Positions 1-64,000 of a stretch of DNA of 64,000 nt are shown here, one piece after another (position 1 is the stretch's first letter; every line of letters begins with the position of its first letter). Both the position numbers and the translations under genes were made by a program. The notes beneath the pieces are model-generated. The model was given only the letters and a program-made list of their open reading frames with translations. It had not been told where the DNA came from and did no database searches. This DNA is from a virus (Duplodnaviria > Caudoviricetes). The DNA is taken from positions 1-64,000 of the IMG/VR virus record IMGVR_UViG_3300032216_001981; one strand, given 5' to 3'.

Positions 1-1
1 C

Positions 2-472
2 ATGATATTCAAACTCCTCTATGCTTCTATTGACTATGTCATCGTTGTCACTGGCCAATACGCAAAACTGTCCGGGATGAAAGCTGAGCCGCACATCCAG
101 GCTACGTGCTGTTTCGCCAATGGGTGCAAATATTCGTTCCAAGTGCTGTTGCACATCTGCCTGTTGCCACCAGTCCTTCCAGTCTGCTTCGGTATAGCCC
201 TGCAACATTTCACTGCCCAGTCGAACCATTCTACGTTCAGCCGGTAGCTGAGCCACACGTTCAATCATCTTTACAGCGGCCGTAGTATTGTGATTCATGA
301 TGTCCCATTGCCGCTGTTCAGCTTCGGCAGGATGTTCACGCAACCAACGCATGGTGGTGCTACGCCCGTTCAATTCTCTGTTGAGGGCATTCACCTTCAT
401 GCCTTTTACTTCAGTGGGAGCATCAAGCCATTTGCAGGCAAAACCAATCCTTGGGGTAGTAAATGTATTCAT
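2..472 (-). CDS. uvdE: UV damage endonuclease (UvdE/UvsE family), 5' part; runs off the window start
   Basis: Manual translation from ATG 472: MNTFTTPRIGFACKW...VRLGSEML...ARSLDVRLSFHPGQFCVLASDNDDIVNRSIEEFEYH. RIGFAC and RLSFHPGQF are UvdE motifs. Absent from the ORF track because there is no stop in the window. Confidence 0.9.
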   Translation of the reverse strand, partial: MNTFTTPRIGFACKWLDAPTEVKGMKVNALNRELNGRSTTMRWLREHPAEAEQRQWDIMNHNTTAAVKMIERVAQLPAERRMVRLGSEMLQGYTEADWKDWWQQADVQQHLERIFAPIGETARSLDVRLSFHPGQFCVLASDNDDIVNRSIEEFEYH

Positions 473-503
473 ACTGCTAGTTTAACAGTATATGAATTTT
501 TGG

Positions 504-899
504 TCAAGCAATAAATCCTTGTCCGGTTATACCATGATGCCATGTATAAAATGAACCAGGTATAACAAAATACCACAGCCCTGCTCGGCTGATCCAAGTG
601 GTGGGGGTGCTGGCAAGATGCAAATAGCGTGGCAATACTTCCAATCCATTTACGCTAAATTCAACAATTTCCAATGCACCACGACATGCATCCACCATTT
701 CCACACCAATGCTGATGTCGGCCAATAGATCCATTTTAAACTCAAAGGAATTTGCTCCCGACTTGATGTAAAGATTTGTATCATTGATTCTACAATGACC
801 ATAAGGTTCACCGTGACGGACTATGCGTAACTGCACTGTTAATTGGTCAACTGTGTCAATAGCCGTAATGTCGGAGAAATTGTTCATATCTGGGTGCAT
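504..899 (-). CDS. hypothetical protein (start may be ATG 887)
   Basis: 131-aa ORF co-oriented with and overlapping the end of the radical SAM gene; no motif recognised. Confidence 0.6.
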   Translation of the reverse strand: MHPDMNNFSDITAIDTVDQLTVQLRIVRHGEPYGHCRINDTNLYIKSGANSFEFKMDLLADISIGVEMVDACRGALEIVEFSVNGLEVLPRYLHLASTPTTWISRAGLWYFVIPGSFYTWHHGITGQGFIA

Positions 900-2163
900 A
901 ATCTAAAATGCTGTTTTGTCTGTTGGTTTCAAAAGTCTTTAAAAATTTAACCAATTGTGTTCTTGCAACATCTACATCACCGGGACGTTGATAAGTGGTT
1001 AAAAATTGATGGTAATCCAATACTGTGTTGGCTATAACATCTGCTATAATATCATTCCTACGTATGTTGGCATGAGGTGTTTTATTTAAATTGTATTTTG
1101 CAATCAACTGTTCTAGGCGTCCAACGATCTCTTCTCGAATATCATGGGGCAACAATTCTATACGTAAAACATCTGGTTTAAATAATATACTACAGCTTTC
1201 GGCTATAATACGTTTATCAATCATATACTCAAACATTTTATCTATTTCGTTAACAGTAAAAATATTTGGAGTTATTCTTAAACTGATGTACAATCGCGAA
1301 TCATTACGCAACTCTAGAAATCGATCTATGTTGGCCAATATATCACCAATCTTACCGGGGTAGCGTATATAGTCATTTAACGGTGTAACAGACTCGATAC
1401 TTATGCCCAAATGGAATTCTTTAAACTCAGTGATCAGCCGTTGTATTCTTGCATCATATATTGTACCGTTGGTAGTGGTTCCTACAATAATGTTTCGGGC
1501 CAACCCAGTCTCTATTAGACGTTCGCATATTGTATAAAATGCCGGATCATATAGTGTTTCGCCACCTAAGAAATGTATATATTTTAAGTCGGGTATTGTG
1601 ACAAGTTCTTTGATGAATTTTTCTACTGTTGCAGGGTTTCTAGTCCAAGACTGATACTCTGCAGGATTGGCAAATTGTACAGAATTAAGTTTGTGTAACT
1701 TTTTATACTCGGTATGCAGTTGACTACTAGCAACAGGATCACACATTATACAGGCACTGTTGCAGGTATTGCCTAGATCAATTTGCAAGTCAGTAGGGTA
1801 ATAGTTGCTGTGCCCTTGATTCTTGTAACTGTGTAAAAAACTTTCGTAGTGCGGGCTACTGCGAGCTGTGAGTGCGAAGTTGTTTGTTTGTATTCCGCTT
1901 TTAAGTAATTGTCTAGTTCTTCCGTTTAACTTACCAAATGAATCTTCATAATAACAGGTCGCACACCCTGCAGGTTTTTCGCCATCTAATAAATCTTGAC
2001 GCAACGATTTCATTCTTTCACTGTTATAAAATTGCATAACACTGGTATTGGCCAAGTTTACATCATGAGTTTTTGTTTTAAACCATCTGCACTCTTCAAA
2101 ACTGCCATCGTAGGAGAGTCGTAGATGGAACCAAGGACTGGAGCAAAACGAATCTTCTAGCAT
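856..2163 (-). CDS. radical SAM protein with N-terminal Cys-containing (twitch/SPASM-like) segment
   Basis: CxxxCxxC motif (CNSACIMC), GGE motif (FLGGETL), TTNGT; N-terminal CSSPW...C...CATC. Confidence 0.88.
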   Translation of the reverse strand: MLEDSFCSSPWFHLRLSYDGSFEECRWFKTKTHDVNLANTSVMQFYNSERMKSLRQDLLDGEKPAGCATCYYEDSFGKLNGRTRQLLKSGIQTNNFALTARSSPHYESFLHSYKNQGHSNYYPTDLQIDLGNTCNSACIMCDPVASSQLHTEYKKLHKLNSVQFANPAEYQSWTRNPATVEKFIKELVTIPDLKYIHFLGGETLYDPAFYTICERLIETGLARNIIVGTTTNGTIYDARIQRLITEFKEFHLGISIESVTPLNDYIRYPGKIGDILANIDRFLELRNDSRLYISLRITPNIFTVNEIDKMFEYMIDKRIIAESCSILFKPDVLRIELLPHDIREEIVGRLEQLIAKYNLNKTPHANIRRNDIIADVIANTVLDYHQFLTTYQRPGDVDVARTQLVKFLKTFETNRQNSILDYAPRYEQFLRHYGY

Positions 2164-2167
2164 CGAA

Positions 2168-3400
2168 TTAATCTATAATGCCAAAGTTGGCCCAACGTGC
2201 GTCACCCAGTGATACCCACCCCAAGGGTCCACCTATACTGGGGTTTTCGTTGAACACCACTGTGCCTTTGGGCATGTTATCCGCGGGCGGAGAGGGTCTA
2301 GTCAAGAATTGCATGTTGCCCAATTGTAACTGAACTATTTCGGTTGTACCGTCGGATTTCAATGTAACGTTGTTTTTGCCGTTGCTGCTTAAAATTAAAT
2401 CATGATCTCTTCGTGTACCAAATTGTGCTGTGTTCAAACTGACTTTGCCTAGACCCAGCTCAATCTCTTCATCCCAAATGCTGAGTGCAGTGCTGGGATC
2501 CATGGTGTTGATGCCCACTCTACGATTGGTGGTGTACAAGGTTTCACTTAACAGTGTTTCACCTGCTGTTTGTAAATCCCTCAACACTCCCACTGACTGT
2601 AGTCTACTGTTGAGCACTGCTGTGGTCAAAGTATTGCCTTCAATTACCACTCTGTTATCGATGGTGAGTTTGGCAATGTCTAGAGTTTGTGTTTGCAAAT
2701 AAGTTAATATACTGTCGTGTGTGGCCGACGATATTGAATTGACATCCTCCAATATATTTTGATAGGTTTGACTGTTTCTAGGTATAGCACCTTTGATGAT
2801 TAGATCGCCATCGATTACAGCATCACCACGCACCTCGAGCTGTGCAGTATACAGGGTGTTTTCAAATACAGTTCCAGCATCCATTATGGTAAGTTGACAC
2901 TGTGTGGCTCTGTCATCAATACCGACACTGGCAAAGTTGGCTACAACACCGCCTGAGATATTATCTCCAGAGATGCGTAATGAATTTAAGTCTATGGCAG
3001 ATGCTGGTATACAAGCAGTAGCCAGACTAAGATGTTGGCCTTGAGTATTGAGTACATCTGTAATGGCAGTTTTAACCATGGGTTCCATGTCTATTCTGCC
3101 GATTCTTTGATCAACCAAGGTGCCGACTCTTGTGGCGTAATCTTCGTCGATACGTTGTATGATAGCATCACCGGCTTCAATTATGCGAGCGTCCAAGCCG
3201 GACAAATCGGGTTGAAAGCGAGCCACTTGCTGATGTACTTCAGAGGTGATGATGGAGTTGATTCTATCAGCAGTGATCAACTCTGCAATACGCTGAGCAA
3301 CAGTGTCGGCAATGGATGCACGTACCTGTTCTTGTACCTGTTGTAATACCTGCTGAGTGATGTCTTTTACTAGATTTCCAAAACTGTCATTGAGTTCCAT
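2168..3400 (-). CDS. hypothetical, probably virion-associated protein (N-terminal coiled coil, beta-rich C-terminus)
   Basis: 410-aa ORF; C-terminal GTVVFNENPSIGGPLGWVSLG resembles tail-protein end modules. Confidence 0.55.
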   Translation of the reverse strand: MELNDSFGNLVKDITQQVLQQVQEQVRASIADTVAQRIAELITADRINSIITSEVHQQVARFQPDLSGLDARIIEAGDAIIQRIDEDYATRVGTLVDQRIGRIDMEPMVKTAITDVLNTQGQHLSLATACIPASAIDLNSLRISGDNISGGVVANFASVGIDDRATQCQLTIMDAGTVFENTLYTAQLEVRGDAVIDGDLIIKGAIPRNSQTYQNILEDVNSISSATHDSILTYLQTQTLDIAKLTIDNRVVIEGNTLTTAVLNSRLQSVGVLRDLQTAGETLLSETLYTTNRRVGINTMDPSTALSIWDEEIELGLGKVSLNTAQFGTRRDHDLILSSNGKNNVTLKSDGTTEIVQLQLGNMQFLTRPSPPADNMPKGTVVFNENPSIGGPLGWVSLGDARWANFGIID

Positions 3401-3412
3401 TGATTTCCATTT

Positions 3413-4150
3413 TTAATCGAATTTAATAGTGATCACATGTTCATAATTCTTAGACGTCAATCCCTTGTACATGAGATTTTTATGAACTAGAAAACCACCA
3501 GCTCCAGCATCAGTGCTGAATTTTGCCAACTGTTTAAAATACATTGTCCTACGAGCAAACTCACCAAAACTCTTTAACGAATTGTTATTTTGCACTATTG
3601 CATAAATCATTGTGCTCCACGCAGATCTATCCTCTGTGTCCCATGAATGATTTTGTAAAAATACCGTTGCAGTGTCCACAGTTCTAGCTACAGCGGGCTG
3701 ACTAAATTCACGATCCCTATAATCTTGATTTTTATAGTCCCGTAATGTAGTTATCACACAACTGTCGGCCAAGTTACAAATTTTTGCTATTGCATCTTTT
3801 TGACCCTGTTCAGAATCACTGTAGGTAAAATATTCGTCAACTGCTACAACCAATTGGAACTGCTTGTGGTATGCGTCTAATTCTGTTTCGGGTATGTACG
3901 CAAATTCAACTCCGCACAGAGTCAAATACTCTCTTGCTTCTGAGCTAACAGCAGTGACCGAAACTGGTCGAGCATAGTCAACAAATAAAAAACTACTAAA
4001 CCCCACACACAACACTGTGGTGGGAATTAAATTATGAAATTGTGCAACATTGCTCAAAATATCTTGTTTTTTTGCAACTATATCGGCATGGCGAACATTG
4101 TCTCTAATGGCCAACATGTTAGCATCTCCCACCTTGATAAAATCTTGCAT
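3413..4150 (-). CDS. hypothetical protein, possible divergent SAM-methyltransferase fold
   Basis: ATG 4150 has AAGGA upstream (the track uses TTG 4156). VLCVG and FQLVVAVDEYFTY resemble MTase motifs I and IV, but the glycine motif is degenerate. Confidence 0.4.
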   Translation of the reverse strand: MQDFIKVGDANMLAIRDNVRHADIVAKKQDILSNVAQFHNLIPTTVLCVGFSSFLFVDYARPVSVTAVSSEAREYLTLCGVEFAYIPETELDAYHKQFQLVVAVDEYFTYSDSEQGQKDAIAKICNLADSCVITTLRDYKNQDYRDREFSQPAVARTVDTATVFLQNHSWDTEDRSAWSTMIYAIVQNNNSLKSFGEFARRTMYFKQLAKFSTDAGAGGFLVHKNLMYKGLTSKNYEHVITIKFD

Positions 4151-4174
4151 CGGCAATCCTTGTTATGCAAATAT

Positions 4175-5092
4175 TTATAAAGTGCCACGAGCAAGATCTA
4201 ATGTAACACAATGAAATCCACCACCCAGTGTGCGACTATGTCTCAGTGTTCTGGGCACAACTGTGAAATTCTTTTTTAATAACGTTTCAATCAACTCATG
4301 CTGTGCTGCATCTACAATCACTGTTTCGGGATCAATCACCAACATGTTCATGGCTATCCATTTGCTTGCGTAGGGATATTGATAAAAATTTTGGGGCACA
4401 ACATCATCAATGTATATGCACTCCCAATCACGGAACACCCGCGGACAATTATCAGGATTTACTCTTGATGCATTTAACAACACCAGGCCCTCACGTACGG
4501 GCACAATAGTTGAATCAATATGCACACCTGCGTAAAAATTACACAGTTCTATTGTAACATCGGGAAACTGTTCGCACAACCACTCGTATGCCGCTCGATT
4601 GCCCGAAGCTGATTCTAAAAATAACCAAGTTGTGCCCAGTCTACACACATTGGCCGCATCAAGTATTAGCCCTTGATCTCGAGGCATGTGCAACACAAGG
4701 CCTGCTGACATGGCGACATGTGCCAGTGCTTCTCTCTCCATATCTCTGCAAGGATACATCATGGCACAATCCACCACAGTGTCGCCCCATACTAAAAATC
4801 TATCTCTAGGACAGTAGTTGTACATACCACCAAACTCTTGAAAATTCATCTCGGCCGGACGCCAAACATCTACACCATGTTGTTCCAGTGTAGTACACAA
4901 TATCTCAAGATCTTCATTGGCTTCATCAATTATGTGTTGCGGCACAGCACCTGTGGGCACCGGGGTTTTGTTCCATGTGGTTTTTGTACTCTCTTGAGCA
5001 AACACTGGATCCTCGGTGGGCCAATTGGCCCAGTCGGCTGTACCCACCACTGTGCGTTTTAATGTATCCCACTCGTTGACTGTGTTGATCAT
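4175..5092 (-). CDS. amidinotransferase (glycine/inosamine-phosphate amidinotransferase, pentein fold)
   Basis: NEWDTLK..VVG, YCPRD, HIDST, GGGFHCVTLDL (catalytic Asp/His/Cys). Start reassigned to ATG 5092, giving an ATGA overlap with the upstream gene. Confidence 0.9.
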   Translation of the reverse strand: MINTVNEWDTLKRTVVGTADWANWPTEDPVFAQESTKTTWNKTPVPTGAVPQHIIDEANEDLEILCTTLEQHGVDVWRPAEMNFQEFGGMYNYCPRDRFLVWGDTVVDCAMMYPCRDMEREALAHVAMSAGLVLHMPRDQGLILDAANVCRLGTTWLFLESASGNRAAYEWLCEQFPDVTIELCNFYAGVHIDSTIVPVREGLVLLNASRVNPDNCPRVFRDWECIYIDDVVPQNFYQYPYASKWIAMNMLVIDPETVIVDAAQHELIETLLKKNFTVVPRTLRHSRTLGGGFHCVTLDLARGTL

Positions 5093-5607
5093 ACATGCCC
5101 TGTAATTTGTACTGTGTATCTTGGTGCTGTTCCTGTATTTCCCGCCATGTGTGGAGTTGCCCACGACCATTCTATCACTGTGCCAGCTGACCAAGGCGCA
5201 ATGTCTTCCCCGGCACATTCACTGAGATGTCCCGGTTGCCATGCTTCTAAAAATACTATGGCTCTACGTATACGGTGTTCCTGCCCTTGCAATCCAAATA
5301 ACTCAATGTACCTAACATACCTATCTTGATGCACCGGCAATACCGTACCCGGCATCATTCTATAATAACTGGTGCCAATGTCTCTCCACCCGTATCTAGA
5401 GAAAAGGTCAACGAACCTATGGTTCCATCGCGGCTGTGGTTTACGCATGTCGCACATGTCTCCGGTGACATTGGTTATGCCTTGTTCTGCCCACGTTTCG
5501 AGTTGTACCGGGTCATTGAATTCTTCGCGGGCATAGTCAAGATCCCGATATTCTCCATTGGTCCAAAAAGGAGTTATTACATGTCTACTGTATTCTTGTG
5601 TTGCCAT
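5089..5607 (-). CDS. 2OG-Fe(II) oxygenase / cupin-fold hydroxylase
   Basis: PGTVLPVHQD (HxD), distal PHMAGN His, RYTVQITG. Confidence 0.78.
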   Translation of the reverse strand: MATQEYSRHVITPFWTNGEYRDLDYAREEFNDPVQLETWAEQGITNVTGDMCDMRKPQPRWNHRFVDLFSRYGWRDIGTSYYRMMPGTVLPVHQDRYVRYIELFGLQGQEHRIRRAIVFLEAWQPGHLSECAGEDIAPWSAGTVIEWSWATPHMAGNTGTAPRYTVQITGHV

Positions 5608-6820
5608 AATGTACCACTGTTACGCCTGTATCAGTTGTTGTGTAAGTTCTCCAGGGATCAATCACTACACTGCCTGACTCAATGCCGCAGTATAATTCTT
5701 GCTGGTCCAATTCGCCTGCATACCCATATGTTATTTGACGATTGTGGGCCAGTAGTACAACACCCAGCACAGATTCAGGGTTGGTGTTTTCTGTTAGTGG
5801 GTCTATGTACGTCGGGGTAATGCCCATTTCTTTTAAATAATGCCCCACCAATAAACTATAACTGCCTTCGGTGTAGGCTACTCCCGGCTTGTAGGCTCGG
5901 CCGTGTATGTACACCGGCAGTGCTGTGGCATTATAATGCTGGCATACAAATTCTGCCATGTTACGTGCCTGTTGTTCTCTTGCTGTCATGATGGTGTCAA
6001 ATAAATCATAACCGAGATCCAAACGTTCTGCAAGGTAACGCAAGGCAATGTTATCTCTGGGATGACAGGGCCCTGCATCGCCCATTCCTGCTGTCATGTA
6101 TTTTGGTCCCATGATACGCATGGTACTTTTAGCCAAGGCATCAGTTACTACATCAACATTGATATTGCCCTGTTTAACAGCGACATCCTGTATCATGTTT
6201 ACCAAACCAATCTTCGCGGAGATGAATGTATTGTAAAACACTTTGATACATTCGGCTTCGTCCCACGTGCCCACTACGTAACGTGGATTGTTCTCCATTA
6301 TTGTACTATAGAAATCGGTTAACAAGCGAGCATCACCAGTCTCGCTTCCGTCTTCTGTACCAATTATAACCATCTCGGGGTTAACCATGTCCCACTCTAC
6401 TGAACCCATGGCGATTAAATATGGGTTATAAATGAAACGTGCGTTGGTAATGTTCTTCTTCAGTTCTCTCCGTGTAGTGCCGGGTAAAACTGTGGAGATA
6501 AGTACCACTAACTGCTGGGGTGTTGCAAATTCATTTACTTGTTTGAGTACTGTGTTCACTATTGTATAGTCAAAGTCTCGATTCTCCAAATGAGCAATGG
6601 GTTGTTCTCCACCGTAAGCAACATCATGCGGAGTAGGAACTGCAATAAATATTAGGTCTTTCCCTGCTACTGCTTCCTGCAATGTAGAGGCAATTTTGAT
6701 ACGGCTACTGGCAACTGGATAAATATCATAGCCGGTTACTGTGTGTTTTCTTGCCATTACTTCGGCACAAGCCAACCCTAGTTTCCCTACCCCGATGAAT
6801 CCTACATTATACTTTTTCAA
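5585..6820 (-). CDS. UDP-glucose/GDP-mannose dehydrogenase family
   Basis: GxGxxG (GVGKLG), AVPTP, ECIKVFYN, GDAGPCHPRD catalytic Cys; TTG start with AGGAG upstream. Confidence 0.92.
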   Translation of the reverse strand: MKKYNVGFIGVGKLGLACAEVMARKHTVTGYDIYPVASSRIKIASTLQEAVAGKDLIFIAVPTPHDVAYGGEQPIAHLENRDFDYTIVNTVLKQVNEFATPQQLVVLISTVLPGTTRRELKKNITNARFIYNPYLIAMGSVEWDMVNPEMVIIGTEDGSETGDARLLTDFYSTIMENNPRYVVGTWDEAECIKVFYNTFISAKIGLVNMIQDVAVKQGNINVDVVTDALAKSTMRIMGPKYMTAGMGDAGPCHPRDNIALRYLAERLDLGYDLFDTIMTAREQQARNMAEFVCQHYNATALPVYIHGRAYKPGVAYTEGSYSLLVGHYLKEMGITPTYIDPLTENTNPESVLGVVLLAHNRQITYGYAGELDQQELYCGIESGSVVIDPWRTYTTTDTGVTVVHYGNTRIQ

Positions 6821-6822
6821 CT

Positions 6823-8025
6823 ATGTTCTCCTTAGAAGCATTTTATAATATTTTACTTAAAAATCTATTAATTCCAGTCAAACTGAATTATTTTTATTTT
6901 AACGCACCGGGATCAACAGAGCCCGATGATCTCAGATCTCATACGCTTGGTACCACACATCTTACAAATTTTGTACTATTCAACGATCAGGAACCATTAT
7001 ATCTAAACAATTTTAATAAACTACACCATCCCAACCATCAAACTGTTGTATTGCCATGGAATTTATATCTCAAAGTATACAACCTAAATCCATTAAAAAA
7101 TAACCACTTCAATGTATTGGCTAATTCAGAACACAGTTTGGAAAAAAATATTATTATTAATACTCTAGGATATTACGATTGGTACTATTTTTGCCACGGG
7201 CTTGTTGCACTGGACTGGTACAGAAATATTAGATATATGCCACCTATTCGATCATTTTCAAAAGTATTTATATCCTTTAACTATCTGTTTACAGAAAATC
7301 GCAGTTATAGATTAACCTTGATTGCCGGCCTCATGGATGAAAACCTCCATGGTCAAGGATATATATCTTTGAATAATGATAACAGAACCGATAGGATAAA
7401 ACAAGAAATTTTTTCCACAGACAGTAAATTATCGTTGTCTGCAAAATCTTTAATAAAAAAACACCTGTTGCCCTGCTCTCCAGAATTTGTAATAGACACT
7501 GAAAATTTCCAAGGCGAGCTCAGTGCCAATGACAATTTAGATACCCTGTGTCAAGGGTTGTTTCATTTGGTAACTGAAACTATATTCTACGATGAAAAAT
7601 TACATCTAACTGAAAAAATATTCAAACCCATAGTGGCACGTAGGCCTTTCTTTTTGCTAGGAGCACCCGGAAATCTTGCTTATTTAAAAACATATGGGTT
7701 TCGCACGTTTGATCAGTGGATTGACGAAAGCTACGACAACGAACTAGATCCAGACCAACGCATTGCTAAAATTGTATTGGAGGTAAAAAGACTGTGTCAA
7801 ATGCCCGAGCATGAATTAAATCAAATTTATCAAGAAATGCAGGACACTTTAGAATATAACTTCAACTGGTTTTACGGTGGATTTAAAAAAGCGATTGTTG
7901 ACGAACTGGTTGACAATTTTAAGGCGTGTCTTGATCAACACAACTCCACACCCGATTACTCTAGAAACTATATCAACGTCAATGACATTGATTTTGATTT
8001 GGTGAAAAAGCGGTTAGCACAATAA
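6823..8025 (+). CDS. GT10-like (fucosyltransferase-like) glycosyltransferase, paralog 1
   Basis: C-terminal HLVTET...LTEKIFKPIVARRPFFLLG...YGFRTFDQWIDESYD, resembling the GT10 nucleotide-sugar-binding (TEK) motif. Confidence 0.55.
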   Translation: MFSLEAFYNILLKNLLIPVKLNYFYFNAPGSTEPDDLRSHTLGTTHLTNFVLFNDQEPLYLNNFNKLHHPNHQTVVLPWNLYLKVYNLNPLKNNHFNVLANSEHSLEKNIIINTLGYYDWYYFCHGLVALDWYRNIRYMPPIRSFSKVFISFNYLFTENRSYRLTLIAGLMDENLHGQGYISLNNDNRTDRIKQEIFSTDSKLSLSAKSLIKKHLLPCSPEFVIDTENFQGELSANDNLDTLCQGLFHLVTETIFYDEKLHLTEKIFKPIVARRPFFLLGAPGNLAYLKTYGFRTFDQWIDESYDNELDPDQRIAKIVLEVKRLCQMPEHELNQIYQEMQDTLEYNFNWFYGGFKKAIVDELVDNFKACLDQHNSTPDYSRNYINVNDIDFDLVKKRLAQ

Positions 8026-8069
8026 ATACTTGAAATAGAACAGTTGAAACTGTCAAACAAGGAGCTGGA

Positions 8070-8351
8070 ATGGGTGATATATTTAAGGTCATAGGCGATC
8101 TAGGAATGCCAGTGGTTGCAGCATTGGCGGGAGGATACTTTGTGTATCTCACATTGAAATTGTTATTGGCTGGAGTACTCAGCAACATCAAAAGCATGGC
8201 TGGTATTATCACAGCCCTGGATAATCGAGTCAAAACAATGAATCATGATGTTATAAGAATCGACACTGTGGTATCAAATGCTCTAGGTTTAAAACCCGAT
8301 ACAGATCGCATCAGCCGAGCCGATGGTAAATCAGATGCGAGAAGAGATTAA
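8070..8351 (+). CDS. small membrane protein (YvrJ-like/holin-like)
   Basis: AAGGAG SD; IGDLGMPVVAALAGGYFVYL single TM followed by a coiled coil. Confidence 0.6.
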   Translation: MGDIFKVIGDLGMPVVAALAGGYFVYLTLKLLLAGVLSNIKSMAGIITALDNRVKTMNHDVIRIDTVVSNALGLKPDTDRISRADGKSDARRD

Positions 8352-8530
8352 TGAAACACTGGGACTACACATGGGACGTTTACCCCAACTATCTATTAAT
8401 AGATCGCGAGTTAGATTTAGATAACTTGGGTTGGAAAGCAGGAGATTTATTTAGACTTGAAAACTATAATGGACAACCTATGCTTAAAAAAGTTGATCCT
8501 GTAGAAAAATTTCTAAGAGGATACGAGTAA
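8351..8530 (+). CDS. 59-aa hypothetical protein (below the ORF-track cut-off)
   Basis: MKHWDYTWDVYPNYLLIDRELDLDNLGWKAGDLFRLENYNGQPMLKKVDPVEKFLRGYE; TAATG couplings at both ends. Confidence 0.75.
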   Translation: MKHWDYTWDVYPNYLLIDRELDLDNLGWKAGDLFRLENYNGQPMLKKVDPVEKFLRGYE

Positions 8531-8841
8531 TGGACATTGTAGAACTGGTAAACAAATATGGATTCCCTGTTGTAATGATGGTGGGACTGGGATATATTAT
8601 AAAATATGTATGGGAATGGGCTACAAAAGAAGTCAAACCTGTTATCTCAGATGCCAACACTGTGCTTATCGCACTGATTGATAGAATACGCATGTTGGAC
8701 AACGATCTTATCAGATTAAATCAAAAGGTCAATACTGTGTTACATCTGCGTGGCAAAAGTATCGAACATGAACGTGTAGCAGCTGAACGAGAAATTAACA
8801 AAACAGTTGACGACAAAGAAGCTTCAGGCGGTAACGGTTAA
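8530..8841 (+). CDS. small membrane protein (YvrJ-like), paralog of 8070
   Basis: NKYGFPVVMMVGLGY TM; LIDRIRMLDNDLIRL aligns with LDNRVKTMNHDVIRI of the 8070 protein. Confidence 0.6.
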   Translation: MDIVELVNKYGFPVVMMVGLGYIIKYVWEWATKEVKPVISDANTVLIALIDRIRMLDNDLIRLNQKVNTVLHLRGKSIEHERVAAEREINKTVDDKEASGGNG

Positions 8842-10848
8842 TTACTTGCTGGTGGCACGGTAGGTGCCTGACCAGTCTTTAGGCACACCTTCTATCAATC
8901 TCAAGCTCATGTTTTTGTAGTACTCAGTTAATTCTGGCGATTGATTTGTACAATACTCCACCATTTGCAGTGCCTTCTTCCAATTGCCCGAATAGTAGTG
9001 TCTTAAAAACTCTTGGTGACCTAATTTAGTTTCAGCCAGTGTATAAATTTTTACACCTTGCGTTTTACCTTTCACAGCAATGCAATCCAGTTCAGCCACG
9101 GGATATGTATCTCGAACCAATTCCGCAGTGCGTTGACCAAGTACAATCTTGACACCGTACGGTTTGCTTTGTCCTTCCAGTCTGCTTGCCAAATTGACGC
9201 CATCACCCAGGCAAGTATAGTCAAAGCGTTGATCAGATCCCATGTTACCCACCACAACAGTTGCACTGTTGATGCCAAGCCCCATGCCAAAAGCCGGCAC
9301 ACCTTCTGCTGTAATTTCTCTATTAAATTCATCCAAACTTTCCATCATTTCCAATGCTGTGCGTACTGCGTCTACCGCATGTTGCGGGTTATCCAAGGGT
9401 GCATTCCAAAATGCCATTTGTGCATCACCAATGTATTTGTCCAGTGTGCCCTTGTTCTCAAGTATCCTTTTGGTCATTGCTGTCATGTAACGATTCATGA
9501 TCTTTGTAAGACCCTGCACATCTGCTCCGTAGTGTTCACTGATGGTGGTGAATCCACGCACATCTGTAAACATGATCGACAGTTCACGTTCCTCACCGCC
9601 CAAGGTCAACAGTTCAGGTTGACGTTGTAACTGTGCCACTAGGTCTGGACTTAGATAGGTTCCAAACTGCCGTTTAATTTGTTGTTTTTGTAAGAACTCG
9701 CTTACAAATTTAACGCCGTAGGCATGAAGAACCACAAGTACAACACCAGCCAACAAATAACTAGCATCAACAAGCCACGCATACTGCGAATAAAGCAAAT
9801 GACTGATAGGCACAACACTAAAAAGAACAACCAGGGTAGTAATAATTCCAACATACATCCACCTCGCTAATGTTAATAATATTATACTTGTCACTACCAG
9901 TGCAATTAATTCTGCACCATCGGCCCATGCTGGGCGTTGTATATTTACTCCACGAGCTATAGTGGCTATCACCGCAGCTTGTACATCTTGAGGCCATACT
10001 GCACCCGCGGCAGTGGGCACTGGATTTGCTATGCCCGCGGCAGTGACTCCCACTATCACCACAGCACCCGCAAAGTCCTGGGGTAAATTGGTCATGCCCA
10101 CCGAGTGGCTCTTTTGACTCCAATCTATCCAAATTCTTCCTGATCTGTCGGTGTCAAGTATGCCAATTGCACCGGGACCACGCATTTTTTCAATGCCCAA
10201 GTCTGACATTTTGATTTGAAAGTTGGTGTTGCCCTCTGCTGTCATTAGTGCAGCCAAACTACTGGACGGATACAAGTTGCCATCAATTGCCACTACCAAG
10301 GGCATGCGACGAACAACACCGTCAATTTCTGGCAGTGTGTTAACTATGCCCGAGCCTGCACCAGCGAACTCTAAAGCAGGAATGTTTGCTATCATGCCGG
10401 GATATGTGACTATGAGCTCGCTGTGATTGCTTCCTACAACACTGGAGCCGGGCGGACGCGGAGTGTTTTTATTTTTATCTGCAGGAATGTTACTGAGCAC
10501 CACTGGATACTTTTTTAATGCTTGAGTCAGTGCCGCGTCGCCACCGGACCTATCCCGTTCACTCATTACAATATTAAACACCACTAAGCCGGCACCCCGC
10601 CGGTAAAGGTCTCGTATCAAGTCGGCATACACACGTCGATCAAACGGATACTGTCCATGCTGTGCTATTGCGGCTTCGTCTATGTTGACTGTGTAAATGT
10701 TGTTTTCTGTGGCGGTTTTTGCGGTGATTACGGTGTCAAAATAGCGTAATCGCACACTTTCCACAAATGTAGGGTCGGCAATTCTAACAGCCACTACCAA
10801 CACCAGTGTAAGTAAGGCTGTCCAAGGACTTGTTAATATTTTTCTCAT
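8842..10848 (-). CDS. CHASE2-domain class III adenylate cyclase
   Basis: N-terminal TM, CHASE2 (DGVVRRMPL), 3 TMs, FTDVRGFT, DKYIGD, GNMGS..RFDYTCLGDGVNLASRLE. Confidence 0.93.
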   Translation of the reverse strand: MRKILTSPWTALLTLVLVVAVRIADPTFVESVRLRYFDTVITAKTATENNIYTVNIDEAAIAQHGQYPFDRRVYADLIRDLYRRGAGLVVFNIVMSERDRSGGDAALTQALKKYPVVLSNIPADKNKNTPRPPGSSVVGSNHSELIVTYPGMIANIPALEFAGAGSGIVNTLPEIDGVVRRMPLVVAIDGNLYPSSSLAALMTAEGNTNFQIKMSDLGIEKMRGPGAIGILDTDRSGRIWIDWSQKSHSVGMTNLPQDFAGAVVIVGVTAAGIANPVPTAAGAVWPQDVQAAVIATIARGVNIQRPAWADGAELIALVVTSIILLTLARWMYVGIITTLVVLFSVVPISHLLYSQYAWLVDASYLLAGVVLVVLHAYGVKFVSEFLQKQQIKRQFGTYLSPDLVAQLQRQPELLTLGGEERELSIMFTDVRGFTTISEHYGADVQGLTKIMNRYMTAMTKRILENKGTLDKYIGDAQMAFWNAPLDNPQHAVDAVRTALEMMESLDEFNREITAEGVPAFGMGLGINSATVVVGNMGSDQRFDYTCLGDGVNLASRLEGQSKPYGVKIVLGQRTAELVRDTYPVAELDCIAVKGKTQGVKIYTLAETKLGHQEFLRHYYSGNWKKALQMVEYCTNQSPELTEYYKNMSLRLIEGVPKDWSGTYRATSK

Positions 10849-10874
10849 TTTAAGTTTACCCTTGTGTATTAATG

Positions 10875-11054
10875 TTATAGGTAGGATTGTTTTTTACACG
10901 TTGCTTGCATTTTATGACTCTTGGATTTAATCCAGTGGTCCGTGTTAGTTAAAGCGGACTTGCACTCTCGTTCTGACGCAAACGGAATTCTTATTATAAA
11001 TTCTGGGTCCGCAGGGGTATTTACATTTATTGTTATTATTAAAAGTATCCACAT
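10875..11054 (-). CDS. 59-aa secreted/membrane protein with two Cys (missed by the track)
   Basis: MWILLIITINVNTPADPEFIIRIPFASERECKSALTNTDHWIKSKSHKMQATCKKQSYL; fills the gap between rimK and the cyclase. Confidence 0.65.
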   Translation of the reverse strand: MWILLIITINVNTPADPEFIIRIPFASERECKSALTNTDHWIKSKSHKMQATCKKQSYL

Positions 11055-11055
11055 G

Positions 11056-11940
11056 TTATTGTATTTTAAACTTTACGTATTCTGTAATTAAATCGGCTAC
11101 ATCCACACCACAATAGGTTTCAAATCCCAAAAATCCCGGATTGCTATTGGCCTCGCATACTCTAAATCCTCTGGCATCAAACAGGAGATCAATTCCGGCT
11201 ATGTCCAAATTGAGTGCCTTGGCTGTTTCTCTTGCTAGAAAATCAATTTCTTCAGTAACTTCAAAGTTTGAACCAGTGCCACCATTGGTGATGTTGGCAC
11301 GAAAATCGCCCTCGGGTGCTGTGCGTTTCATTGCACCTATCACTTTGCCACCTATCACCAACACACGTAGATCTTCGCCCACACGCTCGCCGAGATATTC
11401 TTGCACTATCAATGTTTTTTTGTTGCCTAGATTTTTAATAAACTCCATGAGCTTTTTGAAATCCCTACTGCGTTCGCAGAGATAAACTCCTTCGCCGTAA
11501 CTTCCAGTCACAACCTTGACTACACAAGGGAATCCTATGTTGTCTTTAACCAAGGTTTCGTCTATGGGAAATCTCACCATCATGGTGTTGGGAATGGGTA
11601 TACCGTGGCGGCTTAGAATCTGGCTGGTACGCAGTTTATCTTTTACAGTTTCTATAGCAGTGGCACCATTTACACAGGGTACTCCGGCTTGTTCAAAATG
11701 TCTAACCACAGCCAACTGAAATGGCAGTATTCCGGCGCCCAGTCTCACCAGCACCAACTTGGGCATTTCAATGGTTTCACCTCGCAGTTTAATACCTTGA
11801 CGTATGTCACGATCCACAATGATATCAAAATCATCAGGATGTGCCATCACAACTGCTATGCCTTTTTTGGCAAAACTCTCCATTAATCGCTCGCACTCGT
11901 ATTCGTTGCGATCTAATTTAGTTAATATCAACACTGTCAT
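11056..11940 (-). CDS. rimK: RimK-family ATP-grasp alpha-L-glutamate ligase
   Basis: DKLRTSQIL, GFPCVVK..GSYGEGV, IVQEYL, DLRVLVIGG, FRANITNGG, AGIDLL, EANSNPGF. Confidence 0.85.
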   Translation of the reverse strand: MTVLILTKLDRNEYECERLMESFAKKGIAVVMAHPDDFDIIVDRDIRQGIKLRGETIEMPKLVLVRLGAGILPFQLAVVRHFEQAGVPCVNGATAIETVKDKLRTSQILSRHGIPIPNTMMVRFPIDETLVKDNIGFPCVVKVVTGSYGEGVYLCERSRDFKKLMEFIKNLGNKKTLIVQEYLGERVGEDLRVLVIGGKVIGAMKRTAPEGDFRANITNGGTGSNFEVTEEIDFLARETAKALNLDIAGIDLLFDARGFRVCEANSNPGFLGFETYCGVDVADLITEYVKFKIQ

Positions 11941-12689
11941 TGAATTTCATTCCAAGTTACTATTTCCCAACGTCCATCATGATGTTCTACCAATGCCGTA
12001 CACGACTCAACCCAGTCACCGTCATTCATATAAACAATGCCATCAATGTCGCGTATTTCTGCTGTGTGTATGTGTCCACATATTATACCTTGATAACCCT
12101 TGCTTCGGCAATAGTTTGCCAGTAATCGTTCAAAATTTAATATATAAGTTACTGCTTGCTTGGTGTGGTGTTTGATCCACTTGCTCATACTCCAATAAGA
12201 TAACCCCAACTTGGATCTAAGTATTGCCCAATAGTCGTTGAGTTTGATAATGATGTCGTACAATCGATCACCAATGTGCATTAACCAACGTCCCGAACTG
12301 GCATGCATCAAACTGTCAAACATGTCGCCGTGTATTACTAGATATCTATTGCCATCTAATCCCACATAATCGCAACGATTTACCACAGTTAAGTTGCCCA
12401 GCACAGGAATAAAATGCAACCACTTGCGTAGTACTTCATCGTGATTACCTACGACATACGTTACCTGTGTACCACGTTTGGCTATTTTTAATATTCTACG
12501 TATAACATCAGAGTGACTTTCGGGCCAATACCAATTTTGTTTAAGTCTCCATCCGTCAATAATATCACCGACTAGATACAAGTTATCTGAAGTATTGTGT
12601 TTTAAAAAGTTATTGAGTAGTTTGGCCTTGCATCCGCGGCTTCCTAAATGTGTGTCAGAAATAAAAATAGAGCGATAAGTTTTTGGCAT
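11937..12689 (-). CDS. calcineurin-like metallophosphoesterase, UDP-2,3-diacylglucosamine hydrolase (LpxH)-like
   Basis: SDTHLG, LVGDIID, GNHDE, HGD, CGHIH, NDGDWVESCTALVE. Start ATG 12689 or 12695. Confidence 0.82.
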   Translation of the reverse strand: MPKTYRSIFISDTHLGSRGCKAKLLNNFLKHNTSDNLYLVGDIIDGWRLKQNWYWPESHSDVIRRILKIAKRGTQVTYVVGNHDEVLRKWLHFIPVLGNLTVVNRCDYVGLDGNRYLVIHGDMFDSLMHASSGRWLMHIGDRLYDIIIKLNDYWAILRSKLGLSYWSMSKWIKHHTKQAVTYILNFERLLANYCRSKGYQGIICGHIHTAEIRDIDGIVYMNDGDWVESCTALVEHHDGRWEIVTWNEIQ

Positions 12690-12734
12690 AACCATATTTA
12701 TCAGCTCTATCTGTACATCTAGATTAAAACAGTA

Positions 12735-12893
12735 TTAAATCTTTACAAGCGTCCACTTTGTTGTAAATGTTTTGCCTTCATCGCGGTGTTTAAAGATTTT
12801 TTCAAACTCTTTCTTACGTAGCTCTGCCATCTTTTCAGCATCGTGTGAAAGACAAGCCTGATACAACTGTTTAACTAATTTATTTTGTTTCAT
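12735..12893 (-). CDS. 52-aa basic hypothetical protein (missed by the track)
   Basis: AGGAGG SD just upstream of the ATG; MKQNKLVKQLYQACLSHDAEKMAELRKKEFEKIFKHRDEGKTFTTKWTLVKI. Confidence 0.7.
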   Translation of the reverse strand: MKQNKLVKQLYQACLSHDAEKMAELRKKEFEKIFKHRDEGKTFTTKWTLVKI

Positions 12894-12916
12894 TGCCCAT
12901 CCTCCTTTGTAATATT

Positions 12917-12945
12917 ATTGTAACAAAGTATTTAGTATTGGTCAA
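12917..12945 (-). promoter_or_regulatory. sigma70-type promoter with a nested TAAATA late-promoter core
   Basis: TTGACC-17-TACAAT with TG extension; TAAATA at 12934-12929 inside the spacer. Confidence 0.6.
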
Positions 12946-12950
12946 CCAAA

Positions 12951-13520
12951 TTAATTTCTTATATAACTCCAACCTGATCCGCACGGGTTACACTGTATCG
13001 TCATGCCACCTTGATTGGCCTGTGTGGGATTGGTTTGTTGAATAGTGACTCCGGCACCTGTGGCACCATTTAGCCAAAGATTAAATGTTTTATCTGTACC
13101 CACACCGCCCGATTGTGCGACATCTACAGTGTTGTTGTTGTTTACGGTTCCCGCAACACCGGTTATGGTCATGCTGTGCGAGCCTGCACCAGTTTGTGAG
13201 ATTCCGATATTGTTAGCCGAGCCATTTAAGTTTTGTATGTTGGCAGTATGATTGCCGGCACCATCTTGAAACAGTACAACTCCGTTATTAATGCCCGAGG
13301 GTATTTCAACGGAGGCAGTTTTAGCACTGGTGCCCTGTTGTGTAATGTTTATATTAGTATTATCGGCGGCGCTGGTTTTGCCCAATGTTAATGTTGCTGA
13401 ATGTCCTACTCCATCCTGTGCAATTACTATTGTGTTGTTATCACCTACTTGGTCAATATTAACGGTGTTATCCGCGGCCCACACATTAAAACACAATAAG
13501 GTTAAGAGTAAACGTTTCAT
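12951..13520 (-). CDS. curlin-repeat protein (CsgA/CsgB-like), C-terminal CxxC
   Basis: Signal peptide; repeated N-x-x-x-I-x-Q-x-G-x-x-N/H units; ends TIQCNPCGSGWSYIRN. Confidence 0.8.
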   Translation of the reverse strand: MKRLLLTLLCFNVWAADNTVNIDQVGDNNTIVIAQDGVGHSATLTLGKTSAADNTNINITQQGTSAKTASVEIPSGINNGVVLFQDGAGNHTANIQNLNGSANNIGISQTGAGSHSMTITGVAGTVNNNNTVDVAQSGGVGTDKTFNLWLNGATGAGVTIQQTNPTQANQGGMTIQCNPCGSGWSYIRN

Positions 13521-14653
13521 TTTTGTATTAAAGTTATAGTAGTAGTGCCACCTGAATTTACACGATTCTTAAATTCCAATGCACCTTGTGTCATGTAGAT
13601 AGTTGATGATTGTCTAACGGGAGTGGTCACACTCATTACATCACTGCCATTATCACGACTCAGTGTCACTGAATTATCGTCCACTGTGGCTACAATTCCT
13701 GTTATAGCAATATAGTCCGGTAATAATCCCGATTTGGTATTGTTTAATAAATTGATCTGTGCGGCCATTTGTGCATTAACAATGTCCAATATATTTGCTA
13801 AGAAGTTTTGATCCAAAAAATTACGACTAAGTGTATCTTTAAATATTTCCTTTTGTTCAGCTTCTAACACGTTCACTAAGCCAGTTTCCTTTAAGAAGTC
13901 AACATCTAATGCACCCTTGCTGTCCAAGTGTACTTGTGTTTTTTCATTGTTGCGTTCCAATTGTCGAGGTGGGCTAATGATCAACATGTTGTTGATGGCA
14001 TCTTCGCTTAGTTTTAACACCACTGGTTTTAAAGGTACAATACCGCGGCTTTCCACTTTGGTGGCTTGAAATGCTTGATCTAATAAAACCTTTCCAGCAT
14101 CAGTAATAACTTCAATTTGACCTACACGACAATCACGCTCAACATCACGGTATCCTGCAGGGCAACTGGGCAGTAGTATAATAGTACTGGCACCAAGTTC
14201 ATCAACTGTGGTGCTAAAGTCCGTACCACGAACAGCAATGGTGGCAGTGGGAGTGTTGATAGCGACGCGACTGGGATTATCTTTGGCTATGGCTCCGCTA
14301 GCATATCGCACAGTGCCCGAGGCCATGTTGAGAGCTAGTCGACCTGCTGTGGGTTTTTTGGGGTCGTAAACAAAGTCGTCAATGATTAATTTTGAATTTT
14401 CATTGACTTGAACTTGCGTATTATCTTGGAATGTTATTCCTACTTTGCCACGTGCTGTGCGTATCGCATCCTGCATCTCCACTGCCGAGCCCTTCTGGCC
14501 CTCCAGTGTCTTGGCTGACCGTTGTATCGAAGGCGGAATATTGATTTGATCCGTTATGGTGCCCACTGCCGCGATGCCGTTTGGCAACGTGCTCAGCAAG
14601 TAACCGGATAGTAGTAGCTTCCATGTTAATCCTCTTTGATAAACCACGAACAT
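13517..14653 (-). CDS. FecR-domain exported protein
   Basis: Hydrophobic N-terminus; DAIRT..GKVGITF.DNTQVQVNENSKL, G..RYASG, TPTATIAVRGTDF FecR signature. Confidence 0.82.
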   Translation of the reverse strand: MFVVYQRGLTWKLLLSGYLLSTLPNGIAAVGTITDQINIPPSIQRSAKTLEGQKGSAVEMQDAIRTARGKVGITFQDNTQVQVNENSKLIIDDFVYDPKKPTAGRLALNMASGTVRYASGAIAKDNPSRVAINTPTATIAVRGTDFSTTVDELGASTIILLPSCPAGYRDVERDCRVGQIEVITDAGKVLLDQAFQATKVESRGIVPLKPVVLKLSEDAINNMLIISPPRQLERNNEKTQVHLDSKGALDVDFLKETGLVNVLEAEQKEIFKDTLSRNFLDQNFLANILDIVNAQMAAQINLLNNTKSGLLPDYIAITGIVATVDDNSVTLSRDNGSDVMSVTTPVRQSSTIYMTQGALEFKNRVNSGGTTTITLIQK

Positions 14654-14796
14654 TTTTGTAGTTCCTTCATGACTTCATCATTTGTAGTACAATAAGTACG
14701 TGCTGCCATTTCTACAAAATTTAACCAACGACTACCCAGATCTTCTTGTCCATCTGCCCACTGTTGATACATGGATTTAAGTAGCCATTGATTCAT
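14626..14796 (-). CDS. 56-aa hypothetical protein inside the curli operon (missed by the track)
   Basis: MNQWLLKSMYQQWADGQEDLGSRWLNFVEMAARTYCTTNDEVMKELQKCSWFIKED; ATG 1 nt after the curlin stop. Confidence 0.6.
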   Translation of the reverse strand: MNQWLLKSMYQQWADGQEDLGSRWLNFVEMAARTYCTTNDEVMKELQKCSWFIKED

Positions 14797-14797
14797 A

Positions 14798-15574
14798 TTA
14801 ACGATTATTTTGATTTACAGTAATGGTACTGCCACTGCCGGCAATTTTTAAGTTACTGATGTTGTCACCAGCTGTGCCCTGCTGTGTTACAGAAACTGTG
14901 TTACCAGAACCAGTTAAATCCACTGTGGACTGATGTCCAAATGCTCCACCTGATTGTGCCACTGTTAATGAGTTGGCAGAACCTGCTACGGTTGCAACAC
15001 TTGATCCGCCTGTGCTTTGCAAATCCATTGACACTGTGTTATTACCTGTGCCAGTCACTGCCAGTGTGCTGGTGATGCTGTCACCCAATGCTGTTACTGT
15101 GGTTGCATTGTTTCCACCCACTGTGTTCACTGTTACTGTGTTGCTGGCACCAATGGATTTGATGTTGGTGGTGTTGCTGTTTCCAGTTTGTGTTACACCA
15201 ATGTTGTTTGCTGTGCTGTTGTTGGCAGCTTCACCAACTTGAATAGTTGCTGTGCTGTTCAAACTTGAAGTTATGCTGTAATTGACAGTTGTGGCACCCA
15301 CTGAGGTATCAGTTTGTATTCCCAATTTCAACATGTTACCGCCACCAACTTGATTCACAGTGACTTGATTTCCGTCACCATAAATTTTAGCTGGTGTTTG
15401 GTTACCGGTGCCTGTTCCCGGCAAACCTCTAACTGTGTTGCCGGCACCATCTTGTGTGACAGCAATAGTGGCATTGTCTCCGGCTTGATCAATATAGATG
15501 CTGTTGTCAGCAGCATAAACTAAATTGATTGTGGCTAGCATTGTTATTATTGTTTTGGCTAGTTTAATTTTCAT
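14798..15574 (-). CDS. curlin-repeat protein (major curlin-like)
   Basis: Start reassigned to ATG 15574 (MKIKLAK... signal peptide); N-x-I-x-I-x-Q-x-G-x-x-N repeats, Thr/Asn/Gly/Gln-rich. Confidence 0.82.
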   Translation of the reverse strand: MKIKLAKTIITMLATINLVYAADNSIYIDQAGDNATIAVTQDGAGNTVRGLPGTGTGNQTPAKIYGDGNQVTVNQVGGGNMLKLGIQTDTSVGATTVNYSITSSLNSTATIQVGEAANNSTANNIGVTQTGNSNTTNIKSIGASNTVTVNTVGGNNATTVTALGDSITSTLAVTGTGNNTVSMDLQSTGGSSVATVAGSANSLTVAQSGGAFGHQSTVDLTGSGNTVSVTQQGTAGDNISNLKIAGSGSTITVNQNNR

Positions 15575-15575
15575 A

Positions 15576-16496
15576 TCATTTTTCCTTTGGCTTTGAGCCC
15601 GATTTATTCTTTTTTGTTGGTTTAACTTCCGCTTCTGCAACCGTGCCGGCGGGGGTTTCCACTGTTGTTGGGACTTCTGCTACTGGTACCGGTGCTGGCT
15701 CCAGTGTTGGTTCTGGTTTGCGAAAATCCCAAACACCTTTACGCTCACCTTCTTTGATTAATTCTACCACAGCAGCTTCTATTGTGGCCTTAACTGCCAG
15801 TGTGCCGGGTTCATTCATGGTTAATCCGGCTTCGGCTTCAAATGCCTGTGCACCGTTGTCTAAAAACTTCAGCACAGCCACACTGTCTGCTGTGCTGTAT
15901 ACTATTTTAGTCACATGCACCGCTACCAATACTCGACCAGTGTTGACACTGATGGCTCGCAAACTAATAGTTACTGTGTCTTTGCTGTACTGTGTTTGTG
16001 ATCCTATGCCCAAAAATCTATGTGCGGCACCGCCCGATTCAGATCCCGAATCGTATCCTATTATGCCACCTTCCATGATAATACCAGCAAACTGCATGGG
16101 CATTAACGGTTTAGCATCCTTACCTTCGTATGCTTCACGCATTTGTCGTATAATCAATCGTTCTTTTGTCAATGCTTCAACATTGATTCTTTCCACTACA
16201 TCAAACCAAGCACCATGCCCAACGTCTTGTAGGGCTTTGATTAAAAATACTTCAGCACCTTGTGTAACTGCTGTGCTCAAACTGGCAATGCCCGATACTG
16301 GTTTGCGTTGTCCAGTTTTGTCAGCAAAACTATAAACTGCCACTGTGAGACGTCGGCCGTCGGGTGCGGGTATCGAATCAAACTCTCTTTGCATTTTGTT
16401 TGGTACTACTTCGGGGCGATACTCAAAGCCGGCCTTTTGTGTAACAGCACAACCGCCAAGTGATAACGCAACAAGTAATATTAGTATTTTTTTCAT
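15576..16496 (-). CDS. csgG: curli secretion channel lipoprotein CsgG
   Basis: Lipobox LGGC; AVYSFADKTGQRKP, STAVTQGA, WFDVVER, ALTKERLIIR, MEGGIIGYD. Confidence 0.93.
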   Translation of the reverse strand: MKKILILLVALSLGGCAVTQKAGFEYRPEVVPNKMQREFDSIPAPDGRRLTVAVYSFADKTGQRKPVSGIASLSTAVTQGAEVFLIKALQDVGHGAWFDVVERINVEALTKERLIIRQMREAYEGKDAKPLMPMQFAGIIMEGGIIGYDSGSESGGAAHRFLGIGSQTQYSKDTVTISLRAISVNTGRVLVAVHVTKIVYSTADSVAVLKFLDNGAQAFEAEAGLTMNEPGTLAVKATIEAAVVELIKEGERKGVWDFRKPEPTLEPAPVPVAEVPTTVETPAGTVAEAEVKPTKKNKSGSKPKEK

Positions 16497-16497
16497 A

Positions 16498-16956
16498 TTA
16501 AAATTGGAATTGTCCCAATGGTACTGTGACCTGCGTTTGGTTCCCCACAGAGTCTGTCACTGTAAGGTATACATTTGAGCTGTCTCGGTTCCAGAATATT
16601 GTATTGCCTTCGAAATTTAGTGTGCCCGAAGTACTACCACCCGAGGCAAACATGGCAGTGGCCAAATTCTGACTGATCTGTGCGTAGATACGACTTTCCA
16701 AGTTGTTCATGAACTTGGATAAATTGGTGTTTTGTGCGGCTGTGGCCTGTGCCTGTAGTGCGGCTTGAATATCTTTGGCTATCTGTTGTCTTCGAGTGAA
16801 TTCTTGATTTTCAATTGTGAGAACATGGCTGCTGTAGCCACTGCCGTTGAAACTGGGACTCTTAAAACCATAGTCAGCAATAGGCGAAGAAAAGGCAAAA
16901 GGCGTCCATACAACGACACCGATTGCTAGATAAAACTTATTATTATTTTTATACAT
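16498..16956 (-). CDS. csgF: curli assembly factor CsgF
   Basis: Signal peptide, then FKSPSFNGSG (CsgF FRNPNFGG-like); FMNNLESRIYAQIS; adjacent to csgG. Confidence 0.85.
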   Translation of the reverse strand: MYKNNNKFYLAIGVVVWTPFAFSSPIADYGFKSPSFNGSGYSSHVLTIENQEFTRRQQIAKDIQAALQAQATAAQNTNLSKFMNNLESRIYAQISQNLATAMFASGGSTSGTLNFEGNTIFWNRDSSNVYLTVTDSVGNQTQVTVPLGQFQF

Positions 16957-16973
16957 ATTCTAGCTCCTAATAC

Positions 16974-16979
16974 TATTTA
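16974..16979 (-). promoter_or_regulatory. late-promoter core TAAATA upstream of csgF
   Basis: TAAATA followed by AGGAG SD and the csgF ATG. Confidence 0.55.
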
Positions 16980-17015
16980 CTGAGAGCCAGAGTATTTTAA
17001 TAACGCATTAGAACG

Positions 17016-17552
17016 TTAGATACGTTTGATGCCCAATTGACGATAGATGTGTTGTACTGCTTGGGCTTGACTTATACAATCTTCTAGGGCATTGTGAAGT
17101 CCAACCTTGTTACGTTCACGTGGGTCACCGTGTACTGCAAACAGTGTTCTGCTGTCACGTATTTGCCAGAACTGCCACGGAGTAGGCCACTCCTGTTGAC
17201 GATAGAGATTTTCCAATATAGCAATGTCAAACACTGGGCCTTGACACCAAATGTCGTCAGCACCCACTAGAAATCTGTTTAATTGTTGATACATTTCTCT
17301 TAGGGAAACTCTATCATTTTCGCCAAATGCTTCTTCGTATACATCTGCACTTTGTCGACTCCACCATTCCAGTGTGTCATCTTGCACAGTTCTGCCTAGA
17401 GCAGTTTGCTCGTCCACGTTGATTCTAAAGTAAAGGCTGTTGTTGCCAATAATTGAGTCGCTGAATGGATTAAATTTCACTGCACCCAGTGTCAGTACCA
17501 CACAGTCGGGTCTAGTGCCTAACGTTTCAAGGTCTAACATTACAGAAGTCAT
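17016..17552 (-). CDS. DEDDh 3'-5' exonuclease (phage DexA/RNase T-like)
   Basis: MLDLETLG, WCQGPVFD, RDSRTL, HNALEDC. Confidence 0.85.
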   Translation of the reverse strand: MTSVMLDLETLGTRPDCVVLTLGAVKFNPFSDSIIGNNSLYFRINVDEQTALGRTVQDDTLEWWSRQSADVYEEAFGENDRVSLREMYQQLNRFLVGADDIWCQGPVFDIAILENLYRQQEWPTPWQFWQIRDSRTLFAVHGDPRERNKVGLHNALEDCISQAQAVQHIYRQLGIKRI

Positions 17553-17558
17553 AGTATT

Positions 17559-17587
17559 ATTGTATAGGGTTATTTGGCGGTTGTCAA
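17559..17587 (-). promoter_or_regulatory. sigma70-type promoter, leaderless architecture
   Basis: TTGACA-17-TACAAT, then 6 nt to ATG 17552. Confidence 0.72.
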
Positions 17588-18049
17588 GTGTTTTGCTGAT
17601 TCGGCTGCCACTACTCGTTTGCGTAGACTACTGCTACTAAACGAATGATCTCTGCCGTTGAATATGCAACGAATGTTTCTTTGAGCACAGGCTTGATCAC
17701 CACTGAAGGGTTTGCCCTCGTATTCCACACCCAACACACGTACATCAATTGGCAGAATCAACAATAGATCAATGAGATCTTGTTCGGTTTGATATACCAC
17801 TACTTCATCCACATATCTACAGGCGGCCAACTGTATCTGTCGTTCCACTACACTTTGTATGGGCGAATTTTTAGTGTCAGGTCTATCTATAGTGGGATCT
17901 GTTTGTAGTCCACAGATCAAGTAATCGCAGTGATTTCTAGCTTCGGCCAACATGGCGATGTGGCCGGCATGCAACATATCAAAGGCACTGAATGTAATGC
18001 CAATGATTTTACCTTGTTCTTTGAGAGTTCTTACTTTATTGAATATCAT
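17570..18049 (-). CDS. HxGH cytidylyltransferase (glycerol-3-phosphate CTase/TagD-like)
   Basis: FSAFDMLHAGH, LICGLQTD, RYVDEV, SSSSLRKR. Confidence 0.85.
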   Translation of the reverse strand: MIFNKVRTLKEQGKIIGITFSAFDMLHAGHIAMLAEARNHCDYLICGLQTDPTIDRPDTKNSPIQSVVERQIQLAACRYVDEVVVYQTEQDLIDLLLILPIDVRVLGVEYEGKPFSGDQACAQRNIRCIFNGRDHSFSSSSLRKRVVAAESAKHLTTAK

Positions 18050-18360
18050 TCTGATTGTATTTTAACTTGTAGTGGAAAGCCCGAACTTCTGGCCAACAGT
18101 GTCACTTCAATGCCTTTTTGTTCTGCTAGTTCATAGGGCAGTGTTGCTACCACTGCGGAGCCTTCTTCATGCACACGTAGAGTCAATGTTTCTGCACTTT
18201 CTCTTGCATAGTTAAACACCGATGTCAGTGTTTCTATAACAAATTCCTGTGTGGTAACATCGTCGTTTACGTAAATTACATTGTAGTCGTTGGGTGTTTC
18301 CACTTGTTCGCGTGGAGCAATTCTAGGTCTTACAGAGGTTTTGGTTTTAGTGTCGGGCAT
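18046..18360 (-). CDS. clpS: ATP-dependent Clp protease adaptor ClpS
   Basis: YNVIYVNDDVTTQEFV...LRVHEEGSAVV...GFPLQV; N-degron-binding N-D-D and His retained. Start reassigned to ATG 18360. Confidence 0.9.
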   Translation of the reverse strand: MPDTKTKTSVRPRIAPREQVETPNDYNVIYVNDDVTTQEFVIETLTSVFNYARESAETLTLRVHEEGSAVVATLPYELAEQKGIEVTLLARSSGFPLQVKIQSE

Positions 18361-18376
18361 AATATATTTTATTAAA

Positions 18377-18400
18377 CAAGGGCAGTTGATTCTGCCCTTG
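18377..18400 (-). terminator. hairpin after hsp20 (probable intrinsic terminator)
   Basis: CAAGGGCAG-6-CTGCCCTTG perfect 9-bp inverted repeat followed by TTTAAT on the minus strand. Confidence 0.6.
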
Positions 18401-18406
18401 ATGTGA

Positions 18407-18862
18407 TTACTTGGTAAAAGTAATACTGATTTTCTTAGGTTGCTTTTCTTCTGGAACGATATGTTCCAAAGCAATGGCCAAGATACCGTGTTGCACAGTG
18501 GCGCCACGTACTTCTACATCGTCGGCCAAGGTAAATGTACGAACAAAGTTTCTAGTTGAAATACCTTTGTGTTGATACTCAATCTCTACTTCGGGCTTGG
18601 CTTGCTCGCCCTTGACTGTTAGTACACCATCCTTTAATTCTACATCTAATTCGCTTTCTTTGAATCCAGCAACAGCAATTTCTACCACATAGTGTGTATT
18701 GTCTAATCGAGCGATGTTGTATGGAGGATAATTACCATCTTGTTTGCTGTTGGCAAAACTGCGATTCAAGTCATCAAACATACGATCAACCCCAATGGCG
18801 TGACGATGTAGTTGTGCGTGAAATGTAGGTAAATCCAGGGCGTGAAGTGTGAAATTTGTCAT
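18407..18862 (-). CDS. small heat-shock protein Hsp20 (IbpA-like)
   Basis: YPPYNI, EIAVAGF, YQHKGISTRNF.R.F.L, HGILAIALE; AGGAG SD before ATG 18862. Confidence 0.93.
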   Translation of the reverse strand: MTNFTLHALDLPTFHAQLHRHAIGVDRMFDDLNRSFANSKQDGNYPPYNIARLDNTHYVVEIAVAGFKESELDVELKDGVLTVKGEQAKPEVEIEYQHKGISTRNFVRTFTLADDVEVRGATVQHGILAIALEHIVPEEKQPKKISITFTK

Positions 18863-18925
18863 TTTATATCTCCTTTTAAGCAAGTTTATGACTGTTAATG
18901 TGTAGCCCCACTATGGGCACTACAA
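18860..18925 (-). promoter_or_regulatory. ROSE-like RNA thermometer in the hsp20 5' UTR
   Basis: CUUGCU-UAAA-AGGAG: the U(U/C)GCU motif pairs with the SD leaving a bulged G; upstream hairpin UAGUGCCCAUAGUGGGGCUA. Confidence 0.6.
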
Positions 18926-18928
18926 GTA

Positions 18929-18936
18929 TATTTATA
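18929..18936 (-). promoter_or_regulatory. T4-type late promoter TATAAATA upstream of hsp20
   Basis: Exact TATAAATA in the intergenic gap. Confidence 0.6.
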
Positions 18937-18950
18937 CAGGAAATTTACAA

Positions 18951-19196
18951 CTAATACAACTTTTTTGGTAAACTTTCACCGGCTAATTTTTTACGCCAGC
19001 GATTTTTAGCAGCGGCCTTGGCCTGTTTGCGCCGAGTGGTGGGTTTCACATAGGTTTCACGTTCTTTTAATTCTCTCAATAACCCGGATTCTAAAACTTT
19101 TTTCTTGAATTTGCGTAGAGCTTTTTCAGCGTTGCCGTCGTGTACCACAACTGTACAACCGGTGAATTTATTGTATTTTGATTTTTCGTATGCCAT
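18951..19196 (-). CDS. rpsU: ribosomal protein bS21
   Basis: VVVHDGNAEKALRKFKKKV..SGLLRELKERE.YVKPT..RK.AK.AA..R.RKK. Confidence 0.92.
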   Translation of the reverse strand: MAYEKSKYNKFTGCTVVVHDGNAEKALRKFKKKVLESGLLRELKERETYVKPTTRRKQAKAAAKNRWRKKLAGESLPKKLY

Positions 19197-19201
19197 AGTG
19201 T

Positions 19202-20965
19202 TTATTTACCCAATACTGTCTTAACTTGTTGAATTTCTATATCTGACAGGTCGTCGATACTGTATTCTCCGGCGCTGATTTTTTCAGCTAGGAATTGAAT
19301 ATAAGCATCACTGTAGTTATACAAATCTGTAACCTTTTTATTCACTTCAATCCATTTTACATCGTTCCATTTAAATAATCTGCTGGGCTTAAAGTCCACA
19401 CGTAGGCACATGTCGCCACGACTGGGAGCATCAGGGAAACTGATGCCAAAATCTGCTGCAGGAGGACGTGCAGGCACAGTTGGTGCTGGTTCCGCCGAGT
19501 CAGGAGCTCCTGGCAATGATTCTACTAGACTGCCTCGACCTTCACCGGGGTGTGGAAATATAAAGTCCACAGTTTCCCTAGTAGATTGATCTACATTCTC
19601 TGGAACATCTATGGGATCGACCGTACCGGTTTCGTGTACTGACTGTGACTGTGATGCTATGATATCTAACTGTACCACTAATTCATCTGCACGAGCCATT
19701 TCGTAACTGTGTGCAGAAAACAATTGATCACGTTCCTGTTGCAGTGTTTCTAATTGTTGGTTTAACGATTTAATGTGCTGAGTGAGATCTTGCTCACGTC
19801 CCAGGGTGCGTAGGCACTGATCAGTTATTGAGTTGTGATCCGCTGTCAACTCTTGCAGTGCCCGTTGCGTCAATTCCAGTTCGCGAGTTGTTTCTTTTAA
19901 CTCTTGATCTTGGGTTTGTACGTATTCCACCAATAGCTCAGCATCACGTCGTGCCTGTTGTAGATCCTGTTCAAGACTTGACACACTTGGAGCGTCTGTT
20001 ACAACAGCGGCAACCACTGTGTGTTCAACTGCTTCATCATCGGCATCATCTAGGACGGTGTATTCAATTTCTCGTTTGACTTCTGCATCGGCCAATTGAT
20101 GGTTGACTGTATTGATGTCAATGGGTGGCACCGGCTCGGCGTCAAATCGAACTTCGGGGTGCGTGTTTTCTGGGACTATCTCATTCACCAACTCTTGTAA
20201 CTGGGGCTTTTCTCGATGCCACTCCAACTGTTTTAATCCCGCAATGATCAACATCAAGGCCAAGGGATCAAACACCAGCACAATCAACACAATCACCCAG
20301 CGTACTGCACGTTCTAGGCTGTCGGCACTGGTGCTGTCACTGCTGATCATTGCGGCTACATATTTTAACGGTCCAACCTCGGCTTCTACCCGACGGGCTT
20401 GTGCCGCAATCGGCGCTCGTTCCTCTGTGAGAGCGGTGATTTTTTCCTGAGATGTTGTAATGTCCGCAAGGATGCGACCACGTTCTTTCTGCTGGCTTCG
20501 GCGAATTGCAAGGGATCTACTCGCCCCCGCTTCCGACGTTGAGCGTGCCATAACTTGGTCCACAGCCTCATCCATTTGTTTGAGTTGTTTGCGATTAGCA
20601 TCTATGTTCTCCCGTTCGGTTTTGATCTTTTCATCAATGATTTCAACTTGTGCTTGTATGTTGCCAGTGGGTATGGCTTGGTCTAAGTGTGCTTTGGATA
20701 GGAATCCAAAAACACCAATGGATGTCAGCAACATTAAAAATATCAGGGCCGGTACTAGATACAGTTTGTATTGTACTCCGGCACGTTGCCAATTTTGATG
20801 CAACCAAACTGCCACCATGATTTTACCAGCTTCCAGGGTTAGGCCCATGACAATTACAGGAATAGTAGCGGCAGCAAATATAGCAGTCAATCCCAGTACA
20901 GAATAGTAGGCCGAAACAGCCGAAATGGCCATGGCAATTAATATGGTGGAGATTCCAAGTATCAT
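19202..20965 (-). CDS. membrane-anchored coiled-coil hypothetical protein
   Basis: Three N-terminal TMs, coiled coil, a fourth TM, acidic linker, conserved-looking C-terminus (FPDAPSRGDMCLRVDF..RLFKW). Confidence 0.7.
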   Translation of the reverse strand: MILGISTILIAMAISAVSAYYSVLGLTAIFAAATIPVIVMGLTLEAGKIMVAVWLHQNWQRAGVQYKLYLVPALIFLMLLTSIGVFGFLSKAHLDQAIPTGNIQAQVEIIDEKIKTERENIDANRKQLKQMDEAVDQVMARSTSEAGASRSLAIRRSQQKERGRILADITTSQEKITALTEERAPIAAQARRVEAEVGPLKYVAAMISSDSTSADSLERAVRWVIVLIVLVFDPLALMLIIAGLKQLEWHREKPQLQELVNEIVPENTHPEVRFDAEPVPPIDINTVNHQLADAEVKREIEYTVLDDADDEAVEHTVVAAVVTDAPSVSSLEQDLQQARRDAELLVEYVQTQDQELKETTRELELTQRALQELTADHNSITDQCLRTLGREQDLTQHIKSLNQQLETLQQERDQLFSAHSYEMARADELVVQLDIIASQSQSVHETGTVDPIDVPENVDQSTRETVDFIFPHPGEGRGSLVESLPGAPDSAEPAPTVPARPPAADFGISFPDAPSRGDMCLRVDFKPSRLFKWNDVKWIEVNKKVTDLYNYSDAYIQFLAEKISAGEYSIDDLSDIEIQQVKTVLGK

Positions 20966-21019
20966 AGTGAAATATTTATATAGAAGTAAACAGTATTGTA
21001 AAAGAAATTGTTGACAGAG

Positions 21020-21292
21020 TCAATCTTCTTCAAGCCTATATCCGCAGTTTGGAGGAATTGCTCCCATTCTCAACATTCTTTCGTCGGGATAACGTCTACA
21101 GCCCGGCCAACGATTGTCGTAGTTACGGCACTTGAGTGTCACAGTGGGGTCAGTGTTGTAGTATTGGCACCACTCCACTGTGTAGTTGTTGGCATCCGTG
21201 TAAACTCGAAATTGGCAACAGGCACTGCCACATCCTGCATCAGGAGTACAACTGCCCTGTACCACTGGATTGATCCAGATGATGTCGGTCAT
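21020..21292 (-). CDS. YkgJ-like Cys-cluster (Zn/Fe-S) protein
   Basis: CTPDAGCGSACC...C...C..YDNRWPGCRRYP; ATG 21292 couples (TAATG) to the upstream stop. Confidence 0.6.
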   Translation of the reverse strand: MTDIIWINPVVQGSCTPDAGCGSACCQFRVYTDANNYTVEWCQYYNTDPTVTLKCRNYDNRWPGCRRYPDERMLRMGAIPPNCGYRLEED

Positions 21293-22767
21293 TAGATCCA
21301 AGCAAAATAGGTCAAATTGAACGCTGAAGTTGTGATACCACCACCCGAACTGTTTTGCAACTGCACAGTGAGAGTGTTGACACCGGATGGGTAAGCCGCA
21401 GTCACTGCGATGCCAGCTGTCATGTCTGCCGCTGGAGTTACAACCACCTTGTGAAGGGTGGTCAAACCGGTAATAGTCATGGTGGCGTTTGTGGCTCCGT
21501 TGTTTTTGGCCACTGTGGTGGCTGGTACGCTGACCTGTCCCATTAGGAAAGTGCCCACGGAATTGGTGGAGTTGGCAACTACGTTGGAGGCGGCTCCCAC
21601 TACATTGCCACGCAAAGTGGATATCACATTGCCAGCTGTGACATTGCCCGCTGTGACAAATCCAATGTTGCTGGTTACACCCAAGGCGGGATCAATAGTG
21701 GCTGTTCTGGTGATGGTGCTGTAGGCCGGACCCGACGAATTGGCTGTGGTCCAAAATTCAATTCTACCACCTTGATTGGTGGCAGTTTGAATTTCATTGG
21801 TGGTGATGGTCATTCTAGCAGGTCCAATGTTGGCCCAACCTGCTGTGGTATATCCAACACCGGCATAGCGAATCAAGTCCACATTGCCCTGTACCGCAGT
21901 GGGCGAGGCCATGTTGCCTTCAAAGCGTCGGCCTGAAATTACATTGTAGTTGCTCAAGGTGTCGCTGTAGATTCTGGTCACCAAGTTGGCTTGTCCTGAT
22001 ACCTGCAACATAACTCCAGTGACCACTGGAGTTTGAACCAGCCCACTGGCATTGCCGGTGATGACCACTGCCCCACTGGTACTGGTCTGGTTGGATACAA
22101 TAAATGTAGACTTGCCGGTTTGAGTGCTGTTGCCGGTCATTGTGCTGTTGCCGGTCATTGTGGTGTTGCCATTGAACACGCTGAGTCCGTTGTTGATGGT
22201 AACTCCGGTAATGATTAGATTGCCTACGTGTGACGCATCACCAATGAACTGAGTATAGCCCTGATAATAGGCATTTCCTTTGAAAAAGGTGTTGCCGTTG
22301 GTGACCAAATTTCCGTTGGTTGTGACATTGCCACTGATGTTGTCGGTTTGAAATATCGGAACAGCACTTTCATTGAACCAGTTTTGTGAAGTGGTGTGTA
22401 CATGTAAATTGCCCACCAAGTTCACTGCTCCAACACCGTTGCTGATTAAATTTAAATCTTGATTGGCGTTCACTGTGCTGATGTTGGCTTGAACAATACT
22501 GAGGTTACCAATGCTCAAGGGCAGGCCCGCGGTGTTGATGGTGAGTGTGCCGTCTACGCTGACATTGGCACCGGGTCCGGCTTTGATGCCGCCCAACTGT
22601 GTGGTAGTGGCAGGTAAAATACTGACATAACGGCCACCCGGAGTAGATCCATCGCCAATTTTTAACAGGCCCGTGGCTTCATCATAAAAGAGATCGCCCT
22701 TACCAGCTAAAAATGTGTTAGCAGATACATTGGGTCGTCTACTGGCAAATAATTTTTGTATTGACAC
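21292..22767 (-). CDS. tail fibre/virion structural protein
   Basis: N-terminal GDLFYDEATGLLKIGDGSTPGG (Mtd-N-like motif); Gly/Asn/Thr-rich beta repeats. Confidence 0.72.
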   Translation of the reverse strand: MSIQKLFASRRPNVSANTFLAGKGDLFYDEATGLLKIGDGSTPGGRYVSILPATTTQLGGIKAGPGANVSVDGTLTINTAGLPLSIGNLSIVQANISTVNANQDLNLISNGVGAVNLVGNLHVHTTSQNWFNESAVPIFQTDNISGNVTTNGNLVTNGNTFFKGNAYYQGYTQFIGDASHVGNLIITGVTINNGLSVFNGNTTMTGNSTMTGNSTQTGKSTFIVSNQTSTSGAVVITGNASGLVQTPVVTGVMLQVSGQANLVTRIYSDTLSNYNVISGRRFEGNMASPTAVQGNVDLIRYAGVGYTTAGWANIGPARMTITTNEIQTATNQGGRIEFWTTANSSGPAYSTITRTATIDPALGVTSNIGFVTAGNVTAGNVISTLRGNVVGAASNVVANSTNSVGTFLMGQVSVPATTVAKNNGATNATMTITGLTTLHKVVVTPAADMTAGIAVTAAYPSGVNTLTVQLQNSSGGGITTSAFNLTYFAWI

Positions 22768-22780
22768 TGATCAGGTTCCG

Positions 22781-23116
22781 TTAACCTTCGTAGGGTTCAT
22801 CTTCGTCGGCAACAATGGCAGTAATGACGGGGATTCCGGCATTGCGTCGCATAACGCTCATTTCGTCTTCGGCATCAACTTCAACAGCATGGTCAGATGT
22901 GGCTTCTCCGGCCAATCTCTTCATGAGATCCAACTTCTGTTGCAAGGGAGCCACCATGCTTCGGGTATTAATAACACTGCTGTTTTCGCCGTGTTCAACT
23001 TCTTGCTCCGCTGAATACAACTCTGCACGTTGATCTTGGTGCGGAATTGATGTGGGCTCATCCTGAGCTCCGTCTACTACATCGGCTAGTTTGCGTAGAA
23101 TTTCTGCTATGTTCAT
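22781..23116 (-). CDS. hypothetical acidic protein, possible internal head protein
   Basis: MNIAEIL N-terminus; acidic, low complexity. Confidence 0.6.
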   Translation of the reverse strand: MNIAEILRKLADVVDGAQDEPTSIPHQDQRAELYSAEQEVEHGENSSVINTRSMVAPLQQKLDLMKRLAGEATSDHAVEVDAEDEMSVMRRNAGIPVITAIVADEDEPYEG

Positions 23117-23125
23117 TGTTGTCCT

Positions 23126-23440
23126 TTAACTTGCGATGTACCGTTGACCATCACCTACAAATCCTCTAGAGTTGACAGTGCCGATTTGTGTAACTGTGAT
23201 TGCTGTTACCGCACCGCCTACAGGAGCAACAGATAAAAATCCACCAATGTTACCATTGGTGATCATGTTGATATCAGTTGGACGATTTGCGGCTATCATT
23301 GGACCAACGTTGGCAGTGGTGCTGGCCAAAGCACTGATGGCATAATAACAAGCATTATTGGCCACCACTTTGACACGAGTGCTGGTAATGACCGCGGTAT
23401 TTGCCACAGTTGTTGTTTGAAATGTATATGATGTTGCCAT
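23126..23440 (-). CDS. small structural-type protein
   Basis: Thr/Ala/Val-rich 104 aa; TATAAATA at 23472-23465 and AAGGA SD upstream. Confidence 0.6.
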   Translation of the reverse strand: MATSYTFQTTTVANTAVITSTRVKVVANNACYYAISALASTTANVGPMIAANRPTDINMITNGNIGGFLSVAPVGGAVTAITVTQIGTVNSRGFVGDGQRYIAS

Positions 23441-23473
23441 GCTAAAATTCCTTAATTATAGTGTTATTTATAC

Positions 23474-23506
23474 AAAAAAGAAAAACCCACTTGAGGAAAG
23501 TGGGTT
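23474..23506 (-). terminator. intrinsic terminator
   Basis: AACCCACTT-5-AAGTGGGTT followed by a U-rich tract on the minus strand. Confidence 0.75.
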
Positions 23507-23526
23507 CCTGATGGCACACTCGGGGG

Positions 23527-23709
23527 TTATTTCAGCTTCATTACATGTTCAAGTATGGCCTGCACATCAGGAAAACCTTGACTTTCTTTGGTAGCCACCA
23601 CAGATTCAATCATGTCCTGTTGTATTTCGTGCAGTCCTGCCACAAAAGAACCAATTTGATCTCGGGTCAGTGTCATACGCAACACGTTGTATCGTTTATT
23701 TTCTTCCAT
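23527..23709 (-). CDS. hypothetical protein
   Basis: 60-aa ORF coupled to the upstream ORF. Confidence 0.6.
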   Translation of the reverse strand: MEENKRYNVLRMTLTRDQIGSFVAGLHEIQQDMIESVVATKESQGFPDVQAILEHVMKLK

Positions 23710-24053
23710 TATACTATTAGCCTTTGCTCTTGTCCCAGTCGGTTGCTGTAAATTTTAATTCCGCGGTGTCGAACCAGCTCGGCCGAACCCTGTGGGTCGT
23801 TATGAAACATTTCTTTAACATCTTCTTCGGTAATATCCGATTCCACATCTAAAAAATATATTTCGTAATTACGATGTTCATTGGCACGAGCCCGTGCCAT
23901 CAAACTCCACATTATTCGTTGAACTGTGTGCCCGGGCGTTTTATTCTGTAAAATGTCCCATGTTCTTTCTTGGTCAACATGAGTGACATTGAGCACTGAC
24001 TCTATGCCCATGCAGTCCCAACTCAGTATGAATCGATTGGCACCGTCGCTCAT
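23709..24053 (-). CDS. hypothetical protein
   Basis: 114-aa ORF, ATGA-coupled. Confidence 0.7.
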   Translation of the reverse strand: MSDGANRFILSWDCMGIESVLNVTHVDQERTWDILQNKTPGHTVQRIMWSLMARARANEHRNYEIYFLDVESDITEEDVKEMFHNDPQGSAELVRHRGIKIYSNRLGQEQRLIV

Positions 24054-24298
24054 TCAACCTCTCCAAAGTGCACCTTGCCAAAGTGGTCTTTCAATTCTTC
24101 TACACAATCTTCTGCAGATCCGCACCCACCGTCATGAACTTCTTCACATAGGGCTATACATTTTTTCACAATCAACTCGGCGAACTTTTCAAGGCCCTCT
24201 TCAGTGAAGCCGTAGATCTTTTGCTGACGACCATCTACGATTTCATAGTTGTCAAATAAGAAAGTTTTCTTGACTAGTTTTTTTATTTGTTTTTTCAT
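24050..24298 (-). CDS. small phage protein, 'EKFAELIV' family
   Basis: Start ATG 24298 (ATGA overlap); LEKFAELIVKKC...LKDHFG. Confidence 0.65.
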   Translation of the reverse strand: MKKQIKKLVKKTFLFDNYEIVDGRQQKIYGFTEEGLEKFAELIVKKCIALCEEVHDGGCGSAEDCVEELKDHFGKVHFGEVE

Positions 24299-24510
24299 TC
24301 CGCAACTCCAAATTGGTCCAGCAATTCCTGGCCAACACCAATGGGTTGATCCAAGGCCATTACACATTGTTCATCGGCAATTTCAGCACATTCCGCCACA
24401 ATCAATTGGGCAAATTTTATTTCCATAGGAGTCAGTGCTTCTTCGCTGGGATACTTGAGACCTGCTCGCTTGGCAATTGCCAAGATTCGTTGGTGTATGT
24501 TATCTGTCAT
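24295..24510 (-). CDS. small phage protein, 'EKFAELIV' family
   Basis: IKFAQLIVAECAEIAD...LLDQFGVAE. Confidence 0.65.
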   Translation of the reverse strand: MTDNIHQRILAIAKRAGLKYPSEEALTPMEIKFAQLIVAECAEIADEQCVMALDQPIGVGQELLDQFGVAE

Positions 24511-24521
24511 GTTCGGCTCCT

Positions 24522-24848
24522 TTAATTTGCAAGTCTATATACTTCACCAGTTAAAGCATCCACTACTATGGCTCCGGCTCCAAAAGCCGCCCGCATTTCA
24601 AATAATTCTTCTGCACTTGGTGCTCGACGATTTTTGCGATACTGTTCAATTGCAACACGGTCTTCCGCTACACGTTGTTCAACACTGTTGCGGAGTTCTT
24701 GAGCAGTGATCCAACCAGCATCCACAAAATTCTGCAACATGTCCTCAAACGGGATTCTATCGTTGCTGTTCCAGCGAATCACTGCACCTGTTGCTGAATT
24801 GGTTTCATCAATGTAAAATTGTGATTTGTATTTTGCATCTATCATCAT
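24522..24848 (-). CDS. hypothetical protein
   Basis: AAGGAG SD before ATG 24848; C-terminal EELFEMRAAFG..VVDALTG. Confidence 0.7.
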   Translation of the reverse strand: MMIDAKYKSQFYIDETNSATGAVIRWNSNDRIPFEDMLQNFVDAGWITAQELRNSVEQRVAEDRVAIEQYRKNRRAPSAEELFEMRAAFGAGAIVVDALTGEVYRLAN

Positions 24849-24876
24849 CAGCTCCTTTTGTTTAACTATACATATA

Positions 24877-24905
24877 TTATAGCAAACCCTGAATTCTGGG
24901 TCAAC
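24877..24905 (-). promoter_or_regulatory. sigma70-type early promoter
   Basis: TTGACC-17-TAATAA. Confidence 0.5.
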
Positions 24906-24912
24906 CAAACTG

Positions 24913-25131
24913 TTAATTGCGATCTACAGGCAAACACTGGTAATCACGCTGATATTTTACTGTAATATCAACGACTTGCATCAACTGTGGTGTTGTTGCA
25001 ACACCCGGAGCGATGGTTTTTGCTGTGTATATTGCACGTATGGCCGATTCACAGGCAGATTTTGTGGGATAGTTTCCAATCAATGCTGGATTACTGCCTA
25101 CTGTTACTGCGATAAAGATCAATGCGTACAT
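24913..25131 (-). CDS. small secreted protein with two Cys
   Basis: MYALIFIAV hydrophobic start; C...C layout like the 10875 ORF. Confidence 0.6.
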   Translation of the reverse strand: MYALIFIAVTVGSNPALIGNYPTKSACESAIRAIYTAKTIAPGVATTPQLMQVVDITVKYQRDYQCLPVDRN

Positions 25132-25143
25132 AATGTCTCCCAA

Positions 25144-25377
25144 TTATACTGTGATGAATTTCCACGGATCTTGATAGTCTGCTGTCAATCGATCCATGAT
25201 TTGTTGTTGTAAAACAGCAACATCTTCGTTGCTGACATAAAAATCGGTAGTAGGATCCCAGTACTCGCCTGCTCGCGGGTCGTAGTACAGCACAGCACCA
25301 CTGGGATAATGAAACGGACCTTCTAAACCCGCACGTGGTTGCCATTTGGCATCGTGTTGGAAAACTGTATAAGCCAT
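25144..25377 (-). CDS. hypothetical protein
   Basis: GLEGPFHYPSGAVLYYDPRAGEYWDPTTDFY. Confidence 0.7.
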   Translation of the reverse strand: MAYTVFQHDAKWQPRAGLEGPFHYPSGAVLYYDPRAGEYWDPTTDFYVSNEDVAVLQQQIMDRLTADYQDPWKFITV

Positions 25378-25406
25378 CAAAACCTCTAAATTGTTACAAT
25401 ACTACT

Positions 25407-25435
25407 ATTATAACAAAAGGGGAATTATGGGTCAA
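25407..25435 (-). promoter_or_regulatory. strong sigma70-type early promoter
   Basis: TTGACC-17-TATAAT with TG extension. Confidence 0.8.
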
Positions 25436-25441
25436 CCGCAA

Positions 25442-25663
25442 TTAATGTAGAGTTTGATCGTTGTAAACATTACTGATGTCTGTGATACCAAATACTTTTA
25501 AAATTCTAGCAATGTTTTTTGGAGTTTTGAAAGGTACGCTTTCGGGCAAGAATAGAGACTTTAGCTCACCATCGGGACCTAGTATAAAGCCATAGTCCTC
25601 ATCGGAAATTTCGGTGTCGTATAAATCATCTTCTTTGACGTCCTGCTGTGCTGTTTTGCTCAT
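25442..25663 (-). CDS. hypothetical acidic protein
   Basis: 73 aa; DYGFILGPDGELKSLFLPE. Confidence 0.65.
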   Translation of the reverse strand: MSKTAQQDVKEDDLYDTEISDEDYGFILGPDGELKSLFLPESVPFKTPKNIARILKVFGITDISNVYNDQTLH

Positions 25664-26300
25664 TGTACTGACCCTCGAGTATCTTATAATATTTAATGCT
25701 TTGTTTTTTTAATTTACTTACTACAGAATGATGTGTACCAAATGCATCACAATAGTTAGTATACATGACAGTAGATTCCAATGCAAGTGTTTTGCCAGAT
25801 CTCAACTCATGTGCCTGTTCGGCTGCCACAGTAAATGCATAAGCATCTACTTCGTCGCTGTGACCGAGATACTCCTGTAACTCCTTTGCATCTTGATCAC
25901 CACTGCTACTGCGAAAACTTTTACCCGGACGAAAATTTCTATTACGGTGTTGATGCAGATGTACATATTCATGTCCCAACACCGATGCTATATCAAAGCA
26001 CAGTTGATTCCATCTAGTGCGAGTCAAGGACTTGCCCATAACAAAATGTTTTTTCTTTTTAAAATACGCCAACTCGATTTCTATTGGAGTGTAGCCCCAA
26101 CGGTCATCACCGTAGTCGTACAGGCCTGACACTGTGATGGAATTTAACGGGCTGTTGATGGTTAGATTTGTTAAAAACACAACGTCCCGGTACGGGACGT
26201 TTCGTTCAATCAATCGTGTGATGGCCGCTGGAGCAAACTCACGACCTTTATAGGCATCATACAGTGCTTCCAGTCGATCCAGCAGTTGAAAATAGTTCAT
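25626..26300 (-). CDS. zincin-like metalloprotease-motif protein
   Basis: LGHEYVHLHQ (HExxH) plus downstream YLGHSDEVDAYA (third-ligand Glu). Confidence 0.6.
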   Translation of the reverse strand: MNYFQLLDRLEALYDAYKGREFAPAAITRLIERNVPYRDVVFLTNLTINSPLNSITVSGLYDYGDDRWGYTPIEIELAYFKKKKHFVMGKSLTRTRWNQLCFDIASVLGHEYVHLHQHRNRNFRPGKSFRSSSGDQDAKELQEYLGHSDEVDAYAFTVAAEQAHELRSGKTLALESTVMYTNYCDAFGTHHSVVSKLKKQSIKYYKILEGQYNEQNSTAGRQRR

Positions 26301-26980
26301 TAGTGTCTATCAGTATAAAATGAATGTCCGCCAATTTTAGCAATCCATGACATGGTGTTGCTCCACACAGGTCTTACACCATTGCTGTGAAAGTACAGTG
26401 CATTGTTGTATTTAATTCTATAATCTTCATAGCCATTATTTAATAACTCTTGTGCCACGCGACGGCTCTCTTCCCATGCGGGATTTGACGCACGTGGTAC
26501 TCGTACAAATGCACATACCCACGAAAACTGACACACGGGTACATAATTGATCACTGTGCGATTTTTTGTCACGGTTTGTGTTCCACCAAATGATCCAGTT
26601 TGTACTATCTCTGCTTGTGGTATCACGGTGCTGCGAACTGTCACTGTGCGTTGCTTTACCACTGCACAGATTGTGTTTCCAAATCTGCCATCACGTACAC
26701 GATTGATGGTGACTATGCCCACTGCCACTTTGCCTTCCTCGCTTTCGCCGTTGGCTTCAAAATAAATGTTTCTAGTTAAACATTCTTCATCTTGTGGTGT
26801 CACTGTGAATGTGACCCAGGGCTGGGTCAATGTGCGGACTAGAGATTCAATTTGATCGCGTCCTTGATTGATAAAACTGCTTGCCACTGTTATTTCTTTT
26901 GCTTCTACTTCTTCTGCATGACCGGGTGCCATTACGGTCAGGGCTAATACTGCAACGATGATATTTGCTATCGTTCTCAT
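26300..26980 (-). CDS. SleB-family cell wall hydrolase
   Basis: Signal peptide; CLTRNIYFEANGE, VTINRV, ICAVVKQ, CQFSW, ALYFH, IGGHSFY. Confidence 0.88.
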   Translation of the reverse strand: MRTIANIIVAVLALTVMAPGHAEEVEAKEITVASSFINQGRDQIESLVRTLTQPWVTFTVTPQDEECLTRNIYFEANGESEEGKVAVGIVTINRVRDGRFGNTICAVVKQRTVTVRSTVIPQAEIVQTGSFGGTQTVTKNRTVINYVPVCQFSWVCAFVRVPRASNPAWEESRRVAQELLNNGYEDYRIKYNNALYFHSNGVRPVWSNTMSWIAKIGGHSFYTDRH

Positions 26981-27120
26981 AAAGTCCTCCTTTGGTTGTC
27001 GCCTTTTAAAGGGCGTATGTTTATATAACTTTTTAAAGTCGTAGTTATATACTACTATAACTGATTATAACAGTGTATTATACTGGTTTTTTAGCCGTTG
27101 AACAAGATAATATGGAGATA

Positions 27121-29034
27121 TTATGCCAAAGAGTCGCCTGTGGCACGGCGAGCATTGTTTAAATCCTGCTGTGCAGAAGTCAAGTTAACCACCGCAGCTT
27201 GAATGGCTCGGGCATCGCCTCGCTGTGTGGCTTGGTCCACAGACACCTGTGCCGACGCCACTGCGGCCTGCAAAGCGGGTAGTTGACTGGTGTAGGCATC
27301 CTCCAAGGCCTGTGCGGTATCGGCTTGACTTGACACCGGTTTACCAACCTTGGAACTTCTGGCAATGTTACGACCCTCCATTAGACTGGCCTGTATAGCA
27401 TCGCCTGCGAGACTGGCAGTGGTTGCACCTGCCAATAATTTATTGTAGCCCACTTGCAGAGTATCCACTCCCATCGAGGCCAAACTGGATCCAAAACTTA
27501 GAAACGGCATAACACTGTTGCCGAGATTAACCACTGAAGTTGACAGTGTCTTGCCCGCCAACGACAAATTACTAACCTCGGTGTTGAGTTTATTCAAAGC
27601 CCCGGCTGTGGCTTGATTGCCTATGTCATAGGCCGACTTTAGAGATGCATTTACCAAGGCTTGACTATTGAGTGCGGCTATGGCAGTGTCAAGGTCGGCC
27701 TGGGCCGAAGCTACATCAGGATCGGTACTGGGATCAGCACTGGCAGCAATGGCCGCATTTAATGCAGTGGTCTTGGTAAACACATCTTGACCATATGAAC
27801 TGTTTTGCACTGCAACCACACTGGCGTTGATGTTTTTAAATGCATCTGTGTGTACAATTCCCGCCACAGACCCAATCATATCGCTCATGGTGGGATTGCC
27901 AAATGGTCCACCTCCTTGGCCCAAGAAGGGAGACAGTGCCGAAGTGACACTGGTGGGAATCAATTGAGTTAGACTTTCAAGATACTGTAGGCTTTTGGTT
28001 TCAACACCGGCAATGAAATCTCCCATTTTAAAATTGTCGGCCTGTACTCCTAGATTAGTTAAAGTATTTCCCAATTGTCCTAGGCCAGCTACACCGGCGT
28101 TGGCAATGCCCATGGCGGCCAGGGCCTGTGGTGGTAGGAATTTTTCCACTTGCAACATTTGGCTTAAATTTTGCACTGTCTGTACCAGCTTTACTCCTGT
28201 GGCTTCCTGTATTTTTTTAAGATCATCACCCTCAACTGTTGCCAACGATGCTGTCAGTACTGATTCGGGAATGGAATTTAAATCTTTGGGATCATAGCCC
28301 TGTGTTGCAATGGCATCGTTGATGCCATAACGGTCTGCTAGCCCTTTCTCCTGTAGACTTGCCACCATGCTACGACTGCTGGCCAACTTGCCTAGATTTT
28401 TAAAATCAAACAGTGTGCCAAAGTTTTGCAAACTATTGCCCACACTTTTGAGTCCATCGCCAACAAAACTACTGGCAGCTCCCGAGGGGTCCAGTGTTGC
28501 CAATGCAGTAGCTGGACTCAATGTTCCCAAGGTGCTGTTTTTTGCCGCAGAGGCCACTCCAGAAATTCCAGCCTGCAGTGATGGCATGATAGCACCAACC
28601 CCACTGGTCAACAGGCCCGTGTAATTGTTAATTCCAACTCCAAGATCACCAAAGGTTTTGCCACTGAATTGTTGCAACGCAGCGGCGTATTCGGATGCAG
28701 TAGATCCAAATACACTGGCACTGCCAAATGTGTCAAGAAAATTTTTGTTGCCCATTGCTGTGCCGGCTCCGGGCAATATGCCCTGTGCTTGTGTCAGCAC
28801 ACTGGCGCCGGTGGTGCCCGAGGTACCTAGGAAAGCGGGAAGACTGGCCAGTGTGGCAGCGAGTCCCGGTACTGCGTTGGCTCCCGAGGTGTAGGGAGTC
28901 AGTGCCGAAAAACCTGAAATCATGGGATTACTGGTTACGGTGGAAATAGCCGCGGTCATGGCCGAGTTGATGGAAAATCCATCTCCCGACATGATGCCGG
29001 TTACTGCAATTAAATTTGTTGGGGTCAATGCCAT
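27121..29034 (-). CDS. Ala/Gly/Ser-rich virion protein (baseplate hub/tape-measure-like)
   Basis: 637 aa with helical, low-complexity composition; next to PAAR and SleB; TAAATA at 29061-29056. Confidence 0.55.
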   Translation of the reverse strand: MALTPTNLIAVTGIMSGDGFSINSAMTAAISTVTSNPMISGFSALTPYTSGANAVPGLAATLASLPAFLGTSGTTGASVLTQAQGILPGAGTAMGNKNFLDTFGSASVFGSTASEYAAALQQFSGKTFGDLGVGINNYTGLLTSGVGAIMPSLQAGISGVASAAKNSTLGTLSPATALATLDPSGAASSFVGDGLKSVGNSLQNFGTLFDFKNLGKLASSRSMVASLQEKGLADRYGINDAIATQGYDPKDLNSIPESVLTASLATVEGDDLKKIQEATGVKLVQTVQNLSQMLQVEKFLPPQALAAMGIANAGVAGLGQLGNTLTNLGVQADNFKMGDFIAGVETKSLQYLESLTQLIPTSVTSALSPFLGQGGGPFGNPTMSDMIGSVAGIVHTDAFKNINASVVAVQNSSYGQDVFTKTTALNAAIAASADPSTDPDVASAQADLDTAIAALNSQALVNASLKSAYDIGNQATAGALNKLNTEVSNLSLAGKTLSTSVVNLGNSVMPFLSFGSSLASMGVDTLQVGYNKLLAGATTASLAGDAIQASLMEGRNIARSSKVGKPVSSQADTAQALEDAYTSQLPALQAAVASAQVSVDQATQRGDARAIQAAVVNLTSAQQDLNNARRATGDSLA

Positions 29035-29086
29035 AGAAATATACCTTTGTGTGTATATTTAATCTTTTTAATTAACTGCTGTTATT

Positions 29087-29344
29087 TTAATTGACTGAGA
29101 TGCCACTGCTACCCATCATGGTGATGGTGGTGTTTTTATTGGTTTTACTGCCTTTGATGGCCATGGGTTTGCCGTTGATGGTGACACCTTCACTAAACTC
29201 GCTTTGTATAATTTTACCATCTTCTAATCTACTGCCTTTGAGTGCAACAGGTTTGCCGTTGATGGTGACACCTTCGCTGACATCACTGACTATGGCTTTG
29301 TTTTTGCTATCTCTATCGCCCTTGAGTGCTGGCTGTTTGCTCAT
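29087..29344 (-). CDS. degenerate PAAR-like spike-tip protein
   Basis: Three units: PALKGD, VTINGKPVALKGS and VTINGKPMAIKGS. Confidence 0.6.
   Translation of the reverse strand: MSKQPALKGDRDSKNKAIVSDVSEGVTINGKPVALKGSRLEDGKIIQSEFSEGVTINGKPMAIKGSKTNKNTTITMMGSSGISVN
29166..29275. repeat. 26-bp direct repeat within the PAAR-like gene
   Basis: GGTTTGCCGTTGATGGTGACACCTTC at 29166-29191 and 29250-29275 (84-nt period). Confidence 0.9.
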
Positions 29345-29670
29345 TAGATTACGATTCCACCACGTGTGACTGGTTCAATACCAGTGGTGGTTTTGATGTA
29401 GTGATTTTGCAGTTGTTCCACTGTGGGAGATTTTATCATAACATGCTGACGACTTATTTCTATGTTAGACTCCGGGTCAATGCTGAACATAGACGCCATG
29501 TGCATGGGCACCAGCATGACACCTTGTTGTCCGGGCACCAACGAACAGGGCTTGCTCAGCACATAAGCATCGTTGGTGATGTCCTTAATTCGTGCAACTA
29601 CTTCCTCGCCATTGGTTAACTTGAAACTTGCAATATCCCCAATTGAAATATCATTTTTTGAAATTAACAT
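29344..29670 (-). CDS. hypothetical protein, Sm/SH3-like beta barrel
   Basis: GDIASFKLTNGEEVVARI pattern. Confidence 0.55.
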   Translation of the reverse strand: MLISKNDISIGDIASFKLTNGEEVVARIKDITNDAYVLSKPCSLVPGQQGVMLVPMHMASMFSIDPESNIEISRQHVMIKSPTVEQLQNHYIKTTTGIEPVTRGGIVI

Positions 29671-29671
29671 A

Positions 29672-29917
29672 TTATCCTTTTAATGATTGAAAAAATTCCA
29701 GTGATTGCGTTTGTAAACCTTGTAATCCGCCGGGAACTAACAGTTGCCCGTTGCGATAAATTTGCGGTACACTTCTATGTCCTTCGCTCAGCATAAATTC
29801 TCTGGCTGCAGATTGTTCATCGCATTTAATTTCTGTATAGGCAACATCGTGCGAGTCTAATAATTGTTTTGCTTGTTGGCACTGCGGACAATGGTTTTTT
29901 GAGTAAATTGTTATCAT
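29672..29917 (-). CDS. glutaredoxin (NrdC-like)
   Basis: IYSKNHCPQC, RSVPQI, GG; adjacent to nrdB. Confidence 0.9.
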   Translation of the reverse strand: MITIYSKNHCPQCQQAKQLLDSHDVAYTEIKCDEQSAAREFMLSEGHRSVPQIYRNGQLLVPGGLQGLQTQSLEFFQSLKG

Positions 29918-29924
29918 AATTTTC

Positions 29925-30683
29925 TTATCGTTTTAATAAATTTTTATTTTTTATATCAGTCAACAACATATCGGCCCATACAGCATGAGTATCAAAATTT
30001 GGATGAAACCCATCATCTTGTAAATCATTTCGATCCATTGCTAGTTCGTAAATACCGTCACGCCGGTTGTTTGCAAACAGCCATTGACTAAAATCAATTT
30101 GATCCACTAGGTATTTTAAATCTTGAAATTGATGAATTCCAAAATCCAATTGTCCCACGTGTTTTTCTCTGGTCCAATAGTTTACGTAACTGCTCATGAT
30201 GTAAGGTATATTCCTCTGTTTTAAATAACTCTGTAAACTGAGAATAGAGACCAGGGTATCTTGGGCCATGCTGCGTTCATTGCTGTACTTGTACAAGGGA
30301 TCAAATATTTCTTTGGTGGCGGGATGATGTTCCCAACTGCCCTTGATGCCACCACTGAGCACATAACTGGTTTGATGTCCGGACCAACGTACATATCCAT
30401 ATCCCTCCAATGCCGACATAACAGTTTGATCCTCGTGATCTATGGATACATCCTTGCGGGTCAATCCCGACCACATGATGATGGCCAAATCCGGAGCAGT
30501 ACGCATGTAACTGTCTAAAATTAATTTATCACCAATGTAACGATTACCGGCGCCGGGCATGCCGTTGTTTTGTAACTTTACTTCTTGACCAAATGCCTCC
30601 TGCATACGGTCAGCCAGCATGTGTGGCCAACCACGCATTTGAGCGTAGGTAAAACTGCAACCCACTGTAGTTAAGTTTATCAT
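29925..30683 (-). CDS. SGNH/GDSL-like hydrolase/acyltransferase, paralog 1
   Basis: VGCSFT (block I), GAGN (block II), DGFHP (block V). Confidence 0.62.
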   Translation of the reverse strand: MINLTTVGCSFTYAQMRGWPHMLADRMQEAFGQEVKLQNNGMPGAGNRYIGDKLILDSYMRTAPDLAIIMWSGLTRKDVSIDHEDQTVMSALEGYGYVRWSGHQTSYVLSGGIKGSWEHHPATKEIFDPLYKYSNERSMAQDTLVSILSLQSYLKQRNIPYIMSSYVNYWTREKHVGQLDFGIHQFQDLKYLVDQIDFSQWLFANNRRDGIYELAMDRNDLQDDGFHPNFDTHAVWADMLLTDIKNKNLLKR

Positions 30684-30689
30684 AATGTA

Positions 30690-31790
30690 TTATAAATTAG
30701 GTAATGCTGTGTAGTCAATGGAATCGGACATGATACCGATTACATAGTTTGTTGATTCTGACTCCTGTAGTGCAGTCTGCTTTTTGCTGGTGTCTGTGTG
30801 CTTGTTAAACCACGGAATTGGTGTTGATTTGGGTGAAGATTGCTGGTATTTGATGCCAATATCCTTCAATGCCGCTGCCGCAGTGTAATCCACAAAATCC
30901 TTAAGTATATTGGCATTGAGTCCAATCACCGGGCCCTTTTTAAACAGGTATTCGGCCCAGGACTTTTCTTCACGTATTACATCTGCATACATAGCATACA
31001 CTTCTGCTTCGCACTCCTGTTTCGCTTGAGCAAAACGTGAGTCTTCTTTTGCTACTTGATTAATCAAATAAGCAGTCCAAGCCTTGTGCAATAATTCATC
31101 TTGTAAGATTAAACTGATGATATTGCCATTACCAATAAAGATTTTGTTTTCTACCATTGCTAAACTTGTAGCAAATGAAACCATAAAACGCAAGGCTTCC
31201 AGTGCATAACTGGCATTCAGTGCCAACCAAATTGCTTTGATATGTTCTCGTTCGTCCACTGTTGCACTGGATTCTTTTAGACAATTTAGTTTATGCAGTG
31301 CATCATAGTAGTTGCCAACTGTTGATGCCATGTCAATGATTTCTTCGGTGTCGTGAATGGTGTTGAAGACATCTTTTGGTACATTGTAAATGTTGCGTAT
31401 GATATGGCTGTAACTCTTGCTGTGAATGTTTGATTCAAAAAATCCCCAGTTGTACATTAAGGCTTCAACTTCGGGTAAACTACACACCGGAGTAAACACC
31501 TGTGTTGGGCCGCGACCTTGTAGGCTATCTAGTGCTGTTTGTCTCAACAAGTTACTGGTAAAGATATGTCGAACCGCATCGCTTGCATCTTTGAAATCAT
31601 TGCTATCTTTAGTTAAACTAATTTCTTCTGGTTGCCAAAAGAATCCTCTGGCAGTGGCTTCAAAGTCAGCAATCTTGGGATAGCGTACTTCTTCAAAGCG
31701 TTGTATAGTCACAGGACCAGCTGGGTCTAGAAACATCTTGCGACCGAGATAGTTAGTTGGGGTTCGTAAATTGTATTGTTCTTTACTCAT
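30690..31790 (-). CDS. nrdB: ribonucleotide reductase class Ia beta subunit
   Basis: FFWQPEEI, DSLQGR, ESNIHSKSY, LEALRFMVSF, DELLH, ALQESE..NY. Confidence 0.95.
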   Translation of the reverse strand: MSKEQYNLRTPTNYLGRKMFLDPAGPVTIQRFEEVRYPKIADFEATARGFFWQPEEISLTKDSNDFKDASDAVRHIFTSNLLRQTALDSLQGRGPTQVFTPVCSLPEVEALMYNWGFFESNIHSKSYSHIIRNIYNVPKDVFNTIHDTEEIIDMASTVGNYYDALHKLNCLKESSATVDEREHIKAIWLALNASYALEALRFMVSFATSLAMVENKIFIGNGNIISLILQDELLHKAWTAYLINQVAKEDSRFAQAKQECEAEVYAMYADVIREEKSWAEYLFKKGPVIGLNANILKDFVDYTAAAALKDIGIKYQQSSPKSTPIPWFNKHTDTSKKQTALQESESTNYVIGIMSDSIDYTALPNL

Positions 31791-32035
31791 TGTATTCTCT
31801 TGTTAATAATTTTAATTCCGCCGTATGTAACTAGAACAAGTGTTAGTACCTTTGCAATCAATTGCCATTCTATGTTATTATCGGCTTCTATGTCGATTTT
31901 TGCAATCGGAGTATCCACGTTTACCTTTAATTCTATGGGAGCAGGTCGTGCGGCTTTTTCTTGACCGTATAAAAACATTACTGTTGCTACGCCAATCATT
32001 AAACTGATCCAAATTGATATTATTAATTTTTTCAT
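31787..32035 (-). CDS. small two-TM membrane protein between nrdA and nrdB
   Basis: Two hydrophobic segments; ATGA overlaps at both ends. Confidence 0.65.
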   Translation of the reverse strand: MKKLIISIWISLMIGVATVMFLYGQEKAARPAPIELKVNVDTPIAKIDIEADNNIEWQLIAKVLTLVLVTYGGIKIINKRIQ

Positions 32036-34353
32036 AATTTACAGGCCTCGCAGGATTCTTCACCATCAAAGTCAATCGGTTCTAGCATTGGGGGTGTATC
32101 TTCTGCTTCGGCCTTAGCACCTTGTTTATTCACGAGGCTATAATAAAAAGTTTTCAATCCCCAATAGTGACTTTGCATCAAGTTCTTAGCAATCAGTGTA
32201 GTTGGGACTTTTCTGTCAGCAAAATGTGCAGGGTTATAAAAAGTATTTGTACTGATACTTTGATCCACATAGGCCGCAATCACTGCGGCTGTTTTTAAAT
32301 AACCATCACAGTCTTTCTGTTCCCACATGAGTTGATACCGGTTCTTTAACTTGTGATATTCAGGAACAACCTGTGTAAAACTTCCAGCTTTGCTTTCTTT
32401 AACCGAGATCAAACTCATGGGCATTTCAATACCATTGGTTGAATTGATTACAACACTAGAACTTTCAACTGGGGCAACTGCCATTAAAGTAGCATTACGC
32501 ACACCATATTGCCGCATGTTGGTTCTTAGTGTTTCCCAATCCAGTTCAGGAGCAAAGTCTGCCAAGTCATTAACACCTGGGGCACGACGCTCCCATGGAA
32601 ACTCACCTTGACCGTAACGTGTTCTATCACTGTGCAAGCAAGCACCACGCTCGCGGGCAAGTTCCACAGTGGCTTCGGTTAAATAAAATGCCTGATGTTC
32701 CATCCATGTTTTAACATCTTGCAGTGCATCCTGCTCGCCGTATTGGTAACTGCGTTTGGCATGCCAGTAGGCCAAGTTAGTGACACCAATGCCCAAGGGT
32801 TGAATTTCGTCATTGCTTAGTCGGCTTTGTACGCTGAGGAAATCTTGGTAGTCAAGTATGTTGCATAGGCTACGTTGCAAGATACGGCAAGCACGGCGCA
32901 TGTCTTCGGGATTACGGAATGCTCCCCAGTTGATTGAACCCAAGGTACACAAAGCAATTCTGCCCGTGTCGTCATCTAATCTCTTAAAAGGTTTGGTGGG
33001 TAATAGTATTTCACAGCACAGGTTACTTTGATAGATGGTGTGATACTCGGGATCAAACGGTCCTTGATTCTGAACATTGTCAATGTATACAAGATAGATA
33101 CGCCCAGTATCTGTGCGTTCTTTCAGTATGCCCGATTTAAATACTTCTTCTGCACTCATTGTTTTCTTACGCAGGTCTCGACGCTGTTCATACTCAACAT
33201 ATAGTTTTTCAAACTGTTCTGTATTTTTATAAAAAGCCTCGTACAAGTCTGGAACTTCGTTGGGATCAAAGAAAGTAATATCTTCTTTATTTTTAAATCT
33301 ACGCCAAAAGAAAGCACTGAGTACTACACCATAGTCCATGTGCCTAACTCGAGTTTCTTCTGTGCCTTGATTGTTTTTTAAAACAATTAAATCATCGAAC
33401 TGATGATGCCATATGGGATAAAACACTGTGGCACTTGCGTTGCGAATACCACCTTGACTGCAACTACGCAAGTCGCCAAACCATTTTTTAAGGAATGGAA
33501 TCATACCTGTGTGCATGATTTCTCCACCACGTATGGGCGAGCCCAAGGGACGCAGTCTTCCAATTTCCAAACCAATACCGGCACGTTTGCTGGCATACTT
33601 GGCCATCATCTCACCCGATGCAAAGATGCTGTCAAGGTCATCGTCGGCCTTGATCAGCACACATGAACTAAATTGTTTTGTGGGAGTACCCAAGCCGGCC
33701 AACACTGGAGTGGCCAGTGTAAAAAGTCCATCACTGGCACAGTTGTAATATTCTTTAATATAACGCATACGTGCCGAGTTGGGTTCTTCTCTATGGAACA
33801 CTGTTGCAGCCGCAACCATGTATCTAATTTGTGGAGTTTCGTATGTTTGTCGTGTTGCACGATTTTTAACAAGATATTTTTCAATCAACTGCTCAATAGC
33901 AGCATAGGAATACTGTTCGTCTCGATCATGATCCAACATGTCGTTCATTCTGTTCCAGTCATCTTCAGTGTACCACTCCAGTAGTTCTGGGGTATATAAT
34001 CCTGTGGCGACATTTGTTTTTACGATTTCATACAGATGTGGAACTGCGTATGAACCATACACATCTTTGCGTAACATGCTTAAACGTTGTTTGCCTGCCA
34101 CGTATTGATAATTGACATGTCCCACATCGGGATTGGTTTCTACATCGATGAGATCCACTATGGCTCTTAGGGTTATTTCGTCAATTTCTTTGGTTGTAAT
34201 ACCGTCATAAAAGTGCGGTTGGCTTTTAATTTCTATCATACTCTGACTGACGTCAGCAATTCCAGTGCATATTTTATTGATTTGTGTTTGCCACTTTTCC
34301 ACTGCCAACGGTTCTTTTGTGCCGTTTCTTTTTACAACTTGAATTGATGTCAT
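32032..34353 (-). CDS. nrdA: ribonucleotide reductase class Ia alpha subunit
   Basis: ATP cone (VVKRNG), ATPVL, FSSCVL, SQGGIR, QSNLCCEI, CTLGSIN, C-terminal CEACKL. Confidence 0.97.
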   Translation of the reverse strand: MTSIQVVKRNGTKEPLAVEKWQTQINKICTGIADVSQSMIEIKSQPHFYDGITTKEIDEITLRAIVDLIDVETNPDVGHVNYQYVAGKQRLSMLRKDVYGSYAVPHLYEIVKTNVATGLYTPELLEWYTEDDWNRMNDMLDHDRDEQYSYAAIEQLIEKYLVKNRATRQTYETPQIRYMVAAATVFHREEPNSARMRYIKEYYNCASDGLFTLATPVLAGLGTPTKQFSSCVLIKADDDLDSIFASGEMMAKYASKRAGIGLEIGRLRPLGSPIRGGEIMHTGMIPFLKKWFGDLRSCSQGGIRNASATVFYPIWHHQFDDLIVLKNNQGTEETRVRHMDYGVVLSAFFWRRFKNKEDITFFDPNEVPDLYEAFYKNTEQFEKLYVEYEQRRDLRKKTMSAEEVFKSGILKERTDTGRIYLVYIDNVQNQGPFDPEYHTIYQSNLCCEILLPTKPFKRLDDDTGRIALCTLGSINWGAFRNPEDMRRACRILQRSLCNILDYQDFLSVQSRLSNDEIQPLGIGVTNLAYWHAKRSYQYGEQDALQDVKTWMEHQAFYLTEATVELARERGACLHSDRTRYGQGEFPWERRAPGVNDLADFAPELDWETLRTNMRQYGVRNATLMAVAPVESSSVVINSTNGIEMPMSLISVKESKAGSFTQVVPEYHKLKNRYQLMWEQKDCDGYLKTAAVIAAYVDQSISTNTFYNPAHFADRKVPTTLIAKNLMQSHYWGLKTFYYSLVNKQGAKAEAEDTPPMLEPIDFDGEESCEACKL

Positions 34354-34361
34354 TGAATCCT

Positions 34362-34811
34362 CTAATATTCTTGTAATTTTAAATCTGTACTGCTGTAGGT
34401 TTTAATGTGTGCTAGATTTTTATTTATTGAAACAATATTTACTACTTTGCCATCTTGGAAATTAAGCACATATTTTCCTTGATCTAAAACAACTAAATTG
34501 TAAGTGTGTTCGGTATCTAAATCTTTATATATGTGTATTTCTGCACTCAACTCAGCACCGTGATGTGTAAAGTATACAGTATACAACATACCAGCAGCAC
34601 GAGCAAGATCGCAGTAGTGATTTTCTGCAATCAACTCCCATGGTGTAGGCCATGTCATGGGATAATCTGGATCTAAATAAAAAGGAGAGAATGGACAATG
34701 GTGCCAAAAATCAGCTGTGTTTTGCAGTGCCTGATCCACGGGCAAGGAGTCTAGGGTTTTTCTAAAGGCTTTCCAGCGAGCAATACGCTCACTGGCGGGT
34801 AGTTTCCACAT
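34362..34811 (-). CDS. hypothetical protein
   Basis: 149-aa ORF; WPTPWELI...YC. Confidence 0.7.
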   Translation of the reverse strand: MWKLPASERIARWKAFRKTLDSLPVDQALQNTADFWHHCPFSPFYLDPDYPMTWPTPWELIAENHYCDLARAAGMLYTVYFTHHGAELSAEIHIYKDLDTEHTYNLVVLDQGKYVLNFQDGKVVNIVSINKNLAHIKTYSSTDLKLQEY

Positions 34812-34814
34812 GAA

Positions 34815-35357
34815 TTATTTTATGTAATATACTTGATACAACATAGTAGTTGCAGTGGTTGTGGTGTAATATAAATTGGCTTGAGTGGTATTGCCATTGG
34901 CCGAGAATACAATATCTGTTACTGCTGTTTGGTTGTATTCTTCATCGTAAGAGACTGTACTGCTTGTAGCGTATCTTGACAAGTCAATTGCCCCACTGCG
35001 TTGTACAGATCCTTGGTTCAGTGTGTATTTAATTATTGCATTGTTGGAGGTGATTGAAGTAATTTGCCCCGACGAAGTAGAAGGTAACGATATATTTACA
35101 GTTTTAGGTAATTGCCCGGTTAATTGATTTTGTATTTGAGTCAGTGCGTCTTGAATGGCTGTTAAATTGGCACCCGAACCCTGTGGATAAATTAAAGTTT
35201 TGCCGCCGGGCACAGGTGCACCCTCGCTGGCAGTGCCATTGCCGATCCACAACTCCATGGTGTCGTTGCTCCAACCAAGTTCGCCCGAGGCTAAATTTGG
35301 AAGATCCTGGCTGAGACCTCTACGTATCTGTATTTTTGAAATTTGTGTTATTGCCAT
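34815..35357 (-). CDS. virion structural protein (Mtd-N-like N-terminus)
   Basis: ISKIQIRRG...LASGELGWSNDTMELWIGNG; TAAATA at 35390-35385. Confidence 0.65.
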   Translation of the reverse strand: MAITQISKIQIRRGLSQDLPNLASGELGWSNDTMELWIGNGTASEGAPVPGGKTLIYPQGSGANLTAIQDALTQIQNQLTGQLPKTVNISLPSTSSGQITSITSNNAIIKYTLNQGSVQRSGAIDLSRYATSSTVSYDEEYNQTAVTDIVFSANGNTTQANLYYTTTTATTMLYQVYYIK

Positions 35358-35387
35358 GCTTAAATATTCCTAGTTGTATCTAAGTAT

Positions 35388-36098
35388 TTAGTTTGCAAGA
35401 TAGTATAGTTCAACTCTCTTATTCCATTCTCCCACATAATGATCAAATTCTGCACCTTCCAGTACAAATTCTTGATACACCGGAGTATTGTACACTCCCG
35501 GTGATGTTTCTTTGGGTTGCACACACATCATAATGACCCCTTTGCGTATATCAGTTTTGTGCATGTGGTTGTGTGCCTGTGCGTAGGCTGCCAATTGTAC
35601 AAAATAATCGCCGATATATTCACGTTTTTTAGGTTTATTACTTTGTTTATAGTCCATAATTGCAGGCTCGCCACCATGTACTCCCACCGAGTCAGTTGTT
35701 CCGGCGTATAACCCGCTGTAATACACCGGCACTTCAACTCCCCATACTTCCTCAATGAGTGCAAATCCGTCTAGAATTACCTGTGCCGCCATGAGCCAGC
35801 TGGGCATAGCAAAAGGATTGGTGGGAGGATCACGCATGTCTCCAGTTTTGACATAGTGTTCTAAGTAGGTGTGCATTCGTGTACCCCTATTGGCGGCTTC
35901 GGTTGTGATCTGTTGAGCACGTTCTACACCAATGCTTTGACGCCAACGATCCAGTGCCTGTTTAGATTCTTCGCTTTTGGTTCGATCTAAAATTGATGTT
36001 ACGCTGGCAACTTTAGATCCATCGGGCAAGCAATAGTGTCTTTTTCCATCTATGGTTTCACGACTGAGGGGTTCATAATTGTATCGAGATATTAGCAT
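35388..36098 (-). CDS. PD-(D/E)XK exonuclease (Cas4/RecB-like, no Fe-S cysteines)
   Basis: SVTSIL, RGTRMH, EVPVY, AGTTD, IMDYKQS, QLAAYA. Confidence 0.85.
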   Translation of the reverse strand: MLISRYNYEPLSRETIDGKRHYCLPDGSKVASVTSILDRTKSEESKQALDRWRQSIGVERAQQITTEAANRGTRMHTYLEHYVKTGDMRDPPTNPFAMPSWLMAAQVILDGFALIEEVWGVEVPVYYSGLYAGTTDSVGVHGGEPAIMDYKQSNKPKKREYIGDYFVQLAAYAQAHNHMHKTDIRKGVIMMCVQPKETSPGVYNTPVYQEFVLEGAEFDHYVGEWNKRVELYYLAN

Positions 36099-36121
36099 TA
36101 GTTAAGTAAAGGTTATGGGGG

Positions 36122-36742
36122 TCACAGCAGTTGGCTGGCCAATGGGGTCAGTGCTGTGGGATACGCTTGATCTTGACGACAAAAATCGTTGATCTTTTCA
36201 GCCAACCGTTGGTTTGTTTTATATAATTCGTCTATGTACCAATAGGGCACTGTACGCTCGTAGAAATTGTTGGGTAATTCAGGAATAGCAGTTGTTAGAT
36301 TTAAATTGTAATGTTTATTTAAAACCACAGGCAAAAGATCGAGTTCACTGACATCAAAGAATACACCATTGGCAAGTGAGTTTGTATAGGCTTGATACAA
36401 GCCACTGTGACAGCTTTTATCTGATCGCACTATGGGTATTTGACAGTGACCTGGTTCGATCCAAGACAATATAAATTTCATTGCTGTTTCTTTGACTTGA
36501 CTCCAAGAATGTGTATTTAGATTCACTACGTTTTGATCCAACATTATTCCATGTAGGTCAGCTGCTATACCACGTATGATTCTATCGTAACTGTTTCTAT
36601 AAGGGAAATACCAATCTAAATTCTCCGTACGGATGTCGTTGATAAATTCTAAATTATTTTGTCGGGCCCATTCGGTTATGCTGTAGGCACAACATTCGGG
36701 GATCACAGCAACAGCAAATTCTCCGTTGGTTACAACGTTCAT
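36122..36742 (-). CDS. hypothetical protein, degenerate sulfotransferase-like
   Basis: VIPECCAYSI and YRNSYDRIIRG resemble the IPK.ASTS and RNP.DR..S PAPS motifs, but the Lys is replaced by Glu. Confidence 0.35.
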   Translation of the reverse strand: MNVVTNGEFAVAVIPECCAYSITEWARQNNLEFINDIRTENLDWYFPYRNSYDRIIRGIAADLHGIMLDQNVVNLNTHSWSQVKETAMKFILSWIEPGHCQIPIVRSDKSCHSGLYQAYTNSLANGVFFDVSELDLLPVVLNKHYNLNLTTAIPELPNNFYERTVPYWYIDELYKTNQRLAEKINDFCRQDQAYPTALTPLASQLL

Positions 36743-36840
36743 ATTTTAAATGTCTCCCTATCAAAATTTCTAAGATAACACCATGGTCTCCTCATACAAG
36801 TATAATTATAGAGGTTAGTTATCATTGTGTAAATACTTGT

Positions 36841-37911
36841 ATGTCTTCGATCATTGTGTCAAATTCAAAGAGAACAGAATTTGATTTTTCTAATATACAC
36901 ATCAATACACAGTATAACATATTGTTGCATTGTGTCTACGATCCATTTAATCATTTTGATACAGAATTTGAATTTTTAAAAGATCCTGCCTTGACTAAAG
37001 ATTGGTTGGTGATACTGTGGCATCCGGTCGAGGCAGGCGTATTTGAACCCGAGTGGATAAACAAATTAGACTCTATAGTTGCCTCCGCCACCTATAAACT
37101 AGTGTATCTAACTGGGTGTAGCCATAAACCAAACATACACACAATAATACCACATGACTTTGATATTAGATTCTTTCCAGTATTTGATACCAGAGTCATA
37201 GACATATGGTCACGTAACATGCCTGGTGCACAAGAAATTACCACAATCAAAACAAAAAAGTTCATGTGTCTCAACGCCAAAGATATTTCTCACAGACGAT
37301 ATATCCTGGCCAAACTGATGCAACATGATTTATTGTCTCAAGGCACAGTCAGCTATCAATGCACTCAAGGAAAAAACCTTTTAAATTTTGATACAGGACA
37401 GGGGTTTACAGAAAACCAATTGACACGCATACGTGAAATGTCGGCCTTGACCGATAACCTTATTCCCATGGTGCTGGATGGGTCGGATGTAATCAACGGC
37501 CTGCCGCGTGAATTGTTTTTAGATGCATACCTTGGCATCATTGGAGAAACACATTTTATAAATACTCCATTTGGATTTAATCGAAGTTTTGTATCAGAAA
37601 AAACATTTAATGCAATAGCTAATAATCAAATGTTTATTGTTGTTGGTCAGGCTGGTAGCTTGGATTTACTACGATCTTTGGGATATCAAACTTTTGATCC
37701 TGTGATAAACGAAACCTATGACACCATTGTCAACAACAATGGCGATAGACTTGAAGCAGTTGCTGATGAAATAATTAGATTTGTTTCAAGGCCAATTGAA
37801 CAAATTCAACAAGATTATCTACAGGTCATTGACATAATAGAGCATAACAGGAACCTGCTGTTCTCGCAATCCCTAGAACGTCGACTACAACAGATGATAG
37901 ACACATTATGA
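36841..37911 (+). CDS. GT10-like glycosyltransferase, paralog 2
   Basis: IIGET...FVSEKTFNAI...LGYQTFDPVINETYD. Confidence 0.55.
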   Translation: MSSIIVSNSKRTEFDFSNIHINTQYNILLHCVYDPFNHFDTEFEFLKDPALTKDWLVILWHPVEAGVFEPEWINKLDSIVASATYKLVYLTGCSHKPNIHTIIPHDFDIRFFPVFDTRVIDIWSRNMPGAQEITTIKTKKFMCLNAKDISHRRYILAKLMQHDLLSQGTVSYQCTQGKNLLNFDTGQGFTENQLTRIREMSALTDNLIPMVLDGSDVINGLPRELFLDAYLGIIGETHFINTPFGFNRSFVSEKTFNAIANNQMFIVVGQAGSLDLLRSLGYQTFDPVINETYDTIVNNNGDRLEAVADEIIRFVSRPIEQIQQDYLQVIDIIEHNRNLLFSQSLERRLQQMIDTL

Positions 37912-38642
37912 ATATACTGGTAAGTGGGTGTAGCTTTACACAATGGCCTGCGTATCCCGGGGGGCCTAATATATGTTGGCCAAGGTGTTTACAAGAATTA
38001 AGACCCGAGTTCAACATACGATCAGTGGCCGAAGCCGCAGCAGGCAATCAATATATTTGTGACAGTGTCATACGCGGAGTATTGGAAGATGCTCCTGATC
38101 AGGTCCTGGTGATGTGGTCTGGAATGAGTCGGCTGGATTACCTAACCAGCTTGGAAGATCCTGCATGGAATAGTTTATTTGACAGTTACGGTTTTTATCG
38201 TAGATTACCGCATGGAAAATTGGGCTGGATATTCAGCGGTGGGAAAATGGGCACTTGGTTTAAACATCCAGTGGCTCATAAAATGTTTTATGAACAGTAT
38301 AAAGTATCAAGTCCTTTAAGTTTGGCTGCGATCAATCTTGCTGAAATAGTTAAATTACAAAATTTTCTGATAGCAAAAGGCGTCCCTTATCGATTTATGA
38401 GTTATGTGAACTATTGGACTCTTGGAGAAAATTTAAGTCCCAATGGGGATTTTGGTGTCGTTGACTTTCCCGAAATTCAGTATCTCATCAAAGAGATTGA
38501 TTTTGATCAATGGATTTTTACCGACGAATGCAACGGAATATACGAGCTTGCTAAATCCAATGGCGATTTTCAAGCAGACGGATTTCATCCTGGAGATAAA
38601 ACACAACAGCAATGGGCTCAAATTATAAACGATCAGATATAA
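37908..38642 (+). CDS. SGNH-like hydrolase/acyltransferase, paralog 2
   Basis: SGCSFT, AAGNQYI, DGFHPG; ATGA-coupled. Confidence 0.62.
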   Translation: MNILVSGCSFTQWPAYPGGPNICWPRCLQELRPEFNIRSVAEAAAGNQYICDSVIRGVLEDAPDQVLVMWSGMSRLDYLTSLEDPAWNSLFDSYGFYRRLPHGKLGWIFSGGKMGTWFKHPVAHKMFYEQYKVSSPLSLAAINLAEIVKLQNFLIAKGVPYRFMSYVNYWTLGENLSPNGDFGVVDFPEIQYLIKEIDFDQWIFTDECNGIYELAKSNGDFQADGFHPGDKTQQQWAQIINDQI

Positions 38643-39711
38643 CTGTTTGAATTTGATTTGCAGACCAGTGTGTCCAGTCTCTATAGTAGGCAATTTCGTA
38701 ATTATGTTCTACAATTGGTTGTATTTTATTATAAATTTCCTGTTGATCCTGTGTGCATAGATACTTTACCTGTTCAAATGCTGCCGACCATCTTTCCTGT
38801 TCTGAAGGTATTAAATCATAGCTTTCGTCAATGACGCTGTCAAAGGTTTGAAATCCCAATTTGCGTAAATTGTACAAAAATTTATAGCCGGCAAATACAA
38901 TAAACAACCTACGTGCCAACATGGGCTTACTGGTTTTTTCTGTAAAACAACAATAAGAATTCAAATAATCTGTTTCTGTTATTATACTATAAGCAGTGTC
39001 ATTGAAAACTTTTATTGGTATAACCTGACTTAGATGTGTTAGGTGTCCGTGATACTTGACGTAATTGGCTGTACCAATTATATCACCACAAGGTTCTGTT
39101 CCGTCTTCCCAGATAAAATAATCTTTTGCATAAAATTCATTTTCTTTCCAATCCCCACCATAGGGTGCAACAATTTTGTCAGTTAGGCTACAGTTGTGGA
39201 CTGCATGGTATACAAAATCTCTGTGTGGTTTTGGACTGCCCAACAGTGCATCAAAATATTTAGATTTGGTGCTGTATGGTGTTATTTCTGCCAATTTGTC
39301 CGGCAACCGTTGATACAACAGTGCTGTGGTTTTAAACCAATCGCCCCAACATATGATGCGACTGTTAATCTCGTCATGGTCGTTCACATAGCCCGGCAAC
39401 ACCCAATAAACATTGTCATTAAAGCAGTTATTCCAAATTTTAAAATGATGATCGTGCAATTCACTTTCAAATGTAAAAACCAACTGACTTATACTGCTTA
39501 ATTGATTTATCTTATCTTCAAATCCTTGATAGGCTGCACAATTTATATCATAATCACAGTGCAATCTATGTGTAGTAAATGCTATTTTTGTCACATTTGT
39601 ACTGTCGCGGAATTCTTCAAAACTATGTACTATGGTATATTCATCGGGGAATGTTATGTTTGGTAGCCAATCAAGCTCGATGATTTGACTGTCACTATAG
39701 ATCAGTATCAT
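38623..39711 (-). CDS. GT10-like glycosyltransferase, paralog 3
   Basis: FDALLGSPKPHR, SIITET...FTEKTSKPM..RRLF...GFQTFDSVIDESYD. Confidence 0.55.
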   Translation of the reverse strand: MILIYSDSQIIELDWLPNITFPDEYTIVHSFEEFRDSTNVTKIAFTTHRLHCDYDINCAAYQGFEDKINQLSSISQLVFTFESELHDHHFKIWNNCFNDNVYWVLPGYVNDHDEINSRIICWGDWFKTTALLYQRLPDKLAEITPYSTKSKYFDALLGSPKPHRDFVYHAVHNCSLTDKIVAPYGGDWKENEFYAKDYFIWEDGTEPCGDIIGTANYVKYHGHLTHLSQVIPIKVFNDTAYSIITETDYLNSYCCFTEKTSKPMLARRLFIVFAGYKFLYNLRKLGFQTFDSVIDESYDLIPSEQERWSAAFEQVKYLCTQDQQEIYNKIQPIVEHNYEIAYYRDWTHWSANQIQTVISDRL

Positions 39712-39714
39712 TGT

Positions 39715-40035
39715 TTAAACCCTAAAACTTTCTCCGCAACCGCAACGGTCACGTTCTTGTGGATTATTAAATTCAAACCCTTCGTTGAGACCTTGTTTTG
39801 CCCAATCTATTTCCATACCGTTTAGATAAACTAAATCTTTAGGAGCACACCACACTGTGGCGTCATTGCTGTTAAATTGCAAGTGTTCGGGCCGCGGCGA
39901 ATCTAAATATTCTAACACATAGGCCATGCCCGAGCATCCAGTGGTTCTTACACCCACAAGAATGCCTAGTCCTTGGCCACGTTGAGAAATGTTTTGATTA
40001 ATTTTTTTAGCGGCTTGAGGTGTGACATGTATCAT
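39715..40035 (-). CDS. iscA: IscA/HesB Fe-S cluster assembly protein
   Basis: GCSGMAY, F.FNNP, CGCGESF. Confidence 0.93.
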   Translation of the reverse strand: MIHVTPQAAKKINQNISQRGQGLGILVGVRTTGCSGMAYVLEYLDSPRPEHLQFNSNDATVWCAPKDLVYLNGMEIDWAKQGLNEGFEFNNPQERDRCGCGESFRV

Positions 40036-40044
40036 GAATATGTT

Positions 40045-40311
40045 TTATTTTTTTATTTTTTTAAAAATATCAAAAAAATCTGTTTTGTTTTGTTGCTTTT
40101 GTTCAAGAGCTTTTTTCTCAGATTCTTTTTTTGATAACTCGTCAAGATCTCGCTTCAGTGTAGCATGCAGTATTGAGTCTGACGTTGATGCTAATTTTTC
40201 CTGTTGAAGAACTTTCAGTGTTCGTTCACAGCGGATACAAGTGACATGTCCGTTTTTACGGCGATCGACGGGGAGTAATTCTAAACAATTTGTGCAGACT
40301 TTAGCAGGCAT
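40045..40311 (-). CDS. Zn-ribbon (CxxC...CxxC) basic protein
   Basis: CTNC and CIRC; Lys-rich tail. Confidence 0.55.
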   Translation of the reverse strand: MPAKVCTNCLELLPVDRRKNGHVTCIRCERTLKVLQQEKLASTSDSILHATLKRDLDELSKKESEKKALEQKQQNKTDFFDIFKKIKK

Positions 40312-40357
40312 GATTTTACCGAATCCAATTTAATTTACTATTGTGATTATAGCAAAT

Positions 40358-40777
40358 TTAGCTGCGTTTTCCTAGAGCACGGTTAGCCATACTGGAAACT
40401 GTTTTTTCTGGAGGGGTTTTTACAGCTTCGCCTGCTTCACCGGGCACTTCTACATCTGTGTCGACTGGGTTGATGAACACGTATTTTTGCCCGTTTTCAT
40501 CATCTTTGATATTGCCAACTATACTTTTTACAGCTTCGTTGTGTTGTTTGGCTTTTTGCAGTGTTTCCAATGTGAATGCTTCGGCACCGGGCTTGCTTCG
40601 TACTAAATTGATCAATGCTTCCACAGAGATTTTTGGCACTGTGGCATGATCACTACTGAATTGCAATTCTCTCAGTGTGTCAATCAATGCATCGTTGGCG
40701 GCATGATCAGCATCGTCTTCTACGAAACCGGCCAATCCGTCTTCGTTCAACGGGCGAGCAAATTCACTGAATCTCAT
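40358..40777 (-). CDS. probable internal head protein
   Basis: MRFSEFARPLNED N-terminus; acidic. Confidence 0.6.
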   Translation of the reverse strand: MRFSEFARPLNEDGLAGFVEDDADHAANDALIDTLRELQFSSDHATVPKISVEALINLVRSKPGAEAFTLETLQKAKQHNEAVKSIVGNIKDDENGQKYVFINPVDTDVEVPGEAGEAVKTPPEKTVSSMANRALGKRS

Positions 40778-41475
40778 TAACGCTTTTCTCTGCCGAGTTC
40801 TTCTGGACCGCCCACAGCTGCATCGGTGCCATCAAATCCATCGCCCGCTGCGGCAGGAGCTTCTGGGGCAGGGGCCATACCCGAGTCAGGCGACGGAGCA
40901 CCCATGCCAGTGTCGGCACCCATTCCGCCCATGCTCATGTCGGGAACAGCTTCTCCGGTCAATGCTCTAGCAGCACCATCGGCCTGTTCACGACCGGTAC
41001 TGAGTTGTTGCCATAATTGTTGTAACAAAGGAGTAACTGTGCCTTTGAAACTTTCGGCCTGCTGTTCACCAATTTGATCACGGATTGTGTCTAACAAAGC
41101 CGGTAACTGCTCGTTTTGCATTTTACCAATTTTTTCCAACATGTCCTGTATCGAGTCAACCATGTCTTTGGCAGCCAATGTAGCTTCGGCCTTGGCCATT
41201 TCGCTTTCACGCAACAGTACATGGCGATTTTCCACCATCCAACGATTTAAACTTTCGCGAACCATCAACAGTTCCATGTACTTGGGATTCTTTTCAGCTG
41301 TGTGTACACCGTGTGTACGCTTGACAGCATTCAAGCTTTCTGTGATACCGGTGGCCAATTGATAGGCCTTTTTAAATGTTAAATTGTCGTAGTCGATTCG
41401 AAATCCAAATCTGCTTTCAACTACTTGATTAATTCGGTTAGCTCTTGGCTGGTTGCTCATTTCTGATAATTTCAT
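40777..41475 (-). CDS. probable prohead core/internal protein
   Basis: MKLSEM start; LLRESE; helical with a low-complexity tail; TAAATA at 41509-41504. Confidence 0.6.
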   Translation of the reverse strand: MKLSEMSNQPRANRINQVVESRFGFRIDYDNLTFKKAYQLATGITESLNAVKRTHGVHTAEKNPKYMELLMVRESLNRWMVENRHVLLRESEMAKAEATLAAKDMVDSIQDMLEKIGKMQNEQLPALLDTIRDQIGEQQAESFKGTVTPLLQQLWQQLSTGREQADGAARALTGEAVPDMSMGGMGADTGMGAPSPDSGMAPAPEAPAAAGDGFDGTDAAVGGPEELGREKR

Positions 41476-41536
41476 GGTTTATTTTTTTCCCAAACTTATG
41501 TAGTATTTAGTCGGTTAGTGTAAATCTTTCATTCTT

Positions 41537-42070
41537 TTACTGTTGCCAAATTTTTAAGTTTTTGGCCTGTGCAACATGTTTATTTAACTCTGTTTGTGAT
41601 ATCTGCAACCTTAATCTTGCATCTGATAGTCTAGCACTCCATATACTTATGCTGTCCAGCTTCAAGTTTTTTCTTGCACGAGCTAGACTGGCCTCGTAGT
41701 GTGTGACATCGTTTTTTAATCGCAACACTTCAGTGTCGGTGTCGCGTATTCTTGTGGCTATAACGCCAAGTCTCACATGCTCGCATAAACAATAAAAAAT
41801 AGCCGATTGTTTGCTGTCAAATATGTGTATTTTATCTTGATTTCTTGTGGTCAATTCCCAATAGCCCAAGTTAGGCACAATATGAAAATTACCAATGTTG
41901 TAGCCGCCGTGTGGCAAGGGCCATATCAGTGGAACATTTTTATTGTTGTTTAAACGAGAAAATTCTCTTTGTGTCCAAGCAGATATGTACTGAGTTGCTG
42001 CTGCTATGGCTTGATCAACTTGTTGTTTTGTAGGTTCTACTTTGTGGTTTTTGATAGGTAATACGTCCAT
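41537..42070 (-). CDS. hypothetical protein (start uncertain)
   Basis: 177-aa ORF with a C-terminal coiled coil. Confidence 0.65.
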   Translation of the reverse strand: MDVLPIKNHKVEPTKQQVDQAIAAATQYISAWTQREFSRLNNNKNVPLIWPLPHGGYNIGNFHIVPNLGYWELTTRNQDKIHIFDSKQSAIFYCLCEHVRLGVIATRIRDTDTEVLRLKNDVTHYEASLARARKNLKLDSISIWSARLSDARLRLQISQTELNKHVAQAKNLKIWQQ

Positions 42071-42245
42071 TTTCTTGAATTCTCAATAACACATCTTTGT
42101 TAACCAAACTGTTGGCAATTACCTGCTGTCTTGGGTCCAATGCAGATTTGTGCAACACTGCGTTGTCTGCAAATTGATCCAACAGTTCTGCCTCTTCGTT
42201 GGTTACGGGCAGACTAATGTTATTTAAGAGTTCTACTATACGCAT
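42015..42245 (-). CDS. hypothetical protein
   Basis: MRIVELL...PVTNEE...LVNKDVL.R. Confidence 0.7.
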   Translation of the reverse strand: MRIVELLNNISLPVTNEEAELLDQFADNAVLHKSALDPRQQVIANSLVNKDVLLRIQENGRITYQKPQSRTYKTTS

Positions 42246-42248
42246 AAA

Positions 42249-42509
42249 TTATTTAAGTGCCGAATGAACCAGTACACCTAATATAGCAGTAAGCAAGATA
42301 CCAAACACACTGGTGCCGATGGTGATGATGGTTTTTAAATTATCACTGTTACCAGTACGAATGCTGTCTTTGATGTCCACTATATGGCCTTCTAATTTAT
42401 CCATGCGTGTTTCAAGATTGGAAAGTTTTGTATCCAAGTTACTATACCTTTCAGCACACAGTTCTACATGGGCTTCAAGGCTCTTTTTTTCTATATCTGT
42501 TGAGGACAT
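42249..42509 (-). CDS. coiled-coil protein with a C-terminal TM
   Basis: LEAHVELCAERY coiled coil, then a hydrophobic C-terminus. Confidence 0.7.
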   Translation of the reverse strand: MSSTDIEKKSLEAHVELCAERYSNLDTKLSNLETRMDKLEGHIVDIKDSIRTGNSDNLKTIITIGTSVFGILLTAILGVLVHSALK

Positions 42510-42596
42510 AATTGTCTCTTCGCTTTCTTCAGGTTAAGCGATGTGTTGATGGTGCCTAAATGTGCCTTAATAATGAGCCTTAATGTTGCCATGACA

Positions 42597-43034
42597 TCAA
42601 TACATATTTATGTGTCGGTAGCCGGATTTAAAGTAAATGTTTTTGATACTGCCGTAGGGATAGAAAATAGGCAACATGAATCTTGCTGTCTCGTCCAATC
42701 CCTGTATCACAGGAACCTGTTCAAACGATTCCTCAAGCAATGCAGTGGGGCCAAGATCAGAGGCAAAAGCATTGACGTGTTCAATGGCAAATAACCACAC
42801 CCACACACGATGTTCTCCAGCAAAGAAATCTCCAAATTCCCAGTGTTCCACCGGCATTACCCAAGAGTAAGGTTCCTGTAGTTCCACTGGTTGTGCTCTA
42901 AGTCCAATCACCTGTAGTACTGTTTCCCAGTTGCGTTGTTGATCACGACGGTGCTGATCATGGCCGCGAACATCTCCGGTGGCTGTGATGTCTACCAAGG
43001 TAAATCCTGTGAATTTTTCCAGTTGTGTTTGCAT
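42597..43034 (-). CDS. hypothetical protein
   Basis: Start reassigned to ATG 43034 (TAAGTA 5 nt upstream); TLVDITATG..R..RDQQRNWETVLQVIGLR. Confidence 0.65.
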   Translation of the reverse strand: MQTQLEKFTGFTLVDITATGDVRGHDQHRRDQQRNWETVLQVIGLRAQPVELQEPYSWVMPVEHWEFGDFFAGEHRVWVWLFAIEHVNAFASDLGPTALLEESFEQVPVIQGLDETARFMLPIFYPYGSIKNIYFKSGYRHINMY

Positions 43035-43068
43035 ACAACTACTTATAGAGTTTAAAATTTGCAACCAC

Positions 43069-43093
43069 AAAAAAAGCACCGAAGTGCTTTTTT
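43069..43093 (-). terminator. UUCG-tetraloop intrinsic terminator (potentially bidirectional)
   Basis: Minus strand GCAC-TTCG-GTGC-TTTTTTT; the plus strand is also followed by T6. Confidence 0.85.
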
Positions 43094-43118
43094 GTTATAG
43101 CGGTTAAACTATCGGTTA

Positions 43119-43541
43119 TTACGCTAGTTTGAAACCACCAGTACTTGAAACTGCTGAAACTGTACCAACGTAGCAATTACCAGTAGCACCGATGTTACCA
43201 CCAGTTGCTGCTGTCCACTGACCAGAACCAGTTTGGATAGCTGTTTGTAAACCAGCATCAGTCCAGCTTGAACGCTCAACTAAAACGCTCATCTGTTGTG
43301 ATGTATCAACTTGATACGCTAAAACTGAAGCATTACCTTCAACTTGACGTAAAATTGTTTCAACTGCGCCACCTACTGCTAATTCAGCCGCTAAGTTACC
43401 GTTGAAACCTAAAGTGATTTTATATGCTTGTAATGGTGCTGCAACACCTGTGTTGATGATGGTTGCATTGGCAAATGAACGACCTGTGTCAACTTGTCTT
43501 GTGCCGGCTGAGTCGCCGTTAACTCTTGTAAAAACTGCCAT
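43119..43541 (-). CDS. abundant virion structural protein (putative)
   Basis: Own TAAATA (43591-43586), AAGGAG SD and UUCG terminator; MAVFTRVNG. Confidence 0.6.
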   Translation of the reverse strand: MAVFTRVNGDSAGTRQVDTGRSFANATIINTGVAAPLQAYKITLGFNGNLAAELAVGGAVETILRQVEGNASVLAYQVDTSQQMSVLVERSSWTDAGLQTAIQTGSGQWTAATGGNIGATGNCYVGTVSAVSSTGGFKLA

Positions 43542-43608
43542 GTTAATTCTCCTTGTTGTTAATGAGCTGTTACGCTACATGCAAATATTTATGATAGAAG
43601 ATAAAATT

Positions 43609-44586
43609 TTACAGTTTTAATGCTTTGGACAATTTATGTTTCAACTGCTGTTGGTATTGTTCCTTGAGTTGCGTGTTCCAGCCCTGTTGTCTTGCTTGTT
43701 CCCAAATACTTGCACGTTGTTCAAAAAATGTATTTTTAATTTTATCCAAAGAAGTGAGTTTTTTATCGCCCTTGGCAGTGCCTACCTCGCCCGACTTAAC
43801 TGTGATCATAGACGCAAATACTCCCAGTATTCTATGTTTACTGCGTGGATTCCTGACAGTTTTTTGTGCCTGTAGTACTAGTTGATCAAAGCTTTGGTTT
43901 AAATCGTATTGATATAGCAGTCGTTGTAGATCACTGTAATTTTGTGAATACCAAACAACTTCTCTACCGGCCTGTTTGACAGTGCCGGGTTCGTATGTAA
44001 CTTTTCTCAACTCCAATCTAACACTGGAGAGGTTAAACTCGTATTCTTGATCGGGTTCAGTCAATGCTGGTGCTTTGATGCTCAGCCGTTTAAACAACAC
44101 CTGTGGGTCTGTTTCAATTGTGGCAATTTTAACCAATGCCAACACTAGGCCTTGCTTTTCTGCCGGCATGTCGAGAAAGGACTGTTTAAATTCAGCTTCC
44201 ACTGGATCCTTTGCAATGATGTTGTCAATCTGTACCGAGTAACCCAAACGATCATCGTGATAACGGACAGTGACTATCTCTCCTGAGTTGTAGCTACGTT
44301 TGCCCGCATGCTTGACACTGGTAAAAGGTACTATAGTAGTTTCTGGATGTGCGTGGAAAAATGCCTGTAGTTTCTTTTTAGTAACTGCTTTGTCGTCATT
44401 ACTCTGTATGTGGGCTATAAGATCTATGTCGCCAAAATCCTGTTTGTTTGGATCGCTGTTGTAGCTACCAGATTTTCTTAAGTCAACAAAACCAGGAAAT
44501 TTAGCGATAAGGGGCTTGTATGATGCGGCAAAAGCATCAAAGTCTGCACGACTACGTATTCTTTCTGCACCCGCTACTCCGCTCAT
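43609..44586 (-). CDS. pol-beta-superfamily nucleotidyltransferase-like protein
   Basis: SGSYNSDPNKQDFGDIDL (GS..DxD) plus VQIDNI (third Asp). Confidence 0.65.
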   Translation of the reverse strand: MSGVAGAERIRSRADFDAFAASYKPLIAKFPGFVDLRKSGSYNSDPNKQDFGDIDLIAHIQSNDDKAVTKKKLQAFFHAHPETTIVPFTSVKHAGKRSYNSGEIVTVRYHDDRLGYSVQIDNIIAKDPVEAEFKQSFLDMPAEKQGLVLALVKIATIETDPQVLFKRLSIKAPALTEPDQEYEFNLSSVRLELRKVTYEPGTVKQAGREVVWYSQNYSDLQRLLYQYDLNQSFDQLVLQAQKTVRNPRSKHRILGVFASMITVKSGEVGTAKGDKKLTSLDKIKNTFFEQRASIWEQARQQGWNTQLKEQYQQQLKHKLSKALKL

Positions 44587-46085
44587 GTCGTTTCCGTTCT
44601 ATATTTTGCTAATGCAGATGTATTCGGTAAGAATTTGCCAGAAAGACCTAGTGTTTTTTGACGCTTGATCCATTCGTTTTGAAGATCATCTGGGATATCT
44701 GCTCGTGTAGAATCTAAAATCTTAAAGTAGATGTTGAGCAGACTGTTGTATTGTTGTGTGTTCATACGCATCTTGAATAGCCTATGTAGTTTATAGTAGT
44801 CCTCGGTATCATCTCTGTTTATCTCAAAACCTAATCTATCACCTAATATTTTTAGAGCCTTGTCGGGTATATGAGCCACTACGTCTCTGGACTCCTTGTC
44901 CTTTACTCCGCTGACGTGATTGAAACTGAGGTTAGCTACTTGGAAAGCCGATAGCATCAGCTGTGTTCTATGTAGTCCCTTGACATTAGAGTAATGTGCA
45001 TACGGAGCCGAGTGATAACTGAACAGGAGCCATTCTAAATTTCCCACCATCCAATCTATCTGTACACCAGTACCTACATATTTACCAGCGGGATTTACTT
45101 GTGGATAGACTCCAAATATATTGCCATCGTTGACCTTTTTCTCGTCACAGTAGAGAGTAGGAGCATTGGCATTGATGTATCTTACTAATTCTTGGAGAAA
45201 TGCTCTCATGAGAATCTGTTGCGGAGTTGCCGTCTTGGCCTTTGATTTAAATATTTCGAATTGCTTGGTCACAGCGTCCGGATCAAGTCCCCACTCTGTG
45301 ATACTTTTTGGAGTTATTTCTTGATCTACGATAGAGTGTGAGCTGACAGCTAGATCAATATCTCCTGCTTCTTTTGGTCCTAAATCCATCCATGGCTCAT
45401 CTGGGGTATTTCTAAAGACCCAGAAGTGCCCTGTATCTTCGGTCTTGAATACATCTTTGTTAGCTTGGCCTTTATATTCTAGGGGAAGTTCCTTGCGAGA
45501 TGGTACCAACCCTTTAACTTCTAGACTACTAGATCCTACAGAATGGAAATGTTGCCTATCAAATATGGCAGCCTTTTGTGGGAAAATACTTTTCAATTCA
45601 TTAAAATAGGCAGTGAGTGTAGGTTCAATATTTTCTAAAGATATCTTACCGGTCCTTCCTTTGAAGACATTACCGCCTTCCATGATGGGTTCCCATGCCA
45701 TGGGCTTGGCACCGCGGGCAATGGGCTTGAATCCATGTCTTTTATATAGTTTGGTCAGTGAGGCCGAACTTATTCTGCCGTGACTCCAAGGCATTAGTGT
45801 CAATCTAATACCCGATGCCTGTGCCTGGCGTTGCAGTTCCTGTATGGCTCTACTGCCCACACCTTGACGCTGTTCGGGTCCGGCCATGATCCAGTCTATT
45901 TCCACTGTGCGAGCATCGGCACCGGGTTTGAGTTTGAATGCAGCAAAAGTTTGTTCTTCTCCCTCACCCCACACCATGACTCGGTCTGCTTGTCCATAGG
46001 GCCACTTGGGATATTGACTGTATACTTGATCTATCCACTGCTGTGCTAAACCAGCAGATTCAACAATGACTTCGCGTATTTTCAT
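44583..46085 (-). CDS. GNAT acetyltransferase - nucleotidyltransferase fusion protein
   Basis: N-domain EIDWIMAGPEQRQGVGSRAI...LTKLYKRHGF (GNAT motifs A/B); C-domain EGGNVF...VGS...GDIDLAV...VQIDWM. Confidence 0.68.
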   Translation of the reverse strand: MKIREVIVESAGLAQQWIDQVYSQYPKWPYGQADRVMVWGEGEEQTFAAFKLKPGADARTVEIDWIMAGPEQRQGVGSRAIQELQRQAQASGIRLTLMPWSHGRISSASLTKLYKRHGFKPIARGAKPMAWEPIMEGGNVFKGRTGKISLENIEPTLTAYFNELKSIFPQKAAIFDRQHFHSVGSSSLEVKGLVPSRKELPLEYKGQANKDVFKTEDTGHFWVFRNTPDEPWMDLGPKEAGDIDLAVSSHSIVDQEITPKSITEWGLDPDAVTKQFEIFKSKAKTATPQQILMRAFLQELVRYINANAPTLYCDEKKVNDGNIFGVYPQVNPAGKYVGTGVQIDWMVGNLEWLLFSYHSAPYAHYSNVKGLHRTQLMLSAFQVANLSFNHVSGVKDKESRDVVAHIPDKALKILGDRLGFEINRDDTEDYYKLHRLFKMRMNTQQYNSLLNIYFKILDSTRADIPDDLQNEWIKRQKTLGLSGKFLPNTSALAKYRTETT

Positions 46086-47503
46086 TTTGTTTTATCTAGT
46101 AACAATGCTGAAAAATCTTTTGATGATTCCGCCAATGCCGGAGTTCCATTTGTTTGTTGATTTTGTGCTCGCTTATTGGCATAATACTGTTTCATATTGG
46201 GATCACTGCTTGATAATTTGTAATTTACTTTATTAACTGGCGTTGTGGAGGTTGTACCGACATCCTTGAAACGTTGTGTTGGTAGTATTGCTCCTGGAGT
46301 TTTGCGATCAGGGCTTGTTACTGTGGCTGTACCTTGGGGATTTTTAAACGGAGGGGCAGTTACACTAGGAGTTGAGCTAGTGGGTACATTGTATGCAGTT
46401 TTCGCTTTAGTTGAGGCTGGCGCCGGTGCAACAGTCGGTGCCGCCGGAGGGGTTGTCTGAACCGGTGCAACAGTCGGTGCCGCCGGAGCATTTGCATCCT
46501 TGGGAAATCTGTCATCCACTGGGGCAGTTGCAGCCGGTGCTGTAGTAGCAGTTGTTGGATTGGCAGTGGCCTGTCCACGTGCCACTGCACGACGCCCAAC
46601 ATAGTCAGGACTGGAAGGAGTAGCCTGTGATTGTGCCTGTTGATCCAACAACGATGCCATGTTCGCATCAACCTGTTTATTATCGGGACCAAACCATTGA
46701 TTTCCAAGTTTTTTGTAAGGTGTTGTTTTTCCAGATCGGTCTTTGATTGATACAGAATTCATACCAGTGGGCTGGTCGGCCACGTTACCGACGCCAGCAT
46801 TGGCTCCCCGTTTAACTGCATTGGCGATTCCTGATGCTACATTGCCGACAGCATTGCCAATTTTAGTGCCTAGACTGTTGGTACTTTGTGGTGTTGTTGC
46901 CGGAGCTTGAGTTGCTTGAGCTTGGGTTTGAGCTTGGGCTCCTCTTGCTTGAGCCAATTGTGCTTGCAAACCGCTGATGGCAGTTTTATGTTGATCAATT
47001 TGATTTTCAATTGATGCAGCATCTACCCCTGCACTCGATGCCGAAGTGTTAGATGCAGTTGCGGTGGGTTGTGCAACAGGATCTTGTTTAAAAACTTTAC
47101 CTAATTTATCTGCTGGCTCCCCACCTACAGCGTTGGCTCCGGTGTTGAATCCCTTTGAGGCGGCACGAGCAACACCGGTGGTGGCACCTCCGGCCACAGC
47201 ACCAGCTCCACCGGCGACATCTCCGGCCACTGTTGCGGCTGCTTTTCCTAGGCCTTTTGCTCCGCTTTTAACAGCATTGTAAGCACCAGCCACTGGTCTA
47301 GCCACCATTTGATTGCCAAGTGCTTTGCCAGCACCACCAATGGCACTGGCGGCACCGGCCACAGCATCGCCAGTTTTGTTTACGTTCTTAGTAAACTTTT
47401 GAGCACCCTTGGTTATTTTTTTAGCACCTTTTTGGATATCATTAAATCCAAACTCATCTAACTGCTGTTCGTTTACAATGTCATTAATCTTCACGATTTT
47501 CAC
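46082..47503 (-). CDS. low-complexity Ala/Gly/Thr/Pro-rich probable internal head protein
   Basis: GTG start at 47503 or 47494 (MKINDIVNEQQLDE); ALAES near the C-terminus. Confidence 0.65.
   Translation of the reverse strand: MKIVKINDIVNEQQLDEFGFNDIQKGAKKITKGAQKFTKNVNKTGDAVAGAASAIGGAGKALGNQMVARPVAGAYNAVKSGAKGLGKAAATVAGDVAGGAGAVAGGATTGVARAASKGFNTGANAVGGEPADKLGKVFKQDPVAQPTATASNTSASSAGVDAASIENQIDQHKTAISGLQAQLAQARGAQAQTQAQATQAPATTPQSTNSLGTKIGNAVGNVASGIANAVKRGANAGVGNVADQPTGMNSVSIKDRSGKTTPYKKLGNQWFGPDNKQVDANMASLLDQQAQSQATPSSPDYVGRRAVARGQATANPTTATTAPAATAPVDDRFPKDANAPAAPTVAPVQTTPPAAPTVAPAPASTKAKTAYNVPTSSTPSVTAPPFKNPQGTATVTSPDRKTPGAILPTQRFKDVGTTSTTPVNKVNYKLSSSDPNMKQYYANKRAQNQQTNGTPALAESSKDFSALLLDKTK
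46423..46488. repeat. 27-bp direct repeat (APPAAPTVAP)
   Basis: CCGGTGCAACAGTCGGTGCCGCCGGAG at 46423-46449 and 46462-46488. Confidence 0.9.
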
Positions 47504-47741
47504 CTTTTAGTCGTCTTACACCACGGATAAATTTATTGGGATCTTGACTGCGGATACTGTTTAACAAGCGATTTTCCAACTGCTGTGCTGTTTCATCGTC
47601 GTAGTTTTCTCGTATGTAATTGATTAGATTCACAGCACCTGCAATAATGTTACTGGCACGTGATTCTACAAGATTTTCTCGATCACGATGCACCAACATG
47701 CTGTCTAGTTCATCTAAGATACTACGGGATCTCTTTTGCAA
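47484..47741 (-). CDS. hypothetical helical protein
   Basis: Likely TTG start at 47741 after GGAG (MQKRSRSILDELD). Confidence 0.7.
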   Translation of the reverse strand: MQKRSRSILDELDSMLVHRDRENLVESRASNIIAGAVNLINYIRENYDDETAQQLENRLLNSIRSQDPNKFIRGVRRLKGENRED

Positions 47742-47775
47742 GACTTGCTCCAATTTATGTTATATTTATGTGGAG

Positions 47776-49218
47776 TTAATCCGTTTTGGCTTTTAACCCA
47801 GCCAACATGCTTTTGAGTCTACTGCTGTCCACTGTGGCTGAGGGTGGTGGACCAGCATCCTTGTCAATGCTAAATCCCGACTTGGCTTTAACATCAAATT
47901 GATTAACTGTGGTGGTGGTTTTGATTTGATCCATGATTGAGGCCATTCTAGGTGGTCCGCCGCCACCTGTGTAACTTTCTTGTCCTTCTTCTCCCGGATC
48001 AGTGATACGCATGGTTTCTATGTTGTATTCTAAATCAATTTTATGTCCAACACCGGTTGAGCTACGCGACTTCATACACTGAATTTGATAACGCCCACGC
48101 TCTCGCATGGCTCGGCTGGTAAAGATACCAAACACGTTATCAGCAGTGTTGATCTTTGAAATACCTCCTGCAATGTGACTGTGGTCAAACTCTATTTCTT
48201 CCACTGCACTTCTATTCAACTGACTTGCTGTCACAAACAACACATTGAGTTCTTTGGCTAGATTACGCAGTTCTTCCGCCACATACTTGTCTTTGATGAA
48301 CTGGTCATTGGGATTCACCTTGACCGATACCGGCATCACCAAGTCCAAGTAGTCGCACATGACAAAGTCCACTTTATTACCGGTTTGTATTTGATACTCT
48401 TTGATGAAACTGCGAATGTCATTCACTGTGCTCTGTGCTGGCAGGGCTTTGATTCTATAGGCTCCGGCTTTTTTGCCCACCATCTTGACCTTGAGTGTAG
48501 TGGTGTCTATGTCCTTGCGTATGTCTTTTGTACCTGTGCTGGTCAACATGGCATCGGTTCTCAAAGCACACAGTTCTTCTGACAGTTCCAAACTGATGTA
48601 CACACCTGATAAGCCGGCCTGCAACCACGACAGTGCTATGTTCATCATGACCAAGCTCTTGCCCGAACCCGAACCTCCAGCAAATATGTTTAGTTCACCT
48701 CTGCTCATGCCACCATAGAGAATCTTGTCCATGGTGGGCCATCCGGTTGACACTTGTCCGCCCGAGTTGTAATACCTATCAATACGTGACTTGGGATCTG
48801 AAAAGTAGTCTGTGCCCAAGTCTTTGGTTAAACTTATTTGCACTGCATCTTTGATCAATTTCTCCACAGGATCGTAGTCGCCCTTTTCCAACAGGTCTGC
48901 TGATTTTAAAATGGCACGTTCCAGTTCCATCCTGCGTGTAAAACCTTCAAATTCCATCATGAACCAGTCGTGATGTCCCGCCACTGTGTCAGGTAAGGGT
49001 TTTAATTCCACTCCGGTCACTGCGTGAATCTGTTCAAGTGTGGGCAATGTTTTATAATCGTTTGAGTGTGTTCTAACGAACTCGGCCACAGCACGTAGGC
49101 TTCGATCAAAGTTTTCAGGGTTATAAATGTTTTGTACTCTGACGTAACTCTGTGCATCGGTCAACATCATTTCCAAAAACAATCGTTGTATCTCGGGGCT
49201 GTATTCTTTTGTTGTCAT
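47776..49218 (-). CDS. replicative DnaB/gp41-like helicase
   Basis: Walker A GGSGSGKS, YISLEL, CDYLD, TASQLNR, KSRSS. Confidence 0.92.
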   Translation of the reverse strand: MTTKEYSPEIQRLFLEMMLTDAQSYVRVQNIYNPENFDRSLRAVAEFVRTHSNDYKTLPTLEQIHAVTGVELKPLPDTVAGHHDWFMMEFEGFTRRMELERAILKSADLLEKGDYDPVEKLIKDAVQISLTKDLGTDYFSDPKSRIDRYYNSGGQVSTGWPTMDKILYGGMSRGELNIFAGGSGSGKSLVMMNIALSWLQAGLSGVYISLELSEELCALRTDAMLTSTGTKDIRKDIDTTTLKVKMVGKKAGAYRIKALPAQSTVNDIRSFIKEYQIQTGNKVDFVMCDYLDLVMPVSVKVNPNDQFIKDKYVAEELRNLAKELNVLFVTASQLNRSAVEEIEFDHSHIAGGISKINTADNVFGIFTSRAMRERGRYQIQCMKSRSSTGVGHKIDLEYNIETMRITDPGEEGQESYTGGGGPPRMASIMDQIKTTTTVNQFDVKAKSGFSIDKDAGPPPSATVDSSRLKSMLAGLKAKTD

Positions 49219-49222
49219 ATTG

Positions 49223-50254
49223 TTAATTATATAATCTTTTCTTTAGTAATTCAATTTTTAATCTACTGGTTTGTTTGCCTGCTAATATTGATTTCAATGC
49301 AAATAACTTGCCATACTGTTGTACTGCTGCACCAACATCTTTACATTCGCGTTGCCATTCGGGATAGCTCACTGCCCATCCATACTCCAATGCAGCATCA
49401 ACCAAGCGTGAGCCTGCACGGTCAGCATCCGGAACTACTATAACTTCACGTGCCAAGCTGTCAATGATGTCGGCCTGTTGCTCACTGACTTCATTGCCCA
49501 ACACTGCCACACCATCAATGGCCATGGCATCAAACGGTCCTTCACACACTATGACAAACTTACTCCCAGCCTGCTGTTGATCTACATTGAACACATAGCC
49601 GGGTTCATGACTGTTGTGGTATTTGGGTCGAACATCATCTGATACTGCACGGGCAGTATAGCCAATGATCTCGTTTTGCCAAGTGAACGGGATTACGACC
49701 CGACGATGTAGGTTGTTGTGTGTAGCCGGAGTCCACATTAAATTGTATTTAATCAAGTCAATCCGTCTACTGGCACTGTACATCACAGCCGCATGAAACT
49801 CCTTTGGCACCGCAGAATCTTTCAGTGTGTACCACGATTCCCAGGCTGTGAAGTTCTGTGCCGATTCTGGCAAAGGTCTTGGCTTAAAGTTGATGGGTTC
49901 TGCCGATTCCACCTTCACCAGTTGTTCGGGTGCTGTCAATTCTCTAATACGTATGGCATCAATCACCAAGCGTTTTACAGTATTTTCATCAGCACCCAAC
50001 CAAGTTAATAATTTTCTAAACTTGTAAGTTAAATGCCGGCCGGGTTGGTAAGATGCTCGAAAATTGCAGTTAAAACAGGAATATGATACAGCACCATCGG
50101 GATTGACAATGACTCCGCCACGACCTCTAGTGTCGGCACTTTCACCCGAATGTGGGCAACAAACAGCATTGAATGACGTCCACCCAGTGGTGGCATTGGT
50201 TCTACGTCGAGCGGGCAACAACTGAGTTAGGGCGAGTACAATAGAATTTGACAT
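49223..50254 (-). CDS. DNA primase (gp61-like; Zn-binding + TOPRIM)
   Basis: CCPH...CFNC Zn finger; IPF...GYTAR; VCEGPFDA; VPDADRAG. Confidence 0.9.
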   Translation of the reverse strand: MSNSIVLALTQLLPARRRTNATTGWTSFNAVCCPHSGESADTRGRGGVIVNPDGAVSYSCFNCNFRASYQPGRHLTYKFRKLLTWLGADENTVKRLVIDAIRIRELTAPEQLVKVESAEPINFKPRPLPESAQNFTAWESWYTLKDSAVPKEFHAAVMYSASRRIDLIKYNLMWTPATHNNLHRRVVIPFTWQNEIIGYTARAVSDDVRPKYHNSHEPGYVFNVDQQQAGSKFVIVCEGPFDAMAIDGVAVLGNEVSEQQADIIDSLAREVIVVPDADRAGSRLVDAALEYGWAVSYPEWQRECKDVGAAVQQYGKLFALKSILAGKQTSRLKIELLKKRLYN

Positions 50255-50262
50255 TGTGTTAC

Positions 50263-50291
50263 AGTATACGCTACTGCTGTCACAATGTCAA
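50263..50291 (-). promoter_or_regulatory. sigma70-type promoter for primase
   Basis: TTGACA-17-TATACT, 8 nt before ATG 50254. Confidence 0.72.
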
Positions 50292-50322
50292 AAGTTTTGA
50301 TAACAATACTGCTGTTATTGGA

Positions 50323-51015
50323 TTATAACGGAACTTCTTCCCACATGATAGACGAAGTGGCTGAATGAGCAGCAGGAGTAGTAGTTGCCATCAAAGTCAA
50401 CACAGCGTTGGGCGGAACAATGATGTGTCCGTCAAAGTTTTCTACAAAACCCATCAATTGAGTTTGCATACCAGCAGCAGTTGCAACAAATGATGCGTTG
50501 GTTGCAGAACCACCGCCCAATGCAGAACCAAATGCCACTGCCAAAGTACCAGTCATACCAGTTAGTGCTGTATTAAGTGGAATATAACGTCCCTGTGCAC
50601 CAGAAGCTACAAGAGTTTTCATGTTAAGTGGTTGAGCACCAGTTGAGATTGGACCTGCCAGAGCCGATACCATCCAAACATACGGACCAGCACCAGTGGC
50701 TGTCAATGCAGTCATGGTCACTGCCAATGTGGCCTGTAACAACACACAGTTTACAGTGGAACCCGACGGGTTATATAAAGTAGCCAGTGGAGTTGCAGTG
50801 GCACCAGTTGTGGCTGAGGTAAAAGTTGCCGCGTTGATCGCAGTTGTTGTTGTACCGCCTTTGTATAAAGAACCACGATATGCTTGTTCATAAAATCTAC
50901 CGTGTAGCTCAGAAACAATAAGGTCACCCAATTGTCCTGCTCTAGCCGGTGCTTGTAAACCAGCTGAAATACTTGTTGTGGTAGCGATTGGACCTACCTG
51001 ATTTTGAATTAACAT
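50323..51015 (-). CDS. virion structural protein (putative)
   Basis: Thr/Ala/Gly-rich; TATAAATA at 51074-51067 and AAGGAG SD. Confidence 0.6.
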   Translation of the reverse strand: MLIQNQVGPIATTTSISAGLQAPARAGQLGDLIVSELHGRFYEQAYRGSLYKGGTTTTAINAATFTSATTGATATPLATLYNPSGSTVNCVLLQATLAVTMTALTATGAGPYVWMVSALAGPISTGAQPLNMKTLVASGAQGRYIPLNTALTGMTGTLAVAFGSALGGGSATNASFVATAAGMQTQLMGFVENFDGHIIVPPNAVLTLMATTTPAAHSATSSIMWEEVPL

Positions 51016-51097
51016 CTTTTAAATCTCCTTAAATTTTTAATGTAATTGACTTACAATTCTTAACTGTATTTATACATTTGGTATTTTATCAAATGGT

Positions 51098-52459
51098 TTA
51101 CTGCTGTTGACCAAACAATGACGCATCATTACGCATGTCTTTGGGTTCATCGCCATATGTAAACATTGGTAAATTACCAGCTGTGTTTATACCATTCAAC
51201 TGTCCGGCCAAGATTCTTGGTAACTCGTATATCTGTTGGTTCAATATCTTTAATTCTTGTAGCACCAGTGCCAATATTTCAATCTGTGACTGTCCTTCAT
51301 ATTGGCTAGTGTCTTGCACAGTTAACGCAACTTGATTGATGTAACCGGTGGCACTAATCGGAGCATTACCTGTTGTTGCAGAGCCTATTGCGGCGTTGCT
51401 GGTTGGTATTGTTCTGTTGGCTATGATCAAGTCGCCCAACATGGTGGATGACAGTCGTCTTGCGGCACCTGCGGGGTCTATGCCGCCTGTGATCAATGGG
51501 AAACTTGTTGCGGCTGGTGCGGAACCAACTGCAACAACACCGCCGACTGAAAGTGAACCAACGGTATCTGTTAATAATCTACGAGCTAACCCTCCTGAAT
51601 CAGCCCCACCAACAATCAACGGTACGTTGGTTGTTGCACTACCTGTAGCAACCGGAGCAACACCACCGATTGCAACCAAATTTTGACCTGTCAGTTGTGC
51701 TGGCGTGTTTCTTAATACATAAGTAAATTGACCACCGGTAGTGGCAGTGATTCTGGCAAATCTAGCCAAAACAGGAATTGTATAAGTTGTACTTGCAACA
51801 AATGTTGTAGTGTAAGCACCTGTTGCAGTCATCATTGGTGCGTTTACACCAAAAGTCAAACCGTCATTGGAAAATGCAACGCCTCCTGTAGCAGCAAAAG
51901 TAGCGTTGGTTGACAAATGTATGGTTTGATAGCCGGTGGTATCAATAATGTTGACACTACCAATTTGTGCTAGAACTGTCACCGGTTGTGGTGCATCCGA
52001 TAATATAAATGCACCTGATAAATCTTGTTTGATACCTGAGTTTTGTGCTTGTAGCCTGACGTTCAATGGTGAGTTGTTTGATTCATCCATGGCCCATGAA
52101 ATCTTGTCCACAGGAGATACAACAGATTGACCACCATCAATCATAAGTGTTACGGATCCAGAAATATTGGTGACGTTGTATCTTAGATACTGTGCCTCTG
52201 TACGAACTGCGTATAACCCCAAACTGTCAATTTGAGATTTTTGATTCATGGCGTTCATTTCGGTAACCAAACACGGATACCAAACTACTCGATCCAATGA
52301 ACGTTCTAAAGTGATAATTCCGCTAAATGTTGATCCGTTTACTTGAATAAGAGCACTATCGTAACCCGTCATGTCTAAGGCGTTACCAGCACCTACAGTG
52401 GTTACTGTTCCCGAGAACAAGGTTTGATTATCAGGAGAATTTAGTCCAATATAACTCAT
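51098..52459 (-). CDS. virion structural protein (putative fibre/appendage)
   Basis: 453 aa, beta-rich, with repeated GG.D..G.ARRL units. Confidence 0.6.
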   Translation of the reverse strand: MSYIGLNSPDNQTLFSGTVTTVGAGNALDMTGYDSALIQVNGSTFSGIITLERSLDRVVWYPCLVTEMNAMNQKSQIDSLGLYAVRTEAQYLRYNVTNISGSVTLMIDGGQSVVSPVDKISWAMDESNNSPLNVRLQAQNSGIKQDLSGAFILSDAPQPVTVLAQIGSVNIIDTTGYQTIHLSTNATFAATGGVAFSNDGLTFGVNAPMMTATGAYTTTFVASTTYTIPVLARFARITATTGGQFTYVLRNTPAQLTGQNLVAIGGVAPVATGSATTNVPLIVGGADSGGLARRLLTDTVGSLSVGGVVAVGSAPAATSFPLITGGIDPAGAARRLSSTMLGDLIIANRTIPTSNAAIGSATTGNAPISATGYINQVALTVQDTSQYEGQSQIEILALVLQELKILNQQIYELPRILAGQLNGINTAGNLPMFTYGDEPKDMRNDASLFGQQQ

Positions 52460-52460
52460 A

Positions 52461-52778
52461 TTAGGTCACCTCAATTACAGAAACAATAACATCCACACTT
52501 TGTGAACTAGATACAGCAATTAAATTGTTGGCTGCTACTATGATTCTACTGGCATCCACCACGTTGAGCGTGGTGCCGGGGAATATGTTTACAGTGCTGA
52601 CAATGTTGGCTCTAGTGGCCCCACTCCACATTGCTATGTTGGCAATGGCTGTGTTTGCTGTGTTATTGGCCACTGTGAGTCCGATTACTGTGGCCTGTAT
52701 GCCAGTGGCAGTGGGGTTGTACACAGTGGTATTACCTGTTATATTTGAAGCAAGATAGTTGGTATAATTTATGGCCAT
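52461..52778 (-). CDS. small structural protein
   Basis: Asn/Thr/Val-rich; TAAATA 6 nt before the ATG. Confidence 0.6.
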   Translation of the reverse strand: MAINYTNYLASNITGNTTVYNPTATGIQATVIGLTVANNTANTAIANIAMWSGATRANIVSTVNIFPGTTLNVVDASRIIVAANNLIAVSSSQSVDVIVSVIEVT

Positions 52779-52787
52779 ATAGAGTAT

Positions 52788-55700
52788 TTATGCTATTAAA
52801 CTTTGGGCTAGAATGATGCGTTGTATGTCAGTTGCTGTTTGACTGACACCGAATGGTACTGTGAATTGACTGGTTACCGAAGCATTTCCAGCTGAAATGT
52901 TACCGGTGTATGTGGGTAAAAACTGTGCAACTTGAGTGTTGCCATAACTGCCAGCACCCACTGTTGATAAAATATTAACGCCGTTGGCAAATAGGTAGTT
53001 GGGTGCAACCACATTGCCCGACACAGTGGCATTACCTGTAGCGGCGTTTAATGTTAGTAATGTGGCGTCAAAGTAAGTGTTTCGTGTTCCGTAAATGGCC
53101 AAGTTGTTGACATCAACGGCTGCTATCTTGTACAGTGTATTACTGGCACCCAAATAAGTGAGCACCACAGGGCCATCACTTTGAATGGAAGGTGCTGCAA
53201 ATACGCCACCGGAGCTGAGTGTAGCAACATATGATCCAGTGTTCAACTGCGATAGAGTTTTGTTTGTTATAGATGTTTGTATGCCGGTTATGGTTGAATC
53301 TGTTGGCAAATATGCTGCTACATTGGTGTTGCTGTAAGTTCCTGGCTGTGGATTGGCTGTCAAGTAGCTGGCAACATTGCTGTTACCGTAACTGCCGCCG
53401 GCAGTTAAGTAAGTTAAATTGGCGTAGGTGTAAAAACTGCCCAAGTTGGCATTGATACTGGTGACATTGCTTTGTAAGTTGCCCAACCAAACGTTCTGTC
53501 CAGCCTGTGTTAGGTTGGCGTAAACATAATAAGATCCAATGTTGGCATTGGTTGATTGTATTTGACCAGCTTGAGCAGCAGCATTGGCATTGGCATAGAT
53601 GTAGTATGAACCAAGGTTGGCATTGATACTGGTGACATTGCTTTGTAAGTTAGATAACCAGATGTTGGTGGCTATGTAATAACTGCCCACATTGGCCGAC
53701 AATGCAGATATAGTGGCATTGGCAGCATTGATATTGTTGTTGGAGTAGGTGTTGGCCGAAATGATCTTGAGATCTAAATTGGTCAGTGTGGTTTCTTGAT
53801 TTCGTGCATTGGCAGTCCAAGCAGTAGTGACAGCATTGATTGAGGTATTGACTGTAACAATGTTGTTGTCTACATAATTTTTCATGCCAATGTTGGCATT
53901 GACAGTGGCGTTCAATGAGTTTTGTACATTGGCTGCCATGGCAGTGTTTAAATCATTGACATAACCAACCACCGCGGTGTTGGCTGTGACAATTTGATTT
54001 GCTAAACTGCTTACATTGGCAAATAAGTCAAGTCCCTGTACCACAACTGTGTTGGCCACTGTGACTGTGCCAGAGACTCCAACGCCACCGGCCACTGTTA
54101 ATGCACCCGAGGTACTACTGTTGCTGATGTTGGTAGAAGTGATACGAACTATGTTGCTTGAGGTAATTCGCATCACTTCGTTGTTGGCGTTACCGCCACC
54201 AACAACAAATAAAATATCGTTGGCTGTTTGTGTGTTTATAATTAAGTTACCGCCACCGGTCACAGCATTACCAAACACGTTGATATAAGCGTCGTTTGGG
54301 CGGGCAATGGCATAGCCTGGATAATTGTACGTGCTACTGCCTATACCAATATCGATAAAAGTATCGCTGGCATTACCGTTGTCGGCTGTTATAATAAGAT
54401 CGCTGGATGCCCGTGCGCCAGAATTAATATTTTGCATATTAATTCCACCGTAATCATTGTAATTTGTAGACACTTGAACTGCAATCTGTGGCTGAACATT
54501 GTAGCCAGTGGAGATTCCAGCATACAAGGCACCAAATCCGTTAGTATCACCAAAGAACTGCCCCGAATTTCCTGTAACTGTTTGATTAGTTACATTACCA
54601 ATAAAATTAATATTTCCGGTTACTGTTAAGTTGCCTGATATTGATACATCACCGGCTGCGGTCAATGTGTTGAGTACACCAAGTTGATTGATATTGGGTT
54701 GATTGGCTGTGGTTATAGTACCCGCAATCAATCCGGTGTAACTAGGCAGGTATGCTGCTACATTGGCGTTGGAATATCTAGCAGCAGTGACCGAAGCCAA
54801 TATAACATTACTGTAGGATAATTCTTTGGTAACAGTGTTGTACACCACCATTATAGTGTTGCCAGCGTCGTAGTAGTTTCTTACAGGATTTACAAAAAAT
54901 CCAGATACATTTGCACTAAGTCCTGTTGCATTGGCATTTAATATAATACTGTTGGCAACTTGTGTGGTTGGTCCATTGCTGCCGCCAATTGAAATGGCAT
55001 TGTTGCCTTGGCTGGTATAGCCGGTGTTCTGTCCAATTGCAATTGAGTTAGTGCCTTGGTTATTGGTACCAGAATTGTAACCTATGGCAATGGAATATCC
55101 ACTTTGATTGATTTGTCCAGAGAAAGTGCCAATGGCCAAATCATAACTGCCCTGTGATGGAGTAAATCCCGGTCCTGCACCTCCGGCATAGTAGCCCCAG
55201 GCCAAAGAACCGTCGGGGGTATCATAAAAACTCGATCCTGAAGGCAGTGTCAGTACACCTGTGGGATTGAAATTCCACAATGCACTACTGGCCCCGATCT
55301 GTGCTGACGTGCCATCAACTCCAACAAAGTTAGCACCGCTGGTGTTGGCCACCCAGGCTTGATCTCCCACTAGAGTAATTATATTTGGCAAGGCCCCAAC
55401 ACCGGGATAGCCGGGCTGTAGTTGTGTACCATTGGAAAGATTTACATTACCGGAACTGGCTAATACAAGATTTCCACTGCCATTGATTAAACTGTTAAAC
55501 GAAAGTGGTGCACCGTTGGCATACAAATAACTGTTGCTTCGCACATTGCCGGCTCGGACTGTAGCAGTGGTTAAGATATTGCTGGTGACATTACCGCTGG
55601 CAAGATACACAGCTACTTGTGTGTTACCGTACGTGCCACCACCTCCACCACCGCTGATTAAATGCCCACCCGGTGTAACACCGTCGTGAATACGAATACT

Positions 55701-55814
55701 GTTTAAATCAGTATCCATCGTTGGTTCGCCCAAGGGACCTGTATAGGCTAAACTACGGGCAGTGGTACCGCGTTTAAGCAGTACTTGGGTTACTTGTACA
55801 TTGGCAACAGTCAT
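52788..55814 (-). CDS. long tail-fibre-like protein
   Basis: LLKRGT...GEPTMDTDLNSIRIHDGVTPGG (Mtd-N-like), repeated Y(G/S)N.NVA.YL modules and an Asn-rich coiled coil. Confidence 0.8.
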   Translation of the reverse strand: MTVANVQVTQVLLKRGTTARSLAYTGPLGEPTMDTDLNSIRIHDGVTPGGHLISGGGGGGTYGNTQVAVYLASGNVTSNILTTATVRAGNVRSNSYLYANGAPLSFNSLINGSGNLVLASSGNVNLSNGTQLQPGYPGVGALPNIITLVGDQAWVANTSGANFVGVDGTSAQIGASSALWNFNPTGVLTLPSGSSFYDTPDGSLAWGYYAGGAGPGFTPSQGSYDLAIGTFSGQINQSGYSIAIGYNSGTNNQGTNSIAIGQNTGYTSQGNNAISIGGSNGPTTQVANSIILNANATGLSANVSGFFVNPVRNYYDAGNTIMVVYNTVTKELSYSNVILASVTAARYSNANVAAYLPSYTGLIAGTITTANQPNINQLGVLNTLTAAGDVSISGNLTVTGNINFIGNVTNQTVTGNSGQFFGDTNGFGALYAGISTGYNVQPQIAVQVSTNYNDYGGINMQNINSGARASSDLIITADNGNASDTFIDIGIGSSTYNYPGYAIARPNDAYINVFGNAVTGGGNLIINTQTANDILFVVGGGNANNEVMRITSSNIVRITSTNISNSSTSGALTVAGGVGVSGTVTVANTVVVQGLDLFANVSSLANQIVTANTAVVGYVNDLNTAMAANVQNSLNATVNANIGMKNYVDNNIVTVNTSINAVTTAWTANARNQETTLTNLDLKIISANTYSNNNINAANATISALSANVGSYYIATNIWLSNLQSNVTSINANLGSYYIYANANAAAQAGQIQSTNANIGSYYVYANLTQAGQNVWLGNLQSNVTSINANLGSFYTYANLTYLTAGGSYGNSNVASYLTANPQPGTYSNTNVAAYLPTDSTITGIQTSITNKTLSQLNTGSYVATLSSGGVFAAPSIQSDGPVVLTYLGASNTLYKIAAVDVNNLAIYGTRNTYFDATLLTLNAATGNATVSGNVVAPNYLFANGVNILSTVGAGSYGNTQVAQFLPTYTGNISAGNASVTSQFTVPFGVSQTATDIQRIILAQSLIA
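53445..53651. repeat. 36-bp direct repeat in the tail-fibre gene
   Basis: GTTGGCATTGATACTGGTGACATTGCTTTGTAAGTT at 53445-53480 and 53616-53651. Confidence 0.88.
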
Positions 55815-56308
55815 TAGATGTATCCACCATCAACAACACTTTGATCAATGCCCGGAGCCGGAGCCATGTTGCTCCAGTAGGCCGGCATTATTTCTAAATC
55901 TAAAGGAACTCCGTAATTGTCATCTATGTACAAGGGAGCTTCAGAATTGTCCGAAGTCTTGGTAACTTTAAAAGTCAACTTGTAAAATCTCTGTTCTAGA
56001 TCATCAATCACGGGTTTGGTAAATGTAAATGTACCTTGGCCCCGAGTTATATCACCGAAGGTTACGGGATACGTGGCTACAGTTAGTTGATTCACTGGAT
56101 CTTGTATCTGTGCATCCACAGTGTACCCGGTCAAATCCACTGCTTTTTGATCTTGGTTTTTAATTACAATCTGCACTGGGTTGTCTATGCCCTGATAAAC
56201 TCTAATGGTTCTTGAATACACAACTCGGTTCCTTGTAGTAAATATGGTGGGATCGAAAATCTGGACCTCTACCATGATAGGATATAAATATGTTTTAATG
56301 GTGATCAT
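55814..56308 (-). CDS. virion structural protein (Ig-like/baseplate-attachment type)
   Basis: IRVYQGIDNPVQIVIKNQDQKAVDLTGY; TAATG-coupled to the fibre gene. Confidence 0.6.
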   Translation of the reverse strand: MITIKTYLYPIMVEVQIFDPTIFTTRNRVVYSRTIRVYQGIDNPVQIVIKNQDQKAVDLTGYTVDAQIQDPVNQLTVATYPVTFGDITRGQGTFTFTKPVIDDLEQRFYKLTFKVTKTSDNSEAPLYIDDNYGVPLDLEIMPAYWSNMAPAPGIDQSVVDGGYI

Positions 56309-56334
56309 TCATGATTGCCTTTATAACATATTTA
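56283..56334. promoter_or_regulatory. face-to-face late-promoter cores
   Basis: TATAAATA (+) at 56283-56290 and TAAATA (-) at 56334-56329. Confidence 0.5.
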
Positions 56335-56343
56335 GCGAGAAAC

Positions 56344-56715
56344 GTGGAAGAAATTAAACAACTACTAGATCAGTACCCTTATCTTACCCTACTGACATAT
56401 GGTGGCGTTGAATATGTGGGCATTGTGCAAAACAGTGATGAACAAATCACTACAATTTATGATTTTTCCGCATTAAAAACCACAGAACAAAAAGTAAAAT
56501 TCCTTGAGCTGGGCGATGTTTGGTGGTGGGAAAGCAATAGAATCATTCCCATTAATGTGTTTTTGAAACAGGATTGGGTGGAGTTTAAGGCAGTGGTTAA
56601 AACCATGAACAGCAAAGATGTTGTGATACAGATAGGACCACAAGTAAGTCTCAAGGAAATGAGTCAACGTCGCAGTAAAAGACGATCAATTACTCTAGTT
56701 AGACGTGTTGGTTAA
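56344..56715 (+). CDS. hypothetical protein (start GTG 56344 or ATG 56311)
   Basis: YPYLTLLTYGGVEYVGIVQN...WWWESNR.IPIN. Confidence 0.7.
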   Translation: MEEIKQLLDQYPYLTLLTYGGVEYVGIVQNSDEQITTIYDFSALKTTEQKVKFLELGDVWWWESNRIIPINVFLKQDWVEFKAVVKTMNSKDVVIQIGPQVSLKEMSQRRSKRRSITLVRRVG

Positions 56716-57276
56716 TAAATTTATATGGACTGCTACTAGATGACTGTAGGCCACAGAATGACTACGTTTGAATGTATAGCCTTCTTCAGTTGCGTCCCAA
56801 ATAGTCTCTGCAACTTCCCGCCAAGTTTTTCCAAGTAAATGTCGTTTGCCCGGACGTATCAAGGCCAAGAACATGGCCATACGTGGTATTGAATCAACTG
56901 CTTCGGGCATTTTAATCAGTGTTTCGTAATGGTTACCAATGTGTATCAGTTGACTACAAAATTCAGGATCGTACAATCTACTCCAGTCGGGCTCTTGCGC
57001 CATCAACTGTTCTAAGTGAGCTTCGTCCTTTATCTGTGTATATAATGACACATTGAGAAAGTCCAGTTTCATATACCCCAGTTCTTCTGCAGATTTGTAA
57101 TCTATACTAGCAGTGCCGGTAAAGGGATCAATAGGAATTGCGGTTGTATAAACACCGGTGTTGTGTCGTGTCAACACCCCATCACGTACAATACCTGCAG
57201 GGTGATGATCCAGCACTGCTAGTGCCCGAGTGCGATCGGGAAAATCTATGTCAATGTCTGAACGAAATTTTATCAT
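56695..57276 (-). CDS. compact DNA polymerase III alpha (DnaE/family C)-like catalytic core
   Basis: SDIDIDF, HNTGVY, GYMKLDFL, LALIRPG, GYTFKRSHSVAY in only 193 aa; ATG 57276 is TAATG-coupled. Confidence 0.8.
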   Translation of the reverse strand: MIKFRSDIDIDFPDRTRALAVLDHHPAGIVRDGVLTRHNTGVYTTAIPIDPFTGTASIDYKSAEELGYMKLDFLNVSLYTQIKDEAHLEQLMAQEPDWSRLYDPEFCSQLIHIGNHYETLIKMPEAVDSIPRMAMFLALIRPGKRHLLGKTWREVAETIWDATEEGYTFKRSHSVAYSHLVAVHINLLTNTSN

Positions 57277-57521
57277 TAAATAAACCCCTGTGGCCATTTT
57301 AATAGTAAAAATGTTTCCATACCCTCAAAGTCTTTTTCTTGCTCACCAAAAAAGCGTAGGTGGAATTCATCGTCTCGAGTCATAAAGTACCAATCGTAAT
57401 CACGCTCTCTAACAAGCCCGTATTCGTCTTTCAGCCACTGGCTTAATTTGAGTGCTCCACGCAAGGTAAATCTTGAAGTAGCTTCACCTGAATTATTGAT
57501 TTTAAGTTTAATAAGTCTCAT
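57276..57521 (-). CDS. hypothetical protein
   Basis: 81-aa ORF overlapping both neighbours. Confidence 0.6.
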   Translation of the reverse strand: MRLIKLKINNSGEATSRFTLRGALKLSQWLKDEYGLVRERDYDWYFMTRDDEFHLRFFGEQEKDFEGMETFLLLKWPQGFI

Positions 57522-58182
57522 TCAAGTAATTCTCTAAAAGATAATTGGCAAAGTCCTCATGTGCTGGTTCTGCGTGATGTCCATCATATTGATAACGATT
57601 ATAATCATAAGGAATATGATTTTTATCTATAGAGCAATATTTTGAAAAACTAAAATCAAATAAATCCACTATATTGGAATCGGATTGTATTTTTTCGTAA
57701 AATTGTTTTATAAACGGAGTTGAAAAATCAACTGCTTTCATGTTTTTAGTACCCATCCATATGAGATATTTAATATTGTTTAAATTTAAAAAAGATGTAA
57801 ACATCGCCAATTGAAATAGTAAATTGGTTGTTGCAGCTTCATCATCATATAATCTATTATATGCATCACTAAATTTTTTAGCATCTCCTGTTAAACAATT
57901 ATTTGGCTGAATGTCTTTAAAATGGCCATCATTGCCGATAGCCTCATTTGACCAATACTCGGTCCTGTTGGGGTGAGCTAGACCAAATATAGCCAGTATG
58001 TTGTTATTTTGCTTTTTTAATTCTAGTAAATCTCTTACACTGCGTCGCAGTATTCTGTTATTGCAACTTCCCGGTAACCCGTTATTAACAACTTTGCAAT
58101 TCAGTTGTTGCCCAATAAAATCTGTATAGGTTTTTCCTGTACTCAGTACTCCATAACTATCACTGTTTGCATATAAAATCAT
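57508..58182 (-). CDS. SGNH-like hydrolase/acyltransferase, paralog 3
   Basis: ANSDSYG, NGLPGSCNNRI, DGHH; ATG 58182 with ATGA overlap. Confidence 0.6.
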   Translation of the reverse strand: MILYANSDSYGVLSTGKTYTDFIGQQLNCKVVNNGLPGSCNNRILRRSVRDLLELKKQNNNILAIFGLAHPNRTEYWSNEAIGNDGHFKDIQPNNCLTGDAKKFSDAYNRLYDDEAATTNLLFQLAMFTSFLNLNNIKYLIWMGTKNMKAVDFSTPFIKQFYEKIQSDSNIVDLFDFSFSKYCSIDKNHIPYDYNRYQYDGHHAEPAHEDFANYLLENYLNETY

Positions 58183-58874
58183 AGGCCCGCCTTGGCCAAT
58201 ATGTCTCGTACCCACTCGACATCGGCCAAGTATTCTCGAAATTTACGTTGCCACGAGTCGGGATCGATCATGGGCAAGATCATACCTATCTGTTCTTCAG
58301 TGAGGCTGTCAAGAAATTCCACACCCGTTGCACAATTAAACACCACCCAAGGACTAATCCTACCGGTGCTAATATGGAAACAAATCCTATTACTGTTGCC
58401 ATAACGAAAATAGTCCCCAAAACCTCCCTTGAGATCTGTATTGTTTTCTGCATATGATTCCATTTCTCGTAATGCTCGTTCCAATGCGTCTGATACTGCT
58501 TCGCGTTTGACATAGTCCGGCAACCATTCTGCGTATAAACCATCACTGCACCAATTGTCTAATTTTTTATTATTTTTTAACAACCAATCTAAATAGTTGA
58601 CAAAGTTAATGCAACGTATGTCTTGGCAATATCTACCAAACTTGACAAAGGCATTGTAGTAGGGACTGGCAACAAAATCTGCATAACTTTTTAGACGTGC
58701 TGATCCCTGTGTGGTTTCATAAAAACGCAAGTATGCTCGGAGTCCCAGTTGTACTCCAGTTTCTCGTTCCTGTTGCCAACGACGCTTGGGCTCACACAAG
58801 TGAACACCGAGTGTACTGAGTTTCAAGAAACTTTTATCACAGTACTTACAGGTATTCTTTGATTCGTCGGTCAT
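58179..58874 (-). CDS. hypothetical protein with an N-terminal C2HC-type Zn finger
   Basis: CKYC...HLCE; located in the replication cluster. Confidence 0.65.
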   Translation of the reverse strand: MTDESKNTCKYCDKSFLKLSTLGVHLCEPKRRWQQERETGVQLGLRAYLRFYETTQGSARLKSYADFVASPYYNAFVKFGRYCQDIRCINFVNYLDWLLKNNKKLDNWCSDGLYAEWLPDYVKREAVSDALERALREMESYAENNTDLKGGFGDYFRYGNSNRICFHISTGRISPWVVFNCATGVEFLDSLTEEQIGMILPMIDPDSWQRKFREYLADVEWVRDILAKAGL

Positions 58875-59319
58875 CCCATCCTTGAGATTTTAAATGTTGT
58901 CTGAGATCATCCCGTGTGTTTATTTCCGCTAACAATTTTATCTCATCATCTCGGGCATGGGGATACAGTTCACGCAGTAGTTTTTCTACTTTGTTGTTGC
59001 TAGTGTCTTTTTTCTTGGGAGAGATCCACTGGTGAAACTGCCGTCCCATGCCGGGACTCACAGTGGTGGCCAATAACCACTGTAGTTTTTTATGCTGTGT
59101 GGAGTTGACGTCAAAGAAGTTGCGATTCAGTCGTTCGTTGCAACTGATCAAGTAGTAGGCTTCAAGATCCGCGGTGCCCTTCACAGTGGCGCCATAGCGT
59201 ATCATTAGGAACGGTGAAAACTTTTTACGTTCTTCTTCTGTGAGATCATCATAGAAGTCACGGTTCTTTGAATCAAACTGTGCCATTTCATTTGCGATTG
59301 ATAATTTATCTGTTGTCAT
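58846..59319 (-). CDS. clamp-loader small subunit (gp62-like)
   Basis: FSPFLMIRY...NERLN...LQWLL..VSPG..RQFHQWI resembles the gp62 pattern. Confidence 0.5.
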   Translation of the reverse strand: MTTDKLSIANEMAQFDSKNRDFYDDLTEEERKKFSPFLMIRYGATVKGTADLEAYYLISCNERLNRNFFDVNSTQHKKLQWLLATTVSPGMGRQFHQWISPKKKDTSNNKVEKLLRELYPHARDDEIKLLAEINTRDDLRQHLKSQGWDDRRIKEYL

Positions 59320-59539
59320 ATTTTAATTTATAGTACATTATAGCAGGCTCTAGTAATTCTTGCAAGCCGGCATCCGTTTGAGCTGTTCTTCTGATACTGA
59401 TCCACAGTTGATCCTCACGCATTTGTTCTAAGTGGGCTGTATGCCGGGATGAAACATGATGCAGTCGTCTATCCGTTTCACCTATGTTTCTAACATACAC
59501 AGTATCGCCCGAGTCGGGACTTTCGTATATCTTGGTCAT
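59306..59539 (-). CDS. hypothetical protein
   Basis: IYESPDSGDTVYVR. Confidence 0.65.
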   Translation of the reverse strand: MTKIYESPDSGDTVYVRNIGETDRRLHHVSSRHTAHLEQMREDQLWISIRRTAQTDAGLQELLEPAIMYYKLKYDNR

Positions 59540-59542
59540 ATG

Positions 59543-60046
59543 CTACCAAACTAGATTATAATTCACCACTTCACTTTGACGACTGATGTCTTTGACAAAG
59601 TAAGCACACATGGGTCCATCCACTCCGTTTTCTAAAGGCACTGCCAACAGTTGTCCGGGTTTGAGTTTGGGAAAATACCATTTGACATCTTGATAAATGT
59701 CCACAATTTCCACTGGATAAAAGTCCGGACGGAAACTGGTCTTGGGATTGAATGCAAACGCCGAGAATCCTCGATCATTGATTGACGTCAGGGGCACTAC
59801 TTCTAAATCGCCCATGTCTTTTTCTCCGATCAACAACTGCCAATCCACTGGCATGCGAACAGTGTGTTCACCAATCTTCAACACCAAGGCCGGGCTGTTG
59901 AAGCTTTCCATAAAGATCAAGGGAATGTAAAAGTAGTCGGGTTCTCGAGGGTTGCTGTTGTCTAACACACAGAAATTAAGTTCATCAATCTCGTCGGGTA
60001 TTTCGTTCATTTCATAACTGCGATTTTCTAGTGTAAGTATTCTCAT
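59543..60046 (-). CDS. hypothetical protein
   Basis: 167-aa ORF, ATGA-coupled; no motif recognised. Confidence 0.7.
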   Translation of the reverse strand: MRILTLENRSYEMNEIPDEIDELNFCVLDNSNPREPDYFYIPLIFMESFNSPALVLKIGEHTVRMPVDWQLLIGEKDMGDLEVVPLTSINDRGFSAFAFNPKTSFRPDFYPVEIVDIYQDVKWYFPKLKPGQLLAVPLENGVDGPMCAYFVKDISRQSEVVNYNLVW

Positions 60047-60831
60047 TTAAGTTCTCTGTTGTAGTGATTGTAATATAAATCTCGACTGGACTGCAACCAA
60101 ATTGAATATATCTCAGTTACATACTTTAGATCCACAGCTATGTCTAACTGAGCTATTATGTCAAGAATTACTTCCTCGCCGGAGTTTTTAAAAAGATCCT
60201 CGGCACAGTAGGTCAAAACCCGACGATTTTTTTTCAATAAAAAATCTTTGGTTGTCAAAAGCCTGTTGTGCATGTCACGATTGTGTGTGTAGGCTTGATC
60301 GTGACGATGTTTTTGAGTATTATTTTGATCAAATTGATTCAAGGAATAGTTTTTGCTTGCGTATACATCGGTGACGTGATCTATGTCGTTGGCTAGTATA
60401 AAAATGTGAGTGCATTCTTGCAAGGTCCACGGACTTGCTTGTTCAGTTAGTCTTCCGCTGTCAACGCCAGAACGATCCCAACGGAGTAAATTTTGATCAA
60501 ACAATACAGAATTAATTTCATCCGAACCACCGTGTAATAGGTACACCGAGCGAGCAAAGGGATCCCAATAGCAAATAGCATGGTTCGCATAAAATCTATT
60601 TACATGTTTGGTTCGTATACTCCATTCTCTGTTGAGCCAAGTTTCTGATGTCACTGGTTGGAGATAGTAGGCCTTTAAAAATTCATAACGAGCCGCGGCA
60701 TTCCAACAATCCTTATCAAATTCACTGTCATCGTAAAAATTAAACGCAGTATCTAGACTAATGAGATTTGCTATTAAATTTCCACCGGCACCCATTGGAA
60801 AATAAATTATGATATTAGGGATTACTGCCAC
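60043..60831 (-). CDS. hypothetical protein, possible sulfotransferase-like P-loop
   Basis: IIYFPMGAGGNLIANLI Gly-rich loop after the first strand. Confidence 0.4.
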   Translation of the reverse strand: MAVIPNIIIYFPMGAGGNLIANLISLDTAFNFYDDSEFDKDCWNAAARYEFLKAYYLQPVTSETWLNREWSIRTKHVNRFYANHAICYWDPFARSVYLLHGGSDEINSVLFDQNLLRWDRSGVDSGRLTEQASPWTLQECTHIFILANDIDHVTDVYASKNYSLNQFDQNNTQKHRHDQAYTHNRDMHNRLLTTKDFLLKKNRRVLTYCAEDLFKNSGEEVILDIIAQLDIAVDLKYVTEIYSIWLQSSRDLYYNHYNRELK

Positions 60832-62282
60832 TCTGCTTTCTCTACGGTAAAAGGGTAATTTGCTTCTCGATAAAACTGCTTGCGTTTTGTTAAATGTCTT
60901 TTTGCGAATTTACAGGTGCTGGTGATGTCCCAGATTTGCACGTGGTCTTTGTCTTCGGCTTTTCTAATGCCACGCCCGATGCTTTGTATGACTCGAACAA
61001 AACTTTTGCCTGGCTCAAGCAGTACAAGATTAAATATCCTAGGGATATTAATACCCACAGCAGCAACACCATAGGTAGCAATGATAATTTTATCACTACT
61101 GACGGCAACTTCATCGTATTCATCTTTTCTCTCCTGAGCCTTGGTTGATCCCGATACAAACACAGCACGTTCGCCCAAACGTTCCAACAACAGCTTTCCT
61201 GTGGCAATTCTATCCACTAGGATAAGTGTATTGCCAGTTTCGTTTACACTGTTTATCAACTGTGCTAGATAGTCCAGTCTACCTGTTGTTTCGGTCAAGT
61301 ATTTAAGCTCGCTTTGGTAGTTGGTGTATTCAACGTGATCCACCAACTGTACTATGTTTACATGACAGCTGGCCAAGTGTCCGGCTTCCTGTAATTCATT
61401 TGCTGATAGTCGACCCACCACCGAACCTAGACTGCAAAAGATACTGGTTCGTTCATATTCTTCTCGAGGTATTGTTCCTGTCAGTCCCCAACGTATGGGC
61501 ACATGAGCAAATGCTCCTGTGAGTAGAGTCTTTAGTGCATCGGCCTTGGCCATGTGTACTTCATCCACCATGACTAATACCACATCTTCAATAAACTCAC
61601 CAATGGAGACCTCGGCCTCTGCTGACTTGGTGTTCTTTAATAGTATGTTTAGACTTTGCCAAGTGCAAATGGTGTGTGTACGGCCAAACTCTTTCCTATC
61701 GCCAAAGTATACTCCCACATCCAAGCCCAAGTTACGGTAGTCGGCTTCGGTCTGTGTCACTAGGCTTTTGTTGGGCACTATGACGATGGACCTACCATAT
61801 GCTTCTACACTTTTGCTCAAGGCCGCTGTCATGATGGTTTTGCCAGCACCAGTGGCTATTTCTTGTACACTCTGCGGATTCTTTAAAAAATTATTGATGA
61901 TTTCCACTTGGTAGTCACGGAACACTATGGATTCCCCAGCCCGAGGGTGTCCCGCGGGCCACGTTTGATCACTGAAACTATCTTCTCGAAATTCTGCAAA
62001 CTCAAACTGTGTGCGGTAGTCACGAACATCCTCCAGCTCAACATCGTATCCTTGGGATTCCAATATGGGCAGTATGTCGGGCAATAAGTTTACATAACTG
62101 GTGCCACTGAGTTGAAAGAAGGCAACTTTACCATCCCAGCGTCCCAGTCGCACTGCGGGTTGATATCTGGCACCGGGTATTTCAAACTTGAATCTATCCA
62201 CTAGCTTTTTACGTGTGGCCAAATCCAAGCCTTCGATCTTGATATTGACTTCGTCACGTATTACAAGTTTACAAGTTGTCAA
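60822..62282 (-). CDS. uvsW: SF2 DNA helicase, UvsW-like
   Basis: RDYQ, ATGAGKT, DEVH, GLTGT, GINIP, QSIGRGIR. Confidence 0.88.
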   Translation of the reverse strand: MTTCKLVIRDEVNIKIEGLDLATRKKLVDRFKFEIPGARYQPAVRLGRWDGKVAFFQLSGTSYVNLLPDILPILESQGYDVELEDVRDYRTQFEFAEFREDSFSDQTWPAGHPRAGESIVFRDYQVEIINNFLKNPQSVQEIATGAGKTIMTAALSKSVEAYGRSIVIVPNKSLVTQTEADYRNLGLDVGVYFGDRKEFGRTHTICTWQSLNILLKNTKSAEAEVSIGEFIEDVVLVMVDEVHMAKADALKTLLTGAFAHVPIRWGLTGTIPREEYERTSIFCSLGSVVGRLSANELQEAGHLASCHVNIVQLVDHVEYTNYQSELKYLTETTGRLDYLAQLINSVNETGNTLILVDRIATGKLLLERLGERAVFVSGSTKAQERKDEYDEVAVSSDKIIIATYGVAAVGINIPRIFNLVLLEPGKSFVRVIQSIGRGIRKAEDKDHVQIWDITSTCKFAKRHLTKRKQFYREANYPFTVEKAEWQ

Positions 62283-63409
62283 ATGAGTTTTACCTTAGCG
62301 TTGTTTTTCTTATTATAAGCATCCTGTGTCACATACACAACCTTTTCGGCTTGTTGCAACATCTGTTGTTGAGCACCTCCAAGAAACAGGGCACTGGTGG
62401 TGATTAATAATCCAATGGGGCGATCGGTCACGGGCCGATGTGAATAACAGTAATCAAGGGGCAGGTGTTCTCCGAATCTGTTGTGTAGTTTTGTACGCAA
62501 TCTATTGGCATGCTCGGGCTCGTAAACAACAACAGACTGTCGTGCCACTGCTTCTGTATAATCCAAAACCGCGTCAAAGCCGTTGTTCTTGGCGTCAATG
62601 GCGGCGGGATTGATGCGAAGTTCTCTGTGCATTAGCAAATTATAAATGGCACTGCCCTGTGTGGCCATAATGGATTCGGCAATGGCTGGTTCCACAGTGT
62701 AGCCCAACACACTACTCATGTCCACCAAGTACAGCAGGCGATCTAGGCCAAACCCACCGTGATGCTGGATGTATTCACTGAGACTGTCTGGCGAGTTGCG
62801 TATGTCAAATTGATCGCCGCGTATATACAATTCTATGGCATAGGGCTGTGATTCAACTTGATGAATCTGCGTCATGAGTGCATACACAGAGGAGTCAATT
62901 TCAAAGCGGTGTTGGTTGGCCCAAGTGGTTAACCAACTTACATTGTATTCGGTTATGGCCGCTGTCCATACTCGACTATCTCGATCCCACCTCACAGCAC
63001 CTTGACTGTGTTTGGCAAAGTCCCTTATGTTGCCAATGTAGTCATTGTTGAAGGGGAACCGTATCAATAATCTGTCACCGTCTCTTGTTAAAGAACAGGT
63101 GTAGTCCATTCGACGCAGGGGCAGTCTCCACTGAGGTTGACGAACTGGGTCGACGTCAACACCCTGACTCTGCAACTGTCGTTCGTATTTGAGTACAATC
63201 TTCACCAGCAGTTCGGCCTGACGTTCGGTCAAGGACTGCGATACTGAAACCGAAGTGGCCATGCTCTCCAACACTTTGACATCATACCTGGCCAAGTTGA
63301 TTATGGGCTTGATGTCGGCCAACCACTGCGTAAGTAGTTTTCCGGTAACAGGATCTCTATGTCCCACTATCACTTCTAAATAATCTTCCACATGGGTAAA
63401 TTGTTGCAT
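62279..63409 (-). CDS. hypothetical protein
   Basis: 376 aa; extended -10 (TGTTATAAT) 5 nt upstream of the ATG. Confidence 0.7.
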   Translation of the reverse strand: MQQFTHVEDYLEVIVGHRDPVTGKLLTQWLADIKPIINLARYDVKVLESMATSVSVSQSLTERQAELLVKIVLKYERQLQSQGVDVDPVRQPQWRLPLRRMDYTCSLTRDGDRLLIRFPFNNDYIGNIRDFAKHSQGAVRWDRDSRVWTAAITEYNVSWLTTWANQHRFEIDSSVYALMTQIHQVESQPYAIELYIRGDQFDIRNSPDSLSEYIQHHGGFGLDRLLYLVDMSSVLGYTVEPAIAESIMATQGSAIYNLLMHRELRINPAAIDAKNNGFDAVLDYTEAVARQSVVVYEPEHANRLRTKLHNRFGEHLPLDYCYSHRPVTDRPIGLLITTSALFLGGAQQQMLQQAEKVVYVTQDAYNKKNNAKVKLI

Positions 63410-63435
63410 AATGTATTATAACACAAACAGTTGGA

Positions 63436-63464
63436 TAAAAAAAGCCCTGCGGTTAAGCAGGGCT
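63436..63464 (-). terminator. intrinsic terminator
   Basis: AGCCCTGC-6-GCAGGGCT followed by a T-run on the minus strand. Confidence 0.8.
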
Positions 63465-63516
63465 ATAAAACTGTGATTCAGGAGCTAGAGAGAATCACAG
63501 ATAAAACACAATTCAA

Positions 63517-63819
63517 TTACAATTCTACTACATCCATTGAGGCACCTTCGGCGTGCAATTTAGTTTTAAAATCTTCAAATACACTTCTAGTGTACGCACT
63601 CATGCCTTCACGACCTTTGTAACACTTGTATATCGAACCCGAATAACCAACCACATCATAATAGTCGCCTTGGTCAATCACCTGTTCAATACCCGAGTTC
63701 ATTCTCCAGCTATCCGAACCGGCATATCCTCCGTACCAACTACCTAGTACCTTGCGAATTTGACCGTGTTCGCTGTTCATTTCCACTATGACCCAACGGT
63801 CTGGTGTATATTCACTCAT
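63517..63819 (-). CDS. hypothetical phage protein
   Basis: YTPDRWV...WYGGYAGSDSWRMNSGI. Confidence 0.75.
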   Translation of the reverse strand: MSEYTPDRWVIVEMNSEHGQIRKVLGSWYGGYAGSDSWRMNSGIEQVIDQGDYYDVVGYSGSIYKCYKGREGMSAYTRSVFEDFKTKLHAEGASMDVVEL

Positions 63820-63998
63820 TCGTCAACTCCAAAATCTCGGCGTATCCAATGGGCACAGTCTCGAGCTAGAGCACCGTCTCCGGGCAAGCCGCCACACTGT
63901 GCCGCCATCTCCTCGCACACGTCAATGCAGTGTTGCACAATCAACTCGGCAAACTGTTCCACAGTGGGTGCCAATGCTGTTTCTGATTCTCCAATGAT
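63816..63998 (-). CDS. 3' part of an 'EKFAELIV'-family protein (start outside the window)
   Basis: Manual translation ...VEQFAELIVQHCIDVCEE...WIRRDFGVDE*; ATGA overlap with 63819. Confidence 0.7.
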   Translation of the reverse strand: MIGESETALAPTVEQFAELIVQHCIDVCEEMAAQCGGLPGDGALARDCAHWIRRDFGVDE

Positions 63999-64000
63999 GC

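Follow-up and report, generated by a model that had tools for sequence, protein, structure and literature searches.

The internal proteins IPI-IPIII of bacteriophage T4 and the enzyme Alt carry a short leader whose positions 4 and 7 are hydrophobic or aromatic and whose end is L/I-X-E (PMC9026906), and ORF A, described here, is built in a like manner. The T4 capsid-targeting sequence (CTS), MKTYQEFIAE (PMC8442874), comprises 10 amino acids; aromatic residues at positions 4 and 7, I/L at position 8 and E at position 10 are reported to matter for targeting and processing, and the cleavage motif of the gp21 protease is L/I-X-E (PMC9026906). Behind this conserved leader the T4 cargo is diverse, as at the present locus, and Alt is an enzyme delivered together with the DNA.

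Polyvalent proteins combine disparate enzyme domains in single polypeptides, GNATs and Pol-beta nucleotidyltransferases (NTases) among those listed, and are predicted to be packaged, injected with the DNA and cleaved to yield separate effectors (Iyer et al. 2017, PMC5512222). Their release is ascribed to embedded zincin-like peptidases, and minimal Pol-beta NTases were found only in conjugative elements (PMC5512222). Two further proteins serve as references for the individual modules: AcrVA5 (6IUF), a small phage-borne anti-CRISPR mini-GNAT protein acetyltransferase that disables a defence protein (PMC11021501) and is not known to be packaged, and African swine fever virus (ASFV) Pol X (PDB 5hr9), a minimal family X polymerase that, like A and B here, consists of the palm and C-terminal subdomain without the 8-kDa lyase and helix-hairpin-helix domains.

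Here we analysed a 64,000-nucleotide stretch (hereafter the window; positions 1 to 64,000 of IMG/VR record IMGVR_UViG_3300032216_001981), which is a fragment of a giant T4-related water phage. In the reading that we favour and regard as probable, ORF A encodes a precursor polyprotein (leader, GNAT, linker and minimal family-X-polymerase-like enzyme, or mini-PolX) that would be delivered in the capsid with the coupled ORF B product and processed by a gp21-type protease. As in T4, a gp21-type protease is present in relatives of the window. The cargo differs from that of T4 in being a multi-module polyprotein with an internal predicted site, and in comprising a GNAT and two mini-PolX enzymes instead of an ADP-ribosyltransferase or a small inhibitor. 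The carriers belong to PA5oct-like or other giant phages and not to the T-even group, and processing and packaging are putative here. ORF A resembles polyvalent proteins in joining a GNAT to a Pol-beta-fold transferase in one polypeptide, but differs from them in its head-protease motifs at module boundaries, its PolX palm plus thumb and its different, phage-restricted GNAT family. A sequence-only reading of this DNA had held that no described system is like this, which was too strong given such close precedents as the T4 internal proteins with Alt and the polyvalent proteins (PMC5512222). Our literature searches returned no description of this PolX-like pair.

Organization of the locus

The two genes lie on the minus strand, and their coordinates and lengths, the ATGA overlap that couples them and the segments MKIREVIVE/S and PIME/GGNVF were all confirmed as first described (Table 1). 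Within ORF A, the leader MKIREVIVE is followed by the mini-GNAT, the junction PIME/GGNVF and the nucleotidyltransferase. The stop codon of the upstream 473-aa ORF overlaps the ORF A start in the same way, again as ATGA, and the closest relative (locus L042) encodes a homologue of the 473-aa protein at the equivalent position. The 473-aa protein and ORF A probably belong to one virion-cargo operon.

Table 1. Coordinates of the features discussed, as positions in the window
Feature	Position	Strand	Length, basis or remark
ORF A	44583..46085	minus	500 aa
ORF A leader, residues 1-9 (MKIREVIVE)	46059..46085	minus	Sequence; ends in I-V-E, predicted first cleavage site
Mini-GNAT acetyltransferase module, ORF A residues 10-136	45678..46058	minus	PF00583 and homologues
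Predicted second cleavage site, I134-M135-E136, end of the GNAT module of ORF A	45678..45686	minus	Sequence
Family-X-polymerase-like nucleotidyltransferase A, ORF A residues 137-500, first residues the invariant GGNVF	44586..45677	minus	Structure prediction
ATGA, overlap of ORF A stop codon and ORF B start codon	44583..44586	minus	Sequence; translational coupling
ORF B, family-X-polymerase-like nucleotidyltransferase B	43609..44586	minus	325 aa; starts MSGVAGAE
Low-complexity protein (A/G/T/P/Q-rich), leader MKIVKINDIVNE..LDE	46082..47503	minus	473 aa; upstream of ORF A
Protein encoded between helicase and cargo genes	47484..47753	minus	89 aa; PA5oct gp259 homologue; phrog_11854, E 8.9e-16

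The arrangement recurs among relatives. Of the 34 IMG/VR loci whose gene context was used, 19 have B downstream of A, directly adjacent in 15 and fused to it in one (L005); further homologues likewise have B fused to A, with an [LIV]xE/SG junction.

The acetyltransferase module of ORF A

The N-terminal module of ORF A is a GNAT domain, as the sequence-only reading had proposed: it passes the curated PF00583 cut-off of 20.7 bits (21.3 bits with the full protein, 23.3 bits with residues 1-200) and retains an intact acetyl-CoA-binding motif A (R/Q-x-x-G-x-G/A). GNAT models matched all 11 homologues searched (best E 8.5e-11). In the homologue alignment, R73, G75 and G77 of the motif A segment QRQGVGS are invariant, and the LYKRHGF segment is kept, with Y114, G118 and F119 invariant. 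When the family profile was compared with PDB sequences, the sole match was AcrVA5 (6IUF; E 2.6e-4, 64 residues aligned), a weak similarity centred on the acetyl-CoA-binding region.

This module belongs to a family of 259 representative clusters and is seldom found by itself, standing alone in only 5 of 149 proteins examined. Its partner modules in relatives include dCMP deaminase, GH19, HD and HIGH nucleotidyltransferase domains, and none of the 149 representatives showed another GNAT-GGNVF fusion. In these multi-enzyme proteins an [LIVM]xE-type motif flanks the module, occurring within 11 aa of the GNAT domain end in 104 of 124 cases against a background of 15%. CTS-like N-termini are present on 95 of 143 GNAT-module proteins, and stand-alone GNAT relatives carry MKIREVITE-type leaders of their own.

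In the AlphaFold2 (AF2) model of ORF A, residues 117-138 have pLDDT values below 50, which is consistent with a flexible linker between the two modules. The GNAT part of this model is poor because GNAT homologues, which misaligned when added, were left out of the modelling alignment.

Two minimal family-X-polymerase-like transferases

Structure prediction alone established the fold of both transferases. Pfam and PHROG scans gave no match for A or B, PDB sequence searches with either returned chance matches only, and two homologues produced only sub-threshold matches to DNA_pol_B_palm (17-21 bits). The AF2 model of transferase A has pLDDT above 90 over most of residues 140-190 and 240-500, and that of transferase B has a pLDDT of 91 and a pTM of 0.83.

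Foldseek linked transferase A to Pol beta, mu and lambda and transferase B to Pol lambda. In VIA comparisons the top nine matches were family X polymerases for both proteins, with Z-scores of 10.3-11.9 over 163-183 aligned residues for B; for A the Z-scores were moderate only (7.3-8.8), over 157-210 residues. Against the 176-residue chain of ASFV Pol X, B aligned over 163 residues (Z 11.0) and A over 165 (Z 8.7). These alignments cover the palm and the thumb (C-terminal) subdomain. They start at approximately residue 142 of Pol beta, in the palm, and the 8-kDa lyase and helix-hairpin-helix fingers domains are absent from A and B; nothing precedes the palm in ORF B, and only the GNAT precedes it in ORF A. 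The models thus point to minimal family-X-polymerase-like enzymes of palm plus thumb, comparable to ASFV Pol X. Unlike ASFV Pol X, to which they are 9-12% identical, A and B are paired and carry extra C-terminal helical regions, and A has a lineage-specific insertion of approximately 55 aa between GS and GDIDL.

The hG[GS] motif and the three catalytic carboxylates typical of the family X palm are present in both proteins and strongly conserved. GS184-185, D242, D244 and D344 of transferase A are invariant in an alignment of 39 homologues; in B, G40, D53, D55 and D121 are invariant and S41 is at least 90% conserved among 33 homologues. The two proteins showed no similarity by BLASTP, and profile-profile comparison gave a probability of 25% around GS..GDIDL; the modelled fold, unlike the sequence, suggests common ancestry. 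Homologues number 1765 for transferase A and at least 500 for transferase B. The initial description of both as pol-beta-type NTases holds for the conserved GS and Asp motifs and the predicted fold, but the generic label was too broad, since both best match family X.

The palm fold is also compatible with another activity. Packaged and injected, A and B could be something other than polymerases: they could transfer nucleotides to proteins or small molecules, or produce or intercept signalling nucleotides in the manner of CD-NTase/OAS-like or MenT-like enzymes, serving counter-defence or host shut-off. [quoted passage not shown] Transferase homologues often carry a fused NMNAT/PPAT-like HIGH domain, and one is joined to an FMN reductase, which points to nucleotide-cofactor chemistry. 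However, the best matches of A and B are exclusively family X polymerases, and these extend over palm and thumb (157-210 residues in A, 163-183 in B) compared with approximately 100-125 palm residues for the other enzymes. A weak lead in the same direction comes from the closest relative (L042): its equivalent slot encodes a DUF6267 protein that has a leader and a KWDG tetrapeptide resembling ligase motif I, and a role in nucleic-acid end chemistry would agree with this. We therefore consider a non-polymerase role somewhat unlikely.

Leaders and predicted cleavage sites

The leader of ORF A resembles the T4 CTS and ends in I7-V8-E9. To place it in context, we compared 118 homologues of A that share the GGNVF motif, 112 of which carry leaders of 4 to approximately 300 aa. 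An [LIVF]xE motif directly precedes GGNVF in 109 of these 112 leaders, against a background of approximately 1%, and this ending holds in 47 of 49 distinct leader classes. Some homologues have 9-aa leaders of the same type as MKIREVIVE placed directly on A (MRIRELLVE, MRIIELLTE); others have 10-aa leaders (MITFKEFITE, MKTFAQYLAE) that closely resemble T4 MKTYQEFIAE at positions 4, 7, 8 and 10. Leaderless forms account for the remaining 6 of 118, five starting MGGNVF and one MEGGNVF, and include gp089 of Flavobacterium phage immuto.

ORF B lacks a separate leader. In each of the five A-B fusion proteins that we examined, the junction is [LIV]xE/SG[VS][AT]GA, exactly at the mature start of B, and 11 B homologues start M[IL]xE/SGV. 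The [LI]xE motif is short and is also present inside the folded domains. An HExxH module, the sign of an embedded zincin-like metallopeptidase, is absent from ORFs A and B and was seen, from sequence alone, in some relatives (immuto gp088, P0025).

The proposal that IVE/S and IME/G are maturation sites is borne out in so far as both fit the gp21 motif and sit at module boundaries where homologues keep that motif; cleavage itself is predicted. Because the predicted cut sites at the module boundaries match a head-maturation protease, ORFs A and B probably encode a set that is loaded into the capsid and enters the host along with the DNA.

Genomic context and the virion block of PA5oct

The 82.7-kb record containing the window is approximately 15% complete, and neither a gp21-type protease nor a capsid gene was found in it. 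A Peptidase_S77 (gp21-type) gene is present in all four complete or nearly complete genomes with A-family genes that were tested, namely the two most complete metagenomic relatives, PA5oct and immuto. Among cultured phages, blastn gave no match to the region, and we identified neither a partner AP endonuclease nor a partner ligase in the window. A HIGH-type enzyme was also sought: the only PF01467 gene in the record (17570..18049) lies 26 kb away and shows no relationship to the HIGH domains that relatives have in fusion with B.

The segment from the 89-aa gene to a 232-aa gene (40777..41475) is syntenic with gp261-gp247 of Pseudomonas phage PA5oct. The 89-aa protein is 47% identical (tblastn) to PA5oct gp259, annotated as a virion structural protein, and in the stretch gp259-gp247 ten of 13 proteins are annotated as virion proteins found by ESI-MS/MS, with gp259 as the eleventh (PMC7318152); these virion assignments are those of the record annotation. 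The synteny check thus placed the locus opposite a virion block verified by mass spectrometry.

PA5oct gp253, annotated as a structural protein found by ESI-MS/MS, is a distant homologue of the A family (hhalign 96%, hmmsearch 35 bits). It shares with A the motifs MSGNAFG, LGS..GDIDLAID and QVDFM..WLK..KG.HR and a location in a block downstream of primase and helicase, but it is shorter (237 aa), leaderless and very divergent. A further PA5oct virion protein, gp246, starts (M)KIKDILVE/S. Neither B nor the GNAT has a detectable homologue in the PA5oct block; the proteins that take the place of A and B there, gp255 and gp256, match no Pfam model and are not detectably similar to A or B.

In the window, three neighbours of ORFs A and B match PHROGs annotated as virion structural proteins. 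The view that the pair lies within a block of head-type proteins accordingly draws support from these neighbours and from the PA5oct synteny, with the qualification that the primase and DnaB-type helicase genes are its immediate upstream neighbours.

That position would also fit a different explanation: A and B would be replication or repair enzymes made in the cytoplasm with the primase and helicase and left unpackaged, their N-terminal peptides being unrelated to head assembly (for example a folding or regulatory propeptide that some Glu-specific protease takes off). The immuto pair, located beside primase, exonuclease and deoxyribonucleotidase genes, and the existence of leaderless A forms agree with such a role. 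So does the promoter survey, in which the T4 late promoter motif TATAAATA was absent from positions 40000-50500 and a sigma-70-like site was found ahead of the primase gene; scans for generic promoters and terminators gave no excess over shuffled expectation. Yet in PA5oct the same primase-helicase neighbourhood runs into the mass-spectrometry virion block with its A-type homologue. The leaders, moreover, vary in length and sequence and still keep the gp21 motif and CTS-like pattern, and an [LIV]xE-type motif recurs at the module boundaries of fusion proteins. On this evidence an unpackaged, cytoplasmic role appears unlikely.

If the proteins are in the virion, they might be there mainly as structural or scaffolding components of the capsid interior, the enzyme folds of A, B and the GNAT being relics. 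The virion-protein block and the adjoining 473-aa low-complexity protein would suit this idea, and for many proteins inside the capsids of giant phages no activity is known (PMC9026906). The conservation of the active sites makes it highly improbable: the three catalytic carboxylates and the GS pair are invariant or nearly so in both transferase families across hundreds of homologues, and the same is true of the acetyl-CoA-binding motif residues of the GNAT.

Proposed mechanism and biological implications

Under the favoured reading of capsid delivery, the ORF A precursor would enter the prohead core through its T4-type leader, and the ORF B product would probably enter by binding A. The gp21-type head protease would cut after E9 and E136, yielding a free acetyltransferase and a free transferase in the capsid, the latter with the mature N-terminus GGNVF exposed after a flexible linker ending in I-M-E. 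At infection the freed enzymes would exit together with the DNA and be active ahead of all phage gene expression, ORF B contributing a second, very divergent enzyme of the same predicted fold as transferase A.

What the enzymes do can be proposed with less assurance. Most likely, the mini-PolX pair would add nucleotides to nucleic-acid 3' ends, for example to fill gaps or process ends in the incoming genome of 300-550 kb. The GNAT would most likely acetylate a host protein, and by analogy with AcrVA5 a defence protein is a candidate target.

ORFs A and B would occupy a variable cargo slot within a conserved virion-protein block. The slot lies between the genes for the 473-aa protein (46082..47503) and a 140-aa protein (43119..43541). 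In the closest relative (L042), it contains further transferases with leaders as well as a GNAT-NTase fusion. We tentatively extend this to a general reading that we judge nearly evenly balanced: giant T4-related and PA5oct-like phages may hold a hypervariable cargo slot of shuffled enzyme cassettes, fronted by leaders and delimited by head-protease sites. The cassettes may include mini-PolX enzymes, AcrVA5-like GNATs, HIGH-type transferases, DUF6267 (KWDG) proteins, deaminases and HD hydrolases. If so, the head protease would double as a polyprotein-maturation enzyme, and each phage would inject a kit of its own that serves genome repair and counter-defence, the GNAT-PolX polyprotein with its second PolX being one such kit.

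Capsid delivery of A and B, if true, would extend the T4 internal-protein principle to multi-enzyme precursors in environmental giant phages, and would mark a family that is large and unannotated, with more than 1700 sequences for A and at least 500 for B, as virion-delivered polymerase-like enzymes. Their action would fall within the first seconds of an infection, the time at which host nucleases and abortive-infection systems threaten the phage genome most, and this would make A and B good candidates for activities in counter-defence or genome repair that are new. The leader and cut site, being conserved, could also be used as a portable packaging tag for giant phages.

Gene arrangement and source record

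ORFs A (GNAT-transferase polyprotein) and B (second transferase, just downstream) are a real feature of this record: both frames are open, and the ATGA shared by the stop codon of A and the start codon of B is read directly in the sequence, as the sequence-only reading had proposed. Owing to the overlaps of this type at both the 473-aa/A and the A/B junctions, the three genes look translationally coupled. The source record is linear and 82.7 kb long, the window being its first 64 kb, and its completeness of ~15% (CheckV) implies that the genome runs to several hundred kilobases. The 473-aa protein has a high content of Ala, Gly, Thr, Pro and Gln, begins like a T4-type capsid-targeting sequence (CTS) and carries a conserved C-terminal tail, AESSKDFSALLL[DN]KTK, with L-A-E just before it; it has no family match, and an internal-body or core-type role is possible.

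The sigma-70-like promoter could drive the entire primase-helicase-cargo string; the whole promoter scan was not above shuffled expectation. Three N-termini of phage tail-fibre type indicate that structural genes are scattered among replication and metabolic genes, and the N-termini of two ORFs beyond the window suggest a phage-encoded chaperonin pair.

Table. Features of the window, its record and related loci; a slash within a motif marks a predicted protease cut
Feature	Position	Strand	Description
ORF A	44583..46085	minus	500-aa open frame
ORF B	43609..44586	minus	325-aa open frame
Upstream ORF	46082..47503	minus	473 aa; stop overlaps A start as ATGA
Leaders of five ORFs	40358-47503	minus	MRFSEFARPLNE, MKLSEMSNQ..VVE, MRIVELLNN.., MKIREVIVE, MKIVKINDIVNE
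Sigma-70-like promoter	50263-50291		TTGACA-17-TATACT, near consensus; upstream of primase gene
Tail-fibre-type N-termini	52788-55814, 21292-22767, 34815-35357		e.g. ..LLKRGTTA..GEP..DTD.., ..GDLFYDEATGLLKIGDG
Auxiliary metabolic gene	856-2163		radical-SAM protein
Auxiliary metabolic gene	5585-6820		UDP-glucose dehydrogenase-like
Auxiliary metabolic gene	17570-18049		cytidylyltransferase-like HIGH enzyme, unrelated to the HIGH domain fused to B elsewhere
Auxiliary metabolic genes	30690-34353		class I ribonucleotide reductase subunits
Putative chaperonin pair	G000:C1:65735-67659 (window's own record)		adjacent ORFs starting like GroEL (MAAKDVQFGSDSR..) and GroES (MMNLKPLSDRVVV..)
Immuto gp088	L037:7908-10631		907 aa; B-type transferase, NMNAT-like HIGH domain (GGFKPPHLAH), two HExxH-containing segments
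PA5oct gp256, gp255	L039:5025-7385		roughly at the A/B position; no Pfam match, no mass-spectrometry annotation; gp256 contains TEKIDGYY, a KxDG-like tetrapeptide
L042 cargo 1	L042:605-3947 (all three)		287-aa A-like transferase, MILLE/GG...GGNVF
L042 cargo 2			463-aa GNAT joined via PIQE/GG to a different GDIDL/VQIDF (Pol-beta-type) transferase (this slash separates two motifs)
L042 cargo 3			364-aa DUF6267 protein, leader MILLEFITMLAE/G; KWDG tetrapeptide, recalling ligase motif I

Fold and catalytic residues of the transferases

Neither B nor A outside its GNAT part matched any sequence in Pfam, PHROG or the PDB. AlphaFold2 modelling was confident for B (pLDDT 91) and for the transferase part of A (pLDDT >90). 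In a Foldseek-independent structure search, the nine best matches of B were all family X polymerases (Pol beta, TdT, Pol lambda, Leishmania Pol beta, ASFV Pol X, Thermus PolX and Pol mu; Z 10.3-11.9), aligned over 163-183 residues of palm and thumb, and the nine best matches of A residues 141-431 likewise belonged to family X (Z 7.3-8.8). Foldseek gave the same result for each protein. ASFV Pol X consists of palm and thumb only, and 163 (B) and 165 (A) of its 176 chain residues align. The nucleotidyltransferase folds and motifs proposed from sequence (Pol-beta-type for A) are supported for both proteins, with the refinement that they are more specifically family X polymerase-like. In the alignments, the GS motif and the three carboxylates do not vary in either family, catalytic Asp residues included, the exception being S41 of B (conserved in at least 90%); outside the catalytic motifs, no similarity between A and B was detectable.

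As the activity of A and B we favour addition of nucleotides to nucleic-acid 3' ends, since their similarity to family X polymerases extends over palm and thumb and that to the remaining Pol-beta-fold families is confined to the palm. Nucleotide-cofactor chemistry and protein nucleotidylation are the alternatives, kept in play by the frequent fusion of HIGH-type transferases to these proteins.

The GNAT module

The proposed N-terminal GNAT domain was borne out by profile searches: PF00583 matches A residues 1-136 with 21.3 bits in the full protein and 23.3 bits in residues 1-200, just exceeding the cut-off of 20.7 bits, and GNAT models match 11/11 close homologues of this part (best E 8.5e-11). 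Neither the acetyl-CoA motif QRQGVGS nor the Y114/G118/F119 block varies among homologues. The AlphaFold2 model of this part is not confident. The family profile matches one solved protein: AcrVA5, an anti-CRISPR acetyltransferase (6IUF, E 2.6e-4; PMC11021501).

An exhaustive search placed the module in 259 representative clusters. Of 149 representatives examined, 5 consist of the module alone, and the others carry it at the N-terminus (60), internally (54) or at the C-terminus (30); partners include dCMP/cytidine deaminase, a second GNAT, a GH19 lysozyme-like domain, an HD_4 domain, a HIGH nucleotidyltransferase and DUF6934, and none of the 149 is a second fusion to a GGNVF-type module (GGNVF being the predicted mature start of the A transferase). 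A CTS-like N-terminal peptide is present on 95/143 GNAT-containing proteins, and [LIVM]xE occurs within 11 residues past the conserved Trp that ends the domain in 104/124 (background 15%). The GNAT, too, behaves as a candidate cargo module that is shuffled among proteins.

Distribution and a putative variable cargo slot

Homologues of the A transferase (1765 detected) and of B (at least 500) are nearly all unnamed, many lying on contigs of 100-360 kb. B lies downstream of A in 19 of the 34 IMG/VR loci with A, directly adjacent in 15 and fused to it in locus L005. Besides A-B fusions, there are proteins with an extra NMNAT/PPAT-like HIGH domain and a single one with an FMN reductase. Flavobacterium phage immuto was the sole cultured carrier found, with gp089 as A homologue and gp088 combining B, a HIGH domain and HExxH-containing segments; its record annotates gp088 just as "NMN adenylyltransferase", and a QTLAE/A junction comes after the B module.

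The gene order helicase, 89-aa, GNAT-containing, 140-aa, 160-aa, 177-aa and 232-aa is kept in eight related loci, in none of which A or B lies beside the GNAT. In the closest relative, L042, flanking genes are 80-93% identical to those of the window, and the content between the 473-aa and 140-aa gene homologues comprises three cargo proteins, all with leaders ending in [LI]xE. Given this different cargo in relatives, the A/B position looks like a hypervariable cargo locus, and the GNAT-A fusion of the window seems to have arisen recently as a combination specific to its lineage.

Predicted protease sites and leaders

Among 118 A homologues with a GGNVF start, 112 carry leaders of 4 to ~300 residues (typically MRIIELLTE, MKIRELLSFITE, MITFKEFITE or MKTFAQYLAE), and six lack a real leader, five starting MGGNVF and one MEGGNVF. 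Directly before GGNVF, the leader ends in [LIVF]xE in 109/112 and in [LI]xE in 100/112 (background 0.5-1%), and [LIVF]xE is kept in 47/49 distinct leader classes. The junction of A-B fusions is [LIV]xE/SG[VS][AT]GA in 5/5 examined, exactly the start of free B after Met, and 11 B homologues start M[IL]xE/SGV. Stand-alone GNAT relatives likewise begin with leaders, for instance MKIREVITE/ and MRINEVLTE/.

A itself begins with MKIREVIVE, the same nine-residue leader type, followed by the GNAT and PIME/GGNVF; both motifs lie where the sequence-only reading had placed them. PIME/GGNVF falls in a low-confidence stretch of the model, presumably flexible. A strict leader pattern is found in 4/117 ORFs of the record, all within 40358-46085. 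Five minus-strand ORFs among ~12 in a row have M-[KR]-x-x-[ED/K]-hydrophobic leaders containing [LIV]xE (table). T4 gp21 cleaves after L/I-X-E. In IPIII, residues 1-10 are enough to target a protein to the capsid, CTS positions 4 and 7 mattering for targeting and 8 and 10 for processing (PMC9026906); the T4 CTS sequence MKTYQEFIAE is given in PMC8442874.

Virion context

Peptidase_S77 (gp21 family) is encoded by the two most complete metagenomic relatives (one 72% complete, the other 100% with terminal repeats), by Pseudomonas phage PA5oct and by immuto. Homologues of the window primase, DnaB-type helicase, 89-aa, 160-aa and 232-aa proteins are PA5oct gp261, gp260, gp259, gp250 and gp247, in kept order; gp259 is annotated as a virion structural protein, and 10/13 proteins from gp259 to gp247 carry ESI-MS/MS virion annotation in the record of a phage with 93 identified virion-associated proteins (PMC7318152). 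Together with three neighbours of A/B matching PHROGs annotated virion structural, this synteny agrees in part with the proposed location in a head-type block. Inside the PA5oct block, gp253 is a distant A-family homologue (hhalign 96% probability, hmmsearch 35 bits; motifs MSGNAFG, LGSTGKFPVTGDIDLAID and YQVDFMHGEVNWLKLYYF), annotated as a structural protein detected by ESI-MS/MS. The start of gp246, (M)KIKDILVE/S, is nearly identical to the leader of A, and this protein is annotated as found by mass spectrometry.

Against packaging, A and B lie next to replication genes, a search near their block found no late promoter motif of T4 type, and B lacks a leader, as do some A homologues.

Proposed mechanism and precedents

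The most economical reading of A is a packaged precursor. The data show the folds, the conserved catalytic residues, the motif statistics, the synteny and the protease in relatives; cleavage, packaging, ejection, association of A with B and all substrates are inferred. The leader would load A into the prohead; a gp21-type protease would cut after E9 and E136, releasing free GNAT and free mini-PolX; B would accompany A, and all of these proteins would leave the capsid together with the DNA. The same leader-plus-protease logic is known from T4 internal proteins and Alt (PMC9026906, PMC3012670), and "polyvalent proteins" are injected multi-enzyme proteins cut into effectors, with domains including GNATs and Pol-beta NTases (PMC5512222); the sequence-only claim that no such system had been described is therefore too strong. 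Polyvalent proteins differ, however, in that processing is assigned to embedded metallopeptidases, their NTases are minimal versions confined to conjugative elements, and their GNAT families are other ones (PMC5512222). We found no paper describing the PolX-like pair; the GNAT polyprotein, the architecture statistics of the GNAT family, the synteny with PA5oct, gp253 included, and the variable slot are new. That A and B may be virion cargo is open to direct experimental test.
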